A stretch of 64,000 bases of DNA from assembly GCA_041649155.1 (NCBI GenBank), contig JBAZNP010000001.1, positions 173,808-237,807 on the forward strand. Reading direction: 5' to 3'. The position numbers and the translations under genes were made by a program. Each line of letters starts with the position of its first letter. Position 1 is the first letter of the stretch. The notes under the pieces were generated by a model, which worked only from the letters and a program-made list of their open reading frames with translations, was not told the DNA's origin and ran no database searches. This stretch comes from Patescibacteria group bacterium. GTDB taxonomy: Bacteria; Patescibacteriota; UBA1384; XYA2-FULL-43-10; 1-14-0-10-43-13. Positions 1 to 64,000 of the stretch are shown here, one piece after another.

Positions 1-225
1 GACATTAGAACCGACAACGTAGAGGGAACTGCTAAAGTGACTCTTGAGATATCAAACAAGATCCAGCCCCTACTTAATCGCCCGAATAAAGGGCGAAGGA
101 CCCTGATTAAGGATTTGGACCATTACGTGGGAATGGGACTGACCAGAATAGAAACCTTAATATTTTTAAACAGTCCTGTACCGCATTTGGCTATGAAAAT
201 AGCCAAGGCCAAAGTCTGCCGCTAA
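1..225 (+). CDS. 3'-partial hypothetical protein (ORF open to the window edge)
   Basis: The reading frame is open from base 1 with no stop until 225. A rho-independent hairpin follows. No recognisable motif. Confidence 0.25.
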   Translation, partial: DIRTDNVEGTAKVTLEISNKIQPLLNRPNKGRRTLIKDLDHYVGMGLTRIETLIFLNSPVPHLAMKIAKAKVCR

Positions 226-243
226 CATGCAGAGCTCAAAAAC

Positions 244-280
244 AGCCGCTCAAGCAAAATGCTTGAGCGGCTTCTCTTTA
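244..280. terminator. bidirectional rho-independent terminator between convergent genes
   Basis: AGCCGCTCAAGC-AAAAT-GCTTGAGCGGCT is a 12-bp stem, followed by TCTCTTT. Confidence 0.5.
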
Positions 281-304
281 TAAAAGAATTGTTTTTTGAT
301 ATTT

Positions 305-1081
305 TTATCTGATTCCTGCTTCTTTAACATATTTCCTCATAGTTTCTCTTGCCTCTTCTAATTCCTCGTCCTCGAATGGATCATATTTTATCTTTTCATC
401 GATTTGTTTAGTTTCGACAAAATTTTGAATATAGTAGCGTTTTGCGCCTTGGATTAATTTTCCGATTTCTTCAAAATCTCCAACTTCATGCAAAGGATGA
501 CAGACAGTTGTACGGAATTCATAATCGATGCCGGAGTTCATGATTAAGCTGATTGATTTTTTGATGTTCTGGATTAAGGTATCTTTATCATCTGTCATCC
601 CGACCGAAGCGGAGGGATCTTTTGGCAAGATTTCTCCAATCGTTCGACAAAGCTCACGGGGTCGAAATGACAAACCAGTAGTTTTTGAATATTTACTTAG
701 TGTTGTTTTAATATCCATTGCGATGTAGTCAACATCGCCGCTCGAAATCAGAGGTGCGAGTCCGGTCGGTCTCGAACCATTTGTATCAAGCTTGACCAAA
801 AAACCCATTTCCTTAACTTTATGAATAAATTCGGCGATGTCAGACTGGATCATTGGCTCTCCGCCGGTGATACAAACTGCTTCCAGTTTGCCAATACGGC
901 TTTCTAAAAACGAAAAGAGCTCTCCTTCGTCAAACAATATCCCGCTAAATTTCTCTGGTATTACCAATTCCGGATTATGACAAAAGCCACAACGAAAAGA
1001 ACAGCCACGAGTGAATATCGTGGCTGCCACTTTTCCAGGGTAATCTACCAGAGTTGTCTTTTGTATTCCAGCGATCTGCAT
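305..1081 (-). CDS. nrdG: anaerobic ribonucleoside-triphosphate reductase activating protein (radical SAM)
   Basis: CxxxCxxC radical-SAM motif (GCSFRCGFCHNPE). N-terminus MQIAGIQKTTLVDYPG. C-terminal YEFRTTV region. Lies immediately downstream of nrdD. Start trimmed to the internal Met at 1081 because the longer ORF would overlap nrdD. Confidence 0.85.
   Translation of the reverse strand: MQIAGIQKTTLVDYPGKVAATIFTRGCSFRCGFCHNPELVIPEKFSGILFDEGELFSFLESRIGKLEAVCITGGEPMIQSDIAEFIHKVKEMGFLVKLDTNGSRPTGLAPLISSGDVDYIAMDIKTTLSKYSKTTGLSFRPRELCRTIGEILPKDPSASVGMTDDKDTLIQNIKKSISLIMNSGIDYEFRTTVCHPLHEVGDFEEIGKLIQGAKRYYIQNFVETKQIDEKIKYDPFEDEELEEARETMRKYVKEAGIR
593..620. repeat. in-frame copy of the TGTCATCC...GGAGGGATCT hairpin-repeat family inside nrdG
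   Basis: TGTCATCCCGACCGAAGCGGAGGGATCT has the same termini as the intergenic copies at 8028, 45191, 54776, 61141 and 63959. It encodes KDPSASVGMTDD in the nrdG linker. Confidence 0.5.
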
Positions 1082-1104
1082 ATATTTTGTTTTCAAATGC
1101 TTAG

Positions 1105-3294
1105 TTAAACCAGTACTGCCTGCTCCACTCCGACTATTGGCGCAACCATTTCTTCCGGAGTTGAACACTCAGCCGCTTTATCAACCTTAACCATTTTTCC
1201 ATTTATCATCTTATAAGTTTTTCTGTCCTCAAATTCAGCGCGCTTGCCTTGGTTCCATTGCTGAACCGGTCGAATATAACCAACAATTCGAGAATATACT
1301 TCGGTAGCAGATCCACATTTCTTGCATGTATCAACCCTACCAGCCATGTAACCATGATTTGGACAAACCGAGAAAGTAGGAGTAATTGTGAAGTAAGGAA
1401 GGTGATATTTTTCGCAAATGGTTCTTATGAGAGATTTAATAGATTCGACATCATTAATCTCTTCGCCAATGAATAAGTGAACTACTGTGCCCCCTGTGTA
1501 TTTGACTTGAAGATTGTCCTGCAAATCAAGTACTTCAAAGACATCATCAGTATAATCAACAGGAAGATGTGAGGAATTGGTGTAGTAAGGAGCAGTCTTT
1601 GTTTCCTGATAATTATCTTCGTTAGCGACCATAATGTCGGGATAAAGTTCTTTGTCCAATTTTGCCAATCGGAAAGATGTTCCTTCAGCCGGAGTCGCTT
1701 CAAGGTTGTAATTATTACCTGTTTCGGTTTGATATCCAGCCATTCTTTCGCGCATGAAGTCCAAAACCTCTCTGGCAAACTGTTGGCCTTCAGCAGTGGT
1801 AATATCGCGACCCAAAAGATTTAATACCGCTTCATTCATGCCAAGAAGGCCGATAGTTGAAAAGTGATTGGACCAATACTGCTTGTCGCGCTTTTTAATA
1901 TTTCTCAAATAAAATTTGGTGTAAGGATAAAGTCCGGCATCGGTCATATTTTCAAGAACTTTTCTCTTCATTTCCAAACTCTCTTTTGCTAAATCCATCA
2001 AATAACCAAGATTGTAGAAAAATTCTCTTCTGTCGCGTGATCTGTAACCAAGACGTGGTAAATTAATGGTCACAACCCCAATAGAACCAGTCAATGGATT
2101 AGCGCCAAAGAGTCCGCCGCCGCGCTTGCGAAGTTCACGGTTGTCCAATCTTAGTCGACAACACATACTTCTTGCATCCTCTGGGTTCATATCGGAATTA
2201 ACAAAGTTTGAAAAATATGGAATTCCGTACTTTGCCGTCATTCTCCAGACTGGTTCCAAATCTTTATTGTCCCAGTCAAAATCCTTGGTAATATTGTAGG
2301 TTGGAATCGGGAAAGTAAAAACACGGCCTTTGGCGTCGCCTTCGGCAATTACTTCAGCAAAGACTTCGTTAAACAAATTCATTTCTTTTTGAAAATCTTT
2401 GTAAGTTTCTTTTTGTGGTTTTCCGCCAATGACAACAGGCTGGTCAGCCAATGTCGAAGGGCAAAGCAAATCTAAAGTTACATTGGTAAACGGAGTCTGA
2501 AAACCAACACGAGTTGGAACGTTCATGCCAAACATGAAAGTCTGAAGTTCCTGCTTTACTTCATCACGAGTTAGTTTGTCATAACGAATAAACGGAGCCA
2601 TCAAGGTGTCAAAACTGGAAATTGCCTGTGCGCCGGCAGATTCTCCCTGAAGGGTATAGAAAAAATTAACAAGCTGGCCAAGAGCTGTGCCAAAATGCTT
2701 GGCTGGCTTGCATTCAATTTTACCGGCCGCTCCGGTGAAACCTTCCTGAAGTAAATCCTGCAAATCCCAACCAACACAATAAGTGGAAAGAATATTCAAA
2801 TCATGAATATGCATGTCGCCCTCAGAGTTTGCCCTGCTGATTTCTTCACTATAAATTTTGTGAAGCCAATAGCTCTTAGAAACTTCAGAAGCAATGTAAT
2901 TATTTAGTCCTTGAAGCGAATAGGCCATGTTGGAATTTTCTTTGACCTGCCAGTCAATATTTTCAAGGTATTGATCCATCAAGTCGACTTTTTGGGCTTC
3001 AGCTAGATCACGAAGTTCAGCATGTTTCTGTCGATAAATGATGTAACTTTTTGCAGTGCTTCTGTATTTTGAAGCAAGCAAAATTTCCTCAACAACATCC
3101 TGTATTTCTTCAACAGTAGGGATTCTTCTTCTGATTTTTTCCGGCGCCTTTTCCAAAACTTTTTCGGCAAGCTTGCGAGCAACTTTATCATCAAATTCGT
3201 CGGTTGCTTTACCGGCCTTACCAATAGCAGTAACTAATTTTTCAAAATCAAAATTGACAAGCTTTCCGTCTCGTTTTCTGATTTTTGTGTACAT
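1105..3294 (-). CDS. nrdD: anaerobic ribonucleoside-triphosphate reductase, class III
   Basis: 729 aa. N-terminal ATP-cone (MYTKIRKRDGKLVNFDFEKLVTAIGKAG). C-terminal Zn-ribbon CPNHGY...CKKCG and glycyl-radical region RIVGYIRPV. AGGAGG ribosome-binding site 6 nt upstream of the ATG. Confidence 0.9.
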   Translation of the reverse strand: MYTKIRKRDGKLVNFDFEKLVTAIGKAGKATDEFDDKVARKLAEKVLEKAPEKIRRRIPTVEEIQDVVEEILLASKYRSTAKSYIIYRQKHAELRDLAEAQKVDLMDQYLENIDWQVKENSNMAYSLQGLNNYIASEVSKSYWLHKIYSEEISRANSEGDMHIHDLNILSTYCVGWDLQDLLQEGFTGAAGKIECKPAKHFGTALGQLVNFFYTLQGESAGAQAISSFDTLMAPFIRYDKLTRDEVKQELQTFMFGMNVPTRVGFQTPFTNVTLDLLCPSTLADQPVVIGGKPQKETYKDFQKEMNLFNEVFAEVIAEGDAKGRVFTFPIPTYNITKDFDWDNKDLEPVWRMTAKYGIPYFSNFVNSDMNPEDARSMCCRLRLDNRELRKRGGGLFGANPLTGSIGVVTINLPRLGYRSRDRREFFYNLGYLMDLAKESLEMKRKVLENMTDAGLYPYTKFYLRNIKKRDKQYWSNHFSTIGLLGMNEAVLNLLGRDITTAEGQQFAREVLDFMRERMAGYQTETGNNYNLEATPAEGTSFRLAKLDKELYPDIMVANEDNYQETKTAPYYTNSSHLPVDYTDDVFEVLDLQDNLQVKYTGGTVVHLFIGEEINDVESIKSLIRTICEKYHLPYFTITPTFSVCPNHGYMAGRVDTCKKCGSATEVYSRIVGYIRPVQQWNQGKRAEFEDRKTYKMINGKMVKVDKAAECSTPEEMVAPIVGVEQAVLV

Positions 3295-3308
3295 AACACC
3301 CTCCTGAA

Positions 3309-3430
3309 TTAAGTAGTAAGTTGTAAGTAATAAGTTGTAAGTAATAAGTTGTAAGTAATAAGTTGTAAGTAATAAGTTGTAAGTAATAAGTTGTAAGTAA
3401 TAAGTTGTAAGTAATAAGTTGTAAGTAATT
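3309..3430. repeat. 14-bp tandem repeat array (GTAAGTAATAAGTT, about 8.5 copies) in the nrdD 5' leader
   Basis: Seven perfect units at 3323..3420, plus a degenerate first unit and a partial last unit. Lies between the NrdR boxes and the nrdD ribosome-binding site. Confidence 0.9.
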
Positions 3431-3545
3431 ATTTAAATAGCTGGTTTATAGCTTATTTACTTAATCCTTACTTGCTTAATTCTTGTTCGGTAGTTTCAAT
3501 TATAGCTTTCGCCTTATGTTCGGTCAAATTTACAAAATGGATTAA

Positions 3546-3561
3546 ACACTATATGTAGTAC
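3546..3561. promoter_or_regulatory. NrdR box 1 upstream of nrdDG
   Basis: ACACTATATGTAGTAC matches the 16-bp NrdR-box palindrome consensus acaCwAtATaTwGtgt. Two copies with 33-bp centre spacing, as is typical for tandem NrdR boxes. Confidence 0.55.
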
Positions 3562-3578
3562 AGATCACACACCTAAAA

Positions 3579-3594
3579 ACACTATATGTAGTAC
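3579..3594. promoter_or_regulatory. NrdR box 2 upstream of nrdDG
   Basis: Second identical 16-mer, ACACTATATGTAGTAC. Confidence 0.55.
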
Positions 3595-3798
3595 TATTGT
3601 TGATAATCTTATCAACAAGTAAAATTAACTAATTCCAGACTAAATATTTTAATTATTTAAAATAATATTATTAAAGGCTTTGTAAAAAAATATTAAAACC
3701 CTCAAGGTATAAACTAGTTATTAGCAGGTTAGTAATTAGTTTTTAGAAAAATTAAAAACTCGCCGAAGACGAGTCAATAAGTTAATAAGGCAATATTT

Positions 3799-5343
3799 TT
3801 ACTGTTTACTGACAGTAATTGTAGCTTCGCTTACGTTTCCTGCTGCATCATAGGCTTTGGCCTTAAAAATGTAATCCCCCGAATGTCCAACGAACCATGC
3901 AATCTTTATCCCGATGTAACCGCTATTCTGAGTCGCCAGAAGTTGAGTTCCTGCATAAAATTCCATCTTAACCACGTTCCTATTATCAGTTGCGCGTGCT
4001 TCAAGAATCAATTCTCCACCCGTCCAAGGATGAGGATTATCTGTTGGGTTAAAAATTGTAACAACTGGATTCTCGGTATCAATTTCGTTATTACTAAAAG
4101 TCACAGAGACAGAACTTTCAGCACTTTGGCTGCTATCATAAGCGACTGCTCTCAATGCATAATTGCCATCACTATACGCCCCCGTATTAACTGTTGTTTC
4201 ATATGGGGCAGCTGCATCCTCAGCAATCAGATCATTATTAACATAAAAACCAACCTTTACAACCCCGACATTATCCGAAGCCGAAGCTTTTAGGGTAACT
4301 GATCCCGTAAGTGAAGATCCAATCGATGGCTGCGTAATAGATACAACAGGCGGAGTGGTATCTGAAATTGGCTCAGCGACACTTCCTCCTGAAGCAGATG
4401 TAGCAAGATTGCTTAACCAAGTTTTAGTTGTAACCGACGGATAACCATGGACTTCGCTCATCGCATGATATCCGTAGCCGGAGTAAAAATAAGAATAATC
4501 TTCAGCGATAATTTCAACTTCGCAATTGCCCCATCCGAGAGAATAATCCGTAGCAGTGGCTGCTTTGGAAAGATGACGAGTAGAGTAATAACTGTCAGGA
4601 AATCTGACGCCGGCCGGCAAGTTCAAATCAACCCATTTGTGGTAAAGAGTATAATGATGACCATATTCGTGGGAAAGAACCAGCTTCATGTAATCATAAA
4701 ATTGCGGAGAATCCTTATGATAGTAAACGTTTAAAACTATGTAGCCAAACGCCGAAACAATATCTCCGCTGGAATTAGTTGAATAAGAAGCTTGATATTG
4801 ACCCTCCCAACCAGTATCACCGGCATTCCTGATAGTGATCTGGTACATGTAGCTTACTTCACTACTCCACTTAAGCTGAGAATTTAAATAATCTTTTAAT
4901 GTTTTTTCAAGTGCTGGATAGCTGCCCGTTTCATCGGAATATCTAATACTATAGGGCGAAGCTCCGGTAGGACCAAGACTTGCGATGCTGCTTAACTCCG
5001 ATGAATTTCCACCACCATCAGAAACTAATGTGGTTTTACTCCCGTCAGAATTGGTTGTTGTGTTTCCTGTAATTTTGCTTGAAGCTGAATGCTTAGGAGG
5101 CTCTTGAGCTATAGTGCTGGTTGTTACAGGAGCACTAATCGTAGCTCCTAATTCCGTTGGCATTTGGGTTGTGTCTGTGACTACCGTTTCCTCAATTTTT
5201 GCTGGTTGTCGTCCAAAAGCAGCTTTTACAGAATTCCAAAGACTGCGATCAAAGTAAAAAGTCGCCGAAACAGCCGTTACAATAAATACAAAGGCTATTA
5301 AAAATATGGCAATTTTTTTATCGAATCGATCGGCCCTCAACAT
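3799..5343 (-). CDS. membrane-anchored or secreted HExxH zinc metalloprotease-like protein with C-terminal Ig-like repeats
   Basis: N-terminal TM helix, Ser/Thr-rich linker, HEYGHHYTLYH (HExxH), and two similar C-terminal repeats (VTLKASASDNVGVVKVGFYVNN and TDNRNVVKMEFYAG). Confidence 0.55.
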   Translation of the reverse strand: MLRADRFDKKIAIFLIAFVFIVTAVSATFYFDRSLWNSVKAAFGRQPAKIEETVVTDTTQMPTELGATISAPVTTSTIAQEPPKHSASSKITGNTTTNSDGSKTTLVSDGGGNSSELSSIASLGPTGASPYSIRYSDETGSYPALEKTLKDYLNSQLKWSSEVSYMYQITIRNAGDTGWEGQYQASYSTNSSGDIVSAFGYIVLNVYYHKDSPQFYDYMKLVLSHEYGHHYTLYHKWVDLNLPAGVRFPDSYYSTRHLSKAATATDYSLGWGNCEVEIIAEDYSYFYSGYGYHAMSEVHGYPSVTTKTWLSNLATSASGGSVAEPISDTTPPVVSITQPSIGSSLTGSVTLKASASDNVGVVKVGFYVNNDLIAEDAAAPYETTVNTGAYSDGNYALRAVAYDSSQSAESSVSVTFSNNEIDTENPVVTIFNPTDNPHPWTGGELILEARATDNRNVVKMEFYAGTQLLATQNSGYIGIKIAWFVGHSGDYIFKAKAYDAAGNVSEATITVSKQ

Positions 5344-5353
5344 TCCCTCCTCG

Positions 5354-5390
5354 CCCCGTTTGATAGCGCAAAGCGGCTATCTAACTGGGG
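5354..5390. repeat. conserved leader hairpin, copy 1 (CCCCGTTTGATAGCGCAAAGCGGCTATCTAACTGGGG)
   Basis: Imperfect long hairpin immediately 5' of the ribosome-binding site of the 3799..5343 gene (minus-strand sense). Related copies at 47577 and 54888. Confidence 0.6.
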
Positions 5391-5394
5391 CATA

Positions 5395-5964
5395 TCAAAT
5401 TACTGATTCAACAATTCTCAGTAATTCCTGTTGCGCTTTTTGCAAATCATCATTTATTATCACGTAATTATACTGACCCTTATAGCTCATTTCTAAATCA
5501 TATCGATTTGCTCTGTCTTGTATCGCATCCTCCGAATCGGTTCCTCTTTTTTTCATTCTCGCTATCGCTTCTTTCCTACTTGGAGGCACAATAAAAAAAG
5601 ATAGGATATTATAATCTTCTTTAAATTTTACCAAGCCTTTAACGTCGATATTCATCACTGGAATTTTTCCAGCTTCTACGATTTTTTCTAAATCAGATTT
5701 TTTTCTGCCATAGCGACATTCATCACGGACCATTTCCCATTCCATAAACTCATCATTTTCTATTGCCTTGGAGAATTCTTCCCGACTAATGAAATGATAA
5801 GTTTCTCCGGGAATATCGTCTTCTCTTTGTAATCGATCGGTGTATGAAACAAAAAAAGAAAATCTGTCCGGATATTTTTTAAAAATCTCCATGACAGAAT
5901 TCTTACCAGCGCCACCAACACCCGATATTGCTATTATCGACTTATTTTTTAGGTCCATCTTCAT
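5395..5964 (-). CDS. gmk: guanylate kinase-like nucleoside monophosphate kinase
   Basis: P-loop ISGVGGAGKNS. An SYTDR motif corresponding to the GMK S(T)TTR motif. About 190 aa. Confidence 0.5.
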   Translation of the reverse strand: MKMDLKNKSIIAISGVGGAGKNSVMEIFKKYPDRFSFFVSYTDRLQREDDIPGETYHFISREEFSKAIENDEFMEWEMVRDECRYGRKKSDLEKIVEAGKIPVMNIDVKGLVKFKEDYNILSFFIVPPSRKEAIARMKKRGTDSEDAIQDRANRYDLEMSYKGQYNYVIINDDLQKAQQELLRIVESVI

Positions 5965-6260
5965 TGTTTTTAGTATAACAATAAAATTAACCTAAATAAA
6001 CAAATTTTTAAGACAATTTAGGTTTTTTTACGCCAAAATAAAAACTTATTTATCATATGTTTAAATTTGGAAACACGATGGAAGGGAAATTTTCCGGCAA
6101 TTTCCTTCTGCTTTTCCGCTCGCTTCGGTTGTTTTTTGGCATCTCTGTTACGCATAATTTTAAATGAATTAATTAATTTAATATTAGCTCTTTTAGAATG
6201 GTTATCAATTTATAAAATTACATTCTATAAATCAGTTAAATATAGTAGAATTAATTTAAT

Positions 6261-6923
6261 ATGAAAAAGCTTTTATTAAAAGAAATTACGCTCATTGCCC
6301 TGTTGTCCGCTTTAGTTTTAATCATCGGCCTTTCTGTCTTGGTTTATTTTCATCCTGTAATGAAATTCGACGTTACTCTTTCCCACGAATTGCAAGCCGA
6401 GGGCGATTCGACTTTAAACAAAACTTTGCTCTCACACGTACTTTCTTTCATCAGTTTTATAGGGAGAACTACTGTCGCCGGATGGATTGTTTTAGGGTTT
6501 GCCACTCTCTTTTTTGCATTAAAATATTATCGCGAAGCGATTTATTGCCTTATCACTCCTTTTGCCGTAATTCTAAGTTCTGCATTTAAAATTTTAATGA
6601 ACAGGCCTCGCCCCGACCAGAGCCTTGTCTATGTATTGGACAATCAGTTAAGTCCAAGCTATCCGAGCGGACATGTTGTATTTTTCACTGTTTTCTTTGG
6701 ATACTTAATCACAACCATGTTTTTTACAAAAAAAATACCCCGATCACTCAGAGTATTAATTATTGCTATATCTTCAATTTTAATTATTCTAGTCTCAGTT
6801 TCCAGAATATATCTGGGTGCTCATTGGCTTACAGACGTTATCGCCGGATATTTATTCGGCATAATTTTTCTTTCGATTTTGCTCTACTTTTACATAAGAA
6901 AATTCGTGGAAGTAGAAAATTAA
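6261..6923 (+). CDS. PAP2-family phosphatase (phosphatidic acid or undecaprenyl-PP phosphatase-like) membrane protein
   Basis: PAP2 signature motifs: KILMNRPRP, PSGH, and SRIYLGAHWLTDV. Multiple TM segments. Confidence 0.8.
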   Translation: MKKLLLKEITLIALLSALVLIIGLSVLVYFHPVMKFDVTLSHELQAEGDSTLNKTLLSHVLSFISFIGRTTVAGWIVLGFATLFFALKYYREAIYCLITPFAVILSSAFKILMNRPRPDQSLVYVLDNQLSPSYPSGHVVFFTVFFGYLITTMFFTKKIPRSLRVLIIAISSILIILVSVSRIYLGAHWLTDVIAGYLFGIIFLSILLYFYIRKFVEVEN

Positions 6924-6932
6924 TACTCTGAT

Positions 6933-7445
6933 CTATTTTTCTGATACGTGAAAAATCAAGGTGTCTTTTAGGACATTGATTAGCTCGCTCTCAATAAATT
7001 CAGGTGTAATCTGCAAAGCATCGTACTCTCCATAAGATCCAATACTTCCTCCTTCTCCCGGAACCATGGTAGAAACCATTACATTGACTTTTTTAGCATA
7101 ATTATTTGATACGAATGAAACATATGGTGCTGATTCTGGTTTGCGAAATTCGGGTGCCATGCTTGAAGGATAAATGCTAAAAGTCATATGAGCTGGATGA
7201 AAACAGGCAGTGGCATCAACAAATTCTTTTTCTTCACTGACATGATAGTCCTGACCATATTTAGTCAACTCATTACCAACTTCTACAAGCACCGGCCAGA
7301 TTATTTCATGTTTTAACTTCTCAAACTCTTCAACAAATTTGGCTTGGGCTTTTTTTTCTTCTTCTTTTTTTGTCACTAATCCAGCCTGATCGTTCTGATA
7401 CAGACTCATTAATTTTCCTAGTTCTTCCTTGTTTTGTTCCAACAT
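6933..7445 (-). CDS. hypothetical protein
   Basis: ORF trimmed to the Met at 7445 (MLEQNKEELGK...) to avoid overlapping the upstream cupin gene. No recognisable domain. Confidence 0.4.
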   Translation of the reverse strand: MLEQNKEELGKLMSLYQNDQAGLVTKKEEEKKAQAKFVEEFEKLKHEIIWPVLVEVGNELTKYGQDYHVSEEKEFVDATACFHPAHMTFSIYPSSMAPEFRKPESAPYVSFVSNNYAKKVNVMVSTMVPGEGGSIGSYGEYDALQITPEFIESELINVLKDTLIFHVSEK

Positions 7446-7497
7446 GATACTCCTTTTGGAATTGTTATATATTACTATATGATGGAATGTAAACTTG

Positions 7498-7932
7498 CTA
7501 TTTCCAACCACGATTTTCCTCTGTGCGCATCTCCCCTGTTTCATCTGAACGATTATTGTCATCTTCTAAACGAATAGTATTGCCGATTTCGGGAGTTGAG
7601 GATTCAACAAAAATAATGTCGGTTACTGCTGAAACACGATGAATTTGGCCTGGCTGCATAAAATAACCTTTATTCAACTCCATCGAAATCTCAATTGTTT
7701 TGCAATTCTTGTCACCCAAAGTTATTTTTGCTTCACCTTTGATTAAACATAATGCTTCTATTTTTTCATCATGATATTGAAGGCTTAATCTTTTTCCGGC
7801 ATTAACATGAATAATTTTTCCGACAACCGGAGCATCTTCCGGCGTAAAGATAATTTCATAGCCCCAAGGCTTATTTATCTTTTCGCAGAAAGGAGATGTG
7901 GCAAATTTTGTTAGATCAAATTGATTTTTCAT
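7498..7932 (-). CDS. cupin-domain protein (mannose-6-phosphate isomerase type II C-terminal-like)
   Basis: Cupin motifs around PWGYEIIF...HVNAGKRLSLQYHDEKIEALCLIKGEA. Confidence 0.6.
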   Translation of the reverse strand: MKNQFDLTKFATSPFCEKINKPWGYEIIFTPEDAPVVGKIIHVNAGKRLSLQYHDEKIEALCLIKGEAKITLGDKNCKTIEISMELNKGYFMQPGQIHRVSAVTDIIFVESSTPEIGNTIRLEDDNNRSDETGEMRTEENRGWK

Positions 7933-8027
7933 TTAATTAATATCCTTACTTTTTACTGCTTTCATAATAAGTAAAAATCAATCACAATACAAATTTTATT
8001 TCCCCCATCATCCTCGCTTCTCTCCTC

Positions 8028-8053
8028 TGTCATCCCCGCGAAGGCGGGGATCC
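8028..8053. repeat. TGTCATCC...GGATCC hairpin element (TGTCATCCCCGCGAAGGCGGGGATCC)
   Basis: Perfect 8-bp stem ATCCCCGC/GCGGGGAT with a GAAG loop. A member of the repeat family. Confidence 0.6.
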
Positions 8054-8137
8054 AGAAAAATACTTGCATTATTTACATATTGAGAGTTTTTTGATAGAAT
8101 TTGACTGTCTTAATTCAAAAGATGTTTTTTAAATTAT

Positions 8138-8213
8138 TCCCCGATAGCTCAATTGGCAGAGCGCTTCGCTGTTAACGAAGATGTTACTGGTTCGAGTCCA
8201 GTTCGGGGAGCCA
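8138..8213 (+). tRNA. tRNA-Asn (anticodon GTT)
   Basis: Cloverleaf by eye: acceptor TCCCCGA/TCGGGGA, anticodon arm CTTCG-CTGTTAA-CGAAG, T-arm ACTGG-TTCGAGT-CCAGT, encoded CCA. An extended -10 element (TGATAGAAT) lies about 40 bp upstream. Confidence 0.85.
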
Positions 8214-9674
8214 ATTCACATTTTTACTACAAAGAGCCATTGCATCAAATGGCTTTTTGTAATTCCAGAGTAGTTTTTTACCTCTCAACCTAAGGTTTGA
8301 AAGTACGAAATTGATAAGCTGTCTCTTTTCATCTAGTTCACAACTATCAAATAGCTCTACGGCTCTCTTTGCTAGTTCTATAATATAAAAACTCGTTATT
8401 AGGAACTCTTTATCAGCAGTAGTATGATTGCTCATTTTGCCATTCAAGAACTCTTGTCTGTCCTTCAATTCTAGGAATATTTTGTCATATTGGCCGTCAG
8501 TAATACGACCCTTCAAGTTATCCAAATAAGCTTTTTGGACCATACCATCAATTTCGTCAAATTCCTTTCTGAATTGGCGTATTGATGACTTGTATACATC
8601 TCGTTCAGAATAAAAGGTTTTTTCCATTTCAGTTTTTAGTTCTTCCACAACATCATCAGGCATTACTAAGCCAACAAACGCTTTTCTGACTTGAGACAAT
8701 AGTTCTTCCTCTGTAACCCTTTCAGCACCGCATTTGCCCTTATATTGGTTGCAGATGCAATAATTGATACCTTTAGTTGGGTCTTTACCAACCATACAAT
8801 CACAATGGTCGCATTTAACTAGTCCTCTAAATGCAAACGGCTTGCTTGCATACTTAATTACAGTATGAGATTTTCCCTCTCTTACAGCTTTGCATTTTTC
8901 AAATAGCCATTTTTCAATAAGTGGTTCATACCTATGAGGATGAAGTTTGCCGTTATAAAGCATAACCCCATAATAAAAAGGGTTCTTTAATATTTGGTCC
9001 AGTTGGCTTTTTATTACTGGCTTTCCTGCTTTAGTGCTATTTCTTAAACCCTCGTCTTTCAAAATTTGAACTATCTGCTTGAGGCCATAGTTTCCAGTTG
9101 AGTAGAGTTCAAATGCTTTTTTAACCAAATAACCCCTATTTTTATCAATAACTACTTCTTTCCTTTCATTGATATCAGCATTAAGGTAGCCGATAGGTGC
9201 TTTCTCTGGCCATTCGCCATTTCTTATTTTTTGCTCAATTGACCTTTTTACATCATCAGATAATCTGTTCAAATATTGCTTAGCAAGAAAGACCTTTGCT
9301 TCCCACATAAACATTTGGTTACCAGTAGCTTCTGCATTTATATAGAAACCCTCTTGAACAAAGTGTATTTCCAAGCCATCATTTCTTCTTAATTCGTCAA
9401 TATCAACAGCGTCTCGGAAATTTCTCGTTGCTCTGTCTACATTTTGGCAAAGCAAAACCCTAACATCCTTATTTTTCTTCAGATAGTCGAGTACTTCTTC
9501 AAATTTTCTTCTTATTTTGTGTCCAGCACTTTCAGAGAAAGAAAATTCTTTATCAATCTTAAAATTATTTTTGAGGGCATATTCTTTTAGTCTTCTTATC
9601 TGTGCAGGGAGCGAATGCCCCATTTCTTCCTGCTCTTTTGTCGAAACTCTTGCCAGAATTATAGCTTTTCGCAT
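8184..9674 (-). CDS. large serine recombinase (integrase)
   Basis: N-terminal resolvase domain (ILARVSTKEQ with the catalytic Ser, and VDRATRNFRD), a recombinase domain, and a Cys-rich Zn ribbon (CDHCDC...CICNQYKGKCG). The last 10 codons are encoded by the complement of the tRNA-Asn 3' half. Confidence 0.85.
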   Translation of the reverse strand: MRKAIILARVSTKEQEEMGHSLPAQIRRLKEYALKNNFKIDKEFSFSESAGHKIRRKFEEVLDYLKKNKDVRVLLCQNVDRATRNFRDAVDIDELRRNDGLEIHFVQEGFYINAEATGNQMFMWEAKVFLAKQYLNRLSDDVKRSIEQKIRNGEWPEKAPIGYLNADINERKEVVIDKNRGYLVKKAFELYSTGNYGLKQIVQILKDEGLRNSTKAGKPVIKSQLDQILKNPFYYGVMLYNGKLHPHRYEPLIEKWLFEKCKAVREGKSHTVIKYASKPFAFRGLVKCDHCDCMVGKDPTKGINYCICNQYKGKCGAERVTEEELLSQVRKAFVGLVMPDDVVEELKTEMEKTFYSERDVYKSSIRQFRKEFDEIDGMVQKAYLDNLKGRITDGQYDKIFLELKDRQEFLNGKMSNHTTADKEFLITSFYIIELAKRAVELFDSCELDEKRQLINFVLSNLRLRGKKLLWNYKKPFDAMALCSKNVNWLPELDSNQ

Positions 9675-9724
9675 AATAACCTTTCTTATTTATAATTATA
9701 CGTTACTTATAGTCAACAATAAAG

Positions 9725-10822
9725 TTATGTCCCGTCTAAATATTCGCTTATTTTAAGCATTTCAAAGCTACTCAACTGGTTTGATACTTGTTCAAATCCT
9801 TGAGCTTTAACGTTTTTAGGCAGATTTAGAGAGAGTATGTCCTTTTTAAGCTTAGTAAAAGTTTTACCAGATGATGCTTTCTCTAGTAGTCTTTTGAATC
9901 TATCCGCACCCTCCTCTTTGATAACCCTAACAGACATCGCTAACGCCAGTGCTGTAATCGGTCTAAATTTACGGCTCTCTAAAATTTTTTCAAGAACAGT
10001 AAAATCATCGCTGTCCTTTATAAGTGCTAATTGCATATTTGAAGTTATCTCTTCCCAATAATGATTTAGCACCTGTTGAGATAGCTTTTTTGAGAACATA
10101 TTTTCTAAGGTCAAATCATTAGTAATGTTGAGAGTTTTGAATAATTGTTTAATCTTTGCCCTTTTCACTAATCTAATTTCAAATCTCAACACTTCCATCG
10201 GTCTCTGTTTCTTCTTAATTTCGTCAAATAAATTAAGCTGAATTGCACTCTCTTTCTCAAAAGCTCTTTTTTCGCTTATCTTGGATTGCTCCATATCCTT
10301 AATCTTGTCGTAAATTGCAATTTCAAATGAATTACAGTGAAAATGCAAAATATAACCAAAATTTCTAAAGCTATTTTGTTGAATATCAAGGCGTTTAGTT
10401 AGGTCAATCTTCTTAAGTTCATTCAGAATCATTGTACTTTTCCAGTAATTGCTTAGAGCTATATTTTTAGAAAAATCTATTTTTGACACATCAGCCGTTC
10501 TCAAAAAAGAAGGAAAAACCCCAATGCCCATAATCTTTAATCTTTCGGCAAGAATTTTGACGAGACTGTCGAAATCAGTTTCATTAAGTTCATCAAAGTT
10601 GTTACCGAACAGCATTTTTGGTGCTGAAAATTCAATCTTTAAGAACAACTTTGAACCGCCCCGCTTATATGGGGTCAATCTTGGCAAATAAACATCGCTT
10701 TTTCTGCTTCCGTTATAGGCGAGTTTGTCAAAGCCATTGTTAGAGGAAATTGGGATGAACTTAGTGTTATCTGTTATCCAAAATTCATTCGGCTTCAAAG
10801 TTATGGCTATTGTATCTATCAT
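9725..10822 (-). CDS. putative replication-initiation protein (Rep_trans-like), or hypothetical
   Basis: About 365 aa with no clear motif. The assignment is only by general resemblance to rolling-circle or phage Rep proteins and by island context. The start is uncertain and overlaps spoVG. Confidence 0.3.
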   Translation of the reverse strand: MIDTIAITLKPNEFWITDNTKFIPISSNNGFDKLAYNGSRKSDVYLPRLTPYKRGGSKLFLKIEFSAPKMLFGNNFDELNETDFDSLVKILAERLKIMGIGVFPSFLRTADVSKIDFSKNIALSNYWKSTMILNELKKIDLTKRLDIQQNSFRNFGYILHFHCNSFEIAIYDKIKDMEQSKISEKRAFEKESAIQLNLFDEIKKKQRPMEVLRFEIRLVKRAKIKQLFKTLNITNDLTLENMFSKKLSQQVLNHYWEEITSNMQLALIKDSDDFTVLEKILESRKFRPITALALAMSVRVIKEEGADRFKRLLEKASSGKTFTKLKKDILSLNLPKNVKAQGFEQVSNQLSSFEMLKISEYLDGT

Positions 10823-11087
10823 TACTTTTTTCAATTACTTCTTTGGCTTTGTTAATTATTGCTTCTTCAATACTCTTGGAAGTTTCTTTATTGATGGGAT
10901 GGAATAAATTTATTTGCCTAATCCCAATTTGCTTTGTGGGGTAGGTTATCCGATAGCCAGAACCATCAGCTTTTACGTGTATCCCAATAGAACTTAAGTA
11001 GATGCTCTGATTAACTACCAAGCTCGCAAACGCAATTAGACCATCTTTTGCCTTAATGGGGATAATTTGTACTTCAGATATTTCCAT
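10785..11087 (-). CDS. spoVG: SpoVG-family nucleic-acid-binding protein
   Basis: MEISEVQIIPIKAKDGLIAFASLVVNQSIYLSSIGIHVKADG...FHPINKETSKSIEEAI aligns to the SpoVG core (MEVTDVRLRRV...AIASITLD...HDIRV...HPIN). Confidence 0.6.
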   Translation of the reverse strand: MEISEVQIIPIKAKDGLIAFASLVVNQSIYLSSIGIHVKADGSGYRITYPTKQIGIRQINLFHPINKETSKSIEEAIINKAKEVIEKSNDRYNSHNFEAE

Positions 11088-11316
11088 CGTTTACTCCTTC
11101 TTTTTCTTTCTGTCTTATTCGGAGGTCTATTTTCATAAGTAATTCAAAGAAGCCGACTAAATTGCTTTTCATATCTGCAATCTCATCAACAGAAAGAGCG
11201 TGGCCGTAAAGTTGTTCAAGGGGTGTAGATTGTTTTTTGGTTTCTTGCATAAAAAATATCCTCGAATAGAGGATACTTCTTAGATTATGGTCGCTACTAT
11301 GCTACTGAATGGTCTC

Positions 11317-11991
11317 TTATGGTCTCAAATGGTCTTTGTCTTTATTATTGACTCTTACCATTAAGCTCAAATTACCGCAGTTATTGACTAATTCGACAGG
11401 TTTTAATTTTGTTCTAGTCCTTATCTTCTTAATCCTGTCGTTTATAATAATATTATTTAGTGTTTTATCATTTGCGTCAGATTCGCTTAAACCGAGTTCG
11501 CTCAATAGCTCCTGCCTTGAAAGGTAACCGTTATTAAGAACTATCTTATTGAATATCTTGTAAAGATTTTTATCTGTTTGAAATTTGAACGGATTGTCCT
11601 TGATATAACCAATCCCAGAACTAGGACTATACCAGTTTGTAGTTTCTGGCTCGGCAATCTGTTCTTTCTTAGTTTTGCCTTTTCTTAATTGTTCAAGGGT
11701 TAGTCTTCGTATTTCCGCTTCCTCTCTCTGTTTTGTAAAATCAGGGGCAATAGCCGTATAAGTTACTGGCTCAGGGAAATTAAATTGGGGCATCTCTATT
11801 TTTCCAAGGCGTTTCAAGTTTTCTGCAGCTGAGGCTGCCGCATCTTTTACGGCAGACAACATAGTTCCAGAAATAATATCTTTTGGGATTATGCTGTTTG
11901 CTTTTACTAATTCGCCAAGACCTGAAAAATTATCCGAGGATTCGGGAAGATTATCTAGGTCTAAATCAAATTTTTTACTATTTTCGCTCAT
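11317..11991 (-). CDS. hypothetical protein
   Basis: 224-aa ORF on the island with no recognisable motif. Confidence 0.4.
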   Translation of the reverse strand: MSENSKKFDLDLDNLPESSDNFSGLGELVKANSIIPKDIISGTMLSAVKDAAASAAENLKRLGKIEMPQFNFPEPVTYTAIAPDFTKQREEAEIRRLTLEQLRKGKTKKEQIAEPETTNWYSPSSGIGYIKDNPFKFQTDKNLYKIFNKIVLNNGYLSRQELLSELGLSESDANDKTLNNIIINDRIKKIRTRTKLKPVELVNNCGNLSLMVRVNNKDKDHLRP

Positions 11992-12016
11992 ATTATTACT
12001 GCTTTAGGTTCGTTTT

Positions 12017-12898
12017 TTAGAACTTCATTTCAGGCACTTTTTTAGTTTTAATTCTATCATCCATAGTATCTATATTTTCTAGTAGTTGCTTATCAGGAAT
12101 TTTTATTGCTATCTCTTTTGATAAATTAAGGTATTTCCTAGCTTCTCGGTATCGGTACATTGTCCTCAGCTGATTGGCATAATTATAAAGAGCTAGTGCT
12201 TTTTCTGGCAAATCGTTATTTTCTTCTGAGATACTAATCGCTTTGAGAAAAAACTTATCAGCTTCTTTGTGTAGTAATTTCAATCCTTTTTTGTCTTTTC
12301 TATTATACAAGAGATGCTCTAATCTTTTCTCAATCAACCAATGTTGTAACCCATTCTTTCCAATTTTATTGTATCGTAATTCCATTGAGCGATAGCCGTA
12401 TGCTTGGCCAATCATTGAATAAACAGTTGACATAAGAGCAGAATCTTTTGTCTTATCTGCTATGCCCTCTGCTTCCTTGAGACTTTGTGTTGCATTTTCT
12501 TCTAGGTCACTTAGCTCTTGCTCAAGCGTTTCATATTCAACTTGTTCTCTTTCAAGCGAAAACTCAAACCATTCAGGCGAGAGTTTTATTCTTTTCATTC
12601 TGTCTATACTTCTTAGTTTCTTGTGAAGTGAGAGCAATCCTTTATAACACAAAGCGATAGCTTTTATATCCTTGTCTACCAATCTGTTGGACAAGCGTAT
12701 TGTTTCGTTGGTTATGACCAAAAGCTGTTCTGTATCTCTCACAGGGTCCAAAGAACGATTAAGCTCCAGACCACAATTTAATCGCATAACCACATTAGAA
12801 GAAGAATTAAAAATATCAAGAAACATCTTTGCTGCTTCCTCTTTATGCCCAACTACGATCATTGCTTCGGCTTGGCTAAATTTATCTTCTTCGGACAT
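12017..12898 (-). CDS. hypothetical protein (helical, possibly TPR-like)
   Basis: 293 aa. Overlaps the upstream gene by 17 nt, which suggests an operon. Confidence 0.45.
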   Translation of the reverse strand: MSEEDKFSQAEAMIVVGHKEEAAKMFLDIFNSSSNVVMRLNCGLELNRSLDPVRDTEQLLVITNETIRLSNRLVDKDIKAIALCYKGLLSLHKKLRSIDRMKRIKLSPEWFEFSLEREQVEYETLEQELSDLEENATQSLKEAEGIADKTKDSALMSTVYSMIGQAYGYRSMELRYNKIGKNGLQHWLIEKRLEHLLYNRKDKKGLKLLHKEADKFFLKAISISEENNDLPEKALALYNYANQLRTMYRYREARKYLNLSKEIAIKIPDKQLLENIDTMDDRIKTKKVPEMKF

Positions 12899-13829
12899 AT
12901 TTGTATCTTATACTTAATAAAAATATTCTAAGTTTATTGGGGATTACCTTTTTTAGAAAAAATTTGATATCCAGAGGGTATTTGCTAAACCAAATTCTTT
13001 TTAAGGCAGAGGAGCTGGACACAAAGTAGTTACGGCACGACCCTCTAATCATTCTGTTATCTTCCTGAACACGTTTATCTGAAATTTCAATGTATCCTCT
13101 TAAATCGTTCCAGCAGAAACAAGCCACAATATCAGTAGATAGCGGTATTGTCAGCTGGATATTCTTTTGACCCAAGCCATACCCATAAAATCTTTGCCAC
13201 TGCAAATCAGGATTAAACAAATGGCAAGGTTCATCAGAAGTTATGAACTTAGCTTTACCTTTTTTTGCTGAGCATAAGAAAGATAAGTTCATATGAACGA
13301 GCATTTCTGTTATATCTGGCAACAGATTTGACAAAGTTAACTTATGAGCGTCTGTCTTATAGCTTCTGAGTTCATTGGATTTCTTCGGAGGTATATTATG
13401 AGCAGCTTCCATCCGCTCTGTCATTTCAATAATCTGGTCTAAGTTCTGTTCAATGTTTTCCTTTTGACCTTTAGTTCTTAGCATCATTGCGGCAACAAAA
13501 GCGCACAATATAATATGTTCTTCATTAGACAAGGGTTTTCTTTTTGCAATCTTATCCTGAAAAATGAGGGCATACTTATCTTCCAGCTCAGAAAGAGAAA
13601 TTTCAATTGAGTAATCATAAACGTTATTGGCACAAGAAGCTTTAGGGGATTTTAACGAGTAAATATGTTTGCTAACAAAAGCTTTCTCAACTTTCTTGAG
13701 TTCTTTTGTCTTGCCGTCTTTGCTAAATATCCATATCCGCGGGTCGTTGCCCGACTGACTTGGGTCTGAAAATTGCTTAAGATAGCATTGAGAAATATAA
13801 TGTTGTCGCTTAGGATTACCCATAAGCAA
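12882..13829 (-). CDS. DUF4238-like protein
   Basis: The N-terminal RQHYISQCYLKQF motif resembles the DUF4238 signature (HYvPqfYLrxF). Confidence 0.4.
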   Translation of the reverse strand: MLMGNPKRQHYISQCYLKQFSDPSQSGNDPRIWIFSKDGKTKELKKVEKAFVSKHIYSLKSPKASCANNVYDYSIEISLSELEDKYALIFQDKIAKRKPLSNEEHIILCAFVAAMMLRTKGQKENIEQNLDQIIEMTERMEAAHNIPPKKSNELRSYKTDAHKLTLSNLLPDITEMLVHMNLSFLCSAKKGKAKFITSDEPCHLFNPDLQWQRFYGYGLGQKNIQLTIPLSTDIVACFCWNDLRGYIEISDKRVQEDNRMIRGSCRNYFVSSSSALKRIWFSKYPLDIKFFLKKVIPNKLRIFLLSIRYKYVRRR

Positions 13830-13883
13830 AATATAGTTCTATATGGGCAATAAATCAAGGAAAAGTGTGTTTAATCTAGGGGA

Positions 13884-14573
13884 TTAAAGGTCCAGTAACT
13901 TTTCACCAAGCGAAGTGCTTAATTGCCATTTCATACTGCCATTTGAGAACATTTCGTTTATCATACCTAGCTCGTGCTGGTCTGCCCATTCTTTTGGAAA
14001 GGGATAAGCATCTTGATTCTTGCTGACCAAGTCAACACAATAAGAAATATCAATACAATCAGTAGCTAATTTTGCTTGACCGTCTTTATCTCTTACTTTC
14101 CCATAATTGATATCCCAGTTCTTAAAATCCTCAATTTTTTCTTTATCATCAAAAAGACTGTAATAAGATTTCTTGTCTTTGGAATGTAACTCAACGGCCG
14201 CTTTTTTCAGCTCTTCATCGGTAGGTTTTTGCGAGAAAACAATTAGTTTCCAAGTCTTCCCAGATTTTTGATAGCTAGTGACTTCACTGTAGGAAATTGT
14301 TGGCGTTGGGTTAGCTTTTGGTGTTTCTGTTGTTTGTTGGGCGGATTGCGCAGGTTGTTCTTTCTTCTCGTTTGTTGAACTTTTATCTGAACTTGAAGAA
14401 GAACCTGCAAGAACAAAGAACACAATAATTACTGCTCCTGTGGCAATCCATTTATTTCTTTTGTTCCAATCTGTTTTTGCCCAAACATACCAAGTAAGAA
14501 AGAACGGCCAGATACATATTGCCAGTATTACTCCCCACCATTTTTTGTACCATACTTGTTTCTCTTCTTTCAT
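13884..14573 (-). CDS. membrane protein, paralog A1 of 22032..22673
   Basis: N-terminal TM segment (WWGVILAICIWPFFLTWYVWAK) followed by a Ser-rich linker. Clear similarity to the protein at 22032..22673. Confidence 0.5.
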   Translation of the reverse strand: MKEEKQVWYKKWWGVILAICIWPFFLTWYVWAKTDWNKRNKWIATGAVIIVFFVLAGSSSSSDKSSTNEKKEQPAQSAQQTTETPKANPTPTISYSEVTSYQKSGKTWKLIVFSQKPTDEELKKAAVELHSKDKKSYYSLFDDKEKIEDFKNWDINYGKVRDKDGQAKLATDCIDISYCVDLVSKNQDAYPFPKEWADQHELGMINEMFSNGSMKWQLSTSLGEKLLDL

Positions 14574-14575
14574 TT

Positions 14576-15163
14576 TTACCCTTTCTTGTTAATATTTTTT
14601 ATGCCCTTAAAATAAAGTTCAGCATCCTTTGAGCTTGGACCAGATATAATAAAATGTTCATCTTTAGCCATTTCGGGATATTTTATAGTTAATGAGTTTT
14701 TTAGCATTCCATTATTAAATAAAATATCAATCGCTTTCTCATATAAAACACTTATCATTGAATTTTGCCCGACAAATATAAATCGTTTGTTGGTCATAAT
14801 CATTTGACCTGCATCTATCCTCTCAACCGCTTCTACTGATTTTTCAGAGGTTTTACTTCCCGCTGTTACAGCTCCGCCTAAAGCACCGAGTGGACCGAGC
14901 AATAATCCTCCGACAACCGCTCTGCCAGCAACACCTTTTTTCTTTTCGGTGCTGATTGTATGACTTACAATTGCCATTCTTTGAGATGAGAAAGTAGCAT
15001 ATGCATTCTCATCTGGTTCAAGGTTAAAATCAGTTTTTATCGGTTGGATATGACCTTCCAATATCTCGTTTTTTCTATGCTCTTCCTCAGCTTTTTTCCT
15101 ACTTTGCTCATCTTGATAATTTTCATAACCTTTTTTGATTTTAGAAATCAGGTCAAAACCCAT
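14576..15163 (-). CDS. glycine-zipper TM plus bacterial-PH-like protein, paralog B1 of 21432..22010
   Basis: KKGVAGRAVVGGLLLGPLGALGGAVTAGSKT is identical in both paralogs. The C-terminus (TNKRFIFVG...) is bPH_2-like. Start set at MGFDLISKIKKGY by homology. Confidence 0.5.
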   Translation of the reverse strand: MGFDLISKIKKGYENYQDEQSRKKAEEEHRKNEILEGHIQPIKTDFNLEPDENAYATFSSQRMAIVSHTISTEKKKGVAGRAVVGGLLLGPLGALGGAVTAGSKTSEKSVEAVERIDAGQMIMTNKRFIFVGQNSMISVLYEKAIDILFNNGMLKNSLTIKYPEMAKDEHFIISGPSSKDAELYFKGIKNINKKG

Positions 15164-15250
15164 AACGAACCTCTTTCTATGATTACTATTTCTGATAGTG
15201 TGACTTATAATCCGTAGACCTATAGTCATAATCTACCACAAAATGGTAGT

Positions 15251-15478
15251 ATGATAAAAGAGCAAGAGCTAAAATCTATCACAAAGAAATTCGGCCAACG
15301 AATTAGAGATGAGCGTACGAAGCAAGGGATATCCCAAGAGGAGCTTGGTTTTAGGACTGGTTTGGATAGAACTTATATTTCAGGTATTGAAAGAGGCGAA
15401 AGAAATCCGTCACTTAAAAACATCGCCAAAATAGCCATTGCTCTAAAAATAAACTTGAACGAGCTCTTTACCCTCTAA
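15251..15478 (+). CDS. XRE-family HTH transcriptional regulator
   Basis: QEELGFRTGLDRTYISGIERGERNPSLKNIAKIAIAL is a classic Cro/C1-type HTH. Confidence 0.7.
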   Translation: MIKEQELKSITKKFGQRIRDERTKQGISQEELGFRTGLDRTYISGIERGERNPSLKNIAKIAIALKINLNELFTL

Positions 15479-15527
15479 CAGTCTTCAAAATTTGGCTTTA
15501 CTAAGCTTTTTTTGGTATACCAAGATT

Positions 15528-16094
15528 ATGATGAATTTCTCAAACAATGTTTTTGGACCGCAACCGCCTAGGTTCTTACCGATAAAACCGCCAAAGCGGA
15601 AAGTTTTTATTAGCTTTCATCACGCCAATGACCAACAAGCTTACAATATATTGAAGAGATTATTTTCTGATAAATACGAGGTGTTCGAGGACCATTCGTT
15701 AAACAACCAGCTAATCAATAGCCAAATAGCCGAAAATATTGACCGAGCAATACGAGAGCGTTTTATAAAAGGGTCTTCAATTACAATTGTTCTGTGCGGT
15801 GAAGAGACCCACAAAAGAAAATATGTTGATTGGGAGATAAACTCAACATTACTACACGAACACGCATTGCTCGGAATTGTTCTACCGACAGCTACAAAGA
15901 ATGTTCAAAACCAGCACATTGTTCCAGACAGATTGGCTGTGAACGCAAATTCTGGCTATGCCCACTGGGAGCTGTGGGATAATTGTGCTGGAAGTGCAGA
16001 CAATATAAATATGGCAATTGAAGTGGCATTGTTAAATAGTAAAAACAAAAAGCTACTAGACAATTCTCTTCCTAAGATGCATAGGAATTTATGA
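15528..16094 (+). CDS. TIR-like domain protein (DUF1863 / ThsB-like)
   Basis: KVFISFHHANDQQ and KYVDWEINS motifs typical of MTH538/TIR-like domains. Overlaps the downstream gene by ATGA. Confidence 0.55.
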   Translation: MMNFSNNVFGPQPPRFLPIKPPKRKVFISFHHANDQQAYNILKRLFSDKYEVFEDHSLNNQLINSQIAENIDRAIRERFIKGSSITIVLCGEETHKRKYVDWEINSTLLHEHALLGIVLPTATKNVQNQHIVPDRLAVNANSGYAHWELWDNCAGSADNINMAIEVALLNSKNKKLLDNSLPKMHRNL

Positions 16095-16516
16095 AGAACG
16101 ATGAAAAAATAAAGCATCTAGAGTTCATTCAAGGCGTCATCAACCGTTTGGCCAATAACTCCTTCTTGATTAAGGGATGGCTAATAACAATTACTTTAGC
16201 TGGACTGAGCTTTTATCTGACTCAAAAGAAGACCACCATTCTACCAATTCTATTGGCAACAGCAATTCTTTTTTGGTTTTTGGATTCTTATTATCTTAGA
16301 CAAGAGCGATTGTTTAGAAGATTGTATGCCGATGTGGTAAAAGGAAAAATAGAGCCAATCTTTGATATGGATGTTTCAAGATATCAAGACAAAATCCAAA
16401 ACTCATTTGCCACAATGTTCTCTTATCCCAATTGCTTTTTATATATTGCGATTATTGCACTAATATTGGTTCAAATTGTGCTGTCTCTCAAAATTGAGAT
16501 AAGCATAAAATTCTAA
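16091..16516 (+). CDS. small multi-TM protein, SLATT-like putative membrane effector
   Basis: 141 aa. An N-terminal helix followed by 2 to 3 hydrophobic TM segments. Translationally coupled to the TIR-like gene. Confidence 0.35.
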   Translation: MKNDEKIKHLEFIQGVINRLANNSFLIKGWLITITLAGLSFYLTQKKTTILPILLATAILFWFLDSYYLRQERLFRRLYADVVKGKIEPIFDMDVSRYQDKIQNSFATMFSYPNCFLYIAIIALILVQIVLSLKIEISIKF

Positions 16517-18159
16517 CGAGTTAAAGTTAATTCGGGTATTCTCTTGAGAAAAGCATACTCGGACAGAACTTTAATTTCGTTATTTAATTGCAGAATTGAA
16601 TCATAGTATTCAGTTCTGAACTTATACACCAAGGGGAGCCATAGTTGCGATTTTATAAAATGAGCTTGTGATTCACCTTGTTGAGTCTCAACTTGTGGTA
16701 AAGAAAGCAGTGTTTCAAACAATTCAGTTGGCACTGCTTTTTTGATTTTCCTATTTTCGACTATTATCTCGTTCCAAAATAGGTCAATATACGCTCTTTT
16801 TCTTTTTGGACTTGCCGTCAAATATGCCTTGAATACATCCTCTGCTAAAAACATTAGCTCTTCAAACACCCGTGTGTTATCAGCTCTATTTACTTGAAGC
16901 TTGCCTAGTTTCTTTTCTACAACTTTCAGCTCGTTCTTTATTCTTGTGGTTTGTCGGATATAAGTTTCACTACCAATTACTCTGTTGCCAAGGTCTTCTT
17001 CATAGTTAGATCTCTGCTTTTCTAGCTTGTTTTGCTCGGACAACAAGTTGTTTCTAGCAATATCAATATGATTATGATTTTGCGATAGATATTTTTTTGC
17101 CTGAAAGACTATTTTTCCAATCAGCCGTTTGGGTAATTGAAGATTTTTGAATAACTCTTCTACCATTTTCTCCAAGTCCTTAGTGCTTATGTTCTGTAAT
17201 TTATTTGAGTGAACAGAGCTACTTGCGGGACAATGATAATACGCTTTTTCTTTAGCGCCGTGATGCTCAGCGGTGTAATGCCGACCACATTTCCCACATT
17301 TTATATAACCGCTTAAAAGAAATTGATGTTTTCTTTTTCTGTCGACATATTTGTTGTGTTGCTCTAAAATTTCATTGCAAGTTTCAAAAGTTGTTTGATT
17401 TATGATTGGCTCGTGCTTTCCTGGATAAATTTCACCTTTGAATTCAATTTTTCCAGTATAAAAAACTTCTTTAAGAATGTTGATCATCGCTTGCTTCCCA
17501 ATTTTGTTGCCAGTTCGTGATCTTAAGCCTTCCTCAAACATAATGTCGCACAGATTTTCAACAGAATATGATCCGGTAGCAAATAGCTTAAATGCTTTTT
17601 CAAGTAATGGTGCGACTACCTTATCTAGTGCTATAATATTTCTCTCAAAACCACTCGTTACTGTTTCATTAACCACATTCTTATAACCTATTCGTGCAGG
17701 ACCAGCCCACCAACCTGCTTGAATCTTCTCCATCATTGAAATACTAGTTTTTCTGCCTGTTATCTTTGGGGTTAGTGCATTAACTGCAGCCAAAATTGAA
17801 TCCATAAATCTACCCTCGGGTGAGTCATCTAACATAGGCTGATTTATTGATCTGATCTTCGTTCCAGATTTTAGTAGCATTGATTTAACCGCGAAATGTA
17901 GAGACTCATCTCTAGCCAATCGGTCAGTATCAATAACGTAAACGTAATCAACAGAGTTATTCTTACAATAAGCAATCATTTCTTGCAGTCCTGGGCGGTT
18001 CGGATTGCTTCCAGATAAACCTTCATCTTGAAAAACTTCAAGCAAGTTGCCTCCGTCTTCGGCAATAGCTATCTTTCCTTTGCTCATTTGCGTTGGGATA
18101 GAGCAATCCTTTTTGGCCTGTTCGTCAGTGCTTACACGTCCATAAATTACACAATTCAT
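16513..18159 (-). CDS. large serine recombinase (second copy)
   Basis: IYGRVSTDEQ with the catalytic Ser, VIDTDRLARDE, a recombinase domain, and a Zn-ribbon Cys cluster (CGKCGRHY...HCPA). Confidence 0.85.
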   Translation of the reverse strand: MNCVIYGRVSTDEQAKKDCSIPTQMSKGKIAIAEDGGNLLEVFQDEGLSGSNPNRPGLQEMIAYCKNNSVDYVYVIDTDRLARDESLHFAVKSMLLKSGTKIRSINQPMLDDSPEGRFMDSILAAVNALTPKITGRKTSISMMEKIQAGWWAGPARIGYKNVVNETVTSGFERNIIALDKVVAPLLEKAFKLFATGSYSVENLCDIMFEEGLRSRTGNKIGKQAMINILKEVFYTGKIEFKGEIYPGKHEPIINQTTFETCNEILEQHNKYVDRKRKHQFLLSGYIKCGKCGRHYTAEHHGAKEKAYYHCPASSSVHSNKLQNISTKDLEKMVEELFKNLQLPKRLIGKIVFQAKKYLSQNHNHIDIARNNLLSEQNKLEKQRSNYEEDLGNRVIGSETYIRQTTRIKNELKVVEKKLGKLQVNRADNTRVFEELMFLAEDVFKAYLTASPKRKRAYIDLFWNEIIVENRKIKKAVPTELFETLLSLPQVETQQGESQAHFIKSQLWLPLVYKFRTEYYDSILQLNNEIKVLSEYAFLKRIPELTLTR

Positions 18160-18178
18160 ATTTATCCTTTACTTAAAA

Positions 18179-18276
18179 GTGAGGTAACAGCATAGAAGTT
18201 TCTAGTTACGACACAAGAAACGGCTGTTACCTCACCATTATAAAAAACTCCCATATCGCTATCTTGTGTCGTAACT
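18179..18276. repeat. interleaved pair of inverted repeats (A-B-A'-B') just upstream of the recombinase start
   Basis: A is GTGAGGTAACAGC at 18179 and A' at 18223. B is AGTTACGACACAAG at 18204 and B' at 18263. Both stems are perfect, 13 and 14 bp. Confidence 0.6.
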
Positions 18277-18310
18277 TTATTATAATTTTTTTGGCTGAAA
18301 AAGACAAATT

Positions 18311-18601
18311 TCATATCATTTTGTGATAACGAGATTTCAGGTACGTTAGATTGTTACACTTTCTACACGATAACTTGTTTGCTACCGGAGGCAAATACAA
18401 GGTTCCGACCCTCCTTCCGCAAGAAGGACAAATGAACCAAAGTCGCTCGCCTCCAAAATTACAAGCTGATGATGTCAAAGATATCTTGAGTCCCATCGCT
18501 TCAATCTTTGATTTTAGTCTGAGTGCAATAAGCTCTCTTTTTGATTCCCGGCATAGTTCGTTAATGTTTATTTTTTGACATTGTTCTGTTAAAAATTTCA
18601 T
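18311..18601 (-). CDS. small Zn-ribbon protein
   Basis: CPSCGRR...CRKCNN is a four-Cys ribbon. Confidence 0.4.
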   Translation of the reverse strand: MKFLTEQCQKININELCRESKRELIALRLKSKIEAMGLKISLTSSACNFGGERLWFICPSCGRRVGTLYLPPVANKLSCRKCNNLTYLKSRYHKMI

Positions 18602-18627
18602 AAAAAATTCTCCGAAATCATTTGGCC

Positions 18628-19266
18628 TTAATTATTTTCACTTTGGTTATCGTTGCCATCGTAATTATTTATTACTTGCTGGTTGTTCGCCAGAAAAGCA
18701 TTTTTAGTAGATATCTTTACATTTAGTTTTGGTTGCTTGAGCTCTTTTAGTAAAATAATACTTGCGTTAAGCTGCCTCTCTGCTTTTTCTTTGTTTTTGC
18801 TTAATTCTTTCATATAATTTATCTTTAATTGGTCCATCGTAAAGGAACCGTCTTTTTTTACAAGACATCGGTTGTATACCATATCACACCTCATCGTCTG
18901 CCAATAATTAGCCACTATTCTATCAACTAACATTAGCTCTATCCCGGTTTTACAATCAAATTCTTTGGCTAGATCATTTCTCATTTTCTTTAACGAATCA
19001 TCGTATTCTTCAAAATCTATGTGTCCAACCCAATGTCCATTTTGTAGACCATTAAGCTTAATGATCTGCACTCCTAAGTCACTCATTCTTTTTTCTTCTG
19101 CTGAGGTCCTTTTGGGTTTTTCTAATAGTGAGAAGAATTCTTTTTGTCGAGAATCATTGTGAGAGCTAACGCCCTCCGTTAAAAACTGCACCACTATATC
19201 TCTGCGCTCTGCCTTTTGGCCCTCGGTTAATTCTGATGGTTTTTTATTTTTCATTTTTATCCTCAC
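18628..19266 (-). CDS. hypothetical protein
   Basis: 212-aa ORF on the island. Confidence 0.4.
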   Translation of the reverse strand: MRIKMKNKKPSELTEGQKAERRDIVVQFLTEGVSSHNDSRQKEFFSLLEKPKRTSAEEKRMSDLGVQIIKLNGLQNGHWVGHIDFEEYDDSLKKMRNDLAKEFDCKTGIELMLVDRIVANYWQTMRCDMVYNRCLVKKDGSFTMDQLKINYMKELSKNKEKAERQLNASIILLKELKQPKLNVKISTKNAFLANNQQVINNYDGNDNQSENN

Positions 19267-19399
19267 AATTTTTATTAGATAAATTTATATTCTCAAAAAT
19301 TTGATCAACAAAAATCTTTGCTAGTCGAGCAGCAAACAAATCTTCAATTTGCTCTGCAGTAAGATTTTTAATTTGTTGATTTTTTGATTTCATTATTAT

Positions 19400-19903
19400 T
19401 TACTTAACATTCTTATTAGCCCACTTGCTCATTTCTTCCGCTTCGTGTTTATCCATTCCTTGCTTCTTCTTTGTTTTCAGAGTTTTGTTTTCTTGTTTTA
19501 TCTTTTCTATTTCCTGTTTCTGGCTAGTGTATACATCGGTCCCTACACCGGTGTTAAAATAGCTTCTAATGCCATCGCCAACCTTGGACCATTCTTCTTC
19601 CCAGGCTTTCCAATTAGACTCACTCTTCCAGACTTTACAGTTTTTGAAAGCGTTTACGACAAAAACCCATCCTCGGCAAAACAGCACTTTTTTGTTTTGC
19701 GAGAGTTCTTCTTTTGCAATTTCAAAGTCCCCATCTGATAGCCCAGTTTCAAAAATGATTTTCTTGTCAGTTAGCTGAAAAACACCTGTCATATTCATCG
19801 GCAGACAGGTCATAAGATAGATAAAGACATATCTTGATTGCCAAGTTGCATTTTGAACGAAGTCATCATCCCAGACCCTTGCTTGTATTTGTCTTGCTTT
19901 CAT
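19400..19903 (-). CDS. hypothetical protein
   Basis: 167-aa ORF. Confidence 0.4.
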   Translation of the reverse strand: MKARQIQARVWDDDFVQNATWQSRYVFIYLMTCLPMNMTGVFQLTDKKIIFETGLSDGDFEIAKEELSQNKKVLFCRGWVFVVNAFKNCKVWKSESNWKAWEEEWSKVGDGIRSYFNTGVGTDVYTSQKQEIEKIKQENKTLKTKKKQGMDKHEAEEMSKWANKNVK

Positions 19904-19938
19904 CTTTCGCCTTAATCTTAATATTCATATTTTTGTGG

Positions 19939-20187
19939 CTAGCTGTTATGCAGCCTTGATTTCAAAGTTCGCTGAGCGGAATAATATTGAGTCGTTATAA
20001 GTTTTAATCGTCCAGAAAAATGAGCCTCTGCAGCTGTCTCAATTCCGTTTTTTCTCTGAAAAACAAACGCTACCCGACCATCGCCAGAAGTTCGGTCAAG
20101 AGATAAGAGATTATAGCCGAGAGCCATTAGAGCGGAGGCATTCGCAAAGTCACAAGTTTGATAAAAGTCGCTTTCAGAAATGTTCAT
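19939..20187 (-). CDS. small hypothetical protein
   Basis: 82-aa ORF. Weak evidence. Confidence 0.25.
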   Translation of the reverse strand: MNISESDFYQTCDFANASALMALGYNLLSLDRTSGDGRVAFVFQRKNGIETAAEAHFSGRLKLITTQYYSAQRTLKSRLHNS

Positions 20188-20276
20188 CTTAATCCTTTCA
20201 ATAAATAAAAAACGAGGTTAATTACTATACCTCGATTTTATAGAAAGGATTGTTGAGTCAATTTTGAAAAAGTTGA

Positions 20277-21110
20277 CTAAAAGTTACGAATTACTGATTT
20301 GCTTCTCCAACTAAATAGTTCGTCGTTAGTATTTAATTTCTTTTTAATTTGATTATTTATATCATTCATTGAATCATACACTTTGCGCCACTGGTTCTTT
20401 TCGGGCTCGGAATTACCAGACATTTCCGTGTAGATTTCATCCCAACAAATAGCTTTTCCTGCTGGCTGATTAAACATCATACGACAGAGATAGTGGTTGT
20501 TTTTGTGAAGCGGCATTGCACATTTGGTTTCGCCAATAATTACTTCTGCCGAATCGTCGTTATAATCAATTTGAAAATTAGAAAGTGATATTTTCTTAGG
20601 TTTCATACGTTTTTCTCGTTCTTGTATAGTCTTATCAACGTTTTCTTCCATCTTTGCAAAACCTTGTTTGCAAATCTTTGAATGCTCGTAACAAAGTTCT
20701 TGGATTGAATCGGCAATTTCTTGTTCTTCAGGTAAAATTCCTACTGTGTATCCATTGATAATAAATTCTTTATCTACTAGTCCAAGAAATGATAATAAAT
20801 TTGTTTGCTCCGTTTCCCAATAGCATTCATATTCTAGAACATCGCCAAACAGCGACTCTGGTAATTGCGGGCAATCCTTGGCCAATTCCTTAAAGTCTTC
20901 TCTTGAGAGAAAATTATCCAACCCTAGCTTTAGATTGGCATATGCATAATTTAATGCTCCGTCAGGATAATAGACCATTTCGCCACAAACACTCTCTAAG
21001 ATCTGGTAAATAAGTGAGATATAAAAACGGAAATGCCTAATAGCGAATTTATATTCTACTGCCTGTAGAAATGCAAGTTTATCTTTTATGTCAAAATCTT
21101 CAATATTCAT
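20277..21110 (-). CDS. hypothetical protein
   Basis: 277-aa ORF. Confidence 0.45.
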   Translation of the reverse strand: MNIEDFDIKDKLAFLQAVEYKFAIRHFRFYISLIYQILESVCGEMVYYPDGALNYAYANLKLGLDNFLSREDFKELAKDCPQLPESLFGDVLEYECYWETEQTNLLSFLGLVDKEFIINGYTVGILPEEQEIADSIQELCYEHSKICKQGFAKMEENVDKTIQEREKRMKPKKISLSNFQIDYNDDSAEVIIGETKCAMPLHKNNHYLCRMMFNQPAGKAICWDEIYTEMSGNSEPEKNQWRKVYDSMNDINNQIKKKLNTNDELFSWRSKSVIRNF

Positions 21111-21286
21111 CTTTATCTTTATACTTATACTTACTTAAACCAACGTAACAAATTAGAACTGATTACTCAATTGTCCATTGTGTTTTTGATAATTTTGAGG
21201 CATAATTCAAATTGTCAGAGCGATCTGATAAACACAATCTAGTTGCACCTAACCCTTACCAGCAATGATAAGGTATGGTGCCAAAT

Positions 21287-21400
21287 CCTCGGTTAAAAAC
21301 AATGACGGTCTAGCGACCGCACTTTTTAACCGAGGTCTGTGCTCGAAAGGGCGCAGGATAGTCCCGAAAGGGGCTGTCGTGGTTCGCTAGGCCATTTTTG
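21287..21400. other. structured intergenic element: 13-bp-stem hairpin plus two GAAA-tetraloop hairpins
   Basis: CCTCGGTTAAAAA..(23 nt)..TTTTTAACCGAGG, then GCTC-GAAA-GGGC and GTCCC-GAAA-GGGGC. Lies about 30 bp upstream of the paralog B2 start. Confidence 0.3.
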
Positions 21401-21431
21401 TATTTTATTAAATATTAACCAAGGACTAAGA

Positions 21432-22010
21432 ATGGGAATGCTTGCAAATATCAAAAAATCTTATGGGGATTATCAGGACAAAAAAGCAAAGGAAAAAGCT
21501 GAGGAGGAAGCAAGACAGAAATCTATTTCACAGGGAGAGATTGAGCCCATTAAAACTGATCTGAATCTTGAAGATAGAGAAATCGCCTATGCAGCGTTCT
21601 CTGCCAACAGGATGGCGCTGGTGGCTAAAACTGCCAGTAAAACGCAAAAGAAAGGTGTTGCAGGCAGAGCAGTAGTCGGAGGTCTGTTGCTGGGACCATT
21701 GGGGGCCTTGGGAGGTGCTGTAACCGCCGGAAGTAAGACAACCGAAAAAACATTTGAAGTTGAAGAAAAAATTGACAACGGTACTATAACTTTCACAAAT
21801 AAACGCTTTGTATTTATAGGGCGCGATATTATGGCAAATATCCCTTACGACAAAGTGGTTGATATGAAATTTGAGCAAAAGATTTTTGGTACCGATCTTC
21901 ACGTTAGATATCCCGAAATGTTAAAGGGAGAATATTTTCATTTATCAGGAGAAGATTCAAAAATTGCTGAACTATGGTTTAAGGGCATACAAAAAATAAG
22001 CAAGCGGTAG
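21432..22010 (+). CDS. glycine-zipper TM plus bPH-like protein, paralog B2
   Basis: Start at MGMLANIKK with an AAGGA ribosome-binding site. Paralog of 14576..15163. Confidence 0.5.
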   Translation: MGMLANIKKSYGDYQDKKAKEKAEEEARQKSISQGEIEPIKTDLNLEDREIAYAAFSANRMALVAKTASKTQKKGVAGRAVVGGLLLGPLGALGGAVTAGSKTTEKTFEVEEKIDNGTITFTNKRFVFIGRDIMANIPYDKVVDMKFEQKIFGTDLHVRYPEMLKGEYFHLSGEDSKIAELWFKGIQKISKR

Positions 22011-22031
22011 TTATTAAAAGAAAGGAAAATT

Positions 22032-22673
22032 ATGGTCCAATTTGGAGAATCGGAAACTAAAAAAACAGAAACCAGCACAAGTGAATGGTATAAACACGGT
22101 CTAGGATTAGTTGTGGCTATTTTGTTTTTGCCGTTTTTTGCTATTTGGTATATCTGGGCAAAAAGTGGATGGAACAGTGTGACAAAATGGAGCTTAACTG
22201 CAGTTGTTGCAGTTTTGTTTATTATCATTGCATCTTCTGGCAATAATTCACCCCAACAAGCATCAAACAGCAACAGCACGAGTAACACGACAGCAAATAC
22301 AACCACGACTACCGCTCCGCAACAGTCTCAGGTAAAACCAGCTTACGAGATAGTAACCGATGGTAGCCAAAATGCACTAGCAAAACTAGTGGTTTACACC
22401 CCAGAAAAAGATGATCAAAAGCTGATTGCAATAAATGATGAGCTTCTAAACAAATACAAAGCAAATCACTCAAATATTTATTTTGATTACTTTGACGACA
22501 AAGAGATTGCTAAAACTTATTTTGATAAACAACTTGATGATATTGTTAGTGAATCAGAAAAAGACGCTATGTTCACTCATTACGTCGCAAATATGAAATA
22601 CAATCTATCAAGTGGTCTCAAAACATTTTCTAAAAATGTGAATGGTGACTGGCAATCCATAAAAAGTTACTAA
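22032..22673 (+). CDS. membrane protein, paralog A2
   Basis: The N-terminal TM segment (LGLVVAILFLPFFAIWYIWAK) matches paralog A1. Contains an S/N/T-rich linker. Confidence 0.5.
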   Translation: MVQFGESETKKTETSTSEWYKHGLGLVVAILFLPFFAIWYIWAKSGWNSVTKWSLTAVVAVLFIIIASSGNNSPQQASNSNSTSNTTANTTTTTAPQQSQVKPAYEIVTDGSQNALAKLVVYTPEKDDQKLIAINDELLNKYKANHSNIYFDYFDDKEIAKTYFDKQLDDIVSESEKDAMFTHYVANMKYNLSSGLKTFSKNVNGDWQSIKSY

Positions 22674-22681
22674 CGATACAA

Positions 22682-23740
22682 TCAATATTTCTTAATTGCT
22701 CTTTTAACATACTCATCCACTGATATTTTTTTGGCTTGAAATCCAGTCCAAGCGCTTTCCAAATCTTCGTTTTTAATAAAGATATCCTCTTTCAACCCCA
22801 ATCGTATCGGTGATTTGAATCCATTCCTTTTTCTTATTTCTTCAAGAATTTGGGTATTGAACTGCTCTATTAAATAATTTCTAATATCATTTAAGAATTT
22901 TGAATAACGATTACAAATATAAATATCATAATAGTTAGTAACGCTTCCTTCTTGATACAAATGGTTAAATTTCTTTCGTATTCTGCCTCTTGATATGTCT
23001 TGTCTTCTTTTTACTTCTTGAAAAGTTATGTGACGAGCTCTCTCGACTCCCAGTGAATGATTGTCCGGCTCTGCCCAGCCTAATGACTGATTCACACTAA
23101 ACTGTAAAAATTCAGTAGCGACAGAAAGCTCTCTTGAAGATTGTTGCGTAGGCGACTCTTTGGAAAAAGGGTATTCCACAAGAAAAATATCTTCGCTACC
23201 TACGATCGTCGTCTTTGGTCGGGCTTCTTTGTTCGCCAAGTAGGTCCAAAGGCTATAAGAATGCTTCACAGATCGCAATCTGTCTGCTTTTTTTCTGATC
23301 TTGATCGTTGCTCCGTCGAGGTGGTGGAAGGTAGGCAAAATATAAAACGAATTATTCACCTTCTGTTGTTTCCATTCAATAAAATATGCCGAGAAGTGAT
23401 CAACCAGAATCCCAAAAAAAGAAAATTCAAAAAATTGAGCAAGATCATTCGCGCCTGAATAAATCCGGGATTCATTTTCTAAAAAATATTCCATCAAATT
23501 GCTTCTAAGTACGGCATTCTTGTTTTCTAAATCAAAATAGTCTGAATTATATGTTACATATCCAGGACGGCCAGCGGGTTTTGTGAGCGGAGGATAAAGC
23601 TCGTCCTTAAATCGGTTTGTTTCTATGAATAATTGAGTTCCATCCCTAGTTGCTTTTTCTCTTGCATCAAAACCTTTTACGAAACGAAGAAATTCGTCTC
23701 GTTGGCCTCGCCTTAATTGATCTTTATTTCCGTTTCTCAT
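22682..23740 (-). CDS. hypothetical protein (partner of the 838-aa membrane protein)
   Basis: 352 aa. Overlaps the upstream gene by 17 nt. Confidence 0.45.
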   Translation of the reverse strand: MRNGNKDQLRRGQRDEFLRFVKGFDAREKATRDGTQLFIETNRFKDELYPPLTKPAGRPGYVTYNSDYFDLENKNAVLRSNLMEYFLENESRIYSGANDLAQFFEFSFFGILVDHFSAYFIEWKQQKVNNSFYILPTFHHLDGATIKIRKKADRLRSVKHSYSLWTYLANKEARPKTTIVGSEDIFLVEYPFSKESPTQQSSRELSVATEFLQFSVNQSLGWAEPDNHSLGVERARHITFQEVKRRQDISRGRIRKKFNHLYQEGSVTNYYDIYICNRYSKFLNDIRNYLIEQFNTQILEEIRKRNGFKSPIRLGLKEDIFIKNEDLESAWTGFQAKKISVDEYVKRAIKKY

Positions 23741-26240
23741 TGACTCCTTTCAGAATCTTGATGATTTTCGCAACTTGTTCTCGCTTTTCCAACCACTCAA
23801 CAAAATCGTCAAGTACAAATTCGAGATCATAGTAGAACATCTCGTCAGATCCAATTTTTTTGACTAGACTGCTTGGGTGTTCTACAGTTTCCGTGTAATA
23901 GCCTCCGCCATTCCCATCCCAAACTTTAGGTAATCTGCTAATTTCCTGAGTAATGTTTTGATAATGCCTATTAAATCTTTGCATTTCGTCTTCTATCAAC
24001 CCAAAAGTACTATTAAACCCTAGAGCGCTTTTGACTTTATTTGCAGATGCTAGTGCTTGATACATAAAGCCTTCTTGATAAAATTTACCATCAATATTTT
24101 CTAAGAATTCCTTAATGTAAAACCGGTCATTATCAAGTTCTGAAACTAACCACGTGAATGCTCCAATAATGAGCGGAAGCCTGAATAGATGCAGGATCTC
24201 TTGTTGATCAGTAATCTTGTCTCGCAAAACAATTAGTGTATATAAATAAGACTTAATTAAAAATCTGAAAAGTTTTTTGTCACGATGAACTAAGGCTGTC
24301 AGCAGTCCCTTCTCTAAAACCTCTCGCAACTCCACTTCTTTGACTAGGGATTGTGGTACTAATAAAATTATTTTTAAGGACAGATTGATGGAGTCAATAA
24401 AATGGTCCGCCAAATCCCACTTCTCTAGATAGATCAATCTGCCGAGCCAGGTATATTGTATTTTTAGTATATCAGCGACATTTCTCCAATTTTGCGACCC
24501 GACATCAGCTCTCAGCATTTTGTTGGATTGCTGCAATATTTCTTCAATTTTTTTCTCTACGACGGGGTTTGTTTTTTTGAGGTATTCTTTTATTACCTCA
24601 TCAACAAGCCATTCTAAGGGCGTAATTACCTTGCCCTCGACTAGTTGCTCCGTCTCAATTCGCTCCCTGTAATCCAAAAGAATATCTCTAGCCGTTACTG
24701 GCAAGTCAAAAGCTGATAACTCCTTCATAGAGATGGCTTTATTTTTTTTGACTAGAAGCCTTGTCGTTTTCTGAATCACGTCGACGGGATACCCATCAAG
24801 CACTACTTGACCGTAAGCAAAAAGAATATTCATATACACAGCAGAAAGTTTTTCATCGGATTTAACCAGATTATACAAATCACAAAATAACTGCCATATT
24901 TTATCGTTAATGTAATATTCTTGATGCTCAAAGGCGCTCGGCTCAACCTTTTCGTTGAACCCTAGTTTATTTTTGGCATACTCACCGCATAAAATCTTTT
25001 CATAGGCGCTTAATAGCCCTGATAGAATCTCCTTGTTAGAATTAGTCTCTGTGTCATTTTGGAGCTCTGTAAAAAAATAACAAGCCGTGTCCTCTAGCCA
25101 ATTAAAATCTGGCGCTGTAGTTAGTAGTGGCCCAGTGTTTTTAGATTCATATGAGGACTTAATAGGATACATCAATCTATTCGAGGCGCTTACGGGTTCA
25201 AATCTTTGTGGAAATGCCCAGGGGCGATTTCTATCAATGTACCTTTTTGCTCTCAAGTACTTCTGTAACACGCTAGAAAAGAAAATCGGACCAGAGGAAG
25301 CATCCTCATAGTTTTTATTCCGTGTTAAATCATAAAATAGAGCACTTCCCAAACTCAGCAAGCGAGAAATGCTTTTTTGTGAAGCTAACACGATTGTCCA
25401 ACTGGTAAAAAAGTTTGAATACAAACGAAAACTTTTAACCCTTTTGTCTTTATATAGGCGAAAACTGGATACAAAAGGATTGTCGGATGCATTTACAATT
25501 CGTATGCTTTGGTAAGCCTCCTGGTACATTCTTCTGAACAGACTCAAAGGTTTAAGAGAAATCACATAATGGTCTTTGAAGATTATGACCCCGCACAATG
25601 ACATTGTAAATAAGAAAATTGATATTCCGAATGATATTACAGGAAGGCTCTTCGTAATTCCCAAGAAAAGAAGTGAAAATAATGAAAAAAGGATAGTCAC
25701 AACCAAAAGTCGCATAAAATGATTGCCAACTTTTTCTTTATTTACATACTCAGTTATCTTGTCAGAATATTTTTCCGTTGAAAGTTGAAATCCAACAGCA
25801 TATAACGCAAATATTAAACCAAGTAATGCTCCTGTGGCACCGACAATTATCTCCAATGTTAATTTTGCAATATTGCTAAAATCAGCAAGATCAAAAGTGT
25901 CTGCAATAAAATTGTGTCTAAAAAAACCTCCGTGACTTATAAATGCCAAATCTAATAGGAAGAGAAAACAAGAAATAATAAGAAAGTAGATGATAAGTTT
26001 GGATGAATTCTTTAGAATCTCATAATCAATCAATATACTTTTCAATTCTTCTAGTCTATTGAATTTCCAGACTCGCCAGTGCTCTTCTTCTTTTTTGTAA
26101 AAATAATAAAGAAAACCGGCAACCAGATCAAAAGTCCTAGCCAAAAAATTCCTTCGTTCTTCCCCAAAGTTCGGAAGGACCCTATCTTTAGATTTTCTAG
26201 CTTTGCGATAGAAAAATCTGATTGTATTTATGATAATCAT
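23724..26240 (-). CDS. large multi-TM protein of unknown function
   Basis: 838 aa. Several N-terminal hydrophobic helices, then a cytoplasmic domain of about 600 aa with no known motifs. Confidence 0.5.
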   Translation of the reverse strand: MIIINTIRFFYRKARKSKDRVLPNFGEERRNFLARTFDLVAGFLYYFYKKEEEHWRVWKFNRLEELKSILIDYEILKNSSKLIIYFLIISCFLFLLDLAFISHGGFFRHNFIADTFDLADFSNIAKLTLEIIVGATGALLGLIFALYAVGFQLSTEKYSDKITEYVNKEKVGNHFMRLLVVTILFSLFSLLFLGITKSLPVISFGISIFLFTMSLCGVIIFKDHYVISLKPLSLFRRMYQEAYQSIRIVNASDNPFVSSFRLYKDKRVKSFRLYSNFFTSWTIVLASQKSISRLLSLGSALFYDLTRNKNYEDASSGPIFFSSVLQKYLRAKRYIDRNRPWAFPQRFEPVSASNRLMYPIKSSYESKNTGPLLTTAPDFNWLEDTACYFFTELQNDTETNSNKEILSGLLSAYEKILCGEYAKNKLGFNEKVEPSAFEHQEYYINDKIWQLFCDLYNLVKSDEKLSAVYMNILFAYGQVVLDGYPVDVIQKTTRLLVKKNKAISMKELSAFDLPVTARDILLDYRERIETEQLVEGKVITPLEWLVDEVIKEYLKKTNPVVEKKIEEILQQSNKMLRADVGSQNWRNVADILKIQYTWLGRLIYLEKWDLADHFIDSINLSLKIILLVPQSLVKEVELREVLEKGLLTALVHRDKKLFRFLIKSYLYTLIVLRDKITDQQEILHLFRLPLIIGAFTWLVSELDNDRFYIKEFLENIDGKFYQEGFMYQALASANKVKSALGFNSTFGLIEDEMQRFNRHYQNITQEISRLPKVWDGNGGGYYTETVEHPSSLVKKIGSDEMFYYDLEFVLDDFVEWLEKREQVAKIIKILKGVNEKRK

Positions 26241-26353
26241 TACTCTTGTTTTAGCACTTCCAGATCAGCTAAACAAGACAAAACGCTAGGCATAACTCCT
26301 TTTCCAGATTTTTTGATATGATCTAATTAAGGAGTAAAGAATGAAAGAGGCAA

Positions 26354-27211
26354 TTGATGGAGAGATCATTAAAAAAGAAAACGAAAAATGGGCCAGATTT
26401 CTTTATAAGGTCTACAAAAGAAAAAGGGACAAGCAGAACAAAACCCATAATCAGCATAATGATGGAATCTATGAATCCTGAATATGAAAAATCGAGAAAA
26501 AGAATAATTGAGATTGTTGACCAACAATGCAAAATGTTAGGGAATGACATTTCCACTTTTCAATTTGTAAGAGAATCAGGTCAGCTATCAAAAATTCCTG
26601 AACTCGGAGGCGGAAATATTCTAAGTCTTAACGGACTTTTTGCGGTAGTGAATTTAATCGCTAAAATTCACTATGCCAAAATGCACACGAAATCAATTTT
26701 GTCTCCCAAGGAGATAGCTATAATCAGAGAAGAGATAAAGACGTTAAAAAAACAAAATCCAAAAATCAAGCAATATATAATGATGCCAAAGAATATCAAT
26801 ATCAATGAATCGGTCGCTTTTCGTGAGCTCATTACCGATTCCGATATTGACTTGGGTATCGAGCATAAAGATCTTCAGAATGTTTGGGATAAATACAGAA
26901 ATGGCTTAGCTCATTATGCTTGTCAAAAAGGTCAATCTTCAGCCGTGGCTTGTGATGCCGAAATGCACAAGATTACAACAGTAAAAGTAACTCCTGCACT
27001 CATCAATGAATTTTTTAATGCTAGAAATGATAAATCGTTTGTCGAAAAAGATGGCTGGTATTTTTGTCTTTTTGATTTCTTTAAGAGGGACGTGCTTTTT
27101 GGACTGAAAGAATTTATCTTAAAAGAGATTGAGGCCGCGACTTATGAAGAGTTGGATAGAATTTGCTACATAATGTGTGCAAGTTTAGATATCAAAATAC
27201 TGGCTGATTAA
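26354..27211 (+). CDS. hypothetical protein
   Basis: 285-aa ORF. Confidence 0.4.
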   Translation: MMERSLKKKTKNGPDFFIRSTKEKGTSRTKPIISIMMESMNPEYEKSRKRIIEIVDQQCKMLGNDISTFQFVRESGQLSKIPELGGGNILSLNGLFAVVNLIAKIHYAKMHTKSILSPKEIAIIREEIKTLKKQNPKIKQYIMMPKNININESVAFRELITDSDIDLGIEHKDLQNVWDKYRNGLAHYACQKGQSSAVACDAEMHKITTVKVTPALINEFFNARNDKSFVEKDGWYFCLFDFFKRDVLFGLKEFILKEIEAATYEELDRICYIMCASLDIKILAD

Positions 27212-27278
27212 ATAAGGGATTGAATTATTGATATTTGATATAATAAGACAAACTTAACTAATTATAAATGAGTAAAAT

Positions 27279-27908
27279 ATGACTATCTGGGATCAAATTT
27301 ATAAAAACCATCAAAAGGGTGGCGATGCTTGGGCAACTTTATCAGAAGGGATTGACCCAAGATTTATTGACCTCGTCGACAAAGCAGAACTCAAATTGAG
27401 AAGTGCTTTTGATATTGGTTGCGGTACAGGTAAGTATTTAAGATATTTGCAATCTAGGGACTTTCAAGTAGCCGGCATTGATAGCAGCGAAACTGCAGTT
27501 GAAATGTCAAAGAAAAGCCTTGGAGATTCTGCTGATATTGTTCTTGCTGATATGTACGACTTCAAAATACCAAAGAATAAATATGACCTAATCTTATCCG
27601 TTTCCACTCTTCATCACGGGACGAAGGAACAAATTCAAGGCTTGATCAGCCAGATATGTGATAATCTGTCTATTGACGGGAAAATCTTCATAACTTTGCC
27701 AGACATTGAGTGCAATAAAAAATGGAATACTTTCAAAGACGATAAAGAAATTGCTCCGGGAACATATTCGCCTCTTTCTGGACCAGAAAAGGGTTTGCCG
27801 CATAGTTTCTTTTCTAAAAAGGAAATTGAATCGTTATTCTTAGGTTTTAGAGACGTTAGCCTTAGTATTGATAAAATAGGGCGATGGTTTGTGGTCGGGA
27901 CAAAATAG
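27279..27908 (+). CDS. class I SAM-dependent methyltransferase (TehB-like)
   Basis: Motif I is DIGCGTGKYLRYL. About 210 aa. Confidence 0.7.
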   Translation: MTIWDQIYKNHQKGGDAWATLSEGIDPRFIDLVDKAELKLRSAFDIGCGTGKYLRYLQSRDFQVAGIDSSETAVEMSKKSLGDSADIVLADMYDFKIPKNKYDLILSVSTLHHGTKEQIQGLISQICDNLSIDGKIFITLPDIECNKKWNTFKDDKEIAPGTYSPLSGPEKGLPHSFFSKKEIESLFLGFRDVSLSIDKIGRWFVVGTK

Positions 27909-28004
27909 GTTGGCTATTTAGCTACAAGTACTCAAGGCAGCAATTTTAACACTTATTCTTTGCCAGTAGTCATAATTTGTAAGTAATTTTATAAAATTTG
28001 AATT

Positions 28005-28016
28005 CTCGGGGAGCCA
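28005..28016. repeat. direct repeat of the tRNA-Asn 3' terminus (putative attR)
   Basis: TCGGGGAGCCA is identical to tRNA positions 8203..8213. Confidence 0.4.
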
Positions 28017-28166
28017 TAAAAAAATGATCGACTTCAGTTGGTCTTTTTCTTTTATTAAAAATAAAATTTCGCATTATAACTAAAACGGTATTCAAAATAG
28101 AACTTTACACAGCTATCGTCAATGATTAATATTTGGTTAGTAATGTGGTCGACTTTGTTGGAAGCA

Positions 28167-28200
28167 CGAAAAGCGCCCTGATCATCAGGGCGCTTTTCGT
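28167..28200. terminator. hairpin terminator candidate
   Basis: ACGAAAAGCGCCCTGAT-CAT-CAGGGCGCTTTTCGT is a long perfect stem. Confidence 0.45.
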
Positions 28201-28227
28201 TATTTAAACAAGAGCAATTTTTATTGA

Positions 28228-28683
28228 TTATTGACTTACTTCGGCGGGTTGAATCATTATAGTTTTGCCGGTCACGCTATTATCTGAATTTGTTGTGCCG
28301 CTAACCATAATGTCCGTACCAACTGATAAGTCCGAGCTAGCTCCAGTTGTATTCTTGGAAATTGTGGTTGAGTCACTGAAGTAGACCGTTTTTGTGCTTC
28401 CGTCCGATGTCTTTATCGTTAAACTTGTATCTGTCTTCGATATGATTTCTCCGGAAACTCCACCACCGGGCCCGCCATTACCGCTACCCTTTGTGCCAGA
28501 AGGAGGTGTACCACCTTGTCTGCCTGTAGCACTTTGACCATCACCAGACATTGTTGGAGGCATACCATTTGCAGTTGTCGATGTAGCAGCATGCTTTTTT
28601 TGATAAAACACACCACTTCCAAAGCCAAGACCAAAAACAATCGCTCCTCCAATGATCACAGTTAATAATTTTTTTGATTTCAT
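28228..28683 (-). CDS. secreted Gly/Thr-rich protein (DUF5666-like)
   Basis: N-terminal signal or TM segment (MKSKKLLTVIIGGAIVFGLGFG), a G-rich region, and a small beta-rich C-terminus. Confidence 0.5.
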   Translation of the reverse strand: MKSKKLLTVIIGGAIVFGLGFGSGVFYQKKHAATSTTANGMPPTMSGDGQSATGRQGGTPPSGTKGSGNGGPGGGVSGEIISKTDTSLTIKTSDGSTKTVYFSDSTTISKNTTGASSDLSVGTDIMVSGTTNSDNSVTGKTIMIQPAEVSQ

Positions 28684-28707
28684 CTTATTCCTTTCTTTTT
28701 AAGATTA

Positions 28708-29931
28708 TTATTCATATTTCAATGCATCAATCGGTTTTAATTTAGCTGCTTTATTGGCAGGATACATACCAAAGGTTATTCCAATGAAAGCACAAATACC
28801 GAATGACAAAGCTACTGACTGCCAAGTAACAACCGAGGTAATTACCCCAAGGGCAGTCAGGGTTATCGCAATTCCCAGACCAAGAGTCGTGCCAATTATG
28901 CCGCTGAGAAAAGTCAAAGTAACAGACTCAGATAAAAACTGAATGCTAATGTCTTTTCTTTTTGCTCCGATCGCCTTTCTTAAGCCAATTTCTCTGGTTC
29001 GTTCTGTTACAGTAGTTAACATCATATTCATGATGCCAATTCCGCCAACCAGCAATGAAATACCGGCAATTGCTCCTAGAAGAATAGTGAGGGTTTGAGA
29101 GACTGAAGACAAACTAGACATTAGATCGGCTTGAGTTGATACTGTAAAATCAGCGCTGGAAGAGTCGGCAATGTTGTGACGAGATAATAGCAGGTTAGTA
29201 ATCTCTGTTTGAGTCAATTCTACACTATTTTCATCAGCAGCTTTTACGTTAATACTGCTGATTGAAGAGGAACTTTTGCCAGTTAAATAACGCTGTGCAG
29301 TCGAAATTGGAACATAGACAGCATAATCGCTGCTGTCGGTGGTTGATCCACCTTTGGCTTCCGTTATGCCTACAACTTTAAACTGAATCTTATTAATTTT
29401 TATGGTTTTTCCTACCGGATCAACGTCTTCACCAAACAAAGTTTCGCTTGTACTTGGACCAATTACAGCAACTTTTGAAACTGATTTTTCATCCTGAGCT
29501 GTAATAAAATCACCGGAACTGACAACAATATTTCTGATATCAGCATAACTAGATTCAGTACCAATAATTTGAGCATTGGTATTATTGCTTTTGTAGGTAA
29601 TCTGTTTTCGTGATTCCACCATTGATGCAATTTCCGAAACAGAAGAAACTTCATTAGCAATCGCATCAGCGTCATCTTGTGTTAATGTAGTAGCATTTCC
29701 CATAGCTGATCGAACACCGCTAGTACTGGTAGAGCCAGGAGAAATCATGATTAAATTTGAACCTAAGTCAGAAATACTGGATGTTACCGAAGCAGTAGCC
29801 CCTTGCCCAATACCAACTAAAACAATAACTGAGCTAATACCGATAACGACACCTAGCATAGTAAGTCCAGATCTGACCTTGTTAGCAGAAAGAGCTGAGT
29901 ATGTTTCTATTAAAATGTCTTTGAATTTCAT
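28708..29931 (-). CDS. ABC transporter permease, MacB/FtsX family
   Basis: N-terminal TM, a large periplasmic domain, and three C-terminal TM helices (FtsX-like). Confidence 0.8.
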   Translation of the reverse strand: MKFKDILIETYSALSANKVRSGLTMLGVVIGISSVIVLVGIGQGATASVTSSISDLGSNLIMISPGSTSTSGVRSAMGNATTLTQDDADAIANEVSSVSEIASMVESRKQITYKSNNTNAQIIGTESSYADIRNIVVSSGDFITAQDEKSVSKVAVIGPSTSETLFGEDVDPVGKTIKINKIQFKVVGITEAKGGSTTDSSDYAVYVPISTAQRYLTGKSSSSISSINVKAADENSVELTQTEITNLLLSRHNIADSSSADFTVSTQADLMSSLSSVSQTLTILLGAIAGISLLVGGIGIMNMMLTTVTERTREIGLRKAIGAKRKDISIQFLSESVTLTFLSGIIGTTLGLGIAITLTALGVITSVVTWQSVALSFGICAFIGITFGMYPANKAAKLKPIDALKYE

Positions 29932-30626
29932 TTTATTTTATTATTTAATTTATCGTCGCTGGTTATTTCGCCGTCAATAATTTTGATAACTCTGGCAGCA
30001 TGGTTTGCAACGTATTGATCATGTGTGATTAAAATTATGGTTTTGCCTTTATCGCTAAGTTCTTGAAAAGTGTCCAGCACCGCTTTACCCGTTTTTTGAT
30101 CCAAATTTCCCGTTGGCTCATCAGCCAAAATAATTTCAGGATCATTAACCAAAGCTCGGGCGATAGCCACTCTTTGCATCTGTCCGCCAGAAAGTTGATT
30201 TGAAAGATTATAAAATTTTGATTTTTCTATCTGCGCATTTGTTAAAGCATTAACAACTAAACGATTACGATTGCTAGCCAAAACATCAGTATAGATTAAG
30301 GGAAGATTAACATTGCGCCAAACTGTTGCCCTGGAAAGAAGATTAAATGCCTGAAAAACAAAGCCTATTTTTTTACTTCGAATGTCAGCCAATGCATCTT
30401 CGGATAACTTTGAGACATCCTGGCCGTCAAGGAAAAACTGACCGGAAGTAGGCGTATCAAGGGCACCGATAATATTCATCATTGTCGATTTTCCCGAACC
30501 AGATGGTCCTGTAATGGCCACAAACTCACCCTTATTGATTGAAAACGATACTCCCTTTAAGACAGTCGTGCTATTACCACCATTCACATAAGTCTTATTT
30601 AGATTTTTACATTCTATTATTTTCAT
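29928..30626 (-). CDS. ABC transporter ATP-binding protein (MacB/LolD-like)
   Basis: Walker [10 protein letters not shown], signature [15 protein letters not shown], and Walker [12 protein letters not shown]. Confidence 0.9.
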
Positions 30627-30631
30627 AAATC

Positions 30632-31909
30632 CTACATTCCCATTCCGCCAGGTCCGCCGGAAGGTGGTGTACCGCCACCACTGCTACCTGTTAATCCATT
30701 GAAGCTGGATTGAGATGATTTTTGGCTGCTGGAACTTGAGTTGCTGCTACTAGTTCCCCCACTGGTAATGGTTTGAGTTACAATAGTATCATTTTCGTTC
30801 AAACCGGAGGTAACTTCAGTATAAGAATCATTGGCGATACCCACCACAATTGTTTGCTTTATTGGCGAACCGTCTTTCATAAGAAGAACATAACTTTCAG
30901 TACCACTAGTTTTTATGGCTGAATTTACCACCATTAAAACATCTTGTTTTACTTCAGTTGTAATTGTTGCTGTTACACTCATTTGAGATTTGATTCTATC
31001 ATCAAGCGAATCAAACGAAATAGTAATAGGATAAGTCACAACTCCAGAAGATTCAGTTCCGGTTGTACCAGCTGTAAGCACTTTGCCGGTCAATGTTAAA
31101 TCATCAATTGCGTCAAAAGTCATACTAACAGTCTGTCCAACTTCGACGCTTGAAGCATCAACCTCATTTAGAGAAATAGAAGCGTTGAGACTGCTCATAT
31201 CATTAATTACAATTGGAGTTGAAGACGAGCTGCTTGATGATGTATTTGTCGATGCACTGCTAGCGCTGCTTGATTGCGAAGAACTACTACCAAGTGTATC
31301 GCCATCAGCAATATTGACTTCTGTAACAGTGCCATCAATTGAAGCAGTCACCGTTCTTTCACTGGCCGTTTTCTTAGCAGAATTATACGATGACTGCGCT
31401 GATTGAACATTAATTTTTGCAACTTCAACTGCCGTTGTAGATGATAATACTTTTTGTGCAGCTTCAGTCTTTTGAGTATCAGTTGAGTTAGAATCATTAT
31501 TAATTGTCGTTTGGTTATTCTGAGCCGTAGTTAATTGGTTTTCACTATCAGTTAAAGATTGATTTGCCTGCAATAAACTTGCATATGCTTTTGAAACACT
31601 AATATCTAAATCATCGTTAGTGATCTTAAATAATGTTTGGCCTTTCGTAACCTTGTCACCCACTTTTACTGAGAGATTCTTAACATCGCCACTTATGCTA
31701 GGATTTACATTGGAACTCTTGGTAACAATAACATTTCCAGTTCCCGAAACTGAAGCGGTCAAAGTTCCTTTGGTTACTGTAGCAGTTTTATATGTAGTCG
31801 TTACTTTTTTGGCCTTGACTATTCTGTACGTTCCATATCCACCCCCAACTAATACAAGCACCAATGTTATCAAAACCCAAGGCTTTAATAAAAATTTTGG
31901 TAATTTCAT
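30632..31909 (-). CDS. efflux periplasmic adaptor (HlyD/MacA family) with an S/T-rich insert
   Basis: N-terminal TM, a coiled-coil/lipoyl-like architecture, and an operon with the MacB-like pair. Confidence 0.7.
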   Translation of the reverse strand: MKLPKFLLKPWVLITLVLVLVGGGYGTYRIVKAKKVTTTYKTATVTKGTLTASVSGTGNVIVTKSSNVNPSISGDVKNLSVKVGDKVTKGQTLFKITNDDLDISVSKAYASLLQANQSLTDSENQLTTAQNNQTTINNDSNSTDTQKTEAAQKVLSSTTAVEVAKINVQSAQSSYNSAKKTASERTVTASIDGTVTEVNIADGDTLGSSSSQSSSASSASTNTSSSSSSSTPIVINDMSSLNASISLNEVDASSVEVGQTVSMTFDAIDDLTLTGKVLTAGTTGTESSGVVTYPITISFDSLDDRIKSQMSVTATITTEVKQDVLMVVNSAIKTSGTESYVLLMKDGSPIKQTIVVGIANDSYTEVTSGLNENDTIVTQTITSGGTSSSNSSSSSQKSSQSSFNGLTGSSGGGTPPSGGPGGMGM

Positions 31910-32089
31910 CGTGACTCCAATTTAATTTGTTCTATAAACTTATTTTTCCTTATTTACGTTTACTGTACTGGCTCTTTCTGAGAAAAGGCTTAGAAATAAC
32001 ATGAAACAAAATTAATTTAACGTTACCTATCAGCGATAATTTTAAGATTGTAACTATTCACAAAGATTTTTTTCATAATTTAATACAGG

Positions 32090-32458
32090 ATGAACACATC
32101 AGAAGCCTATGGAGGAATACCAGTGAATCAGAGCATTACCAAAGAAAAAAATAAAAAATGCGAAACAAAACTAGAAGGGGGAACCATCATCATCACAGGG
32201 GTAATCAATCATGGATATTTACGGTCAGTAATTCATAAAACGCATCTTGACCTTGCTATCGCCGAGCCAGAGATAAAAATTGACGTAACCAAAGCAGAAA
32301 CCATAGAAGCAACCCTTTTTGAAGTTATTTTTGACTATCTCCGGAGAGCTTTTGTGTATGAGAAAGAGGTAAAGATAATAACTTGCCATGGCAGTATTAT
32401 CGATAAAAAAATAAGGAGTCTTATAGACGGATTTCAATATGAGTTAGTACTTGTATAA
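32090..32458 (+). CDS. hypothetical protein
   Basis: 122-aa ORF. Confidence 0.35.
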   Translation: MNTSEAYGGIPVNQSITKEKNKKCETKLEGGTIIITGVINHGYLRSVIHKTHLDLAIAEPEIKIDVTKAETIEATLFEVIFDYLRRAFVYEKEVKIITCHGSIIDKKIRSLIDGFQYELVLV

Positions 32459-32717
32459 CAATCACTCTTTATAGTCACTCCCTCACTAATCGCCCTCAAG
32501 CCCAAAAGCTTGGGGGACTTTTTTAGACATCTTTTTAATAAAATCGGATATTATTCCATTTTTGATCTAAGCTAAAACGCTTTATTTAAATCAACCTTTA
32601 TGGAGTTTGGAAACACGTTTTATTATCTTTTGATGCCCCCACAATAAGTGTGAACTACAAATATCATTTTCATGTTTTTACAATGAAATTGGATTTTAAT
32701 CCGTTTATAGTTTAGCT

Positions 32718-33239
32718 ATGGAAAATTCAATATTTCAAAAATGGTGGTTACTATTCCTTGAAGGTTTCTTTCTCGCCCTGTTGGGCGTGCTCGTACTTGC
32801 ATGGCCGATGGCAACATTGCAGATAATTGTCACTCTTGTTGGCGTCTATGCTTTCGTCGTGGGAGTTATTAACATAATAAAAGGCGTCCGCCTAATTGGA
32901 AAATCGTGGGAAAGCTTGGCCCTCTTCATTATCGGCATTTTAGCAATATTACTTGGCATATTAATTTTCGAATATCCTGGGCTATATCTCGCAACCAGTA
33001 TAATATTAGTCGGAATATGGTTTATTATTAGAGGCGTATACGATATTGTCGCATATTCGCCGTTTAAAGCCATCTCGGTAATTAGCGGAATTTTAGGAAT
33101 TATTGTCGGAGTATTACTCTTGAACAAGCCTATTATTAACGGAACTGCACTTTTCTGGGTTCTTGGACTTTATGCTCTTATTGTTGGAGCAATTTACATG
33201 GGACTGTCTTTAAAGATAAGATCGTTAATCAACGAATAA
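32718..33239 (+). CDS. HdeD/DUF308-family membrane protein
   Basis: Repeated Gly-rich TM hairpins typical of DUF308. Confidence 0.65.
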   Translation: MENSIFQKWWLLFLEGFFLALLGVLVLAWPMATLQIIVTLVGVYAFVVGVINIIKGVRLIGKSWESLALFIIGILAILLGILIFEYPGLYLATSIILVGIWFIIRGVYDIVAYSPFKAISVISGILGIIVGVLLLNKPIINGTALFWVLGLYALIVGAIYMGLSLKIRSLINE

Positions 33240-33254
33240 GGCATGATATTCAAT

Positions 33255-33282
33255 AAAAAAGAACACTTAAGTGTTCTTTTTT
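33255..33282. terminator. bidirectional rho-independent terminator
   Basis: AAAAAAGAACACTTAAGTGTTCTTTTTT. Confidence 0.65.
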
Positions 33283-33306
33283 ATTGGCAGTCCATCTTTC
33301 TACTTA

Positions 33307-35334
33307 TTACGAGATCTCTGGAACCAGAAACTGGCTGTTGTATAGAGAGCAGTAAAAACCTTTTTTAGAAAGCAACTCTTTATGATTACCCTGCTCGACG
33401 ATATTTCCATCTTTCATAACCAGGATCAAATCAGCCTCACGAATAGTGGAAAGCCGGTGAGCAATAACAAAACTGGTCTTCCCTTTCATCAAGTTCTCCA
33501 TTGCCTTTTGAATTAAAATTTCAGTTCTGGTATCAACCGAGCTGGTAGCCTCGTCCAAAATTAATATCGGTGTTTTGGCAAGCATGGCTCTCGCAATAGT
33601 TAAAAGCTGCTTTTCGCCCTGAGAAATGTTGTCAGCCTCTTCATTCAATTCCATATTGTAGCCGTTTGGCAAAGCATGAATAAAATGATTGGCATGAGCC
33701 GCTTCAGCTGCAACTTCAATTTCCGCCATAGTCGCTTTTGGATTAGCATAGCTAATATTTTCTTTGATCGTTCCATTAAATAGCCACGTATCCTGTAAAA
33801 CCATTCCGAACATTTTACGTAAATCGGCCCGTCTCATATCCCTAACATCAACACCATCAACTTTAATTGCGCCTTTATTGACATCGTAAAAGCGCATCAA
33901 AAGATTAACCATGGTTGTTTTGCCAGCTCCAGTAGGACCGACGATGGCAATCTTTTGGCCTGGTTTAATCTTGGCGTTAAAACCTTTTATAATGGTTTTA
34001 TCGGGATCGTAGCCGAAGATAACATTATCAAACTCAACAACACCTTTCACTTGATCGATTTTAACAGGATCAGCCGTTTCAGCGATTTCCTCTTTTTCGT
34101 CCAAAAACTCAAAAACTCTTTCAGCCGCAGCCGCAGTTGACTGCATCACATTAGCAATCTGGGCAGTCTGGGCAATCGGCTGATTAAACTGATTAACATA
34201 TTGAATAAAAGCCTGAATGTCGCCAATTTGCAATTTACCGTTTATAGCAAGCCAGCCGCCCAAAACAGAAACTCCAACAAAACCGAGATTTCCAACAAAA
34301 GTCGTGATCGGCATCAAGAGACCAGATAGGAATTGAGACTTCCATGCACTGGTGTACATTTCATTATTAATCTTCTGAAACTTGGCAACAGAACGCTTTT
34401 CGCCATTAAATACGCGCATCACATTGTGACCAGCGTACATTTCTTCTATGTGACCATTTATCTTGCCCAAAGAATCCTGCTGCTCTTTGAAAAAGTGCTG
34501 GGATTTTTTAACAATAAATGAGATTAAAATGATTGAAACCGGAAGAAGAACTATCGAAACAAGTGTTAAGAGCCAGCTGATCGAAAACATCATAGCCAGA
34601 ATACCAACGACCATTGTAATTGAAGTTACAATTTGAGAAAGACTCTGGTTTAAAGTCTGGCCGACAGTATCGACGTCATTGGTAACTCTGCTTAAAACTT
34701 CACCATAAGTCCTGCCATCAAAATATTTAAGCGGCATTCGGTTAATTTTTTCTGAAATATTCCGACGGAATTGGTAAGTGATTTTTTGTGAGATATTGGT
34801 CATAACCCACCCCTGAATGTAGGAAAAAAGAGCACTCAATAAATATAAGCCGACTAGAAGAAAGGCAATTTGTTCGACCTTATGATAATTTATGCTGGGA
34901 CGGCTAGATAGATCGAGGGCTTTAATTTTATCTAAATTACCCGAAGGAATTTTTGAAACCATTTCCGCAGGCATTTTTTTGATAAGATCCTCGCCGGTTG
35001 TGCCAGCCGGAATAACAGTTCCTTTTGGCAAATTTGATGTGATTTGATCATACGCTTTGATATTAATATAATCGGAAACAACCTGATTGGTGGCATTACC
35101 AAGAATTTTCGGGCTCATGATAGCGAAAACTGTACTGGCAATAGCAAACACAAAAACTATAGCGATGGATATCCAGAACGGACGAAGATATTTAATCAAA
35201 GTCATCATTGTGCGCTTAAAATTCTTGGGTTTTTCAACAGCACCTATCATTCCCCCCATCGGTCCTTGACCACCACCCATAGGTTTTGATCGTGTTACTG
35301 GTTTTTGAATATTTTGTTCATTATTTTTACTCAT
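33307..35334 (-). CDS. ABC exporter, fused permease and ATPase (MsbA-like), subunit 2
   Basis: Six TM helices followed by a nucleotide-binding domain (GPTGAGKTT, LSQGEKQLLTIARAM, LILDEATSSVD). Confidence 0.85.
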   Translation of the reverse strand: MSKNNEQNIQKPVTRSKPMGGGQGPMGGMIGAVEKPKNFKRTMMTLIKYLRPFWISIAIVFVFAIASTVFAIMSPKILGNATNQVVSDYINIKAYDQITSNLPKGTVIPAGTTGEDLIKKMPAEMVSKIPSGNLDKIKALDLSSRPSINYHKVEQIAFLLVGLYLLSALFSYIQGWVMTNISQKITYQFRRNISEKINRMPLKYFDGRTYGEVLSRVTNDVDTVGQTLNQSLSQIVTSITMVVGILAMMFSISWLLTLVSIVLLPVSIILISFIVKKSQHFFKEQQDSLGKINGHIEEMYAGHNVMRVFNGEKRSVAKFQKINNEMYTSAWKSQFLSGLLMPITTFVGNLGFVGVSVLGGWLAINGKLQIGDIQAFIQYVNQFNQPIAQTAQIANVMQSTAAAAERVFEFLDEKEEIAETADPVKIDQVKGVVEFDNVIFGYDPDKTIIKGFNAKIKPGQKIAIVGPTGAGKTTMVNLLMRFYDVNKGAIKVDGVDVRDMRRADLRKMFGMVLQDTWLFNGTIKENISYANPKATMAEIEVAAEAAHANHFIHALPNGYNMELNEEADNISQGEKQLLTIARAMLAKTPILILDEATSSVDTRTEILIQKAMENLMKGKTSFVIAHRLSTIREADLILVMKDGNIVEQGNHKELLSKKGFYCSLYNSQFLVPEIS

Positions 35335-37124
35335 ACTGCACCTCCCACAAAAGTCTTTGCTGGTATAACCTCTTTCCCATCAACACTAGTTTGATAACTT
35401 TTTAGTTCATCTTCAGAAAGTTGAGAATAAGCGATTTCTTTATAAACATCACACTTTTTCATCAATTCTTTATGCGTACCTTGGCCAACAATTTTGCCTT
35501 CATCAAGAACAATAATCTTGTCAGCAGAAAGGATAGTGCTAATTCTCTGAGCTACAATCAAAACCGTTTTTTGATTAATTTCTTTGCTCAATGCTAGACG
35601 AAGTGCTGCATCAGTTCTAAAATCAAGAGCAGAAAAACTATCATCGAAGATGTAAATCTCTGGTTTTCTAACAATCGCTCTGGCAATCGAAAGTCTCTGC
35701 TTCTGTCCACCGGAAACGTTGGTACCGCCCTGAGCAATCGGATGTTTGTAGGTGTTTTCGAGTCCTTTAATGAATTCTTCAGACTGAGAAGTTTTTGCCG
35801 CTTTTTCAACATCTTTCAAAGAAGCTTTCGGTGCGCCATATTTTATATTACTATCAACTGTTCCAGAAAAAAGCATACCTTTTTGCGGCACATAGCCAAT
35901 TTTTGAATATAAGTCTTCCAGACCATAATTACGAACATCAATTCCATCAATCAAAACCTGCCCTTCAGTTACATCATAAAAACGAGGAATCAAATTGATC
36001 AAAGTGCTTTTACCGCTGCCGGTCGAACCAATAAAAGCAGTTGTTTCCCCTGGTTTGGCTTGAAAAGAAATTTTATTCAATACAGGCACATCAGCCTTAG
36101 GGTATGAAAAAGTCACATCTTTAAATTCAACTAATCCGATTGACTCCCCAGCCTTTTCCGGTTTCTTTGGATTTTTAATAATTGGATCCGTTTTAATCAC
36201 TTCCATCACACGATTAGCTGAAACGGCAGCACGGGGAACCATAATGAAGACGATCGAAACCATTAAGAACGCCATTATCACCTGCATTGCGTATTGCATA
36301 AAAGCGATCATGCTGCCAACCTGAAGATCACCAGTACCAATTAAATGGGCGCCAACCCAGATTATGCCAAGTGCTGTGAAGTTAAAAATCAACATAATTA
36401 TCGGCTGCATAATAACCATTAGACGATTGACGAAAAGGTTGGCATTGGTCAAATCAATATTGGCTTTTTCAAACTTTTCCTCTTCGATCTTTTCATTGTT
36501 AAACGCCCGAATTACACGAAGACCAGTTAAGTTCTGTCTTGTAACCAAATTTAATTTATCAACCAGTTTTTGAAGAAGCTGGAACTTTGGCAATGCGATC
36601 GAGAAAATAATAATAATAATACCCATCATCACAGCTACAGCCAAAACAATGATCCAGCTCATCGAAGGGGCAGTATGATAAGCCTTGAAAATCGCGCCAA
36701 TGCCCATAATCGGAGCCTGCAATACCATTCTTAAAATCAAAATGAGCACCATTTGAATTTGTTGAATATCGTTTGTTGAACGAGTTATTAAAGAAGCGGT
36801 GGAAAATTTATTAAACTCAGCCAGAGAAAAACTTTCTACCTTGGAAAAAACTTCCTCTCTAATATTTTTAGAAAATCCAGTACCAATCCGAGAAGACAGA
36901 AAACCAATGCCAACAGTAGCAACAGCACCAAGCAAAGCGACCAGAAGCATCAACATCCCCGTATGAAGAACGACCCCGTTATCTCCAGCGACTATGCCAT
37001 CGTTAATAATTTTGGACATATAGTCAGGTAATTGCAGAGTAGTCTCGACTGAAATAAAAATTAAGACTACCAATGCAACCAGTTGAGATATATACGGCTT
37101 TAAGTATTTTAAAATTTTTATCAC
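35331..37124 (-). CDS. ABC exporter, fused permease and ATPase, subunit 1
   Basis: TM domain followed by a nucleotide-binding domain (GSTGSGKST, VSGGQKQRLSIARAI). Overlaps the partner gene by 4 nt. Confidence 0.85.
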   Translation of the reverse strand: MIKILKYLKPYISQLVALVVLIFISVETTLQLPDYMSKIINDGIVAGDNGVVLHTGMLMLLVALLGAVATVGIGFLSSRIGTGFSKNIREEVFSKVESFSLAEFNKFSTASLITRSTNDIQQIQMVLILILRMVLQAPIMGIGAIFKAYHTAPSMSWIIVLAVAVMMGIIIIIFSIALPKFQLLQKLVDKLNLVTRQNLTGLRVIRAFNNEKIEEEKFEKANIDLTNANLFVNRLMVIMQPIIMLIFNFTALGIIWVGAHLIGTGDLQVGSMIAFMQYAMQVIMAFLMVSIVFIMVPRAAVSANRVMEVIKTDPIIKNPKKPEKAGESIGLVEFKDVTFSYPKADVPVLNKISFQAKPGETTAFIGSTGSGKSTLINLIPRFYDVTEGQVLIDGIDVRNYGLEDLYSKIGYVPQKGMLFSGTVDSNIKYGAPKASLKDVEKAAKTSQSEEFIKGLENTYKHPIAQGGTNVSGGQKQRLSIARAIVRKPEIYIFDDSFSALDFRTDAALRLALSKEINQKTVLIVAQRISTILSADKIIVLDEGKIVGQGTHKELMKKCDVYKEIAYSQLSEDELKSYQTSVDGKEVIPAKTFVGGAV

Positions 37125-37154
37125 AAATTCCTTCTTTGTTTATTAATAATTAAA

Positions 37155-37415
37155 CTATTTAAGATTATCTGAAGATTTTTTAATTTTTTCTTTCATTCCG
37201 GAAATGTCTTCTGTAAATTTTTTTGTTATTTTGTCTAGCACACTATTAATTTCATTTGCCTTAATAATATGTATAATCGGACCATCGCCGAAGAATATAA
37301 AATCATCACCCGGTTTTATATCTAATTTTTCCCTGGCCTTAGCCGGAATTACAATCTGGCCTTTTTCGCCGATAGTACTGGCTCCGTAAAAATTTATGCT
37401 TTTTTGATGAAACAT
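37155..37415 (-). CDS. AbrB/SpoVT-family DNA-binding protein
   Basis: TIGEKGQIVIPAKAREKLDIKPGDDF is a swapped-hairpin AbrB-type domain. Start at MFHQK. Confidence 0.6.
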   Translation of the reverse strand: MFHQKSINFYGASTIGEKGQIVIPAKAREKLDIKPGDDFIFFGDGPIIHIIKANEINSVLDKITKKFTEDISGMKEKIKKSSDNLK

Positions 37416-37862
37416 TTTTCTCCCTTTTTTATTCCTACATTTCCTACATATCATACCTATGTCGTCTGAATATGTCAATATAGGTAAATTTTAAAATTCT
37501 TATTTATAATAAAGGAAAATTGGATATCCCTTATCAATTCTCTATTGGCCGCAAACGCTTGAGAGAACTATCCTACCCCCTTAAAGAGTATTATGAATAA
37601 AATATTAAATTAGCTTATTATTTACAATAAAAAAGTATTTTTTATGTAGTCCTTATACGATAAATTCGTATGTATAAAACAGTCTTAATTTAGTAACTCC
37701 TCCATAAAACTCTGCCTTGTCACTCGTAGTTTTGTTTGTTTATAACAAAAAACTTGTCCATTTTAGAGAAAATCATTTAGATAGACCACAATGATTTCAA
37801 CGAAAGAGATGGTATTTTGAATGTGGATTTAAAATTAATCTCTCGCAAGGAGGTGAAATAAA

Positions 37863-38222
37863 ATGAAAACTTTAAAATTAGGTTTAGTAATGGCTCTTAT
37901 CATTCCAATGCTTGCTGGTATAATGGCTGTCGCAAAAGCTGACCCTGCAAAAGCTCAGGGATTTTCTAATACGAATAACCTAGGAAGTCTTATTGTATCC
38001 AACGGGCTATTTACAGGTTATAATGCTGTAGATTTAGCAGGCTTGATTGCAACTGATGCAGTTACTAGTGGCGGTTCTTTTTCTAGCGGAACATCCAACC
38101 TTAACGATCTACTTGTTCTTGGCGGATTGTTTGGCACTGGTGGTGGCTGGGGCTGGAATAACGGCGCGCAAAACCTTGCAGGTTTAATCGCAGTTGACAA
38201 CTTGTACAACGGCGGAATATAG
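37863..38222 (+). CDS. small secreted Gly-rich protein (bacteriocin-like candidate)
   Basis: GGAGG ribosome-binding site. Sec signal peptide ending AVAKA. Mature region of about 90 aa rich in G/N/L with LAGLIA(T/V)D repeats and a GGGWGWNNG motif. Confidence 0.5.
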   Translation: MKTLKLGLVMALIIPMLAGIMAVAKADPAKAQGFSNTNNLGSLIVSNGLFTGYNAVDLAGLIATDAVTSGGSFSSGTSNLNDLLVLGGLFGTGGGWGWNNGAQNLAGLIAVDNLYNGGI

Positions 38223-38288
38223 GTAATTTTAATACAGATCAATTTAGTGCAACCAATGCATGGGCCAAGGACTCATGCATTGGCGTAC

Positions 38289-38316
38289 AAAAAAAACGGC
38301 CGTAGCCGTTTTTTAA
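38289..38316. terminator. bidirectional terminator
   Basis: AAAAAAAACGGCCGTAGCCGTTTTTTAAA. Confidence 0.6.
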
Positions 38317-38346
38317 ATTAAGTTCAGTGTTTATTATTAATCTGTG

Positions 38347-38443
38347 TTTGTCAGCCTGCCTGCCGGCAGGCAGGTGTGAAAGATCTGTGTAGTTACGATG
38401 TTCCTGTAGTCATCCGTGCCATATCTATGTGAAAGATCTGTGT
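38347..38443. repeat. palindrome-rich intergenic element
   Basis: Contains the perfect 20-bp palindrome CCTGCCTGCCGGCAGGCAGG (also at 61096) and two direct copies of GTGAAAGATCTGTG. Confidence 0.6.
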
Positions 38444-38447
38444 TGTT

Positions 38448-39560
38448 CTATTCGTATAAATATTCTTCCAAGTCCTTTGATTTCTCGCCTTTTTTCAATT
38501 TAGAAAGAGCTTTGGCCTCAATTTGTCTAATTCGTTCACGGGTTACGCCAAATTCCTGACCGACTTCCTCTAAAGTATGAGTTCTACCATCTTCCAAGCC
38601 AAAACGCATCTTTAATATTTTTTGTTCACGGGGAGCAAGCTCTCCTAAAAATTCTTTGATTTTATCGCGGAGCAATTGTTGTGCTGTTGATTCCTCTGGG
38701 GAAACATGTTTGGTATCCTCAATAAAATCTCCCAATTTTGAGTCTTCTTCTTCGCCGACTGGAGCTTCAAGTGAAACTGTTTCCTGTGAAATTTTGATGA
38801 TATGTTCAACTTTTTCAACATCCAATCCCAATTCCTGAGCAATTTCTTCAGGCGTAGGTTCTCGTCCCAAATCCTGCACCAGCTGTCTTTCAACACGGAT
38901 TAATTTGTTAATAGTTTCAATCATGTGAACTGGAATTCGGATTGTTCTGGCTTGATCTGCTATAGCGCGAGTTATTGCTTGACGAATCCACCATGTAGCA
39001 TAGGTTGAAAATTTGAAACCTTTTTTGTAGTCAAATTTTTCTACCGCCCGCATTAGGCCGGTATTTCCCTCTTGAATTAAATCGAGAAGAGAAAGGCCGC
39101 GGCCAATATATTTTTTAGTAATAGAGACAACAAGTCTTAGGTTTGCCTCGGCTAACTGTTTTTTAGCTAAAATGTCGCCCTTTTCAATTCTTTTTGCTAG
39201 CTTTATTTCGTCTTCAGTCTTTAAAAGAGGGATTTTTCCAATTTCTCTTAAATACATTCGGACTGAATCATCGGCGATTTCAGATAGATCCTGCTCTTCT
39301 TTTTTCTTGCCCATTCCCAATGTCTGAGCCAAAATTCCTTTTGGTTTATCGTCTTCACTCTTGAATTCAATACCATTTCTAAGCATGTAATCAAAAATTT
39401 CGTCAACCTCTGAGACATTTTCTTCCGGCTCCGGTACTGATTGCAAAAGCTCGCTCATTGAAATAAATCCATGAGCACGACCTTTTAAAAGAACATTGTT
39501 TATTTCAGAAGAAAAATTTAATGGTTCTTCTTTTTTTGGAACAAAAACTTTTTTAGCCAC
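38448..39560 (-). CDS. rpoD: RNA polymerase sigma-70 factor RpoD
   Basis: Regions 1.2 to 4 are present ([48 protein letters not shown], and the region-4 HTH). Probable GTG start with an AGGAG ribosome-binding site. Confidence 0.85.
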
Positions 39561-39696
39561 TAGGCTCCTTTCAGTCGCAATTATCAAAAAACAAGTGACA
39601 AATTCCAAATAAATCTCAAAAGTCAATCAAACAATAACCAAATATTTGAATTTTGTTTCTTGTATCTTGTTACTTGTAAAAAGTACCACTTTTTAC

Positions 39697-41427
39697 TCAT
39701 TTTATCAAGTTAGAGAACTCGGTTAAAAGTTTCCTAACTTTTTCTTTGTCGCCGCTCTGTTCTGCTTCCTGAATTTTTTTGGCAAAATCAGATTTCAAGT
39801 CTTCTTTTTCTTCTGAATGCAACCTTGATAATAAATATTCTAGTTCGCTCTGGATCATGTCCGTATCTTTAGTATCAATTTCTTTCAAGGCAACCATGGA
39901 GTATTGGCTTAAAATGGATGCCATTTCTGAGTTGATTTTTTCTTTATCAATCTTACCATCGTTAACCATTGAAATAAAATCTTTAACATCGTGATTATCC
40001 AACTTAATATCAGGAACATTTTTACACTTGAAAATCAACTCTGGATCATTCCAAATAATTCCCAAAATTTTCTCTACTATACCCAGTTTTGGAGCAGGCT
40101 TTGTATGATCTTTTATGAAATTTTGATCTTCAATCTTCTTAGTTTTTTCCAATGCACCTATTATTGTTTTTTCAGCAACCGATAGCTTGTTAGCTAAGTA
40201 TTTTATATAATATTCTTTCTCTATATCGGAGAATATTGTTTTAATGACTGGTAAAATCTCTTTCGCGATGCTTTTTTTTGTCAGAACTGACAAATCGGGG
40301 GTTTTTCTAATCAAAAGATCGATCCAATATTCAAGCGACGGCTTCGAATGCAGAATTGCCCTATCCCAATTTTTGGGATCAGCTTTAATTGCTTCATCGG
40401 GATCCTTATATGGACCCTCGATAGAAATAATTTTTGTATTAATGTCATTTTGGAGAGCAATTTTGATCGCCCTCTTCATCGCAGTTTCCCCTGCTCCGTC
40501 ATGGTCAAAGGAAAGAGCGATCACATTGGCATAACGGTTTAATATTGTTAACTGTTCCGGCGTAATTGCAGTACCGGAAGTAGCTACGACATTTTTAAAT
40601 CCTGCCTGATGACAAGCAATCACATCCATATTTCCTTCAACAAAAACAGCTAGATCGTTTTCTTTTATGGACATTTTTGCCTTATCTAAACCGTAAATTG
40701 TCTTTCCTTTGGTATAAACGGGCGATTCTGAAGAATTGATATATTTGGCTTGTTCTGAATTGTTTTCTAATATTCTCGAGGTGAAAGCTACAGTTAAACC
40801 CATCACATTATTTATCGGAAAAATTATTCTGCCTCTAAATCGATCATAAACTTTGCCCTTTTCACTTTTAATAGCCACTCCAGCATGGACTATTTCACTT
40901 TCTTCGTAACCCTTTCCCTTTAGAAATTTAACCAATAAGTCCCAGGAATCAGGCGCATAGCCGATTTCGAATTCTTTGACTGTCTCTTCTTTTAAACTAC
41001 GATTTTTTATGTATTTTCTGGCCTTTTCCGCCTTAGGATGTTCGACTAAAATTTTATGGTAAAGTTTTTTTGTCCAGTCATTTATTTCATAAATTCTGGT
41101 TTTTTTATCTGATTTAAATTCACGTTCGCCATATTTTACAGATCCTGATTTTAAGGCCACGCCCGCTCTTTCAGCCAAAATCTTCAAAGCATTATAAAAA
41201 TCAACACCTTCCATTTTTTCAATGAATGTGAAAATGTCTCCGCCTTCATTACAGCCAAAACAGCGAAAAGTCTGGCGTTCAGGCGACACCATGAAAGAAG
41301 GAGATTTTTCATTATGAAAAGGACAGTTCGCCTTTAAATTGGTGCCTGCTTTTTTTAGGGTTAGATAGTTCGAAACAACATCAACAATATCCAACCGGTC
41401 TTTAATTTGTTCAACTTCATCATTCAT
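39697..41427 (-). CDS. dnaG: DNA primase DnaG
   Basis: CHC2 zinc finger (CPFHNEKSPSFMV...CFGC) and a TOPRIM domain. Confidence 0.9.
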   Translation of the reverse strand: MNDEVEQIKDRLDIVDVVSNYLTLKKAGTNLKANCPFHNEKSPSFMVSPERQTFRCFGCNEGGDIFTFIEKMEGVDFYNALKILAERAGVALKSGSVKYGEREFKSDKKTRIYEINDWTKKLYHKILVEHPKAEKARKYIKNRSLKEETVKEFEIGYAPDSWDLLVKFLKGKGYEESEIVHAGVAIKSEKGKVYDRFRGRIIFPINNVMGLTVAFTSRILENNSEQAKYINSSESPVYTKGKTIYGLDKAKMSIKENDLAVFVEGNMDVIACHQAGFKNVVATSGTAITPEQLTILNRYANVIALSFDHDGAGETAMKRAIKIALQNDINTKIISIEGPYKDPDEAIKADPKNWDRAILHSKPSLEYWIDLLIRKTPDLSVLTKKSIAKEILPVIKTIFSDIEKEYYIKYLANKLSVAEKTIIGALEKTKKIEDQNFIKDHTKPAPKLGIVEKILGIIWNDPELIFKCKNVPDIKLDNHDVKDFISMVNDGKIDKEKINSEMASILSQYSMVALKEIDTKDTDMIQSELEYLLSRLHSEEKEDLKSDFAKKIQEAEQSGDKEKVRKLLTEFSNLIK

Positions 41428-42596
41428 TAACTATGTATTCGTTTGATTAATGGATTTATTTGTGTGATTATTTCATACCAAGAAGTATCTGCCAGCAAAG
41501 CTAATTCATACGCGGTTACTTCTTCTTTTCCATCCTTGCCCAATAGTACAACTTCATCACAGATCTTTATATTTTTAACGTCAGTAACGTCAATAACAAT
41601 CATGTCCATTGAAATCCGTCCCAGTATTTTCGCTCTTTTGCCTTTAATTAGCACATGACCAATGCTTGATAAGTCTCTTTTATAGCCATGCCAGTATCCA
41701 ATAGGTAAAATGGCAACCTTAGAGTCTCTATCTAGATTTTCCGTGAAATCGTAACCAATACTTTCACCTTTTTTGATGTATTTTATCTCGGAAACAATCG
41801 TTTTCCAACATAATGCGGTTTTTAGTTTGATTTTTTCTTCATAACAGGCTTTCGTTTCGTATGATGGCCAAAGCCCCATCATTCCGATTCCAATTCTAAC
41901 CATATCGAAATGCGCTTTTGGAAAAACAATTGTTCCGGACGTTGCAGCAGCATGCTTAATTGGTTTAGAACCAAAAGACTTTATAGTCTCTACTGCTTTT
42001 TCAAACTGCTCAATCTGCTTGTTTGTATCTGCTGGAAATGATGGATTTTTTGCAGCTGCAAAATGGGTATATATTCCTTCGAATTTAATTTGGGGCAAAT
42101 TCTTTTTGATAAATAAAGCAACTTTCTTAACTTCATCTAACTGGAATCCCTGCCGATGCATACCTGTATCGATCTTTATATGAATATTTAGTTCGTTGCC
42201 TTTCCCCTTTTTGTCATTTCGAGCGATATCACCAGAGGCGAAGAGTCGAGAAATCTTTTCCAATTGCTCGAAACTTGAAATTGTAATACTAATGCCGTTT
42301 TTTCTTGCTTCATCAAAATTCTCAGCCATTGTATAGCCCAAAACCAGTATTGGCTTTTTTATTCCGTTTTTTCTAAGTGTCAGCGCTTCTGTAATAGAAT
42401 CAACGCCAAAAAAATCAACGCCAAACTTTTGCATTAGTAATGGATAACCAGCAAACCCATGACCGTAGGCGTTTGATTTGACAACCGCCATCAACCGACA
42501 TTTTTTCGAAATCAAACCACGAAAAGCATCGTAATTATTTTTCAATGCTTTCTTATCAACCTCAACCCAAGTTCTAAGACTAATGTTTTTGTTCAT
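41427..42596 (-). CDS. alr: alanine racemase
   Basis: PLP-binding AVVKSNAYGHG motif. About 390 aa. Confidence 0.85.
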   Translation of the reverse strand: MNKNISLRTWVEVDKKALKNNYDAFRGLISKKCRLMAVVKSNAYGHGFAGYPLLMQKFGVDFFGVDSITEALTLRKNGIKKPILVLGYTMAENFDEARKNGISITISSFEQLEKISRLFASGDIARNDKKGKGNELNIHIKIDTGMHRQGFQLDEVKKVALFIKKNLPQIKFEGIYTHFAAAKNPSFPADTNKQIEQFEKAVETIKSFGSKPIKHAAATSGTIVFPKAHFDMVRIGIGMMGLWPSYETKACYEEKIKLKTALCWKTIVSEIKYIKKGESIGYDFTENLDRDSKVAILPIGYWHGYKRDLSSIGHVLIKGKRAKILGRISMDMIVIDVTDVKNIKICDEVVLLGKDGKEEVTAYELALLADTSWYEIITQINPLIKRIHS

Positions 42597-42608
42597 TTGA
42601 GATTTTAT

Positions 42609-43049
42609 TTAACTTACCGCTTGAGTATATATCGTTTCAATTTTACCATAGTCACCATAAGTCCAGTTGTGTTTTATTGGTGTGCCTTTTTCGTAGTCAT
42701 TGCTGATAGCTAGGTTATCGCCAATATAGAAACCGATGTGACGATGACCAGCATTGGTACCACAATCTTTTGCTTCCCAAATTAAAATATCACCAGGACT
42801 TGGCTCATCAACTCTTATCCATCCAGATTTCTCTAAATCTAAAATAGTACCTTTAATAGTTCCGTGAATCGATTCAATTAAGCCAAACATGGTTAATATG
42901 CCTGACACAAAAAAGGCACATGATAATTTACCATTTTGCATCGCATCAATTTCTTTATCATCTTCTTCGATAAAGAAATTTTTAAACACATTACAATCCA
43001 CACTGTTTTTTATAGTTTTAAGGTATGTTTTTCTTGTTAATCTTTTCAT
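42609..43049 (-). CDS. hypothetical protein with a possible Cys/His (NlpC/P60- or CHAP-like) fold
   Basis: Conserved-looking Cys (SCAFFVSG) and His (GHRHIGFYIG). A weak assignment. Confidence 0.3.
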   Translation of the reverse strand: MKRLTRKTYLKTIKNSVDCNVFKNFFIEEDDKEIDAMQNGKLSCAFFVSGILTMFGLIESIHGTIKGTILDLEKSGWIRVDEPSPGDILIWEAKDCGTNAGHRHIGFYIGDNLAISNDYEKGTPIKHNWTYGDYGKIETIYTQAVS

Positions 43050-43101
43050 TTTACAACCTTATAATTTGACGGGGCGTTCCAGCTCAAAACTCTATCTTTT
43101 T

Positions 43102-43482
43102 TTACTTATTTTCAGTTATTACTTTGTCATTTTTGAGAACTTCAGATTTATTAACACCTACAAGAACTTGCTTTATAATGAGGAATTTTACCACTTTATT
43201 AGTTTTGTTTTCAAAAACATGATCAGAATTTTCTGTTTCGGCAATATCGCCAGCTTTTAAGATATGGCTTTTTATTTCTGGTCCTTCCTTCCAAGAAGCC
43301 TCTAATTCACCTTCGATCAAGAATAATGTTTCGTGTACTTTGTTATGCAAATGCCAAACTTGTTTTGTGTTTGGGGCTTGCTCATCATAGTGAATTTCAT
43401 ACTCATCAAAAAGATAATGCCAAACCTCTAATCCTTCGAGCTTATGAGCATGAAGTGCTTTGTCTTTTGAAACAATTTTCAT
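43102..43482 (-). CDS. cupin-domain protein
   Basis: VWHLHNKVHETLFLIEGELE is a cupin motif. Confidence 0.55.
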   Translation of the reverse strand: MKIVSKDKALHAHKLEGLEVWHYLFDEYEIHYDEQAPNTKQVWHLHNKVHETLFLIEGELEASWKEGPEIKSHILKAGDIAETENSDHVFENKTNKVVKFLIIKQVLVGVNKSEVLKNDKVITENK

Positions 43483-43598
43483 AAATTACTCCTTATTCAA
43501 AGGAACATTCTGACCCAACACTTAGCAGGTTAATTCTCTTAAATATTTTTTGCTCAGATTGAATAATACGCTCAAAGATGATACAATTCAACCAGTTT

Positions 43599-43687
43599 GG
43601 AGAGGTCGCATAGTTGGTCTAGTGCGCACGCTTGGAAAGCGTGTATACCGCAAGGTATCAAGGGTTCGAATCCCTTCCTCTCCGCCA
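43599..43687 (+). tRNA. tRNA-Ser (anticodon GGA)
   Basis: Acceptor GGAGAGG/CCTCTCC, anticodon loop TTGGAAA, long variable arm ATACC-GCAA-GGTAT, T-loop GGTTCGAATCC, encoded CCA. Confidence 0.8.
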
Positions 43688-43717
43688 TTAATATAAACAA
43701 CAAGATGAGACATAAAT

Positions 43718-44179
43718 ATGAGCATTGAAAATAATTCTGGACAAGCAGAAACTTTTAGTTCAGAAAAAAAATCTCAACCAATAAGTATGTTTAATTTCGA
43801 CGGTGTCGAAGAGCCGGTTTCTTTTGTTGAAACCATGCAAGTTATCGATGGAGTCGAATGCGATATTTATAGTTTTACTGAAGATGAAAGAAAGGATCTT
43901 GGAATTATCAGGGTAGAACCAGGCAAGAAAACTCCCTTACAAAGAGTGCTTCAAGGCGAAAAGACGATAGAACAGTATATTTCTGGAAAAGGTAAATTAA
44001 CGATTACCAGGCAAGACGGGACACAAGATGTATTTCTTGCCGATGGATCAAATCATGTCTCAAGAATAGTAAATATTGGCGAAATGATGCAGTGGGAAGC
44101 AGCTCCCGATTCTGATTTGATAGCTGCTGAAATTTGCTATCCACCTTACCAAGATGGGCGCTTTGAAAACATCAATTAA
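43718..44179 (+). CDS. hypothetical protein
   Basis: 153-aa ORF. Confidence 0.4.
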   Translation: MSIENNSGQAETFSSEKKSQPISMFNFDGVEEPVSFVETMQVIDGVECDIYSFTEDERKDLGIIRVEPGKKTPLQRVLQGEKTIEQYISGKGKLTITRQDGTQDVFLADGSNHVSRIVNIGEMMQWEAAPDSDLIAAEICYPPYQDGRFENIN

Positions 44180-44275
44180 GATCTAGACCGGAATGTCCCG
44201 CCATTAAAAAATAGCCCTTGTGGTTATTTTTTAGTATTATTAAAATAATGATAATAAAATATTATAAGGAGTTTT

Positions 44276-44611
44276 ATGGAATTTGAAAAGGATACTAAAG
44301 AATGCAAAGGTATTAAATTTTCTCTAAAAAAAGACGGTAAGGAAATTGCCAGAGCTACTTTATATGTAATGAGCAATGACTTGCATGAAGAGCCATTTGG
44401 ACTAATGGAAGATGTAATGGTAGATGAAGAACTTCGAGGCCAAGGCATTGGTACTGAACTAGTAAAAAAAATAATTGAAGAGGCTAAAGAACAAAAGTGT
44501 TATAAGTTGATTGCGACAAGTCGACATTCCAGAGAAAAAGTACATGAGCTATACGAACGCTTGGGATTTGAAAATCACGGATTAGAATTTAGAATGGATT
44601 TCCAGATATAA
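44276..44611 (+). CDS. GNAT-family N-acetyltransferase
   Basis: VDEELRGQGIGTELV (acetyl-CoA-binding motif A) and the C-terminal LYERLGF. Confidence 0.65.
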   Translation: MEFEKDTKECKGIKFSLKKDGKEIARATLYVMSNDLHEEPFGLMEDVMVDEELRGQGIGTELVKKIIEEAKEQKCYKLIATSRHSREKVHELYERLGFENHGLEFRMDFQI

Positions 44612-44658
44612 TACTTGCTAAACGTTCTATAAATTGCCCCACTATTAATAAAAAACCA

Positions 44659-45144
44659 ATGAATAATAATCAATTTTCGCAAAATAATTCCGAATTAACG
44701 GTTGATGCAACCATTCCAAGATCCGAGCAATACTCCATGGGTCAGGATTATGGAAGAAAAAGAAAAAATATTCTGCCGATTATTATAATAATTTTGATCA
44801 TAATAATTGCAGTGATAACGATTTTAATAAATCAATTTAAAACAAAGACAGTTTCAGAAGAAGCAAAGACAAGAGATACACAAAGAGCACAGGATGTCGG
44901 GAAAATTGCCGGTTATACTTTAGCTTTTAAACAAAAAAACGGTCGTTGTCCAAGTACTCCTGACGAGCTGAAAACATCATACATTGATTCCATACCCGTC
45001 GACCCTCTTACAAAAAAGTCATACAAAATAACTTCGTCGGGAAGCAGCTGTATAGTCTCGGCAGAAATGGAAGACAAAGATAATCTACTCTTAAAATTTG
45101 ATAGCACACCTAATGATTCCGTGTATACTATGTCAGTCAACTAA
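44659..45144 (+). CDS. pilin-like membrane-anchored protein
   Basis: Hydrophobic helix LPIIIIILIIIIAVITILI followed by RDTQRAQDVGKIAGYTLAFKQKNGRCPST, which resembles the type IV pilin or pseudopilin post-helix region. No canonical G/FTLIE prepilin site. Confidence 0.45.
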   Translation: MNNNQFSQNNSELTVDATIPRSEQYSMGQDYGRKRKNILPIIIIILIIIIAVITILINQFKTKTVSEEAKTRDTQRAQDVGKIAGYTLAFKQKNGRCPSTPDELKTSYIDSIPVDPLTKKSYKITSSGSSCIVSAEMEDKDNLLLKFDSTPNDSVYTMSVN

Positions 45145-45147
45145 AAA

Positions 45148-45186
45148 AAATAGGAGTAGCTTCCAAATGAGCTAACTCCTATTTTT
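45148..45186. terminator. bidirectional terminator
   Basis: AAAAAAAATAGGAGTAGC..GAGCTAACTCCTATTTTTT. Confidence 0.55.
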
Positions 45187-45190
45187 TAGT

Positions 45191-45216
45191 AGATCTCCGT
45201 CTTCACGAGGATGACA
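45191..45216. repeat. TGTCATCC-family hairpin element, inverted orientation
   Basis: The reverse complement TGTCATCCTCGTGAAGACGGAGATCT matches the family termini. Confidence 0.5.
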
Positions 45217-45234
45217 CAATAAAATATTATCGAT

Positions 45235-47562
45235 TTATCTATCAATGATATTAGCAAGCATCAATCTTTTTTCTACTGATGCGATTACTTTTCTGGTCGG
45301 CAAAATCATATCCGGTGTAACCGAAACAGAAGTCGTGCCGGTCTTGACCATCATCTCAGTAATTTCGGGATAAACACTTGGGGCCTGACCACAAATTGAA
45401 ACCGTCACATTATGTTTCCGACAGGTTTTAATCACATATTGAATTGAAAGCACGACAGCTTCGTCTCTCTCGTCAAATGTCTGCGCCAAAGTCTGGTTGT
45501 CCCTGTCGACACCCAAAGTAAGTTGGGTTAAGTCGTTTGAACCGATTGAGATACCGTCTATGCCAAGTTCAAGAAATCTTTCCAGCAAGATCACATTGGA
45601 TGGAACTTCACACATCATCCAGATCTTAAAGTCCGGTCCCTGTTTTAAGCCACTTTGTTCAACTAATTTCATAACTGCCTGCATTTCGCTAACAGTTCGA
45701 ACAAAAGGTATCATTATCCAAAGATTTTTTAAGTCATATGTTTCTCTGACAGTTTTTATGGCTTCCAATTCAAGAGCGAACATTTCCGGTTCAGCAATAT
45801 AGCGCGAAGCACCTCTGTAACCGATCATTGGGTTGTCTTCTTCAGGTTCAAATTTTTCACCGCCTTTTAACCCTTTATATTCATTCGTCTTAAAATCAGA
45901 TGCTCTATAAACAACCGGACGTGGAGAAAATGCACTTGCGATGGTTCTCATTCCTTCGGTCAAAGCTTTAACGTAATCTTTTCCTCTTCCATCCTCGACC
46001 ATTGCTTTTGGATGCTCTCCCATTTCAGCAATCATAAACTCCGCGCGTAAAAGTCCGACACCATCAACCGGTAATTTAGCAACTTCTTCGGCCAAATGCG
46101 GTTCTCCCAAATTTACATAAACTTTAGTTCCAGTGATAGGAACTTCCTGAGAAATTTGTGAACCTGAAATGCCATTACCAGCAGGATGAATTTCTTCCGG
46201 AGTTGCCTTTGATTCAACTTTGCCTTTAAAAACCAAACCCTTTGATCCATCAACCGTAACAATTTGTCCTGTTTTTAGCATGCTTGTAGCAGTTCCTGTT
46301 CCGACGACACAAGGAATACCGAGCTCTCTGGAAACGATGGCAGCATGACAGGTTCGTCCGCCCACATCAGTAATAATGGCGGATGCCCTCTTCATCGCAG
46401 GTACAAAATCCGGAGTAGTCATCTCCGTAACCAAAACATCGCCTTTAACTATTTTGTCTATTTCTGACGGTTTATGAATTATTTTAACAGCACCGAAAGA
46501 AACTCCAAGAGAAGCAGCCGCACCCTTTAGGATTACTTCCGCCTTGCTTTCATCAACTTCTCCGCCTTCAGCTTCTGTTTTTGTGGCAGCAGCTTCTTTT
46601 TTACCCAGTGTTGTTATTGGCCTCGATTGAACAAAATATACCTTACCGTTTTCAATAGCCCACTCTGTATCTTGGGGTTTGCCGTAATGTTCTTCAATCT
46701 TAGCCCCGATTTTTGCCAGATCAAGAATTTCTTCGTCTGTTATTTTTTGCAATTTTTGTTTGTCTTTTGAGATATCAATATGTTTGTCTCCTCCGTGCAG
46801 TTTTTTAACAATTGCCCATTTCTGTTCATTTACTTCCTTACTGACAATTTGCATGGACTTTTTATCTACGACATATTTATCAGGTGTAATGGCTCCCAAA
46901 ACCACAGTTTCACCCAAACCATAACCAGCTTCAATTACCATCTGCTCCTGATTTTCACTAACAGGATCAACCGTAAACAGAATTCCTGCCTTTTCGGAAT
47001 CAACAAGATTTTGAACTGGAACAGAAAGACCGACTTTCATGTGATCATATTTTTGAACAATTCTATAATAGATTGCCCTTGCCTCAAACAAGGAGGCATA
47101 ACATTTTTGCACAGCAATGACTACATTTTCCGGACCCTGAATGTTTAAAAATGTTGCTTGCTGACCAGCAAAAGAAGCTTCCGGCAGGTCTTCTGCTGTC
47201 GCTGAAGATCTGACAGCAACCGGCAACCCGCCAAGTTTCACATAAGATTCTCTTATTTGCGTCGCCAAATCATCCGGCATTTTGGCAGCAATAATTGATT
47301 TCTTAATTTCTTTTGATACCGCATTTAACTTTTTTGTATCCTCGGGATCAAGATTTTTAAGAAGTTTTTGAAATTTCTTTTTAAGGCCGGATTTTTCAAA
47401 AAAGTAATAATAAGCTTGAGCTGTAACACAAAAACCATTCGGCACAGGAATGCCGGCTTTAGTTAGCTCGCCAAGATTTGCCCCTTTTCCTCCTACAAGT
47501 GCTATATCTCCTTTTCCTATTTCAGAAAACCAAAGAATTGCCGGCGCCTTTTTGCTTCCCAT
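45235..47562 (-). CDS. ppsA: phosphoenolpyruvate synthase (pyruvate, water dikinase)
   Basis: 775 aa. ATP-grasp N-terminus, phosphohistidine domain GGRTCHAAIVSRELGIPCVVG, and a C-terminal PEP-utilising TIM barrel. Confidence 0.85.
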   Translation of the reverse strand: MGSKKAPAILWFSEIGKGDIALVGGKGANLGELTKAGIPVPNGFCVTAQAYYYFFEKSGLKKKFQKLLKNLDPEDTKKLNAVSKEIKKSIIAAKMPDDLATQIRESYVKLGGLPVAVRSSATAEDLPEASFAGQQATFLNIQGPENVVIAVQKCYASLFEARAIYYRIVQKYDHMKVGLSVPVQNLVDSEKAGILFTVDPVSENQEQMVIEAGYGLGETVVLGAITPDKYVVDKKSMQIVSKEVNEQKWAIVKKLHGGDKHIDISKDKQKLQKITDEEILDLAKIGAKIEEHYGKPQDTEWAIENGKVYFVQSRPITTLGKKEAAATKTEAEGGEVDESKAEVILKGAAASLGVSFGAVKIIHKPSEIDKIVKGDVLVTEMTTPDFVPAMKRASAIITDVGGRTCHAAIVSRELGIPCVVGTGTATSMLKTGQIVTVDGSKGLVFKGKVESKATPEEIHPAGNGISGSQISQEVPITGTKVYVNLGEPHLAEEVAKLPVDGVGLLRAEFMIAEMGEHPKAMVEDGRGKDYVKALTEGMRTIASAFSPRPVVYRASDFKTNEYKGLKGGEKFEPEEDNPMIGYRGASRYIAEPEMFALELEAIKTVRETYDLKNLWIMIPFVRTVSEMQAVMKLVEQSGLKQGPDFKIWMMCEVPSNVILLERFLELGIDGISIGSNDLTQLTLGVDRDNQTLAQTFDERDEAVVLSIQYVIKTCRKHNVTVSICGQAPSVYPEITEMMVKTGTTSVSVTPDMILPTRKVIASVEKRLMLANIIDR

Positions 47563-47576
47563 TTTTTCCCTCCTTG

Positions 47577-47637
47577 CCCCGTTTGATGCCCTGTTTGATA
47601 TTGCAAAGCAATTATCTAACAGGGGCTATCTAACTGG
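47577..47637. repeat. conserved leader hairpin, copy 2 (internally duplicated)
   Basis: CCCCGTTTGATG-CCCTGTTTGATATTGCAAAGCAATTATCTAACAGGGG-CTATCTAACTGG. Immediately 5' of the pps GGAGGG ribosome-binding site. Confidence 0.6.
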
Positions 47638-47644
47638 ACATATT

Positions 47645-48112
47645 TTAGTGTTCTATTTTAGTTAGAACCTCTTTTATGATATCGTAGCTAAACCCTCTGC
47701 CCATTAAATGTCTTAATAATTTTTCTCTAGCCTTTTTATCTTCTGTTATCTGTATACTGTTATCTGTATGCTTTCTTAGCCATCTTTTCGCCAACTCTTT
47801 AGCGCTGTTCCGCTCTTCATTAATGTCAATTTTTCCCAAAACATCTTTTATGATTTTTTCATCAACATAAAGTTGTTTTAGTCTTTGCTCAAGTTTGTAT
47901 TTCCCTTGCGGTTTTATACTAAGTTGATTTCTGACAAAATTAGCAGCAAATTTTTCGTCATCCAGGAATTTTTTATCGTTAAGAAAAAGTATTACCTCGT
48001 CAATTTCCTCTTTGGAACACTTTCTGACTAACATTTTGTTTTTTATCTCACCGACGCTGCGGTCTCTTATTTTTAGTAGATACAGGGCATATTCAAGCGG
48101 TTTCAATTTCAT
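47645..48112 (-). CDS. recX: RecX regulatory protein
   Basis: Lies downstream of recA. Helical repeat protein of 155 aa (YALYLLKIRDRSVGEIKNKM...). Confidence 0.7.
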   Translation of the reverse strand: MKLKPLEYALYLLKIRDRSVGEIKNKMLVRKCSKEEIDEVILFLNDKKFLDDEKFAANFVRNQLSIKPQGKYKLEQRLKQLYVDEKIIKDVLGKIDINEERNSAKELAKRWLRKHTDNSIQITEDKKAREKLLRHLMGRGFSYDIIKEVLTKIEH

Positions 48113-48115
48113 AAA

Positions 48116-49150
48116 TTACTCAGCGTTTTCTACTTTTTCGTAGATTTCAGTTTTTATTTTCTTTGTGATTTCCGGATTAGCTTTCAGAAAAGCCCTTCCT
48201 CCCTCTTTGCCCTGACCAAGCTTTTCGTCATTGTAAGACAACCATGATCCTGCCTTATCAACAACCCCATATTTAACACCTAGATCAATTATTTCCCCTT
48301 CGTAATCAATACCTGTGCCAAACATAATATCGAATTCTGCAACTTTAAAAGGAGGAGCAACTTTGTTTTTCACCACTTTAACCGCCACATGATTACCGAC
48401 ATTATCCTCTCCCTGTTTTAATGCTGCTTTTCGTCTTATATCAAGCCTGACAGACGAATAAAATTTCAGAGCATTTCCACCGGTAGTTGTTTCGGGATTG
48501 CCGAACATTACACCAATTTTCATACGGATCTGGTTAATGAATATTAATATCGTTTTAGACTTAGATACAACTCCGGTTAATTTTCGTAGGGCCTGGCTCA
48601 TCAATCTGGCCTGAACACCCATCATTGAATCGCCCATTTCTCCTTCGATTTCAGCTCTTGGCACAAGCGCAGCCACCGAGTCAACTACTATAACATCCAA
48701 AGCATTTGAACGAACTAAAGTTTCAGTGATTTCCAGTGCTTGTTCTCCATTATCCGGCTGTGAAATTAATAAATCGTCAAGTTTCACCCCTAATTTTTGT
48801 GCATATTCAGGATCCAGTGCATGTTCAGCATCAATAAAAGCACATGATCCACCACTTTTTTGCGCCTCCGCGATAGTGGTTAATGCCAATGTAGTTTTGC
48901 CGGATGATTCCGGACCATAGATTTCAATCACTCTACCACGAGGCAATCCGCCAACTCCCAATGCCAAATCAAGCGACAAAGAACCGGTTGATATTGTCTC
49001 AACTTTTAATTTGGCACCGTCGCCCAAACTCATTATTGCACCCTTGCCGAACTGTTTTTCTATAGAGCTAAGTGCTGCCTCAAGCGCTTGGCTTTTTCCT
49101 TCATTTTCTTTATTGTTCTTCCCCTCCATATCAGATGTTTTTTTCGCCAT
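48116..49150 (-). CDS. recA: recombinase RecA
   Basis: Walker [10 protein letters not shown], and the canonical RecA core ([14 protein letters not shown]...). Confidence 0.95.
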
Positions 49151-49159
49151 TATGTTCCC

Positions 49160-49867
49160 TTATTGATTTAAATTATTTTCGATTGCTGCTGTCTTTGGTT
49201 TATATTCAACGGTATAAATTTGTGAACTTTCCTTCTTCGCTTTATTAACTGCCATGACTTTAATCATGTTGACTCCCTGATGGAGCTTTAATTTCAAAAT
49301 AAACCGTCCGTCTCCGCTAACAGGAACATTTTCACCATTGACGGAAATGAACGCATCAACATCTGTTATGCCGGATAAGTCCATTGAATCATTATCCAAA
49401 ACAATATTGTTGTCAGGTGAAACTATTTTTAAATTTGGATTGCCGGCAAAATTTAACAACTGAAAAACAATGTATGAAAACATTCCTAATATTGAAATAG
49501 CCAGAGCAGTATATGCAATCAGTTTGGGAGTAATCAAGACCTTTTTATCTTTAATCGACTGGTTATATGAAATTTTATGATTTTCTTTTTTGGAACGGAA
49601 TAAAGTTTCCTGTTCATAATCCTGCACCAATAAGTCTGAATTTAAACCAAGAAATTTAGAGTAAGCCAAAACAAATCCCCGAGTGTAAACATTCTGAGGT
49701 AGTTCGCTCCATTTTCCTTCTTCAATAGCAGCCAGATATTTCGCTCTGACTTTTGTACCAACTTCCGCCTCACTTAAAGAAATCTTTTTTCGGAGACGAA
49801 TATTCTTCAACCGTTCCCCTACGGTTTTGTGAGATTTTATTTTTTTTGTAGAAAAACCGGAAATCAT
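49160..49867 (-). CDS. RodZ-like HTH membrane protein
   Basis: N-terminal XRE-type HTH (VGERLKNIRLRKKISLSEAEVGTKVRAKYLAAIEEG), then a TM helix, then a C-terminal beta domain. Confidence 0.55.
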   Translation of the reverse strand: MISGFSTKKIKSHKTVGERLKNIRLRKKISLSEAEVGTKVRAKYLAAIEEGKWSELPQNVYTRGFVLAYSKFLGLNSDLLVQDYEQETLFRSKKENHKISYNQSIKDKKVLITPKLIAYTALAISILGMFSYIVFQLLNFAGNPNLKIVSPDNNIVLDNDSMDLSGITDVDAFISVNGENVPVSGDGRFILKLKLHQGVNMIKVMAVNKAKKESSQIYTVEYKPKTAAIENNLNQ

Positions 49868-49924
49868 GATAATTTATAATTTAATAATTTTTTAATGTTT
49901 AAACATTTAGATTTTTAAATTTCT

Positions 49925-52156
49925 TTAGTATCTGTCGTTATTATTATTCTCAGGATAATCACTAAAATCATTACCGTTGTTCTGAAAAGCTTGTGAGCCA
50001 GTATCGCTTATCAGAACATCCCTTGGTTTTGCTCCATCTGCCGGCCCGATGACACCTTGCTGCTCTAGAATATCCAAGAGACGAGCAGCTCTAGCATAGC
50101 CTACTCGAAGCCTTCGTTGCAACAAGGAAGCTGAAGCCTTGCCGGCATTAATAACTGTTTCAACGGCATCATTATATAAATCATCCTCGCCAGAACCATC
50201 GCCGCTAAGTGTTCCACCGGATTGAGGAGACCTGAATGACAAGATTGCATCATCATACTCCACCTCACCTTTCTCGCGAAGAAATTTATTTAGCTCTTCT
50301 ATTTCTCCGTCAGAAACAAAACAACCCTGAATACGCTTGGGCTTGTTCACCCCGTTTCCGATAAACAGCATATCACCGTTTCCAAGAAGTTTTTCTGCTC
50401 CGGATAAATCCAAAATTGTTCTGGAGTCCACCTGAGAAGCAGTCGCAAATGCAATTCTTGAAGTAATATTTGCTTTGATCAATCCTGTTAATACGTCCAC
50501 AGATGGTCTTTGGGTGGCGATCACAAGATGCATACCAGTTGCACGAGCCATCTGAGCAAGTCTTACAATTGAACCTTCAACTTCTTTGGCCGATGTTGCC
50601 ATTAAATCAGCTAACTCATCGATGATAATTACAATGTAAGGCAACTTGCCTTCTTCTCCTGGGCTTGAATTATAAGCAACGATATTTCTTTTTCCCTGTT
50701 CAGAGAACATCCTATACCTGCGTTCCATCTCCCAAACCGCCCATTTTAAGGCTGAAACTGTTTTGTCGACTTCAGTTATAACCGGAGTTAAAAGATGTGG
50801 TATTCCGTTATAGTTTGTTAATTCCACCCGTTTTGGATCGACTAAAAGTATTTTTAAGTCGTTTGGTGAGTCGCTAAATAGTAAGGAGCAGATTAGTGAA
50901 TTTATGCATACCGATTTACCAGATCCGGTAGAACCAGCAATTAATAAGTGGGGCATCTTTTCTAAATCAATGGACATCGGGTCGCCGGAAACATCTCTTC
51001 CTAACGCAACAGCTAGTTTACTTTTTAATGCTTTAAATTCTTTTTCCTTCAATATTTCCTTAAGAGTTACTTTGGCTGGTATTTTGTTTGGTATTTCCAC
51101 ACCGACCGAACTCTTTCCCGGAATTGGAGCTTCTAGTCTCAAACTTTTAGCTGATAGAGCCAAAGCTAAATCAGTTTGTCTTGCAATTATCTGGTTTAGT
51201 TTTACGCCTTCCTCCGGTTTGAAAGTATATTGACTGACCGTTGGACCGACATTTACATCACTCATTGAGATTTCGACACCAAAAGTCTTTAAACATTTCT
51301 GGATTATTTCAACATTCTTACTGATATTGCCAGGATTGGGTGCTTCGTCTGAATCTTTTAAAATATCAAGAGAAGGATATTCCCATGTCGTATCCCTTCT
51401 TACATTGGCAAAACTATTTGTATCAACTTCAATTACCTCTGCTTTGGTTTCGTTTTCTCTATCCTTATGTTTTAACCCGTTCATTTTTCTCTTTAATGAC
51501 TCAAAAACAGATACTCTTGCTCCGTTAATATTAACCTTTTCCTTACTGTCTTCGTCTTCATCTGAATGAACAAAACCAAGATATTGAAGCAAAGAAAAAT
51601 CAAATATCATAAGTAGCGCTATGACAATCAAGAATATTGAAAATAGGAATGAAGGAAAAAGCCCTATGCCATTTCTAAGCAGATTTGAAAGATGATAGCC
51701 AACTAGTCCGCCGCCTTTTCCATAATTGGCAAATTCCTGAGCGTTTTCCTGAGCAATAAATAAATGTGCCAGAGCAGGAACCGCAATCACAAACAGAAAT
51801 AACCCGATAAATTTAGAGATCCTATAACTAGACGCTTCTCCTTTTTTAGATTTAGGAGGAAGTATTAGAAGTATGCTGAGATATAAAATGCTAACAGAAA
51901 AGATAGATGATCCAAGAGAGCCGAATAATTTCTTAGCCAAGTCAGTAGTAACTTCTCCCAATACTCCGGCTGAACTAAAAAAACCCAAAATAATAATGAT
52001 TGATAAAAGCAGAATAAGAACACCAGATATGATTCTGCGTGTCTCTCCAGAGAGCCCAAAAGTCCAGTCAAATACAAAGTCGCCCCACTGGTTTTCCCTT
52101 TGATACCAATTTGGCTTTTTTTGTCTGTGCTTTGGAAATTTTCTTTTTCGCCCCAT
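49925..52156 (-). CDS. ftsK: DNA translocase FtsK/SpoIIIE
   Basis: N-terminal TM helices, Walker A GSTGSGKSV, and a C-terminal gamma-domain winged helix. Confidence 0.9.
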   Translation of the reverse strand: MGRKRKFPKHRQKKPNWYQRENQWGDFVFDWTFGLSGETRRIISGVLILLLSIIIILGFFSSAGVLGEVTTDLAKKLFGSLGSSIFSVSILYLSILLILPPKSKKGEASSYRISKFIGLFLFVIAVPALAHLFIAQENAQEFANYGKGGGLVGYHLSNLLRNGIGLFPSFLFSIFLIVIALLMIFDFSLLQYLGFVHSDEDEDSKEKVNINGARVSVFESLKRKMNGLKHKDRENETKAEVIEVDTNSFANVRRDTTWEYPSLDILKDSDEAPNPGNISKNVEIIQKCLKTFGVEISMSDVNVGPTVSQYTFKPEEGVKLNQIIARQTDLALALSAKSLRLEAPIPGKSSVGVEIPNKIPAKVTLKEILKEKEFKALKSKLAVALGRDVSGDPMSIDLEKMPHLLIAGSTGSGKSVCINSLICSLLFSDSPNDLKILLVDPKRVELTNYNGIPHLLTPVITEVDKTVSALKWAVWEMERRYRMFSEQGKRNIVAYNSSPGEEGKLPYIVIIIDELADLMATSAKEVEGSIVRLAQMARATGMHLVIATQRPSVDVLTGLIKANITSRIAFATASQVDSRTILDLSGAEKLLGNGDMLFIGNGVNKPKRIQGCFVSDGEIEELNKFLREKGEVEYDDAILSFRSPQSGGTLSGDGSGEDDLYNDAVETVINAGKASASLLQRRLRVGYARAARLLDILEQQGVIGPADGAKPRDVLISDTGSQAFQNNGNDFSDYPENNNNDRY

Positions 52157-52167
52157 ATCCCTCCGTT

Positions 52168-52527
52168 TTATACTCCTACACTCAACCTTTTTTCGATTTT
52201 AACAATTCGATGTTCGTGATTGTCAAATCTGTCCAAATGACCAACATTCATTTCCGCCAAATCTGAAACTTCTCGGTCTATCTTATCACTCAATTTTCCA
52301 ACTATTTTCTCCTCTGATTCCCTAACAGCGCCAACGATCTCTTTCTTCATTCTTATTTCAGATTTTTCGATCAAAAACTCAATCTTATCCGACATTTTCG
52401 TTTCAGATTTTTCGATCGCAGAATCAATCCGTGCAGACATCTTTGTCTCGGATCTTTCAACAGCAAAATTAATTGATCCATCTACAATCTTTTTAATTTC
52501 TTTTAAATCTTCTCTATCGAGTGCCAT
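52168..52527 (-). CDS. hypothetical coiled-coil repeat protein
   Basis: Tandem EKSETKMS(A/D)(R/K)I(D/E) heptad-like repeats. Confidence 0.4.
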   Translation of the reverse strand: MALDREDLKEIKKIVDGSINFAVERSETKMSARIDSAIEKSETKMSDKIEFLIEKSEIRMKKEIVGAVRESEEKIVGKLSDKIDREVSDLAEMNVGHLDRFDNHEHRIVKIEKRLSVGV

Positions 52528-52613
52528 TTTATCCCTATTCTTTTATCAACGCCACAAAAATTCCTTTTTGAAAGTTACTTTCATTATACTATTACTAAAA
52601 CCTCTCTGCAACA

Positions 52614-52644
52614 AAATCGCTCCGATGTTACATCGGAGCGATTT
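52614..52644. terminator. 14-bp perfect hairpin (AAATCGCTCCGATG-TTA-CATCGGAGCGATTT), likely the RNase J terminator
   Basis: Perfect stem. On the minus strand it is followed by TTTTGTTG. Confidence 0.45.
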
Positions 52645-52661
52645 GCATAATACTTTATACT

Positions 52662-52760
52662 TAATACTAATTTAGACTTCAATAATCACAGGAATAACCA
52701 TCCCACGTAAAACTTTTCGTTCCCGAGGTTTACAGCCTCGCGTCACAATGGCGTTTATGC
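52662..52760 (-). pseudogene. diverged duplicate of the RNase J 3' end
   Basis: Translates to ...KVLRGMVIPVIIEV-stop. The genuine RNase J C-terminus is RRPMVIPVIIEV-stop. The differences between the two copies are synonymous. Confidence 0.3.
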
Positions 52761-52809
52761 GGGACGAGACTCAATAAGAAGTAGTAAGCACTTCAGATAA
52801 TATTTGAGA

Positions 52810-54762
52810 TTACACTTCAATAATTACTGGTATTACCATTGGTCTGCGCTCGGTTTCACGAAAAAGGAATTCGCCCATGTCATCGCGAAGCTTTTGTTTT
52901 GCCAAGCTCCAGTCAGTCTTTGGACCCCTTCGATCAGCGCCGTGCTTTGCGAAGATTTTCTTTATTTCAGCTCTGGACTTATGAACGAGCTGCTCATTTT
53001 CGCGCATGTAAATGAAGCCGCGCGAAATAATATCCGGAGAAGTAGCAACTTCCCCTGTTTCATGATCAACCGTAACGATAATGACAAATATACCGTCCTG
53101 AGCCATTGCTTTTCGATCACGCAGAACGATGTTTCCAACATCGCCAACGCCAAGACCATCAACCATAACATATGAGGCAGGAACTCTTTTATTTGTTACT
53201 TCTCCTCTTCCTTTACCGAATTCAATTACCTGACCATCATCGGCAACAAGACAATGGTCTTCATCAACTATTCCCATATCCTGAGCAATCTGGCAATGCA
53301 GCATCAATCTGTGTCTTTCACCGTGGACCGGCATCAAATACTGAGGTTTAATCAAAGCAAGCATCAACTTAATGTCTTCCTGATTAGCGTGACCGGAAGT
53401 ATGAACATCCATCAATTTTTGATAAACAACTTTTGCTCCAGCTCTAAATAGGTTGTCCATTAAGCTCGAGACACTTCTCTCGTTACCTGGAATTGGCGAA
53501 GATGAAAGAATAACTAGATCGCCTCTCTTAATTTTGATCTGACGATGTTCTCCAAGAGCAATTCTTGTTAAAGCAGCATTATCCTCCCCCTGTGATCCAG
53601 TACATACTATGACCACTTTGTTGTCGGGATATTTACCAATATCTTTAACATCGATAATTGTATCTTTTGGCACAATCAATGCTTCAAGGGAGATAGAAAT
53701 ATCAACCGTTGAAAGCATGCTTCTTCCAACAAAAGCAACTTTTCGATGTAGTTTTTCTGCCGTATTTAGAACCTGCTGAATTCTGGAAATCAAAGTTGAG
53801 AAAGTTGAGATGATTAATCTGTTGTTTGCTCTTTCCATAATTTTGAAAAGAGAGTCTTCGATTTCTTTTTCTGAGATTGAGTTTCCCGGTCGTTCGATAT
53901 TTGTAGAATCGGAAAGCAGAAGCAATGGCTTTCTTGATCCCAGCATTGCTAATGCCGAAAAATCAGCTGGTCTTCCATCGGCTGGTGTATGATCGAACTT
54001 CCAGTCCCCTGTTGCAACTAATAATCCTTCTGGTGTTTCGATGGCAAAACCCATTGTTTGAGGAATACTGTGAGTCAGACGAAAAGAGGTAACTTTAAAG
54101 CAACCCAATTGAAGAGTGGTCTCGCCGGGGTTTATTACTTCCAACCGAGCACCTCTGTCCAAGCCAAACTCCTCAAGTTTACCTTTAATTAACCCCAATG
54201 ATAGAGGCGATGAGTATATGATCGGAGAACCGATTTTCTCAAAAACGTAAGGTATGGCACCAATGTGATCAAGGTGACCATGTGTAATTAAAAGACCTTT
54301 AATTTTTCTTTTATTTTGTTCCAGATATGAAACGTCAGGGATTACATAATCCACCCCTGGCATACTTTCGTCCGGAAACATAAAGCCCATATCTATTACA
54401 ATGATGTCATCTTTATATTCAATGACTGTACAGTTTTTTCCACCAGTTTCTTCAACACCGCCCAAAGGGATGATGCGAAGCTTTGGCTCATGAAACATCT
54501 TCGATGTATTATTTGTATCAATTTGTTGCGCAGTATAGCGAGGCTCTTCATGCCTCGTTGGCTGCTGTTTAAAAGGCTGACTTCGATATTTGTTATAATT
54601 CGAGGTTTTCTTTTCGCCTTTATCTTTAGACACTGAATCTAAAAACTTATTCCCGACAAGACTAGTCTTAGTTGGTGATTTTCGATTCTGTGTATTTATT
54701 TCTTTTTTTTCTAAATTATTTTTTTCTTCTCCGCCAGAGGCGGACTTTATTTCATTTTGCAT
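52810..54762 (-). CDS. rnj: ribonuclease J (metallo-beta-lactamase / beta-CASP)
   Basis: LLITHGHLDHIGAIPY motif, beta-CASP domain, and a long low-complexity N-terminal extension. Confidence 0.85.
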   Translation of the reverse strand: MQNEIKSASGGEEKNNLEKKEINTQNRKSPTKTSLVGNKFLDSVSKDKGEKKTSNYNKYRSQPFKQQPTRHEEPRYTAQQIDTNNTSKMFHEPKLRIIPLGGVEETGGKNCTVIEYKDDIIVIDMGFMFPDESMPGVDYVIPDVSYLEQNKRKIKGLLITHGHLDHIGAIPYVFEKIGSPIIYSSPLSLGLIKGKLEEFGLDRGARLEVINPGETTLQLGCFKVTSFRLTHSIPQTMGFAIETPEGLLVATGDWKFDHTPADGRPADFSALAMLGSRKPLLLLSDSTNIERPGNSISEKEIEDSLFKIMERANNRLIISTFSTLISRIQQVLNTAEKLHRKVAFVGRSMLSTVDISISLEALIVPKDTIIDVKDIGKYPDNKVVIVCTGSQGEDNAALTRIALGEHRQIKIKRGDLVILSSSPIPGNERSVSSLMDNLFRAGAKVVYQKLMDVHTSGHANQEDIKLMLALIKPQYLMPVHGERHRLMLHCQIAQDMGIVDEDHCLVADDGQVIEFGKGRGEVTNKRVPASYVMVDGLGVGDVGNIVLRDRKAMAQDGIFVIIVTVDHETGEVATSPDIISRGFIYMRENEQLVHKSRAEIKKIFAKHGADRRGPKTDWSLAKQKLRDDMGEFLFRETERRPMVIPVIIEV

Positions 54763-54775
54763 TTTTTTCCTTGTT

Positions 54776-54845
54776 TGTCATTCCAGACTTGATCTGGAAT
54801 CTATATAAATAGTAACTGGATCCCGTATCAAGTACAGGATGACAG
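54776..54845. repeat. pair of TGTCATYCC hairpin elements in inverted orientation
   Basis: TGTCATTCCAGACTTGATCTGGAATC has a perfect 8-bp stem. The reverse complement of the second copy is CTGTCATCCTGTACTTGATACGGGATCC. Confidence 0.6.
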
Positions 54846-54887
54846 ACTATGCTGTCAAATTAATTTTTGTTGAGAAATTTTATTTAT

Positions 54888-54922
54888 CCTGTTTGATGCT
54901 GCAAAGCAGTTATCTAATCAGG
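54888..54922. repeat. conserved leader hairpin, copy 3
   Basis: CCTGTTTGATGCTGCAAAGCAGTTATCTAATCAGG. Confidence 0.6.
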
Positions 54923-54931
54923 ATTCTTTCT

Positions 54932-55594
54932 CTATATTAGTTTCTGTTGCTCAAATTCCCTTTTATTAGAATCCGAGGCGTCTTTTTCTTTAATTTTCTT
55001 AATTATTATTGGTATCTTTTTAAAATCGGTTATTAATGTTTCCCGAAGGGCTCCATTGTGAAGTGCTGCTGCTGGATGATAAAGTGGCAAGTAAACTCTT
55101 CCGTCCGGTCTTTTTAACGCTTTTCCATGCAATTTACTGATCCCTCCCGCTCCAGGTAAGTAAGTAGCAGTTGAATGGCGGCCCAAACAAACTATTAACT
55201 TTGGATTTAGCGCTTTAAATTGTCTTTCTAAATATGGTCTGCAGGCTGACTTTTCCGCATCTTCCGGATCTCTGTTTCCAGGTGGACGGCATTTTACTGT
55301 ATTTGTAATGAATATGTCGCCACGGCTCAGGCCAATTACTCCCAGCATTTCATCTAAGAATTTTCCTGCTTGTCCGCAAAAAGGAATTCCTTTTTGATCT
55401 TCCGTTGCGCCAGGTGCCTCGCCGATAAACATAATTTCAGCAGAAGAGCTTCCTTCACCAGGAACTGCAGTTATCCTGCTTTTTGAAAGAGGACATTTTG
55501 TACATACTAAAACTTCTTCCCTGACTTTACCAAGTTCTGTTATAGTTTTATCATTTTTTTCATCAGTAGAAATTCTACTCTCATCCAAATCCAT
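54932..55594 (-). CDS. udg: uracil-DNA glycosylase, family 4
   Basis: Family-4 motifs: CxxC Fe-S cluster ligands, GEAPG and GKFL. Confidence 0.85.
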   Translation of the reverse strand: MDLDESRISTDEKNDKTITELGKVREEVLVCTKCPLSKSRITAVPGEGSSSAEIMFIGEAPGATEDQKGIPFCGQAGKFLDEMLGVIGLSRGDIFITNTVKCRPPGNRDPEDAEKSACRPYLERQFKALNPKLIVCLGRHSTATYLPGAGGISKLHGKALKRPDGRVYLPLYHPAAALHNGALRETLITDFKKIPIIIKKIKEKDASDSNKREFEQQKLI

Positions 55595-55729
55595 AGAAAA
55601 ACACCTTTAGAACAAAAAACATTAAACTCTATCCCCAAGAGAACAGAAACGTTAGAACTTTATGCACAAAATACCTTATTATATTATCACAGAGAAATAA
55701 AATGTCAAGTAGGGAAAACTACAAAGGGC

Positions 55730-56680
55730 TTATTTTAGATGTTTTTTAGAATTAAACTTTGCGATTTCTTTCTGCACAATTTTTTCCATTTCTTTGTGAG
55801 ATACTCTACCCTTGCTTGGTAATATCTCCAGTTTATTTGCCTTAAGCATGTTATCAAGATAGGAAACCCAATCTTTCATATACATTACATTCTTGCGTTC
55901 AATTTGAAACTCGGCATAAGAAAGAAACTGTTCAACAAGCAAGTAAAGTTGGCGAAGCTCCGTTTCAAGCATGTAATTCTTGGCAACCTCCGCTTCCTTT
56001 CTTGTTACGATGGATTTTTGTTGATTGGTCATGCCGATGTTTTCTTTTCTGCTGTCAATTCGGCTGGCAACTAGCTCGGCGGCGGTTTGTCCGGTTATGG
56101 CAAAGTGAAATTTGTTCTGCATTGCAGCATAAAACTCTTTTGTATAATCAGCTTTTGTATCATAATCCGCACTGGTGGAAAATATATCCTTAACCTTTTC
56201 ATATAAATTTCTCTCCGAAGAACGAATTTTTCGAACGCGTTCTAACATCTCGCCAAAATATCCGTGCTTGTAGCCTCCATTCTCCAGCCGCTCGTCATCC
56301 ATTACAAACCCCTTGGCGATATATTCCCGCAAGGTCTTCGTCGCCCAAATACGAAACTGCGTAGCCTGTATTGAGTTTACTCGATAACCGACAGAAATAA
56401 TTGCATCGAGATTGTATTGCTCGATTTCCCGAATTACCTCTCTCTGACCTTCTTTTTGAACTATCCGGAATTTCCGGATAGTTGGATCCTTGCCAAGTTC
56501 GCCCGTATTGAAAATATTTTTTAAATGCTCATTTACCGTTCTAACATCAACGCTGAAAACCTCGGCCATCTGCTTCTGGGATAGCCAAACGGTCTCGCCA
56601 GTCATTTTGACTTCAACCTGAGTTAAGCCGTCTTCTGTTTTGTAAATAATAATCTGATTTTTCCCATCAGCATCTTTCAT
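55730..56680 (-). CDS. RhuM-family protein
   Basis: The N-terminus (IIIYKTEDGLTQVEVKMTGETVWLSQKQMAEVF) is typical of the RhuM family. Confidence 0.65.
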   Translation of the reverse strand: MKDADGKNQIIIYKTEDGLTQVEVKMTGETVWLSQKQMAEVFSVDVRTVNEHLKNIFNTGELGKDPTIRKFRIVQKEGQREVIREIEQYNLDAIISVGYRVNSIQATQFRIWATKTLREYIAKGFVMDDERLENGGYKHGYFGEMLERVRKIRSSERNLYEKVKDIFSTSADYDTKADYTKEFYAAMQNKFHFAITGQTAAELVASRIDSRKENIGMTNQQKSIVTRKEAEVAKNYMLETELRQLYLLVEQFLSYAEFQIERKNVMYMKDWVSYLDNMLKANKLEILPSKGRVSHKEMEKIVQKEIAKFNSKKHLK

Positions 56681-57012
56681 CCGCCCCTCCTTAATTGATT
56701 TTTATGTTTCTAATAGTGCTTTTTAACTAGTTACTACCATAATACCGAACATAAACCAAACAGGTCAAGTGCCTAGATATTTTTTTCTTAAATTTTAATA
56801 ATGCCACAATCAAAAGCATCCCAATTAGTAAGCTATAGCTTCTTAATCGGTACGTTTTAGATAGCATAGCAGAGAAAGACGATCTTCAACGGCTCATCCA
56901 CCCGCTTCTTGACTAATAAAAGATTGTTTCTTATACTGAGGGCGCCGATTTCGTTGAACGAAATCGAGTACATTCAAAATGTCTCTTGAAGAGGCAAGGA
57001 AGAGTGATCAAA

Positions 57013-58095
57013 ATGGCTAAAGAACAAGATGAACTAGTGAGAGAATTAGAAGGAATGTCGCCATTAGAGATATCGGATCAATGCCGCAATGTCATTAACC
57101 ACCCTTTTACTCGCAAAATAATTGAGTGGGCCAAGACCGGTTCGGAAGCTGACCGATATTTAACTCAAGATCTAGGATGGAGTAACGAAATTGGCAAGAT
57201 GGCTCGCCGTGTCATTTACCTGCGCGAACAGCTACCTCCTGATGCTTGGAATGCATTCTGGAAGGAACCGAAGAACAGAAATGAGGAAGATTTCATCGAG
57301 TTCGGTTGCACTGGTCCGATTAGCGGAGTCGAAATCCAATCTGCTCGGAAAATGGGTAAGGAAAAGTTCTCTGTGCCACTTCCACTCTTATTGCTAGAAC
57401 TCAAAGATACTTCATCTGGAGTCTCTACGTTTGCACAAAATCGTTTAGGTAATGACATCGAAATGACTAACTGGGCAGATCTTCTGTACAAAACAGGAGC
57501 ATTTAACTTTGCTGATCAGATTAGTTATGAAAAAGATACATGGAAACTAAACGGTTCCACCGAAAATGACTCGGAAATAATTGATATAGTCTCTTGTGTC
57601 TTTTCACCAGATCGACTACCGCCTCAATTCTGGAGATTGACCAGCATATGGCAAACCACCAAAAATGCCATCAACCATATACGCGCTGGTATTAGGTCTG
57701 ATACCGGACCTCGATTCAAAGGAAATGAGGGGTTTATTCTATTTGAGAAGAAAGCTCATCTGTCTGGAGATTTTGGTAAATATTTTTTCGGGCAGATTGT
57801 ACTAAGAGCACATTATGACATACGTCGACTCAATATGAAAGATGCCAGTCTTGGTGTCTATTTATCTCATGATCCAGAAAAACAGGTTAATATATCTATT
57901 ATAGGCAATGGAGAAAGCGAACCAATAAGCCTTAAAAGAGTTAACCAGAAAATGGAAATTGAGGAAGTAGCAAAGTTGTTCTCAACATTCTCGATGCAGC
58001 AATCTAACTGCCTTGATCCCAACAAGATTCTAGGGTCTAGTTTATTCAAAGGAGATAAACTGCCAAACCTTGAAAAACTTCTTTTGAGCGCCTAG
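57013..58095 (+). CDS. hypothetical protein
   Basis: ATG at 57013. The six-frame track started this ORF at a TTG at 56986. No motifs found. Local GC is visibly higher than in the surrounding sequence. Confidence 0.45.
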   Translation: MAKEQDELVRELEGMSPLEISDQCRNVINHPFTRKIIEWAKTGSEADRYLTQDLGWSNEIGKMARRVIYLREQLPPDAWNAFWKEPKNRNEEDFIEFGCTGPISGVEIQSARKMGKEKFSVPLPLLLLELKDTSSGVSTFAQNRLGNDIEMTNWADLLYKTGAFNFADQISYEKDTWKLNGSTENDSEIIDIVSCVFSPDRLPPQFWRLTSIWQTTKNAINHIRAGIRSDTGPRFKGNEGFILFEKKAHLSGDFGKYFFGQIVLRAHYDIRRLNMKDASLGVYLSHDPEKQVNISIIGNGESEPISLKRVNQKMEIEEVAKLFSTFSMQQSNCLDPNKILGSSLFKGDKLPNLEKLLLSA

Positions 58096-58112
58096 ATAAC
58101 AATACTTAAGCG

Positions 58113-58140
58113 CCGCCGAATATTCGGCGGCGCTTCTTCT
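58113..58140. terminator. bidirectional terminator
   Basis: AAGCGCCGCCGAATATTCGGCGGCGCTT is a perfect 12-bp stem. Confidence 0.7.
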
Positions 58141-58182
58141 AAGCAAAAGATCTGTCCAACTGTATTCTGTAGACTTAAATAA

Positions 58183-60315
58183 TTATTTCTGAACCATGTC
58201 TTTCATTGAGAGCGAAATTCTGCCTTTCATCGCATCGACTTCAACCACTTTCACAGTGACGATATCGCCGACTTTTAGAACGTCTGATACTTTTTCAATT
58301 CTCTTATCGCTGATTTGAGAAATGTGGATCATGCCATCCTGCTTTGGAGTAATGGCCATAATAGCGCCAATTTCTTTTCCTGACATTCTATCTTTTTTAA
58401 TGTCGATAATTGCACCAGTTAAAATTTCACCGGGAACAATTTCTCTTGTCATTGCTTTAACCATCGAGATGGCCTTTTCACCCATAGCCGGATCAATTGA
58501 GGCAATCATAACCGTGCCGTCATCTTCAATATCAATAGAGGTCATTTCTTTACCACCGCACTCTTCAATCATTTTTTTGATATTTTTTCCGCCCGGTCCA
58601 ATAATATCGCCGATTTTATCAGGATTGATCTTAATCGCTTCAATCTTTGGCGCATATTTAGAAAGACTTTCTTTCGGAGCTGGAATTATCTCCAACATTG
58701 CTTCAAGAATTTCTGCTCTTCCTTTTTTAGCCTGTGCCAAAGTCGCTTTGACAATTTCCATGGTCAAACCGGAAATTTTTGTATCCATTTGAATTGCAGT
58801 AATGCCATCGGCCGTTCCGGCTACTTTGAAGTCCATGTCACCGGCAAAATCTTCCAAACCTTGAAGGTCAGAGAGAATTTTATATACTGAGGAGTCTTCG
58901 TTTGTTACAAGACCCATAGCAATGCCTGAAACAGGTTTCTTAATTGGAACACCGGCATCCATCAAGGCAAGCGTTGAGCCACAGGTAGCTGCCATTGACG
59001 AGGAACCATTTGAAGATAAAATTTCTGAAACAAGTCGGATTGTGTAAGGGAAAGCGTCAGAATCAGGAATCATTGGTTTCAAAGCTTTTTCAGCCAGATA
59101 ACCATGACCGATTTCACGTCGACCGGCACCTCTCATTGGTCTTACTTCACCAGTTGAGTAAGGTGGGAAGTTGTAGTGATGCATAAATCGCTTTGTGGAC
59201 TCACCTTCCATTGTATCAATAAGCTGTTCCATTCCAGGAGAAGCAAGAGTGGCTACTGTCAAAGCCTGAGTTTGTCCTCTTGTAAAAAGGGCTGAACCGT
59301 GAGGTCTTGGCAAAACACCGACAGCAATATTTAGAGGACGAATTTCTTCCATTCCTCTGCCGTCCGGTCTAACACCGTCTTCCAAAATTGCTTTTCTGAT
59401 TTCTTTTTCAACTAGTTTCGCGAATGCACCTTTAATCTCAACCTGTTTGTAGTTTCCTTCAAGTGTCTGAAGCACTTCATTTTCATAAATTTTCAATTTG
59501 GCTTCTCTAGCCTCTTTGTCCATTTCCAAAACAGCTTCTTTCAACTTATGAGCGACCAGATTGTGAACCTCAGCATGAACGCCTATTTCAGCAGTTTCAG
59601 CCTGAATAACTTCGCGCTGATGATCTTCAGCAATCTGATGTTGAATAGCAATCAACGGTTGCATTGCTTTCATGGCCAATTCAATTGCATCATAAGCGAT
59701 ATCTTCCGAGACTTCATTTGCCTCAGTCTCAAGCATCATTACTTTGTCTTTTGTCGCAGCAATAGTTAGATTTAAGTCAGACTTTTCAATTTCTTCTTCG
59801 GTTGGGTTTAGGACAAAATTATCTTCAATTCTGCCAACTCTCATAGCTGCAATCGGCTCTTTGAATGGAGCATTGGTTTGCATTAAAGCAGCAGAAGCTG
59901 CGACTGTTGCCATAACATCCGGATCTACAGAACCATCGTAAGATAATACTGTAATCACAACCTGAACATCGTTTCTGTATGTTTTTGGAAAAAGAGGTCT
60001 TAGAGGGCGATCAATTTTTCGGGCTGCTAAAACAGCAGTATCGGACGGACGTCCTTCTCTTTTAATAAAACGGCTACCGGAAATCTTACCTGCAGCATAA
60101 AATCTCTCTTCATAATCAACTAGAAGAGGAAAAAAATCCACGCCTTCACGAGGCTCAGCGCCAACAACGGCAGTAGCCAAAATTACTGTTTCATTACATG
60201 TTGCAGTAATAGACCCGTCCGCGAAACCGGCAAGTTTGCCAGATTCTAGAACCAGTTTCTTCCCCGCGAAATCCACCTCATAAGAATGGGTTTGGAAGTC
60301 CAATTTCTTAATCAT
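58183..60315 (-). CDS. pnp: polynucleotide phosphorylase
   Basis: Two RNase PH domains, a KH domain and an S1 domain. 710 aa. Confidence 0.95.
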   Translation of the reverse strand: MIKKLDFQTHSYEVDFAGKKLVLESGKLAGFADGSITATCNETVILATAVVGAEPREGVDFFPLLVDYEERFYAAGKISGSRFIKREGRPSDTAVLAARKIDRPLRPLFPKTYRNDVQVVITVLSYDGSVDPDVMATVAASAALMQTNAPFKEPIAAMRVGRIEDNFVLNPTEEEIEKSDLNLTIAATKDKVMMLETEANEVSEDIAYDAIELAMKAMQPLIAIQHQIAEDHQREVIQAETAEIGVHAEVHNLVAHKLKEAVLEMDKEAREAKLKIYENEVLQTLEGNYKQVEIKGAFAKLVEKEIRKAILEDGVRPDGRGMEEIRPLNIAVGVLPRPHGSALFTRGQTQALTVATLASPGMEQLIDTMEGESTKRFMHHYNFPPYSTGEVRPMRGAGRREIGHGYLAEKALKPMIPDSDAFPYTIRLVSEILSSNGSSSMAATCGSTLALMDAGVPIKKPVSGIAMGLVTNEDSSVYKILSDLQGLEDFAGDMDFKVAGTADGITAIQMDTKISGLTMEIVKATLAQAKKGRAEILEAMLEIIPAPKESLSKYAPKIEAIKINPDKIGDIIGPGGKNIKKMIEECGGKEMTSIDIEDDGTVMIASIDPAMGEKAISMVKAMTREIVPGEILTGAIIDIKKDRMSGKEIGAIMAITPKQDGMIHISQISDKRIEKVSDVLKVGDIVTVKVVEVDAMKGRISLSMKDMVQK

Positions 60316-60590
60316 AAAAAAACCTTTCTGGAGAAAGACTCTTCTGACCCCGATATATCAGGGCTGGTGAGGGTTAAGAAGCGGAAAGAGTTTTCAATAG
60401 CCAAGATACAAGTGACAATAACCAAACAATTTTTTAATAACCAATTATCCAATAATCAAATATTTGAAATTTTTAATTTGGATATTGGAGCTTGTTTGTG
60501 ATTTGTTTTTTGTTTCTTGGAGATTTGAATGCTCTTCTCACCTCTTGCAAAATCAGTCTCCACCGCTTCTATAAATTGTTAATAATTTAC

Positions 60591-60622
60591 AAATTGTAGG
60601 CCACTTTATGGCCTACAAATTC
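60591..60622. terminator. hairpin downstream of rpsO
   Basis: AAATTGTAGGCC-ACTTTAT-GGCCTACAAATT. Confidence 0.4.
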
Positions 60623-60627
60623 ATAAC

Positions 60628-60936
60628 CTATTTTCGAAGTCCTAAATCTGAGATCAATTTAGTATACTTTTCTTCTTCAATTTTCTTAAGATAATTTAAA
60701 AGTCTTCTTCTTTTACCAACCATCATCAGAAGGCCTCTTCGGGAATCAAAATCCTTTTTGTGAGCCTGTAAATGTTTGGTCAAATCTGACACTTTTTTGG
60801 TCAAAATTGCAATTTGAACCTCGGTCGAACCAGTATCGTCCTTGTGGGATTGATACTTTTTAATAAGATCAACTTTTCCATCAGCAGGTTTTTTTGTTGC
60901 TGGAGTTTTTTTCACTGTTTTCTTTTCTTCTGTCAT
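60628..60936 (-). CDS. rpsO: 30S ribosomal protein S15 with a Lys-rich N-terminal extension
   Basis: [14 protein letters not shown]...[25 protein letters not shown] matches the S15 core. Confidence 0.85.
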
Positions 60937-61058
60937 TTTTCATCGGCCAGTAAGCAAAGTAATTAGCCTTGCGCTGGTCTCCCTAATTAATTATTTCTTA
61001 TTTAGTATACAATATTTTAGCCCAAATAACAATAGTTATGCGCCAATACTCGCTGCTT

Positions 61059-61184
61059 TGTCATTTCGACCCCGTGAGCTTTGTCGAACGGTGGACCTGC
61101 CTGCCGGCAGGCAGGGAAATCTTATGATTAGATAATTTAAAGATCCCTCCACTCCTGCCAGCAGGCAGATCGGTCGGGATGACA
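61059..61184. repeat. composite palindromic repeat region
   Basis: A TGTCATTTCGACC-type element, the perfect 20-bp palindrome CCTGCCTGCCGGCAGGCAGG at 61096..61115, and an inverted TGTCATCCCGACC...GGAGGGATCT element at 61141..61184. Confidence 0.6.
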
Positions 61185-61199
61185 ACTAGAAATAGAAGT

Positions 61200-62366
61200 T
61201 TAGACAGCGATAGTAGAATTAATTCTTTCCTTTTGAAAAGATTTAATTTTTTCAATAATCATGCCAGAACTTTCCAGCAAGCTAGTTCCTTTGATCTGGA
61301 AAGCTGCTGCCATAGAATGACCGCCGCCATCAAAAAGTTTTGCGATCTCTGAAACGTCTTTAGCTCTGTTGGTTGAGCGAAGTGATCCGTGAACATCGCC
61401 ATTTTTTTCAGATAAAAGTAAAGCAAAATCAACGCCTGCGGCCGTTTTCAATAATTCATCAATAAGACCACTGGATTGCTCTTCTGAGGCTCCGACTTCA
61501 AGATAATCTTTTTTGTAAATTTGGGACCAGACAAATTTGTAATCACACTCATCGTGCAAATTAGAAAGCGCCCGTCCCCACAATCGCAAAGTAGAAAGCG
61601 GTTTAGTTTTATAAATATTTTTTATAATCTCCTGTTGCTGCGCTCCGGCTGCAACCAGCTGAGCCGCTACTGTTAAAGATTTAGGAGTTGTGTTTGTATT
61701 TTGAAAAGAATTTGTGTCGGTAATTATGCCGGTCAAAAGTGCAGTAGCAATTTTTTCGTCAAAAAACTTAGGATCGCCCGTCAAGGCTTCAATAGCAGAA
61801 ACTAAAATTTCCGAAGTGGAAGTTGCAGTTAAGTCAACTAAGTTAATTTTTCCGAAATGATCGTTACCGGCATGGTGATCGATATTTACAACCGGCACTT
61901 CATAAAATATTTCCGGATGATTATCATATATCGGACCCAATCTTTCGAGATCAGTTGAGTCAAGAACGATTATGGCGTCAAAATTGAATTGACCTTTGGA
62001 AAAAGAAACCATTTTTTCCTCGAACAGGCCTTCTTTCGGAGTGATAATAATGTCCAACTTGTTATCTTGGACCTTATACATTATTTTGTCGGCTTTTGTA
62101 TTTTTTGTATCAACTGAAATAACAAAAGATCTGGAACCATTAAAAGTATTATCGATTGATTTTAGTTCAGGTAAATAGCTAAAAACACCAGGAATAGCAT
62201 CTCCTGAATACGCAACAACCTCTTTCCCTAATCTTTTAAGAGATAAATACAAAGCCAACATGCTGCCGATTGCATCACCATCGGCATTTTTGTGCGTCAA
62301 TATGAGAAATCTTTTCTGATTTCTTAGTATGTCAACAACTTGTTGTTTGGGAGTTAATTCAGCCAT
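61200..62366 (-). CDS. nrnA: DHH/DHHA1 phosphoesterase (NrnA-like nanoRNase / pAp phosphatase)
   Basis: DGDAIGS, NIDHHAGN and GGGHSMAAAF motifs. Confidence 0.75.
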   Translation of the reverse strand: MAELTPKQQVVDILRNQKRFLILTHKNADGDAIGSMLALYLSLKRLGKEVVAYSGDAIPGVFSYLPELKSIDNTFNGSRSFVISVDTKNTKADKIMYKVQDNKLDIIITPKEGLFEEKMVSFSKGQFNFDAIIVLDSTDLERLGPIYDNHPEIFYEVPVVNIDHHAGNDHFGKINLVDLTATSTSEILVSAIEALTGDPKFFDEKIATALLTGIITDTNSFQNTNTTPKSLTVAAQLVAAGAQQQEIIKNIYKTKPLSTLRLWGRALSNLHDECDYKFVWSQIYKKDYLEVGASEEQSSGLIDELLKTAAGVDFALLLSEKNGDVHGSLRSTNRAKDVSEIAKLFDGGGHSMAAAFQIKGTSLLESSGMIIEKIKSFQKERINSTIAV

Positions 62367-62567
62367 TAAGCAATTACTTAGATATTAAACTCCAAAGTAT
62401 AACCAACGGTACCCATAATGTCAAGATAAATTTCCACTTTTTGGCCTTTGTGTCTTTCTTATATTTAAATACTTTCGTAACTGTGGTATTTATTAAATAG
62501 ACAATAAATATTAATAACCCCAGCAAAATAAGTGATTTCATCACATTTCACGGGGTAAAGGAGTGCC

Positions 62568-63014
62568 ATGAAAGAAAAGGTGCTTTATCGTTCTTGCAAA
62601 AATCGTGTTTTAGGCGGAGTTGCCGGCGGATTAGGAGAATATTTTGACATTGATCCCTCTTTGATAAGATTGATTTTTCTCCTTTCTTTAATTCCAGGGG
62701 GTATCGGTGTAATTGTATATCTCGCCTCTTGGCTCATCATCCCAAATGATCCAAAATGCGTCACCGAAAAAAAGCCAGAGGAAGAAATTAAAGAGGCCGC
62801 CAATGATTTTGCTAAACAAGCGAAAGAAAATTTCAAAGATGCTAAACATGGCGACGGAAAAGCAATCGTTGGATCAATCATTGTTGTAATTGGTGCCCTG
62901 CTTTTGATACGCAATATCACCGGCATAAACGTATGGGAAAACTTCTGGCCAGTTGCATTGGTTATTATTGGTTTCGTAATTATATGGAAAGGAACCAAAG
63001 GGGAGGATAAATGA
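62568..63014 (+). CDS. PspC-domain membrane protein
   Basis: LYRSCKNRVLGGVAGGLGEYFDIDPSLIRLIF is the PspC domain. Contains TM helices. Confidence 0.7.
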   Translation: MKEKVLYRSCKNRVLGGVAGGLGEYFDIDPSLIRLIFLLSLIPGGIGVIVYLASWLIIPNDPKCVTEKKPEEEIKEAANDFAKQAKENFKDAKHGDGKAIVGSIIVVIGALLLIRNITGINVWENFWPVALVIIGFVIIWKGTKGEDK

Positions 63015-63931
63015 AGCCAACGAGAACATTTTTTGGTCTAGTTATCATCGCCATAGGCATCATATTCTTACTAATCAATTTGGGATCAATAAACGCTGAT
63101 GATTTAAGCAATTTTGTTTTGTTCTGGCCGGCGCTGCTTGTTCTTTTCGGTCTAGCAATGATGTTCACAAGCAACTGGCTCTACTCTGTCACCGCTATCC
63201 TGTCTATTTTACTAATTGCTTTCTTGGCTTTGGCTGATCCATATGACTGGCAAAAAAAGGAAGGTACAGAAAGAAAAGAGATCATACATCCTAATATTGT
63301 AGCTGTTTATGATAAAACGATTGAGAATTTCAAATTCACACTTGATCTTGGAGCAGCCATTATCAATGTAAATAATTTTGACGACTCAAATTCAGATACC
63401 TTGATAAAAGGTAATTACGGCGAAGGAATACTCGGCCTTGAAGAGAATAGAACAAATGAAAATCATACGGCTGATTTGCATATCAAGGAAAAAACTACCG
63501 ATCAAAGTCTGAGCACAATTGTTAATCCAAACAAAAAACGTTTTATGGATTTGGAAATTTCCGACCGGATACCAACTGAATTTACTATTAATTCCGGCGC
63601 AAGTAAGCTTGATTTGGATTTCTCTAACATTGATCTTAGAAAACTTACCGTTAATTCTGGCGCAAGCGCCATAAAAGTTAAGTTAGGAAATAAATCGGAC
63701 AATTTGGAATCTGAAATTAACTGCGGTGCTTCCGACATTAGCATTATGATTCCGAAAGATTTTGGAATTAAAATTGAATCCAATTCAGTCTTGTTGGGCA
63801 AAGATCTTACTGATTTAGATTTAGAACAGAATAAAAATTCATACTCTTCAAGAGATTACGACAGTAAAACAAAGAAACTAAGTATTAAACTAAGCTCCGG
63901 CGTCTCTAAACTGTCGGTTAAACAGTACTAG
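63011..63931 (+). CDS. membrane protein with a C-terminal DUF4097/LiaF-like beta-repeat domain
   Basis: N-terminal TM helices. Repeated INSGASKLDLDF and VNSGASAIKVKL strands. Coupled to the PspC gene by a 4-nt overlap. Confidence 0.45.
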   Translation: MKPTRTFFGLVIIAIGIIFLLINLGSINADDLSNFVLFWPALLVLFGLAMMFTSNWLYSVTAILSILLIAFLALADPYDWQKKEGTERKEIIHPNIVAVYDKTIENFKFTLDLGAAIINVNNFDDSNSDTLIKGNYGEGILGLEENRTNENHTADLHIKEKTTDQSLSTIVNPNKKRFMDLEISDRIPTEFTINSGASKLDLDFSNIDLRKLTVNSGASAIKVKLGNKSDNLESEINCGASDISIMIPKDFGIKIESNSVLLGKDLTDLDLEQNKNSYSSRDYDSKTKKLSIKLSSGVSKLSVKQY

Positions 63932-63958
63932 TTCAATGCAAATACTCACTCGTCCCTG

Positions 63959-63986
63959 TGTCATCCCGACCAACGTGGAGGGATCT
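63959..63986. repeat. TGTCATCCCGACC...GGAGGGATCT hairpin element
   Basis: TGTCATCCCGACCAACGTGGAGGGATCT. Confidence 0.6.
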
Positions 63987-64000
63987 CCTAATAGAAATAA

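Follow-up and report, generated by a model that had tools for sequence, protein, structure and literature searches.

The window, by which the whole 64-kb stretch of DNA analysed is meant, carries a tRNA-Asn gene followed by two elements in tandem, E1 and E2, each with a large serine recombinase (LSR1, LSR2) and a two-gene membrane module (A1-B1, A2-B2). All four module open reading frames are present at the positions given here, and the gene calls of the source contig concur. The features are:

8138..8213, plus strand: tRNA-Asn(GUU), the integration target (ARAGORN; Rfam tRNA, 69.1 bits); core copy 1 is formed by its final 9 nt (8205-8213, GGGGAGCCA)
8214..16641: E1, an 8,428-bp insertion including one core copy (16633-16641)
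8184..9674, minus strand: LSR1, large serine recombinase of E1 (Pfam Resolvase and Recombinase)
9725..13829, minus strand: E1 backbone and cargo (Pfam, PADLOC, synteny with L002), comprising a 369-aa protein, a SpoVG-like protein (10785-11087), 58-aa and 224-aa proteins, a TPR protein (12017-12898, minus) and a DUF4238 protein (12882-13829, minus; PADLOC DUF4238-Pers, E 5e-13)
13884..14573, minus strand: B1, with two hydrophobic helices as membrane anchor, followed by an S/T-rich linker and a C-terminal domain of 135 aa
14576..15163, minus strand: A1, PH_gly_zipper protein of E1
15251..15478, plus strand: XRE-family HTH regulator of E1, divergent from A1 (Pfam HTH_3, E 9e-18)
15492..16516, plus strand: E1 distal cargo, a ThsB-like TIR protein (15492/15528-16094, plus; Pfam ThsB_TIR, E 4e-22; PADLOC PDC-M50B, E 7.5e-15) and a 141-aa membrane protein (16091-16516, plus; PADLOC PDC-M50A, E 8e-39)
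16633..16641, plus strand: core copy 2 (GGGGAGCCA), the E1/E2 junction, inside the 3' end of the LSR2 reading frame
16642..28007: E2 (about 11.4 kb), which lies between core copies 2 and 3
16513..18159, minus strand: LSR2, large serine recombinase of E2 (Pfam Resolvase, Recombinase and Zn_ribbon_recom)
18162..21110, minus strand: E2 backbone, comprising 50-, 96-, 212- and 167-aa proteins, a DUF5659 protein (19939-20187, minus; Pfam) and a 277-aa protein
21246..21378, plus strand: LOOT RNA (Rfam RF03000; 69.2 bits, gathering score 46.4)
21432..22010, plus strand: A2, PH_gly_zipper protein of E2
22032..22673, plus strand: B2, a B1-type anchor with a C-terminal domain unrelated to that of B1
22682..27908: presumed E2 distal cargo, namely a 352-aa protein, an 838-aa DUF2254 membrane protein, a 285-aa protein and a SAM methyltransferase (Pfam)
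28008..28016, plus strand: core copy 3, a displaced tRNA 3' end with a T-rich stretch after it

Gene content of the two elements

The last 10 codons of LSR1 run antisense across the 3' end of tRNA-Asn, giving the protein the tail WLPELDSNQ. LSR1 is 37-38% identical to a recombinase at locus L002 that likewise overlaps tRNA-Asn, and the 369-aa, SpoVG-like and 58-aa genes of E1 are syntenic with that locus. The single E1-like element of L002 has direct copies of GGGGGAGCCA on both sides, one at tRNA-Asn and the other displaced, at 3640, beside a terminator hairpin. Homology of L011 to the window extends from the DUF4238 gene through A1 into the XRE gene, where it ends at 15447; the divergent XRE/A pairing recurs in L004, L011 and L017. 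Defence cargo lies near the module of E1, in the form of the DUF4238 protein and the TIR and 141-aa proteins, which jointly match the PADLOC candidate system PDC-M50.

Between the modules lie the XRE and TIR genes, the gene for the 141-aa membrane protein, LSR2 and six small open reading frames. The original prediction had named the regulator, the TIR gene and the recombinase correctly, but it counted five hypothetical genes and included a SLATT gene; the 141-aa protein matches no SLATT family at E <= 0.01, and its sole Pfam match is a weak one to DUF3278.

LSR2 is 94% identical to the recombinase of L052, a related Patescibacteria MAG, and the E2 backbone is syntenic with L010, L052, L013 and L053. 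Its 167-aa protein has a DnaD-like N-terminus (PHROGs DnaD-like helicase loader, E 1.5e-9). The LOOT RNA (folding z-score -5.5) lies 53 nt 5' of A2 on the same strand; it is also found 5' of A in L052, L010, L013 and L018, and 5' of a B-type gene in L053. No capsid or tail genes were recognised among the proteins scanned in E1 and E2.

Tandem integration at tRNA-Asn

The 9-mer GGGGAGCCA occurs three times in the window, always on the plus strand and thus in direct orientation (8205, 16633 and 28008), against an expectation of 0.21; none of 100 shuffles reached three copies. In L052, which has the same left-flank genes, E1 is absent and tRNA-Asn runs straight into E2: positions 4491-4573 of L052 align to 8131-8213 of the window and positions 4565-6893 to 16633-18963, with an overlap of 9 nt, and the tRNA-Asn region is 100% identical over 83 nt. 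The three direct copies together with this join identify E1, including A1-B1, as an insertion of 8.4 kb that separates tRNA-Asn from E2. The junction is also visible in LSR2. Recombinases adjoining an intact tRNA-Asn end in WLPELDSNQ, whereas LSR2 departs exactly past WLP: compared with its counterparts in L052, L053 and L010, it has 39 aa from the end of E1 in place of ELDSNQ and the stop. Homology of L010 and L052 to the window starts or stops exactly at core copy 2.

The left part of E2 is 87-92% identical to L052, against 71-77% for the host flanks, and 69-83% identical to L010. The right end of E2 is a predicted boundary, drawn solely from the third core, where TCGGGGAGCCA agrees with the tRNA end over 11 nt, and from repeats of the palindrome ATTTTATAAAAT. 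This palindrome lies at 16650-16661, 8 nt inside the left end, and at 27986-27997, 10 nt inside the right end; these are its only two copies in the 64-kb window (0.15 expected; 0 of 100 shuffles reached two). The genes at 22682..27908 are presumed to belong to E2 on the sole ground of their position inside core copy 3, and their conservation (22.7-27.9 kb) is absent in E2 relatives. An empty site for E2 was not found.

The order of events is very probably as follows. Two different integrative elements, each mobilised by a large serine recombinase of its own, both target the 3' end of tRNA-Asn. E2 (16642-28007) reached the site first and E1 (8214-16641) later, entering the tRNA end regenerated by E2, and these successive insertions left three direct 9-nt cores. 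Each element came with its own membrane module. A1-B1 is co-directional with LSR1 in E1, while the LOOT RNA, A2 and B2 are divergent from the backbone in E2; the module copies therefore face each other, an arrangement that is very probably a by-product of tandem insertion and no functional inverted repeat.

Proteins A and B

Protein A carries the Pfam label PF27000 (PH_gly_zipper); this is a split PH fold that contains a glycine-zipper loop, and the PH-like fold is backed by an AlphaFold model and by Foldseek matches to PH domains, as the original prediction of a glycine zipper combined with a PH-like domain had anticipated. In the predicted structure, the zipper lies inside the beta-hairpin of the PH domain. 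A is very probably a cytoplasmic split-PH domain held at the membrane via a glycine-zipper loop that tips a long beta-hairpin. Full-length members of the subfamily are uncommon, with 54 clusters at E <= 1e-30 in a set of 1.8 billion representatives, and the literature gives no published function for PF27000 and no experiment on the family.

An AF2 model of B1 has helices at 3-33 and 36-57, disorder at 52-88 and an alpha/beta domain at 95-229 (pLDDT about 90), for which a fold search of the PDB gave no match. The C-terminal domain of B is modular across homologs, and B is a membrane-anchored protein whose variable domain is probably exposed on the cell surface. All four module genes are under strong purifying selection (dN/dS 0.05-0.125): 0.05 for A1 against its L011/L012 orthologs, 0.06 for A2, 0.06 for B1 against the L011 ortholog and 0.125 for B2 against L052.

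The partner of A varies, but in relatives it is most often a surface protein of the Ltp type (PF07553), as in L002, L007, L010, L013 and L017; in L018 it is a DUF4352 protein. Some natural proteins consist of an A-like PH domain fused to a transmembrane anchor and an ectodomain; the anchor of P0101 is of the B type, and P0099, P0101, P0106 and P0107 are without the glycine zipper. The A-B pair is not obligate, since L053 has a B-type gene 3' of the LOOT RNA and no A.

Proposed function of the module

The best explanation of the locus, and a very probable one, is a tandem array of two elements, each bringing one module that probably serves as a superinfection-exclusion or membrane-level anti-phage unit. 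Superinfection exclusion appears to be the likeliest function, judging from context, namely the Ltp-type partners and the position in the lysogeny region. Ltp (Pfam PF07553) of Streptococcus thermophilus phage TP-J34 is exposed at the surface and has been proven to exclude superinfecting phage; its gene belongs to the lysogeny module (PMC3952083). On contig L004, which carries a terminase, the XRE gene is followed by a divergent B-like gene, A and a recombinase. The natural fusions, the purifying selection on all four genes and the defence cargo close by also speak for this function; the lack of an Ltp domain in B1 and B2, the A loci that have no recombinase nearby and the occurrence of a B-type gene apart from A in L053 speak against it. 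A and B could be expressed jointly by the element, B meeting the incoming phage in the manner of Ltp and A acting as its partner on the cytoplasmic face; the differing B ectodomains would then give each element a differing specificity.

It is possible, if rather doubtful, that the same tandem structure carries A-B pairs of another kind: abortive-infection or membrane-depolarising effectors, a toxin/immunity pair, or a factor for element maintenance or transfer. The role of the glycine-zipper protein would then be to form a pore or to anchor a complex, and such zippers are typically found in segments that form pores. The TIR/PDC-M50 neighbours represent abortive-type defence, Firmicutes phage proteins with the same 41-residue glycine-zipper core are encoded directly 5' of the tape measure gene, and some A loci lie outside recognisable elements. 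However, the partner that recurs beside A is of the Ltp type, known for exclusion; the fusions and the strength of purifying selection favour a stable structural pair over a toxin and antitoxin, and PADLOC gave zero matches to A or B.

Relationship between the two modules

The module genes form two paralogous pairs in opposite orientation, both in the order A then B and about 6 kb apart, as originally predicted. A1 and A2 share 107 of 190 residues in an ungapped alignment (about 56-57%; E 6e-60). B1 and B2 are 32% identical in the N-terminal 142 aa only (E 7e-20), that is, in the membrane anchor and linker, and no similarity is detectable between their C-terminal domains, so that the predicted paralogy of the B pair is confined to the N-terminal part. 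Sequence comparison indicates that both pairs are true and old paralogs. The 31-aa core KKGVAGRAVVGGLLLGPLGALGGAVTAGSKT is indeed the same in A1 and A2 (14849-14941 and 21648-21740), with a DNA identity of 78% (73/93 nt) against the 75% or so claimed, and 18 of 31 third codon positions differ. This identity is no sign of recent exchange because the core is kept throughout the PH_gly_zipper family.

The original prediction read the copies as long inverted repeats of a composite or invertible segment; this would be a composite transposon, or DNA flipped by the enclosed serine recombinase or by homologous recombination. The opposite orientation around a recombinase gene fits this reading, as does the occurrence of LOOT-A-B in both orientations relative to the backbone in the E2 family (the same direction in L010, divergent in the other three cases, namely the window, L052 and L013). 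It is nevertheless highly improbable and was rejected: DNA identity between A1 and A2 is about 63%, the longest exact run shared by the modules is 13 nt, dS is saturated at about 2.5 (2.45), and the GGGGAGCCA cores are direct, none being inverted. Moreover, L052 has E2 without E1 and its A2-B2 has the orientation seen in the window, three A2-bearing assemblies show one and the same gene neighbourhood, and a search for inverted repeats flanking the cassette found none that were significant.

The other predicted reading, two related superinfection-exclusion or immunity cassettes, holds for the structure, each cassette lying in a separate recombinase-bearing element, and its functional part may be said to be backed by context. 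A single A copy is present at every relative locus, and relatives of E1 and of E2 have one module copy apiece; about half of the genomic A loci, including the oral Saccharibacteria group L020-L028, are without a recombinase within 10 kb.

A single ancestral module that was duplicated in situ with inversion and then diverged in this genome would account for two paralogous pairs of the same order 6 kb apart, but this is very unlikely given that A2 is much nearer to A of E2-type elements in other hosts (94% in L052, 73% in L010) than to A1 (about 57%), which is itself closest to A of L011 (95%), that A1-B1 lies within an insertion missing from L052, and that the B ectodomains are unrelated.

Comparison with known systems

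The closest known families to A are PF27000, whose glycine zipper A1 and A2 carry together with a PH-like sandwich that has a C-terminal helix, and bacterial PH domains (bPH_3, PF14470; bPH_2 of YdbS/YdbT, PF03703). The predicted resemblance to YdbS/YdbT was not borne out: A gave no match in a bPH_2 search and only a weak one to bPH_3, lacks the N-terminal transmembrane helices and has its zipper inserted within the PH domain. A is similar in size to phrog_17658 of Firmicutes siphophages and has the GRAVVGGxLLGPLGA glycine-zipper core in common with it (hhalign probability 98.7%, 41 columns), but the flanking domains cannot be aligned, and phrog_17658 genes belong to the tail module whereas A lies in a lysogeny region.

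Like Ltp of TP-J34, B is membrane-tethered with a presumed extracytoplasmic C-terminal domain, and its gene lies beside a repressor-type regulator in an integrated element; in five related loci, the partner of A has Ltp repeats. In contrast, B1 and B2 are without the Ltp domain (Pfam), and their anchor is a hydrophobic helix pair, not a lipobox. Ltp works on its own, whereas B is encoded together with a PH_gly_zipper protein, to which the partner is sometimes fused.

The array as a whole resembles tandem elements or prophages at one tRNA site, in which the recombinase gene adjoins the tRNA end, the tRNA 3' end recurs as a short direct repeat at every junction, and the newer element lies between the tRNA and the older one; here an empty-site comparison is also at hand. 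It differs in the use of large serine recombinases instead of the usual tyrosine integrases, in recombinase reading frames that cross the junction into antisense tRNA (the WLPELDSNQ tail), and in its setting, with small elements (8.4 and 11.4 kb) in a Patescibacteria host whose genome is under 1 Mb.

Two tandem elements at a tRNA-Asn gene

The window carries two elements, E1 and E2, inserted one behind the other at a tRNA-Asn gene, each with a large serine recombinase and a copy of the two-gene membrane module.

Features of the tandem elements (window coordinates)
8138-8213, tRNA-Asn gene, the integration-site gene
8184-9674, minus strand, large serine recombinase gene LSR1, overlapping the 3' end of tRNA-Asn
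8214-16641, element E1: LSR1, a 369-aa protein, SpoVG-like protein, small ORFs, TPR protein, DUF4238 protein, B1, A1, XRE regulator and a TIR/141-aa pair
16513-18159, minus strand, large serine recombinase gene LSR2, spanning core copy 2
from 16642, element E2: LSR2, backbone (DnaD-like, DUF5659), a 277-aa protein, LOOT RNA, A2 and B2

The 64-kb window holds three copies of GGGGAGCCA, the nine bases that end the tRNA, all of them on the plus strand (8205, 16633 and 28008; cores 1 to 3), against 0.21 copies expected, and none of 100 shuffles reached three. Core 2 is the exact point at which homology to the window stops in L010, a contig with a relative of E2. A 12-nt palindrome, ATTTTATAAAAT, has its only two copies in the window at the ends of E2, with 8 nt between core 2 and the first copy and 10 nt between the second copy and core 3 (0.15 expected; no shuffle reached two). 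Judged from sequence, this placement is as expected for the two halves of an attP site split by integration, and E2 presumably also holds the genes up to 28007. A scan for promoters and terminators stayed at background level (34 sites versus 30 expected). The arrangement has the marks of large-serine-recombinase elements in tandem: a recombinase at the edge, direct core repeats, an empty site for E1 and relatives elsewhere.

The empty site is found in L052 (contig JAMCZZ010000019.1, assembly GCA_023484645.1), whose B2 homolog, P0050, is labelled at NCBI as belonging to a Patescibacteria group bacterium MAG. L052 shares left-flank genes with the window (Big_7, guanylate kinase, PAP2 and cupin), and over 83 nt its tRNA-Asn region does not differ from that of the window (100% identity), after which the sequence runs uninterrupted into E2. 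Identity is 86.6% between L052 4565-6893 and window 16633-18963, and 91.7% between L052 7271-10399 and window 19298-22427. Since tRNA-Asn is joined directly to E2 in L052, the window has an extra 8,428 bp (8214-16641) with the 9-nt repeat on both sides. On this comparison E2 is judged the older element and E1 an insertion between tRNA-Asn and E2. E2 is 87-92% identical between the two genomes whereas the host flanks are 71-77% identical, which indicates horizontal movement of E2. L052 also has an 84-aa GIY-YIG gene (4253-4507) immediately upstream of tRNA-Asn that the window lacks, and the order of the cupin gene and its neighbour differs between the two. A scan of metagenome contigs via the neighbouring cupin gene found no syntenic relative with an empty tRNA-Asn site for E2: of the 13 loci returned, six were compared by ORF similarity and yielded no other gene in common with the window, and tRNA scans of seven gave no tRNA-Asn.

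Excision of E1 would join tRNA-Asn to TAGTTGCG and create the circle junction ...ACACCAA-GGGGAGCCA-ATTCACATT; excision of E2, or of E1 and E2 together, would join tRNA-Asn to TAAAAAAATGATCG. Where the adjoining tRNA-Asn is intact, as for LSR1 and the L052 and L053 recombinases, the C-terminus of the recombinase is WLPELDSNQ, encoded by the antisense tRNA. LSR2 departs directly after WLP and ends in 39 residues encoded by the end of E1. LSR2 may have been impaired by the E1 insertion, which would lock E2 in place. The exchange of the last six LSR2 codons (ELDSNQ) for the 39-codon tail lies at 16513-16632, and the 141-aa gene of E1 overlaps the new LSR2 stop codon by 4 nt.

Relatives of E1 were found in L011/L012, L002 and L017. 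L011/L012 are 88-93% identical to the window in DNA from the DUF4238 gene through A1 into the XRE gene and differ in cargo beyond. L002 has the order Ltp, A, 257-aa, 61-aa, SpoVG, 354-aa, HTH_17 and a recombinase overlapping tRNA-Asn; its GGGGGAGCCA is repeated 6.9 kb away beside a terminator hairpin, flanking a single element. Relatives of E2 at tRNA-Asn are L052, L010 and L053, of which L010 shares 69-83% DNA identity with E2 and stops at the 3' half of a tRNA-Asn. L013/L014 are more distant, with a recombinase only 26-29% identical to the others.

The tRNA-Asn 3' half of L010 stands at the end of the E2-like element, and directly upstream of it lies a group I intron match (6770-6946, minus strand; 46 bits, just under threshold). 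A second such match (L004 10752-10947, minus strand; 85 bits) lies directly upstream of a tRNA 3' half, with an HNH-like ORF upstream. Some of these hosts appear to have intron-split tRNA genes. Other A-carrying serine-recombinase elements lie against tmRNA or other tRNA genes (L013 1-69, L016 6789-7187, L007 2616-2697), the 3' end of the recombinase abutting or overlapping the RNA gene, and it appears that these recombinases generally target the 3' ends of t(m)RNA genes. In L013, at least 28 nt from the tmRNA 3' end (64-95) are repeated in inverted orientation at about 1800-1827, just upstream of the adjacent serine recombinase gene, so that the recombinase is flanked by inverted copies of the presumed att region.

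Separate origin of the two module copies

The four module genes, for which the window ORF list agrees with public contig ENA ERZ27247363 k141_656675 (locus L001, 100% identical to window 11432-32010), are as follows.

Genes of the two module copies
14576-15163, minus strand, A1, PH_gly_zipper protein, in E1
13884-14573, minus strand, B1, anchored membrane protein, in E1
21432-22010, plus strand, A2, PH_gly_zipper protein, in E2
22032-22673, plus strand, B2, anchored membrane protein, in E2

The original prediction of a paralogous two-gene module holds for the presence and position of all four genes and for the A pair (56%); the B pair is more weakly related than was implied. A1 and A2 proteins align without gaps at about 56-57% identity (E 6e-60), while the 32% identity of B1 and B2 is confined to the first 142 residues (E 7e-20) and their C-terminal domains are unrelated in protein alignment. 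The 31-residue core is exactly the same in A1 and A2, yet it is encoded with 78% DNA identity, and 18 of the 31 codons differ at the third position. Because the whole family keeps this core (GRAVVGG.LLGPLGALGGA.TAGS varies little or not at all among 22 diverse A homologs), its identity reflects protein constraint rather than recent exchange between A1 and A2. Synonymous divergence of the A pair is saturated (dS 2.45) with dN/dS of 0.14; against orthologs from related elements, every module gene has a dN/dS of 0.05-0.125.

A2 is 94% identical to the A of L052 and 73% to that of L010, and A1 is 95% identical to the A of L011. Each of the 18 genome loci where a full-length A homolog occurs has one A copy, and the same is true of the A-carrying relatives of E1 and E2. 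Since A2 is nearer to the A of other elements than to A1 and relatives are single-copy, the copies were brought in separately and not duplicated in place. This bears out the fallback explanation, two related cassettes, each sitting in its own recombinase-bearing element.

The favoured explanation, that the copies are the long inverted repeats of a composite or invertible segment, is contradicted by the assembled sequence. The A genes are 63% identical in DNA and the longest run of identical bases between the modules is 13 nt, so the arms are not near-identical; the best inverted-repeat arm is 72% over 97 nt. Inverted recombination sites are likewise dismissed, as GGGGAGCCA, the sole recurrent site, is present as three direct copies. 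The neighbourhood of A2 is the same in three assemblies that carry it, and the assembly comparison gives E2 the same internal orientation in L052 as in the window. An 18-nt inverted match (15248-15265 versus 22696-22713, 94%) was attributed to chance, lying in two coding regions in different frames and being one of 78 listed pairs, as was a 13-nt inverted match between the E1 arm (8214-8226) and 22631-22643 inside B2, which no core adjoins. No inverted repeats of note surround the LOOT-A-B cassette in the window or L010. The opposite orientation of the copies stems from element design, that is, from the direction of the cassette inside each element: the module runs co-directional with the recombinase in E1-type elements, and the backbone and cassette of E2 diverge in the window, L052 and L013. 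The cassette is flipped in L010, a sign of evolutionary shuffling. Tandem insertion takes the place of the more exciting invertible or composite segment.

Protein A

The glycine zipper and PH-like fold predicted for protein A are borne out by its Pfam label, its structural model and its fold matches. The precomputed label PH_gly_zipper (PF27000) is carried by both window A genes (marked weak) and by 34 of 38 homologs; a local Pfam search matched A2 to bPH_3 with 23.8 bits (cut-off 23) and A1 with 17 bits. The AlphaFold model of A (AF2; mean pLDDT 82) comprises an N-terminal helix, a long beta-hairpin, a PH-like sandwich and a C-terminal helix. Confidence is good for the sandwich and C-terminal helix and low for the zipper (residues 74-103), which is placed at the hairpin tip. 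Foldseek returned the split PH domain of Vps36 first (E 6.6e-4), followed by many other PH domains. The suggested YdbS/YdbT type does not fit: PF03703 (bPH_2) has no match at E <= 0.01, and the N-terminus is a soluble charged helix, not a transmembrane segment.

The full-length A subfamily is rare, with 54 clusters at E <= 1e-30 among 1.8 billion representatives. A literature search on PF27000 found nothing, and neither PADLOC nor PHROGs gave a functional label for A or B. A scan of viral contigs with the A profile retrieved glycine-zipper-core proteins only and no full-family member. Three IMG/VR contigs (L062 9803-10297, L057 9770-10297, L066 9818-10315) encode such Firmicutes phage proteins of about 165 aa (phrog_17658). 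These have in common with A only the 41-column glycine-zipper core, and, unlike A, their genes lie immediately upstream of the tape measure gene.

Protein B and its counterparts

B is modular: two hydrophobic helices form its anchor, and a disordered linker rich in S/T leads to a compact C-terminal domain. The anchor also occurs with other C-terminal domains, including a staphylococcal-type nuclease, and the C-terminal domain of B1 is found on another anchor as well. A search of PDB folds with the B1 model gave nothing below E 0.3. In five loci (L002, L007, L010, L013 and L017) A adjoins an anchored protein with Ltp repeats (PF07553; E 5e-24 to 2.5e-64), and in L018 an anchored DUF4352 protein; a Pfam scan gave no PF07553 match in B1 or B2. 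Ltp of phage TP-J34 is a surface-tethered protein of the lysogeny module that is expressed from the prophage and blocks DNA injection by incoming phage (PMC3952083).

Six proteins (P0035, P0079, P0099, P0101, P0106 and P0107) are fusions in which transmembrane helices, a linker and a C-terminal domain accompany an A-like PH domain, the anchor of P0101 being of B type. Such natural fusions argue for a functional link between A and B. P0099, P0101, P0106 and P0107 have a short loop instead of the glycine zipper, which fits a zipper that serves as a membrane tether and is redundant after covalent anchoring. Gene neighbourhood and fusions tie the uncharacterised PH_gly_zipper family to Ltp-type surface proteins and yield a testable hypothesis of function.

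A LOOT RNA upstream of A

A LOOT RNA (Rfam RF03000) precedes A2 by 53 nt on the same strand, scoring 69.2 bits against a gathering threshold of 46.4; its folding is much better than that of shuffled sequence (z-score -5.5). Six more matches (65-84 bits) occur in related loci. E1 is without one.

LOOT RNAs
Window 21246-21378, upstream of A2
L052 9215-9346
L010 248-361
L013 9814-9938
L018 9715-9838
L053 7811-7936, upstream of a B-type anchor gene, no A
L030 18839-18960, not adjacent to A

In five loci (the window, L052, L010, L013 and L018) the RNA is 50-70 nt upstream of a PH_gly_zipper gene on the same strand. Rfam types LOOT as an sRNA, and the paper that first described the motif passes over it in the main text. 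The recurrent placement suggests a leader RNA, and LOOT may act in cis on the cassette. An orphan RNA thereby gains a consistent genomic partner.

Defence-type neighbours

E1 carries defence-type cargo: a TIR and membrane protein pair (15492-16516) and a DUF4238 protein (12882-13829). The TIR protein matches ThsB models, with PDC-M50B as its best PADLOC match, and the adjoining small membrane protein is PDC-M50A. Thoeris, which pairs ThsB with a ThsA effector (SIR2 or Macro with SLOG), was rejected because the TIR neighbour is PDC-M50A, not ThsA. A TIR protein and a membrane protein also lie directly downstream of A in L017 (10826-12153), and an ORF directly upstream of A in L030 looks DUF4238-like by eye. 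In L004, a terminase-bearing contig, a B-like gene and A lie between an XRE regulator and the recombinase; A1 of the window is divergent from an XRE gene.

Proposed role of the module

The likeliest role for A and B, still somewhat short of an even chance, is a membrane-level exclusion unit expressed from the integrated element. It is preferred because of the Ltp analogy, the placement in L004, the divergence of A1 and the XRE gene, and the DUF4238 gene of E1 and its candidate defence pair PDC-M50. B would meet the phage as it arrives, with A as its partner on the cytoplasmic side, and the unlike B ectodomains of E1 and E2 would confer different specificities. The main alternative is an abortive or pore-forming role, and several observations weigh against exclusion: B1 and B2 lack the Ltp repeats, defence databases recognise neither A nor B, L053 has a B-type gene without A, and several A loci have no nearby recombinase.

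An extension of the exclusion role, which we consider rather unlikely, is that LOOT, PH_gly_zipper and an anchored ectodomain protein form an undescribed phage-exclusion cassette of Patescibacteria serine-recombinase elements. The RNA would be its cis-acting leader, and specificity would come from swappable ectodomains (Ltp, DUF4352, B1-type, B2-type, nuclease). The PH_gly_zipper subunit may disturb a tape-measure-dependent injection channel, an idea prompted by the zipper core it shares with proteins encoded beside tape measure genes of Firmicutes phages.

To our knowledge, the mobile elements and defence cargo of Patescibacteria are poorly charted, and two of their serine-recombinase elements now have boundaries to the base pair, attachment cores and an empty-site control. 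Insertion of one element behind another at a tRNA gene is textbook architecture and not novel; the recombinase/tRNA arrangement and the module with its RNA leader in Patescibacteria are new details of known kinds.

Follow-up and report, generated by a model that had tools for sequence, protein, structure and literature searches.

The TIR protein gene and the membrane protein gene that overlaps it probably form a two-gene Thoeris-type signalling system, whereby ThsB would make a cyclic ADP-ribose (cADPR)-type signal and a ThsF-like effector would breach the membrane. The pair is a member of a widespread family that is catalogued as PDC-M50 and has apparently been tested as type V Thoeris. An initial annotation of this DNA had proposed a candidate module for defence or abortive infection, carried by an integrated element, and as a predicted function that proposal was supported by our analysis of the window, the whole 64,000-nucleotide stretch of DNA.

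Organization of the locus

The three open reading frames, which encode an XRE regulator, a TIR protein and a membrane protein, all lie on the forward strand (Table 1). The ATG of the membrane protein gene occupies positions 16091–16093 and the TGA of the TIR gene 16092–16094; this ATGA overlap, already recognized in the initial annotation, implies that the two genes are translationally coupled. The arrangement is conserved, as the same 4-nt overlap between thsB and the effector gene is found in the relatives L098, L102, and L108. An alternative start for thsB is the TTG at 15492.

Table 1 Features of the module and of the island in which it lies (window positions)
Feature	Position	Strand	Description
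tRNA-Asn(gtt)	8138-8213	+	ARAGORN
Second large serine recombinase gene	8184-9674	-	Pfam Resolvase 1.5e-20, Recombinase 1.8e-13
XRE gene	15251-15478	+	75 aa, HTH regulator
thsB (TIR gene)	15528-16094	+	188 aa counted from the ATG
ATGA overlap, thsB stop and thsF-like start	16091-16094	+	read directly from the sequence
thsF-like effector gene	16091-16516	+	141 aa, 3 TM helices
Large serine recombinase gene	16513-18159	-	Resolvase 4.5e-24, Recombinase 1.7e-11, Zn_ribbon_recom 3.9e-10

The module was placed from the outset on an integrated element between two recombinase genes, and both of these genes encode large serine recombinases on the reverse strand. The nearer one, whose product also matches the PHROG 95 integrase (2.7e-78), is convergent with the thsF-like gene, overlaps it by 4 nt and marks one edge of the island. 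The 3′ end of the more distant recombinase gene overlaps the tRNA-Asn gene, and the region 8138–9674 is likely the other island edge and the integration site. No att-like direct repeats flanking the island were found. The island also carries a DUF4238 gene.

The TIR protein is of the ThsB type

The TIR protein matches Pfam ThsB_TIR (PF08937) at 3.1e-22 over profile positions 1–99 of 100 and Pfam TIR_2 at 2.6e-6, and it contains the KVFISFHH...KYVDWEI motif, bearing out its first description as a TIR-like protein of the ThsB type. The catalytic-type glutamate is E103 (codon 15834–15836, motif DWEI), and both W102 and E103 are invariant when the protein is aligned with other ThsBs. A phmmer comparison with EcThsB (8wcf) gave 0.004, with an alignment that runs through the WxxEI motif. 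Among the PADLOC models the best match is PDC-M50B (1.2e-14), alongside several ThsB models, down to 4.7e-13. Beyond the TIR core the protein has a C-terminal extension of ~70 aa. Its closest typed relatives are TIRs of the type VI cluster, at 35–39% identity; with one type VI TIR it shares 35% identity over 148 aa, which include part of the C-terminal extension.

AF2 modelling of the protein from a shallow and distant alignment gave a poor result (pLDDT 52.5). The TIR fold expected for the thsB product is given weak support by Foldseek, which matched this low-confidence model to ThsB and TIR structures with probabilities of 0.96–1.0.

The membrane protein contains three transmembrane helices

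Hydrophobic segments at residues 25–43, 48–66 and 115–133 of the membrane protein correspond to three transmembrane (TM) helices. The AF2 model of the 141-aa protein (pLDDT 92.7) has helices at residues 2–45, 50–83 and 114–139, giving an architecture in which an N-terminal amphipathic helix leads into TM1 and, after a tight turn, TM2 continues into a conserved cytosolic helix that is followed by a loop and TM3. The N-terminus is hydrophilic and there is no lipobox, the sole cysteine being residue 115 within TM3; thus, the protein is neither secreted nor a lipoprotein, and the signal-peptide and lipoprotein features that would have spoken against a helical hairpin are absent. Residues R19, N23, F25, W30, W62, D65, L69, E72, R76, and Y79 are invariant in the effector family, and in the model the conserved R19, N23, E72, R76, and Y79 appear to oppose each other across the cytosolic part of the hairpin.

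The protein matches PADLOC PDC-M50A at 8.1e-39 over 131 of 134 positions, as well as three further A models, and PHROG 19896 at 4.7e-30. Weak matches to STING_TM (0.016) and DUF3278 were treated as non-specific or unexplained.

The initial annotation had described the protein as SLATT-like, in effect a TIR and SLATT system of the kind now termed type VII Thoeris, which uses canonical cADPR as its signal. Type VII systems are known and validated, they share the overall logic of a TIR with a small membrane effector, and a cytosolic helix at the N-terminus, with a TM hairpin after it, gives a superficial likeness to SLATT. However, none of 43 effector-family members matches any Pfam SLATT model at E up to 10, and hhalign alignment of the family profile with the SLATT/DUF4231 effector encoded at a type VII-like Thoeris locus, a single-sequence template that may miss very remote homology, gave a probability of 0.1%. 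The window protein has three TM helices rather than two, and the TIRs that partner the family match TIRs labelled type V, not type VII. The SLATT description was accordingly abandoned, and we regard a type VII assignment as highly improbable.

The effector family is widespread and pairs with diverse TIR genes

The effector family comprises 5,838 cluster representatives at 50% identity and spans bacteria, archaea, plasmids and some phages. It is encoded by at least 537 species genomes and by 136 plasmids, and Vibrio phage elements carry it beside an integrase. Several other CPR genomes also carry the system.

When adjacency is defined as a same-strand TIR gene within 300 bp of the effector-family gene, at least 46 of 80 genome loci have an adjacent TIR gene. 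The TIR gene lies downstream in 37 of the 80 loci, upstream in 17 and on both sides in 8, and 34 loci have no adjacent TIR by this same-strand, 300-bp criterion. The neighbours of 39 loci that were TIR-less on a first pass gave further matches to TIR_2 (10), SEFIR (2) and CAP12-TIR (2), and in ten actinomycete loci the family is paired with a HIT gene instead of a TIR gene. The pairing of TIR and membrane protein is far beyond chance. Both genes are kept in all three closest relatives, L102, L098 and L096 (TIR identities of 78%, 68% and 60%; TM protein identities of 73%, 56% and 67%, respectively), and the first two of these also preserve the ATGA overlap. The pair, for which conservation in other genomes had been anticipated, is indeed conserved together.

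The effector is 37–45% identical across loci whose partner TIRs come from unrelated clades, and a stable effector with exchanged TIR partners is, as far as can be judged from sequence, the modularity typical of Thoeris. P0345 carries a fusion of the TM domain of the effector family with a SLOG (LD_cluster2) sensor domain, which suggests that this TM family acts as an effector. At L001 the effector-family gene lies beside restriction-modification and AAA_15/21 ATPase genes.

These data also bear on a reversal of roles, whereby the TIR would be a toxic NADase effector and the membrane protein its sensor, anchor or regulator, comparable to arrangements in CBASS, Pycsar and SPARTA. Other systems often use TIR NADase effectors, and Yirmiya et al. 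(bioRxiv 10.64898/2025.12.03.692087) deem this option possible for TIR configurations that were not verified. The window TIR is nevertheless best matched by ThsB-type models, and a TM family that occurs with many unrelated ThsB clades and in a SLOG fusion is what one would expect of an interchangeable downstream effector rather than of a sensor. Moreover, type V ThsBs are reported to make 3′cADPR upon phage induction, a signal that is toxic together with the system (bioRxiv 10.64898/2025.12.03.692087). We consider such a reversal very unlikely.

The pair corresponds to PDC-M50 and, very probably, to type V Thoeris

The initial annotation called the module uncharacterised and proposed a PADLOC search. 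This search matched the two adjacent genes to the A and B models of PDC-M50, so that the pair was already catalogued, and its partner TIRs match the ThsF/type V systems of Yirmiya et al. 2025; the term uncharacterised is thus no longer apt. PDC-M50 is a catalogued candidate for which no mechanism has been put forward (Payne et al., guilt-by-embedding, bioRxiv 10.1101/2024.01.29.577857), and no mention of it by name was found in the literature searched. Type V Thoeris consists of ThsB and a ThsF effector annotated as DUF2270, in which ThsF has three TM helices, and has been assayed in B. subtilis for phage defence (Yirmiya et al., bioRxiv 10.64898/2025.12.03.692087). Type V ThsBs produced 3′cADPR upon phage induction and 3′cADPR made the system toxic; one of the three tested systems gave no defence, and in a second 3′cADPR caused no toxicity (bioRxiv 10.64898/2025.12.03.692087).

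TIRs labelled "DUF2270 - Type V" in Table S1 of that study, in which effector labels are representative-based and noisy by the authors' own warning, are 87.6, 87.1, 84, 79 and 76% identical to TIRs located directly beside the effector family at loci L023, L065, L055, L067 and L025, respectively. At L082 a TIR 67% identical to the validated type V ThsB of Bacillus sp. 1NLA3E lies beside a family member, as does, at L093, a TIR 47% identical to the validated ThsB of B. thuringiensis DAR 81934. Homologues of both validated type V ThsB kinds therefore pair with the family, in Bacillaceae and on enterobacterial plasmids. The order of Table S3, ThsF followed by ThsB, is also the dominant order among the loci examined.

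By contrast with these partner identities, Pfam PF10028 (DUF2270) gave no match to the window membrane protein at E up to 0.1 and weak matches in 7 of 43 family members (best 0.002), with the threshold reached by none of those tested. The equation of the family with ThsF rests for this reason on partner-TIR identity and architecture. Seven plasmid regions were found with type V TIR seeds by tblastn; five of the seven inspected carry the effector family nearby, and none has a neighbour annotated as DUF2270. A homologue search with the 1NLA3E TIR domain returned type III-like SLOG loci only, and no plasmid matched the type V TIR of V. cholerae. [quoted passage not shown]

It is possible that the family is not ThsF but a separate Thoeris effector type. 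One form of this idea is a Thoeris-like TIR and 3-TM system whose effector family is distinct from ThsF/DUF2270, being either the "3TM" class or plain PDC-M50, and which would act in the same manner, perhaps with a signal of its own. The subthreshold DUF2270 matches are consistent with such a family, PADLOC presents its PDCs explicitly as candidates, and Table S1, with its admittedly noisy labels, holds a separate "3TM" effector class of 100 unvalidated entries, one TIR of which is the best seed match of the TIR at L005. On the other side stand the "Type V" TIRs at 76–88% identity that adjoin the family, the pairing of the family with homologues of both validated ThsB kinds, and the type V-seeded plasmid regions, where the family was found in 5 of 7 and a DUF2270-annotated neighbour in 0 of 7. 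Weighing these points, we think a distinct family unlikely.

The XRE regulator is a local addition

The XRE protein, of the XRE/Cro-C1 type, matches Pfam HTH_3 at 8.7e-18 and the PADLOC model "Control_protein" at 9.1e-23. Its gene precedes thsB in the same orientation at a distance of 49 bp and, as first noted, is divergent from its other neighbour, a gene at 14576–15229 on the reverse strand. No terminator-like site was found between the XRE gene and thsB, neither a sigma-70-like promoter on the forward strand nor a terminator was found around the operon, and the XRE region contained no inverted repeat of 10 nt or longer. L102, L098 and L096 all lack an XRE gene at the equivalent position, and few of the remaining loci have an XRE-like ORF. 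The initial annotation had counted the regulator within the module; since it is not conserved even in the closest relatives, it is better viewed as a local add-on, probably a local transcriptional controller that lies outside the conserved parts of the system.

A regulator in this position recalls a toxin-antitoxin layout, and L096 has a HigB/HigA-like pair just upstream of its module. Together with the location of the window module at the extreme end of the element, abutting a serine recombinase gene, these features would suit a cassette that serves the integrative element for addiction or stabilisation, or else a decaying remnant in a reduced CPR genome. Yet both ORFs are intact, the catalytic glutamate and all invariant family residues are kept, the exact protein is present on a 799-kb contig, the pair is kept in relatives at 56–78% identity and the effector family strongly tends to occur with defence genes and TIRs. 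A non-defence module is, in our assessment, extremely improbable.

A model for the module

In the Thoeris-type system that we favour, ThsB would detect phage infection, probably via its C-terminal extension, and E103 would convert NAD+ to a cyclic ADP-ribose-type second messenger. The 141-aa 3-TM protein, translationally coupled to ThsB, would be the effector. It would assemble in the membrane as a homo-oligomer and bind the signal in a basic pocket formed by the cytosolic part of the helical hairpin, and signal binding would open or disrupt the membrane such that growth stops before the phage cycle is completed. Transcription of the operon, or of the mobile element, may be controlled by the upstream XRE protein in a lineage-specific manner. 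Among candidate signals, 3′cADPR operates in one validated type V system, and the window ThsB is nearer to the clade that makes 2′cADPR. A more specific version is a recombinant Thoeris in an ultra-small CPR symbiont, in which a type VI-clade ThsB with a dedicated XRE regulator is joined to a ThsF-like effector that answers 2′cADPR or another TIR product; this version is tentative and we would give it only a modest chance of being correct.

The module itself adds little that is new, as PADLOC already contains the pair and the Thoeris type to which it apparently corresponds was phage-tested in 2025. Its identification does indicate that a sequence-only reading can pick out a genuine TIR-based immune module, and it adds Patescibacteria, a group with small defence repertoires, to the documented hosts of the system. 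That the partners of a single conserved 3-TM effector family include many unrelated ThsB clades and, in actinomycetes, HIT hydrolase genes bears on which signal is read by each variant. The invariant R19, R76, E72 and Y79 are candidate ligand-site residues that can be tested.

Comparison with known systems

Type I Thoeris (SIR2-SLOG ThsA) and type II Thoeris (Macro-TM ThsA) have a ThsB-type TIR sensor in common with the window module, and type II likewise kills via a membrane effector. The pair had been set apart from both types by the absence of SIR2, SLOG and Macro partners, and this distinction stands: the scan, which covered the effector and genes between 8184 and 26240, found no SIR2 or SLOG domain, and no Macro domain match was found in the effector, whose 141 aa leave no room for one, or in the neighbouring genes. 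Type VII Thoeris (ThsB with the SLATT effector ThsH, canonical cADPR) also combines a TIR with a small membrane effector, one that is predicted to oligomerise and breach the membrane. However, SLATT homology was undetected in the window effector, the type VII effector has two TM helices whereas the window effector has three, and the partner TIR sets differ. Type VI Thoeris consists of ThsB and the DUF6650 effector ThsG and uses 2′cADPR; the window ThsB is most similar to the TIR cluster of this type, but the window effector is not DUF6650.

Both proteins of the pair match the two models of PDC-M50, and the window module, like type V Thoeris, is a two-gene operon that combines a ThsB TIR with a small three-TM effector. 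It differs from type V in that its ThsB belongs to another TIR clade, nearest the type VI 2′cADPR producers (35–39% identity), that ThsB precedes the effector whereas the reverse order is commoner, and that an XRE gene is attached and the host is a Patescibacteria genome. A type V effector is expected to form a circular homo-oligomer with positively charged pockets between protomers, and the modelled placement of R19, R76, N23, E72 and Y79 on the cytosolic part of the hairpin in the window effector would be consistent with a similar arrangement.

Gene organization and island context

The three open reading frames of the initial annotation, encoding an XRE regulator, a TIR protein and a 141-residue membrane protein, are present as described, and the island context proposed there is also correct, as two large serine recombinase genes were found. 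The TGA of the TIR gene (16092-16094) overlaps the ATG of the membrane-protein gene (16091-16093). The overlap between tRNA-Asn(gtt) and the 3′ end of one recombinase gene hints at integration linked to this tRNA; a search of window positions 7900-21500 gave no flanking direct repeats ≥16 nt long. The DUF4238 and TPR-containing genes of the same island are probably a second defence-type module.

Features of the window and of related loci
Feature	Position	Strand	Details
tRNA-Asn(gtt)	8138-8213		
Large serine recombinase gene	8184-9674	-	3′ end overlaps tRNA-Asn(gtt) by 30 bp
TPR-containing gene	12017-12898	-	Overlapped by DUF4238 gene
DUF4238 gene	12882-13829	-	Pfam 1.1e-30; PADLOC DUF4238-Pers 5.3e-13
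Divergent gene	14576-15229	-	Called start only 21 bp from XRE ATG
Perfect 6-5-6 inverted repeat	15233-15249		CTACCA-N5-TGGTAG; abuts XRE start codon
XRE gene	15251-15478	+	75 aa; Pfam HTH_3 8.7e-18; PADLOC 'Control_protein' 9.1e-23
TIR gene (thsB)	15528-16094	+	188 aa counted from ATG; alternative TTG start possible at 15492
Membrane-protein gene	16091-16516	+	141 aa
Large serine recombinase gene	16513-18159	-	Island context
HIT gene, ten actinomycete loci	~4390-4910	-	L002, L004, L016, L034, L036, L051, L056, L061, L074, L075
ThsF-like gene, same ten loci	~3995-4400		
Dietzia plasmid (L090)	1792-3099		TIR and HIT genes (type XI-like); ThsF-like gene convergent
K. pneumoniae pCuAs (L107)	2489-3794		TIR and membrane-protein genes
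Vibrio phage 10N.286.55.A5_PE002 (L108)	1347-2635		ThsB and ThsF-like genes, same 4-nt overlap

The XRE gene, initially placed within the module, does not belong to the conserved system, as the closest relatives of the window pair differ upstream: the gene preceding the pair is unrelated in L102, the closest, while L098 has a divergent LexA/S24-methylase fusion and L096 a HigBA-like pair and a gene of no known kind. XRE-like ORFs are few across ~100 loci, and none occupies the position of the window XRE gene. A 49-bp gap lacking any predicted terminator separates this gene from thsB downstream, and the simplest view is that it controls the operon or the element locally. The inverted repeat could be a putative operator, and the divergent gene more likely starts at an internal Met near 15163.

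The TIR protein resembles ThsB

The TIR protein matches Pfam ThsB_TIR (PF08937, 3.1e-22) over model positions 1-99 of 100, and TIR_2 (2.6e-6). The catalytic-type glutamate, E103 (motif DWEI), is present and aligns with the WxxEI of other ThsBs and of EcThsB (8wcf). The AF2 model was poor (pLDDT 52.5, shallow alignment); Foldseek searches with this low-pLDDT model gave the ThsB/TIR structures 8wcf, 8fz9, 9b7d and 8v6t as high-probability matches. The nearest typed TIRs belong to cluster 2741407742, tested members of which are type VI ThsBs making 2'cADPR (10.64898/2025.12.03.692087); at 35-39% identity, with part of the C-terminal extension aligned, they are too distant for the product of the window ThsB to be inferred.

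Architecture of the membrane protein

Three hydrophobic stretches of the 141-residue protein span residues 25-43, 48-66 and 115-133. Because its N-terminus is hydrophilic and its sole cysteine, residue 115, lies within TM3, it has neither a signal peptide nor a lipobox. The AlphaFold2 model (pLDDT 92.7) consists of a long hairpin (helices 2-45 and 50-83) and a third helix (114-139). Ten residues are invariant in the family: R19, N23, F25, W30, W62, D65, L69, E72, R76 and Y79. Across the antiparallel hairpin, predicted to turn near residue 47, R19 would lie opposite R76 and N23 opposite E72, which would group conserved basic and polar residues on the cytosolic face.

The protein had been labeled SLATT-like, which would make the pair a type VII system, that is, ThsB with a SLATT effector and canonical cADPR (10.64898/2025.12.03.692087). 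SLATT models matched none of 43 family members at E-values up to 10, and when the family profile was aligned by hhalign with the DUF4231/SLATT effector from a type VII-like locus in staphylococci, the probability was 0.1%. The SLATT identity thus lacks support, and a type VII system is highly improbable. Sub-threshold DUF3278 matches were obtained for 24 of the 43 members (best 3.4e-6), and the family may be distantly related to this uncharacterised Firmicutes membrane family; a faint STING_TM match of the window protein (0.016) is probably chance.

A constant membrane protein with varied TIR partners

A same-strand TIR gene lies ≤300 bp from the family gene at 46 of 80 genome loci, and both genes are retained in the three closest relatives, bearing out the pairing proposed at the outset. 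The TIR gene follows the family gene in 37 cases and precedes it in 17, with TIR genes flanking it at 8 loci, and Pfam searches of the neighbours at 39 loci lacking a first-pass TIR added 10 TIR_2, 2 SEFIR and 2 CAP12-TIR proteins. In L102, L098 and L096, the TIR proteins are 78%, 68% and 60%, and the membrane proteins 73%, 56% and 67%, identical to those of the window; L102 and L098 share its ATGA overlap. At distant loci the membrane protein is still 37-45% identical and the adjacent TIRs come from unrelated clades. Thoeris systems are marked by one conserved effector and interchangeable TIR sensors, a signature that this pattern matches. Beside it, the alternative that the TIR protein is itself an NADase effector appears improbable.

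SLOG domains are the ligand sensors of ThsA-type effectors, and family member P0345 (378 aa) joins an N-terminal SLOG domain (LD_cluster2, 1.7e-15) to a C-terminal TM domain, a fusion that supports assignment of the TM domain as the executing module. The TM domain is also C-terminal in P0324 (351 aa), following an 8xMP octameric membrane protein domain (1.6e-27), and in P0304 (362 aa), the N-terminal part of which has no Pfam match.

In ten actinomycete genomes a HIT-domain gene (E-values 1e-11 to 1e-21 in the six loci scanned) is convergently adjacent to the ThsF-like gene. A directly adjacent TIR was searched for and found in none of the ten; at three loci a TIR-like ORF is present at another position. 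A Dietzia plasmid carries TIR, HIT and ThsF-like genes together. These arrangements suggest a signal common to HIT and ThsF-like effectors, or the existence of a HIT/TM pair that has no TIR.

A catalogued and widespread family

Models for exactly such a pair are already in PADLOC (PDC-M50). The membrane protein matches PDC-M50A (8.1e-39, 131 of 134 positions), and the top match of the TIR protein is PDC-M50B (1.2e-14), with several ThsB models ranking behind. 'PDC-M' denotes multi-gene 'phage defence candidates' from guilt-by-embedding, which are explicitly untested. That the pair is a non-defence cassette is very improbable.

An identical membrane protein is on record as a hypothetical protein from a Patescibacteria MAG (799-kb contig). 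Profile searches of 1.84 billion cluster representatives yielded 5,838 family representatives at E≤1e-3 and 4,306 at E≤1e-10, and scanning a single genome for each species placed the family in at least 537 bacterial and archaeal genomes. It is also encoded by 136 plasmids, of which Klebsiella contributes 42 and Escherichia 36; ThsBs with a long N-terminus like that of DAR 81934 occur on nearly the same numbers (43 and 36). The enterobacterial plasmid pairs (matches H66-H77 and pCuAs) are annotated merely as hypothetical protein and TIR protein. In three Vibrio Vinavirales phage elements the family gene adjoins ThsB and integrase genes. L108, a 14-kb tectivirus-like Vinavirales element from Vibrio, has the pair together with an integrase-like gene, and its gene content indicates that phage-like elements carry the defence pair. 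Seven further CPR/Patescibacteria loci (L030, L033, L055, L064, L065, L069 and L076; Moraniibacteriota, Komeilibacteria, Roizmanbacteria and Saccharibacteria) have the family beside a TIR gene, and thus the system is recurrent in this reduced-genome group.

Relationship to type V Thoeris

Yirmiya et al. listed 29 putative configurations of Thoeris, and validated types V through XI (bioRxiv 10.64898/2025.12.03.692087). Type V combines ThsB with ThsF, 'annotated DUF2270', for which AF3 predicts a ring whose inter-protomer pockets are positively charged; ThsF of B. thuringiensis DAR 81934 is triggered by 3'cADPR, to which one type V variant is insensitive. Table S1 TIRs labeled 'DUF2270 - Type V' share 87.6, 87.1, 84, 79 and 76% identity with the TIRs immediately beside family genes at L023, L065, L055, L067 and L025, respectively, although these labels are noisy by the authors' own warning. 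The validated ThsB of Bacillus sp. 1NLA3E has a counterpart on a Priestia plasmid (67% identity), encoded ahead of a family member that shares 45% identity with the window protein, and the validated ThsB of DAR 81934 has one on a Terribacillus plasmid (47% identity), encoded ahead of another. When type V TIR seeds were used to locate plasmid regions, five of the seven inspected have the family nearby and none has a DUF2270-annotated neighbour. Pfam DUF2270 itself stays below threshold, with weak matches in 7 of 43 members (best 0.002).

The kinship of the partner TIRs thus ties the family to type V, and we consider it likely, with good but not full confidence given the noisy labels and an identification made via partner TIRs rather than ThsF itself, that the family is ThsF. 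A distinct 3-TM Thoeris type, with a candidate effector class of its own, is unlikely.

The present analysis establishes the domains, the coupling and conservation of the two genes, and the assignment of their family. As the most likely mechanism, by analogy with the literature on related systems, ThsB would sense infection and make a cADPR-type signal from NAD+; the signal would bind the conserved basic cluster of an oligomeric 3-TM effector, which would permeabilise the membrane and abort the infection. Type V ThsF has three TM helices (10.64898/2025.12.03.692087), and the window protein likewise has three.

Follow-up and report, generated by a model that had tools for sequence, protein, structure and literature searches.

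Kiwa is a two-gene operon of defence islands in which a membrane protein with about four transmembrane (TM) helices, KwaA, is followed by a soluble partner, KwaB (DUF4868), and no enzymatic motifs are obvious in either. Much of bacterial diversity is accounted for by CPR/Patescibacteria, whose genomes are tiny and carry few recognised defence systems each. The authors of a defensome survey suggest that defence systems have been missed in CPR lineages (PMC12259885). Functional metagenomics has returned LdgA and Dallas (DdgA), which are described as CPR-restricted and as unlike any known protein in sequence or structure (Rodriguez-Rodriguez et al. 2025, PMC12366544). In the same report, Dallas and San Juan give an abortive-infection phenotype, the San Juan protein SjdB has four TM segments and CPR-derived defences of uncharacterised fold act in E. 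coli by abortive infection (PMC12366544). The gene pair analysed here, A-B, resembles Kiwa in that a protein with about four TM helices is followed by a soluble partner, again with no obvious enzymatic motifs.

Both genes lie on the minus strand of the window, by which we mean the whole 64-kb stretch of DNA analysed. Gene A (23724..26240, -) begins with ATG and encodes an 838-aa membrane protein, and gene B (22682..23740, -), also with an ATG start, encodes a 352-aa soluble basic partner (pI 9.4). They overlap by 17 nt at 23724-23740, and within the junction (23724..23750, -) an SD-like AAAGGAG at 23750-23744 is located inside A, 3 nt before the B ATG at 23740, an arrangement that is consistent with translational coupling. 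Independent gene callers gave the same 838-aa and 352-aa products in the public assembly, and the overlapping pair described in an earlier, sequence-only reading of this DNA was recovered with exactly the same coordinates. Because full-length homologs of both proteins are present in other genomes at 24-50% identity, A and B are real genes rather than chance ORFs. A possible 17-codon ORF upstream of A (MPSVLSCLADLEVLKQE*; 26240..26293, -), whose TAA overlaps the A start codon (TAATG), is doubtful and has no equivalent in other loci. A scan for promoters and terminators told us little, with 28 promoter-like sites where 18 were expected and no terminator after B.

Protein A is composed of an N-terminal cytoplasmic helix, four TM helices and a cytoplasmic alpha-solenoid of ~620 aa. 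Where about five TM helices had been counted by the sequence-only reading, hydropathy and the AF2 model agree on four (residues ~83-101, 131-149, 178-196 and 202-220). These follow an 82-aa N-terminus rich in K and R, which implies an N-in/C-in topology; by hydropathy the outward loops are only ~29 and ~5 aa long, and both large domains are predicted to face the cytoplasm. A has 17 full-length homologs (26-47% identity), and the TM domain (residues ~83-220; 25581..25994, -), defined by hydropathy, the family alignment and Pfam, is its best-conserved part (GLIFALYAVGFQLS...KYS). Conservation peaks at TM2, and G141, F144, A145, Y147, V149, G150, Q152 and S159 are invariant in the family alignment. 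Such strong conservation of TM2 suggests that the membrane core of A may do more than anchor the protein.

The same region carries the sole homology detectable for either protein in the family libraries. Residues 114-250 of A match Pfam DUF2254 (PF10011) at 35.1 bits, above the curated gathering cut-off of 28.8 (E 8.5e-9), and 17 of 17 A family members match it as well (best E 7.7e-11). The match takes in TM2-TM4 and spans positions 40-168 of the 368 in the model; the rest of the model is unmatched and is replaced in A by the solenoid of ~600 aa, which the Pfam model lacks. A is therefore not free of recognisable motifs; its remaining ~590 residues have no Pfam match. To our knowledge no function has been assigned to DUF2254 ('predicted membrane protein'; InterPro IPR018723), and the match therefore offers no mechanism for A. 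It has been described as a membrane family that AlphaFold predicts to be knotted (PMC11184937).

The solenoid itself (residues ~280-838; 23727..25403, -) is modelled confidently within an all-alpha model of A (pLDDT 78, pTM 0.72). Its structural matches are generic solenoids, and a fold search with the AF2 model returned no enzyme-like match for this domain. It is acidic across the family (median pI 5.9) and has invariant residues at K332, W341, K361, E365, W381, E383, E531, E535, T540-P541, E701, E752 and H788-P-S790. By-eye inspection of the A family alignment found no Walker A, HEPN Rx4-6H or HD motif, and 'RYH' and 'HPS', two conserved motifs, are at odds with a HEPN reading. Neither a catalytic nor a pore-forming motif could be recognised.

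Exhaustive HMMER searching of 1.84 billion representatives identified 95 clusters of B, all of them stand-alone proteins of 330-390 aa. The family alignments show conservation of an N-terminal D15-x-F-L, W123, E233, T268-x-Y-Y-D272, R287, F294-N-x-Q and N306. Structure prediction, which succeeded for A, gave for B a model (from a 6-sequence alignment) with a pLDDT of 42.5, too poor to be included in the fold search. B had been called soluble and unassigned, and this is borne out: it has no match in Pfam, NCBIfam or PADLOC and no family among PDB sequences. A Phage_portal (PF04860) reading of B was set aside, as the match appears in only 2 of 62 members (E 0.0065) and a B-family profile found no portal protein among PDB sequences at E<=10.

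Both proteins were scanned with Pfam, NCBIfam and PADLOC, and 79 family members with Pfam and PADLOC. PADLOC-DB v2.0, which includes PDC candidates, gave no match to A or B at E<=1, and for the 79 family members the only matches at E<=0.1 were isolated and at chance level, CARF3 (0.0047) and Cas9 (0.029) in one member each; weak Phage_portal and VbhA matches among family members were likewise rejected as chance-level. Nothing below E 0.27 was found among PDB sequences with the profile of either family. At the level of sequence, neither A nor B belongs to any characterised family.

A Kiwa-like division of roles is one way to read such a pair. A would act as a membrane-embedded sensor and scaffold that responds to an attaching phage, to entering DNA or to a perturbed membrane; B, once released or activated, would be the effector on phage nucleic acid or replication. 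Kiwa likewise has the TM protein first and the soluble protein second and is placed in defence islands, the cytoplasmic domain of A has the fold of a non-enzymatic scaffold and a basic B (median pI 9.2 throughout the family) is compatible with nucleic-acid binding; the neighbourhood evidence described below serves this reading as well as the one we prefer. However, Pfam searches of 62 B members and the PDB profile search found no nuclease, helicase or known DNA-binding motif in B, PADLOC and Pfam gave no KwaA or KwaB (DUF4868) match, and the concentration of conservation at TM2 of A, polar residues included, would be left unexplained. We consider this reading quite unlikely.

The check for co-occurrence proposed with the sequence-only reading gave a clear result. 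In all 30 assessable unique loci B comes immediately after A and has the same orientation, and in the most divergent B cluster the C-terminus of the preceding, overlapping gene matches the A profile (E 4e-8). The overlap between the two genes is 4-23 nt long in 16 of 18 loci; in the other two a gap of 1 nt separates them. Further support comes from their co-divergence (Mantel r 0.96, a value reached by 0 of 2000 permutations) and from mean identities that are equal for the two proteins (37.7% and 37.8%), and the acidic cytoplasmic domain of A (pI 5.9) is complementary in charge to B (pI 9.2). A and B form a genuine module, in which a conserved operon encodes a membrane protein together with a soluble partner. 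In about half of the loci a variable third gene, for example one for a double zinc-ribbon protein ('C'), directly follows B. Conserved synteny does not extend beyond A-B, and the flanks are variable.

What surrounds the operon across the family points to defence, with known defence genes and recombinases adjoining the homologs, in our judgement, far more often than would be expected of a random gene. Within 10 kb of the pair, at least 18 of 34 loci, and 15 of 22 in a better-annotated set, carry a recognised defence gene; these counts are a lower bound, since the labelling of loci was seed-based, and have no formal background rate. A majority of loci with a defence gene within ~10 genes or 10 kb is what guilt-by-association looks for, the size of the enrichment not being established without such a background. 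Adjacency by chance is inflated here by the high density of restriction-modification (R-M) genes per Mb in CPR genomes (PMC12259885). For 136 neighbours taken from 12 loci the top Pfam families were ResIII, Resolvase, N6_Mtase, HsdR/HsdM/HsdS, MmeI, N6_N4_Mtase, ThsB_TIR and AAA_21, and PADLOC matched MTase and REase genes among the neighbours of A-B loci. Restriction systems of types I, II, IIG, III, ISP and IV are represented, together with AbiEii, TIR and DUF4238 genes; labels of individual loci include HaeII R-M, type IIG with a PLD-SNF2 helicase, AbiEii, GmrSD, XhoI, AAA_13, DUF4238, type I, type III (EcoP15I-like), MmeI, type ISP and ParB-MTase. R-M cassettes swap beside A proteins that are 92% identical. 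Only housekeeping or uncharacterised neighbours were found at four loci (L008, L021, L050 and L051).

A large serine recombinase is also present within 10 kb of the pair in 10 loci and directly adjoins B in three (L004, L016 and L029), as would be expected if the pair served a selfish element, either as an addiction or stability module in which a toxic A is neutralised by B, or as an entry or superinfection-exclusion device of integrative elements mobilised by serine recombinases, or of prophages, in CPR bacteria. The probable translational coupling of the two genes would suit such a function, as would the decayed copies, with A split in L008 and C split in L010, and the copy on an IMG/VR-classified contig that carries a ParB-methyltransferase. 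Yet at many loci (L002, L015 and L031 among them) there is no recombinase and R-M genes directly abut A in the same orientation, and searches of 50,697 cultured phage records and 72,556 plasmid records gave no match. The stretch of the 'viral' contig examined yielded no identifiable phage structural genes (2 of 4 neighbours tested had no PDB match), and this copy has the look of an integrated element next to cellular ClpC. A type II toxin-antitoxin module was rejected, as 838 and 352 aa are far above the ~100-aa scale of such proteins and no TA domain was found in Pfam or PADLOC. We regard a selfish-element function as very unlikely, and since exclusion and defence overlap functionally it is only partly distinct from the reading we prefer.

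In the window itself, PADLOC identified a TIR system, PDC-M50, together with a DUF4238-Pers gene, 6-10 kb from the pair, so that the PADLOC search recommended at the outset did find predicted defence genes in the island while matching neither A nor B. There is a large serine recombinase 4.5 kb from the pair, a second recombinase abuts a tRNA-Asn, and GC is slightly lower over 5-28 kb. It is plausible that the pair lies inside a mobile element, as had been proposed; the recombinases, the tRNA and the GC agree with this part of the proposal, while no att-like repeats turned up when 7-30 kb was searched for direct repeats and the element boundaries are not demonstrated. The methyltransferase that had been taken as an adjacent sign of defence does not serve as one. 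This gene (27279-27908, +) is 1 kb from A, on the opposite strand with another ORF between, and encodes a class-I SAM enzyme of the small-molecule type (Methyltransf_25/11, DIGCGTG motif) with no (D/N/S)PP(Y/F/W) motif. It is not recognisable as a DNA methylase and does not count as R-M evidence. The island markers are instead the PDC-M50 TIR system, the DUF4238 gene and the two recombinases.

The A-B module is close to exclusive to Patescibacteria/CPR. Of 185,579 species genomes, 15 carry the family; almost all are Patescibacteria, and they are scattered over several CPR classes. Restriction to one lineage might instead reflect a role outside conflict, such as envelope homeostasis, transport or the epibiotic lifestyle, with the defence neighbours produced by a general clustering of accessory genes. 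The DUF2254 core belongs to a widespread membrane family (PMC11184937), and Mur ligase, GroEL, IF-2, UvrA and ClpC flank some loci, both of which would be at home with such a role. Against it stand the rarity and scatter of the family, the absence of any kept synteny except A-B and the swapping of neighbouring R-M cassettes, and domains that face the cytoplasm, with outward loops so short, argue against contact with a host cell. Homology to a transporter or housekeeping complex, or conservation in a non-mobile context, would have told against the original proposal, and neither was found; the nearest hint of a transporter in A was ABC2_membrane (E 0.026), which is below its cut-off, and A has no PDB sequence relative. 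A non-conflict role seems highly improbable.

Taken from its genomic context, A-B is a credible candidate for an undescribed defence module, and on balance we judge, by a small step beyond even, that it is a defence system of some kind. The anti-phage or abortive-infection profile first proposed for the pair survives in this form, resting on the conserved operon and its defence and recombinase neighbours; the methyltransferase argument falls away, and PADLOC offers no match. Our tentative proposal, which we hold with clearly less than even confidence, is that A and B are obligate subunits of a mobile module directed against phages or other mobile elements, in which the solenoid and B would sense and the DUF2254-type core would be the membrane effector. 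A would span the cytoplasmic membrane and keep both of its termini inside the cell, the acidic alpha-solenoid would bind basic B at the inner membrane face, and the solenoid-B complex would recognise an infection cue. The signal would pass to the conserved, polar-residue-bearing DUF2254-type four-helix core, which would perturb membrane integrity or potential and so abort the infection, and the variable third gene after B, such as the double zinc-ribbon gene, may add or change specificity. The division of labour between A and B is a more doubtful part of this proposal, and the idea of an effector core is without precedent because DUF2254 itself has no known function. A bolder version, which we think unlikely, makes A-B a CPR-private anti-phage system whose DUF2254-type four-helix core is a death or dormancy effector gated by the alpha-solenoid and a novel-fold B, with interchangeable third genes tuning specificity. 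If true, this would be a new class of effector in bacterial immunity, in a lineage with few known systems, and would give a first functional handle on thousands of DUF2254 membrane proteins. The genomic evidence is unusually clean, with complete linkage, co-divergence and repeated placement against swapping R-M cassettes, and at 3.6 kb the operon is compact and therefore amenable to heterologous expression.

Among described systems, Kiwa differs from A-B in showing no sequence relation through KwaA, KwaB or DUF4868 (PADLOC and Pfam), in the size of its membrane protein, A being ~4x as large as KwaA with a big cytoplasmic solenoid, and in host range, which for A-B is CPR only. The TM effectors of CBASS, Pycsar and Thoeris, and RexAB, likewise combine a membrane protein with a helical core and a cytoplasmic component in defence islands or mobile elements, and membrane disruption, the output of TM-effector abortive infection, is also the output proposed for A-B. 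Unlike these systems, the A-B operon encodes no cyclase or TIR signal enzyme, PADLOC detects no homology, and the candidate effector in A is fused to a very large solenoid. PDC-M50 (TIR + M50A) is, like A-B, a computationally predicted defence candidate and shares the island in the window; its proteins are unrelated to A and B, and it is relevant only as an island marker. The library behind LdgA, Dallas and San Juan had an average insert of 2 kb, so the 3.56-kb A-B operon is unlikely to have been captured in it (PMC12366544). Compared by description only, A-B shares its CPR restriction with LdgA and Dallas and a protein of four TM segments with San Juan.

To examine the pair encoding an 838-aa membrane protein (A; 23724..26240, minus strand) and a 352-aa soluble partner (B; 22682..23740, minus strand), we collected homologous loci from other genomes, metagenomes and IMG/VR (given L numbers below). 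By word-indexed search, A had only 17 homologs, at 26-47% identity, and B had a single one besides itself. Reading of the genomic contexts revealed an unannotated 347-370-aa gene directly 3' of every A homolog, and these genes can be aligned end to end with B, at 24-49% identity. When A and B HMMs were run on all fetched loci, B followed A on the same strand in 30/30 unique loci whose contig extends beyond A, bearing out the two-gene operon that a sequence-only reading had proposed and wished to see checked by co-occurrence. The genes overlap by 4-23 nt in 16 of the 18 junctions examined and are separated by 1 nt in the remaining 2. Exhaustive HMMER comparison of the B profile with 1.84 billion cluster representatives gave only 95 clusters, all stand-alone 330-390-aa proteins or their fragments, with no B domain fusions among them. 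Even the weakest cluster (P0117) has an overlapping gene in front of it, the last part of which fits the C-terminal end of the A profile (E 4e-8), HPS motif included. Across 28 loci, the pairwise identities of A and B are correlated (r = 0.96, Mantel; reached by 0/2000 permutations) and their means are equal (37.7% and 37.8% for the two proteins), indicating that A and B form a true module, inherited jointly and diverging together.

In the window, the ORF coordinates first proposed for the pair proved exact, including the A/B overlap of 17 nt, and independent gene callers arrived at both products in a public assembly from this organism. The B sequence is identical (100%) to that of 'hypothetical protein WC536_01115 [Patescibacteria group bacterium]'. 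Inside A, 3 nt upstream of the B ATG, is an SD-like AAAGGAG (23750-23744), its position being consistent with translational coupling of the two genes. A has no SD of its own. A 17-codon upstream ORF (MPSVLSCLADLEVLKQE*, 26240-26293, minus strand) has GGAG 2 nt ahead of its ATG and ends in a TAA that overlaps the A start codon (TAATG); it could serve as a coupling leader for A and is not conserved in other A-B loci. The next gene past B is convergent and 8 nt distant. In about half of the loci, B is followed on the same strand, within 35 nt or with a 4-nt overlap, by a gene whose family varies. One such family, C (361-485 aa), has four conserved CxxC motifs and only sub-threshold zinc-ribbon Pfam matches, and is probably a double zinc ribbon. 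C lies right after B in L007 (11565-12650), L008 (3710-5167), L009 (5639-7084), L012 (13464-14630), L024 (13510-14958) and L010 (9283-10440, split); in L013 a homolog (8738-9832) lies on the other strand, upstream of A, and in L034 a 79-aa C remnant follows B. Other third genes belong to a 195-197-aa family (L006, L014), a 451-aa family (L025, L041) or are singletons, including a DUF4268 protein. No C homolog was detected in the window even at E<=10. Since the window carries no third gene, A-B is the core of the module, and what occupies the third position seems to be exchangeable.

The module has a narrow distribution. Among 185,579 species, each represented by one genome, 15 A-B loci were identified, nearly all of them in MAGs with the label Saccharibacteria, Parcubacteria, Paceibacterota, Doudnabacteria or Patescibacteria. 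A single locus (L011, CAYTRS010000002.1) is labelled 'uncultured Bdellovibrionales', the others being from the Candidate Phyla Radiation (CPR); this A protein matches the one on JGI metagenome contig L035 at 100% identity, and the label could stem from misbinning or from a rare transfer beyond CPR. A-B was absent from 50,697 cultured-phage records and 72,556 plasmid records. The pair is present on one IMG/VR contig, with a serine recombinase 90 nt downstream, a ParB-fused methyltransferase upstream and a cellular ClpC 6 kb off, and this contig looks like an element integrated in a host genome. Decayed copies also occur, with A split into 594 and 183 aa in L008 and the third gene split in L010. 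Overall, A-B is essentially private to CPR bacteria.

Many of these loci have defence genes nearby. Precomputed Pfam labels beside the pair comprise HaeII restriction-modification (R-M) with a C5 methylase; a PLD-SNF2 helicase, an MmeI/Eco57I-type IIG enzyme, NERD and an integrase; AbiEii, EcoRI methylase, GmrSD-HNH, DUF2726, XhoI and Eco57I; AAA_13; Zeta toxin; and DUF4238. Among 136 neighbours from 12 further loci, the commonest families were ResIII (6), Resolvase (5), N6_Mtase (4), HsdR/HsdM/HsdS (3/3/2), N6_N4_Mtase (3), MmeI (2), ThsB_TIR (2) and AbiEii-like AAA_21 (2). PADLOC matched type I and II MTase and REase models in A-B neighbours, and seed-based labels, together with sequence matches in the PDB, contributed type I, type III (EcoP15I-like), MmeI, type ISP/LlaBIII-like and ParB-MTase genes. 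A recognised defence gene lies within 10 kb in at least 18/34 unique loci and in 15/22 of the better-annotated set, both being raw frequencies and lower bounds. Ten loci have a large serine recombinase at most 10 kb away, in 3 of them immediately next to the pair. Only housekeeping or unclassified neighbours surround L008, L021, L050 and L051; strong as it is, the association is thus not universal. L011 and L034, whose A proteins are 92% identical, share a nearly identical pair and downstream C5-methylase-like gene, whereas the upstream cassette is swapped, type I HsdM/HsdR in one and a PLD-SNF2 helicase with an MmeI-like enzyme in the other. Such behaviour is that of a defence hotspot and shows directly that CPR genomes exchange defence cassettes. 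In L002 (1056-7998), L031 (28-5390) and L034 (3448-9878), genes for a PLD-SNF2 helicase (~1060 aa) and then an MmeI/Eco57I-like type IIG enzyme (~1250 aa) are found directly upstream of A, on the same strand and with a gap of <=42 nt. The A proteins of these three loci are only distantly related, and the arrangement may be either a recurrent four-gene unit or a product of mere hotspot proximity.

The methyltransferase near the pair in the window (27279-27908, plus strand), previously taken to support a defence role, is a small class-I SAM enzyme of small-molecule type that lacks DNA-methylase motif IV and is therefore not R-M evidence. Its homologs lie 1-4 kb from the pair in L010 (3420-4106) and L020 (15270-15692), a recurrence that may be due to common flanking synteny and not to function. 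The island markers sit on the opposite side of the pair. Two large serine recombinases, one of 548 aa (16513-18159) and one of 496 aa (8184-9674) that abuts or overlaps tRNA-Asn (8138-8213), suggest two adjacent or nested integrative elements. Directly beside the 548-aa recombinase, the PADLOC candidate system PDC-M50 is present in full, with two genes, a ThsB-like TIR gene (15492-16094, plus strand; Pfam ThsB_TIR E 3.6e-22, PDC-M50B E 7.5e-15) and a 141-aa PDC-M50A gene (16091-16516, plus strand; E 8e-39) that overlap by 4 nt. A DUF4238 gene ('DUF4238-Pers'; 12882-13829, minus strand; Pfam E 1e-30, PADLOC E 5e-13) is 9 kb from the pair; in L010, an unrelated locus, another (11384-12340) is separated from the pair by 2 kb. 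The gene for a small DUF5659 protein (19939-20187, minus strand; also L006, 2914-3156) is placed between serine recombinase and cargo genes in both loci and may belong to a common backbone of such CPR integrative elements. From about 28.7 kb on there are MacB/ABC/HlyD transporters, a sigma factor, a primase and an alanine racemase, and G+C (36% for the genome) is slightly lower over 5-28 kb. The proposed location inside a mobile element is plausible but, as no att-like repeats were found over 7-30 kb, not demonstrated.

Hydropathy places four TM helices in A (about 83-101, 131-149, 178-196 and 202-220), rather than the five or so initially counted. Together with an 82-aa K/R-rich N-terminus (18 K+R) ahead of TM1, these imply that both termini are inside (N-in/C-in) and that the outward loops are all short. 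Pfam DUF2254 matches residues 114-250 with a score over the curated cut-off, covering only model positions 40-168 of 368, and the same partial match is present in 17/17 A family members. This DUF2254-type TM core is the sole, and partial, family membership that holds for A-B. The only substantive literature mention that we found of DUF2254, an uncharacterised family, is as an AlphaFold-predicted knotted membrane family (PMC11184937). In a 17-homolog alignment, the best-conserved segment of A is TM2 and the following loop (GLIFALYAVGFQLS..KYS), with Y147, Q152 and S159 invariant; the cytoplasmic part has scattered invariant charged or aromatic residues, including E531/E535/T540-P541 and H788-P-S790. 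The cytoplasmic domain is acidic (median pI 5.9 across the family) and B is basic (median pI 9.2). B has no Pfam, NCBIfam or PADLOC match, no recurrent weak match among 62 family members scanned singly and no PDB sequence relative at E<0.27. Its AF2 model, from a 6-sequence alignment, is poor (pLDDT 42.5), and tentatively assigns mixed alpha/beta structure to the N-terminal half and long helices to the C-terminal half.

Obligate pairing, apparent translational coupling, complementary charge, rarity with patchy spread, decay, carriage by recombinase elements and a position flush against diverse R-M systems together argue that A-B may well be an anti-phage or anti-MGE module. The anti-phage proposal keeps good evidence from context and loses its methyltransferase argument. 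A selfish function, in addiction or exclusion, is possible. A CPR-specific membrane role outside conflict is possible as well, but is disfavoured by the extreme rarity of the family, the orientation of both large domains to the cytoplasm and the lack of conserved synteny. If A-B is a defence module, the acidic A solenoid would pair with basic B as a sensor complex in the cytoplasm; this complex would govern the conserved, polar helical core of DUF2254 type, and the outcome would be membrane perturbation (abortive infection). We favour this scheme because conservation is strongest in the core and not in the solenoid; nearly as likely is the reverse, Kiwa-like scheme, in which A is the sensor, at the membrane, and nucleic acid is the target of B.

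PADLOC gave no homology of A or B to Kiwa, to the TM-effector Abi systems or to any other v2 system or candidate. A 2025 functional screen reported LdgA and Dallas as Patescibacteria-restricted defences of unknown fold and San Juan as a system with a 4-TM protein, from a library with an average insert of 2 kb (PMC12366544). Set against the 3.56-kb A-B operon, that insert size makes identity with LdgA, Dallas or San Juan unlikely. A membrane protein with a soluble partner in a defence island is an already known kind of architecture; here, though, both families are undescribed as defence components, and the module they form is essentially confined to CPR.
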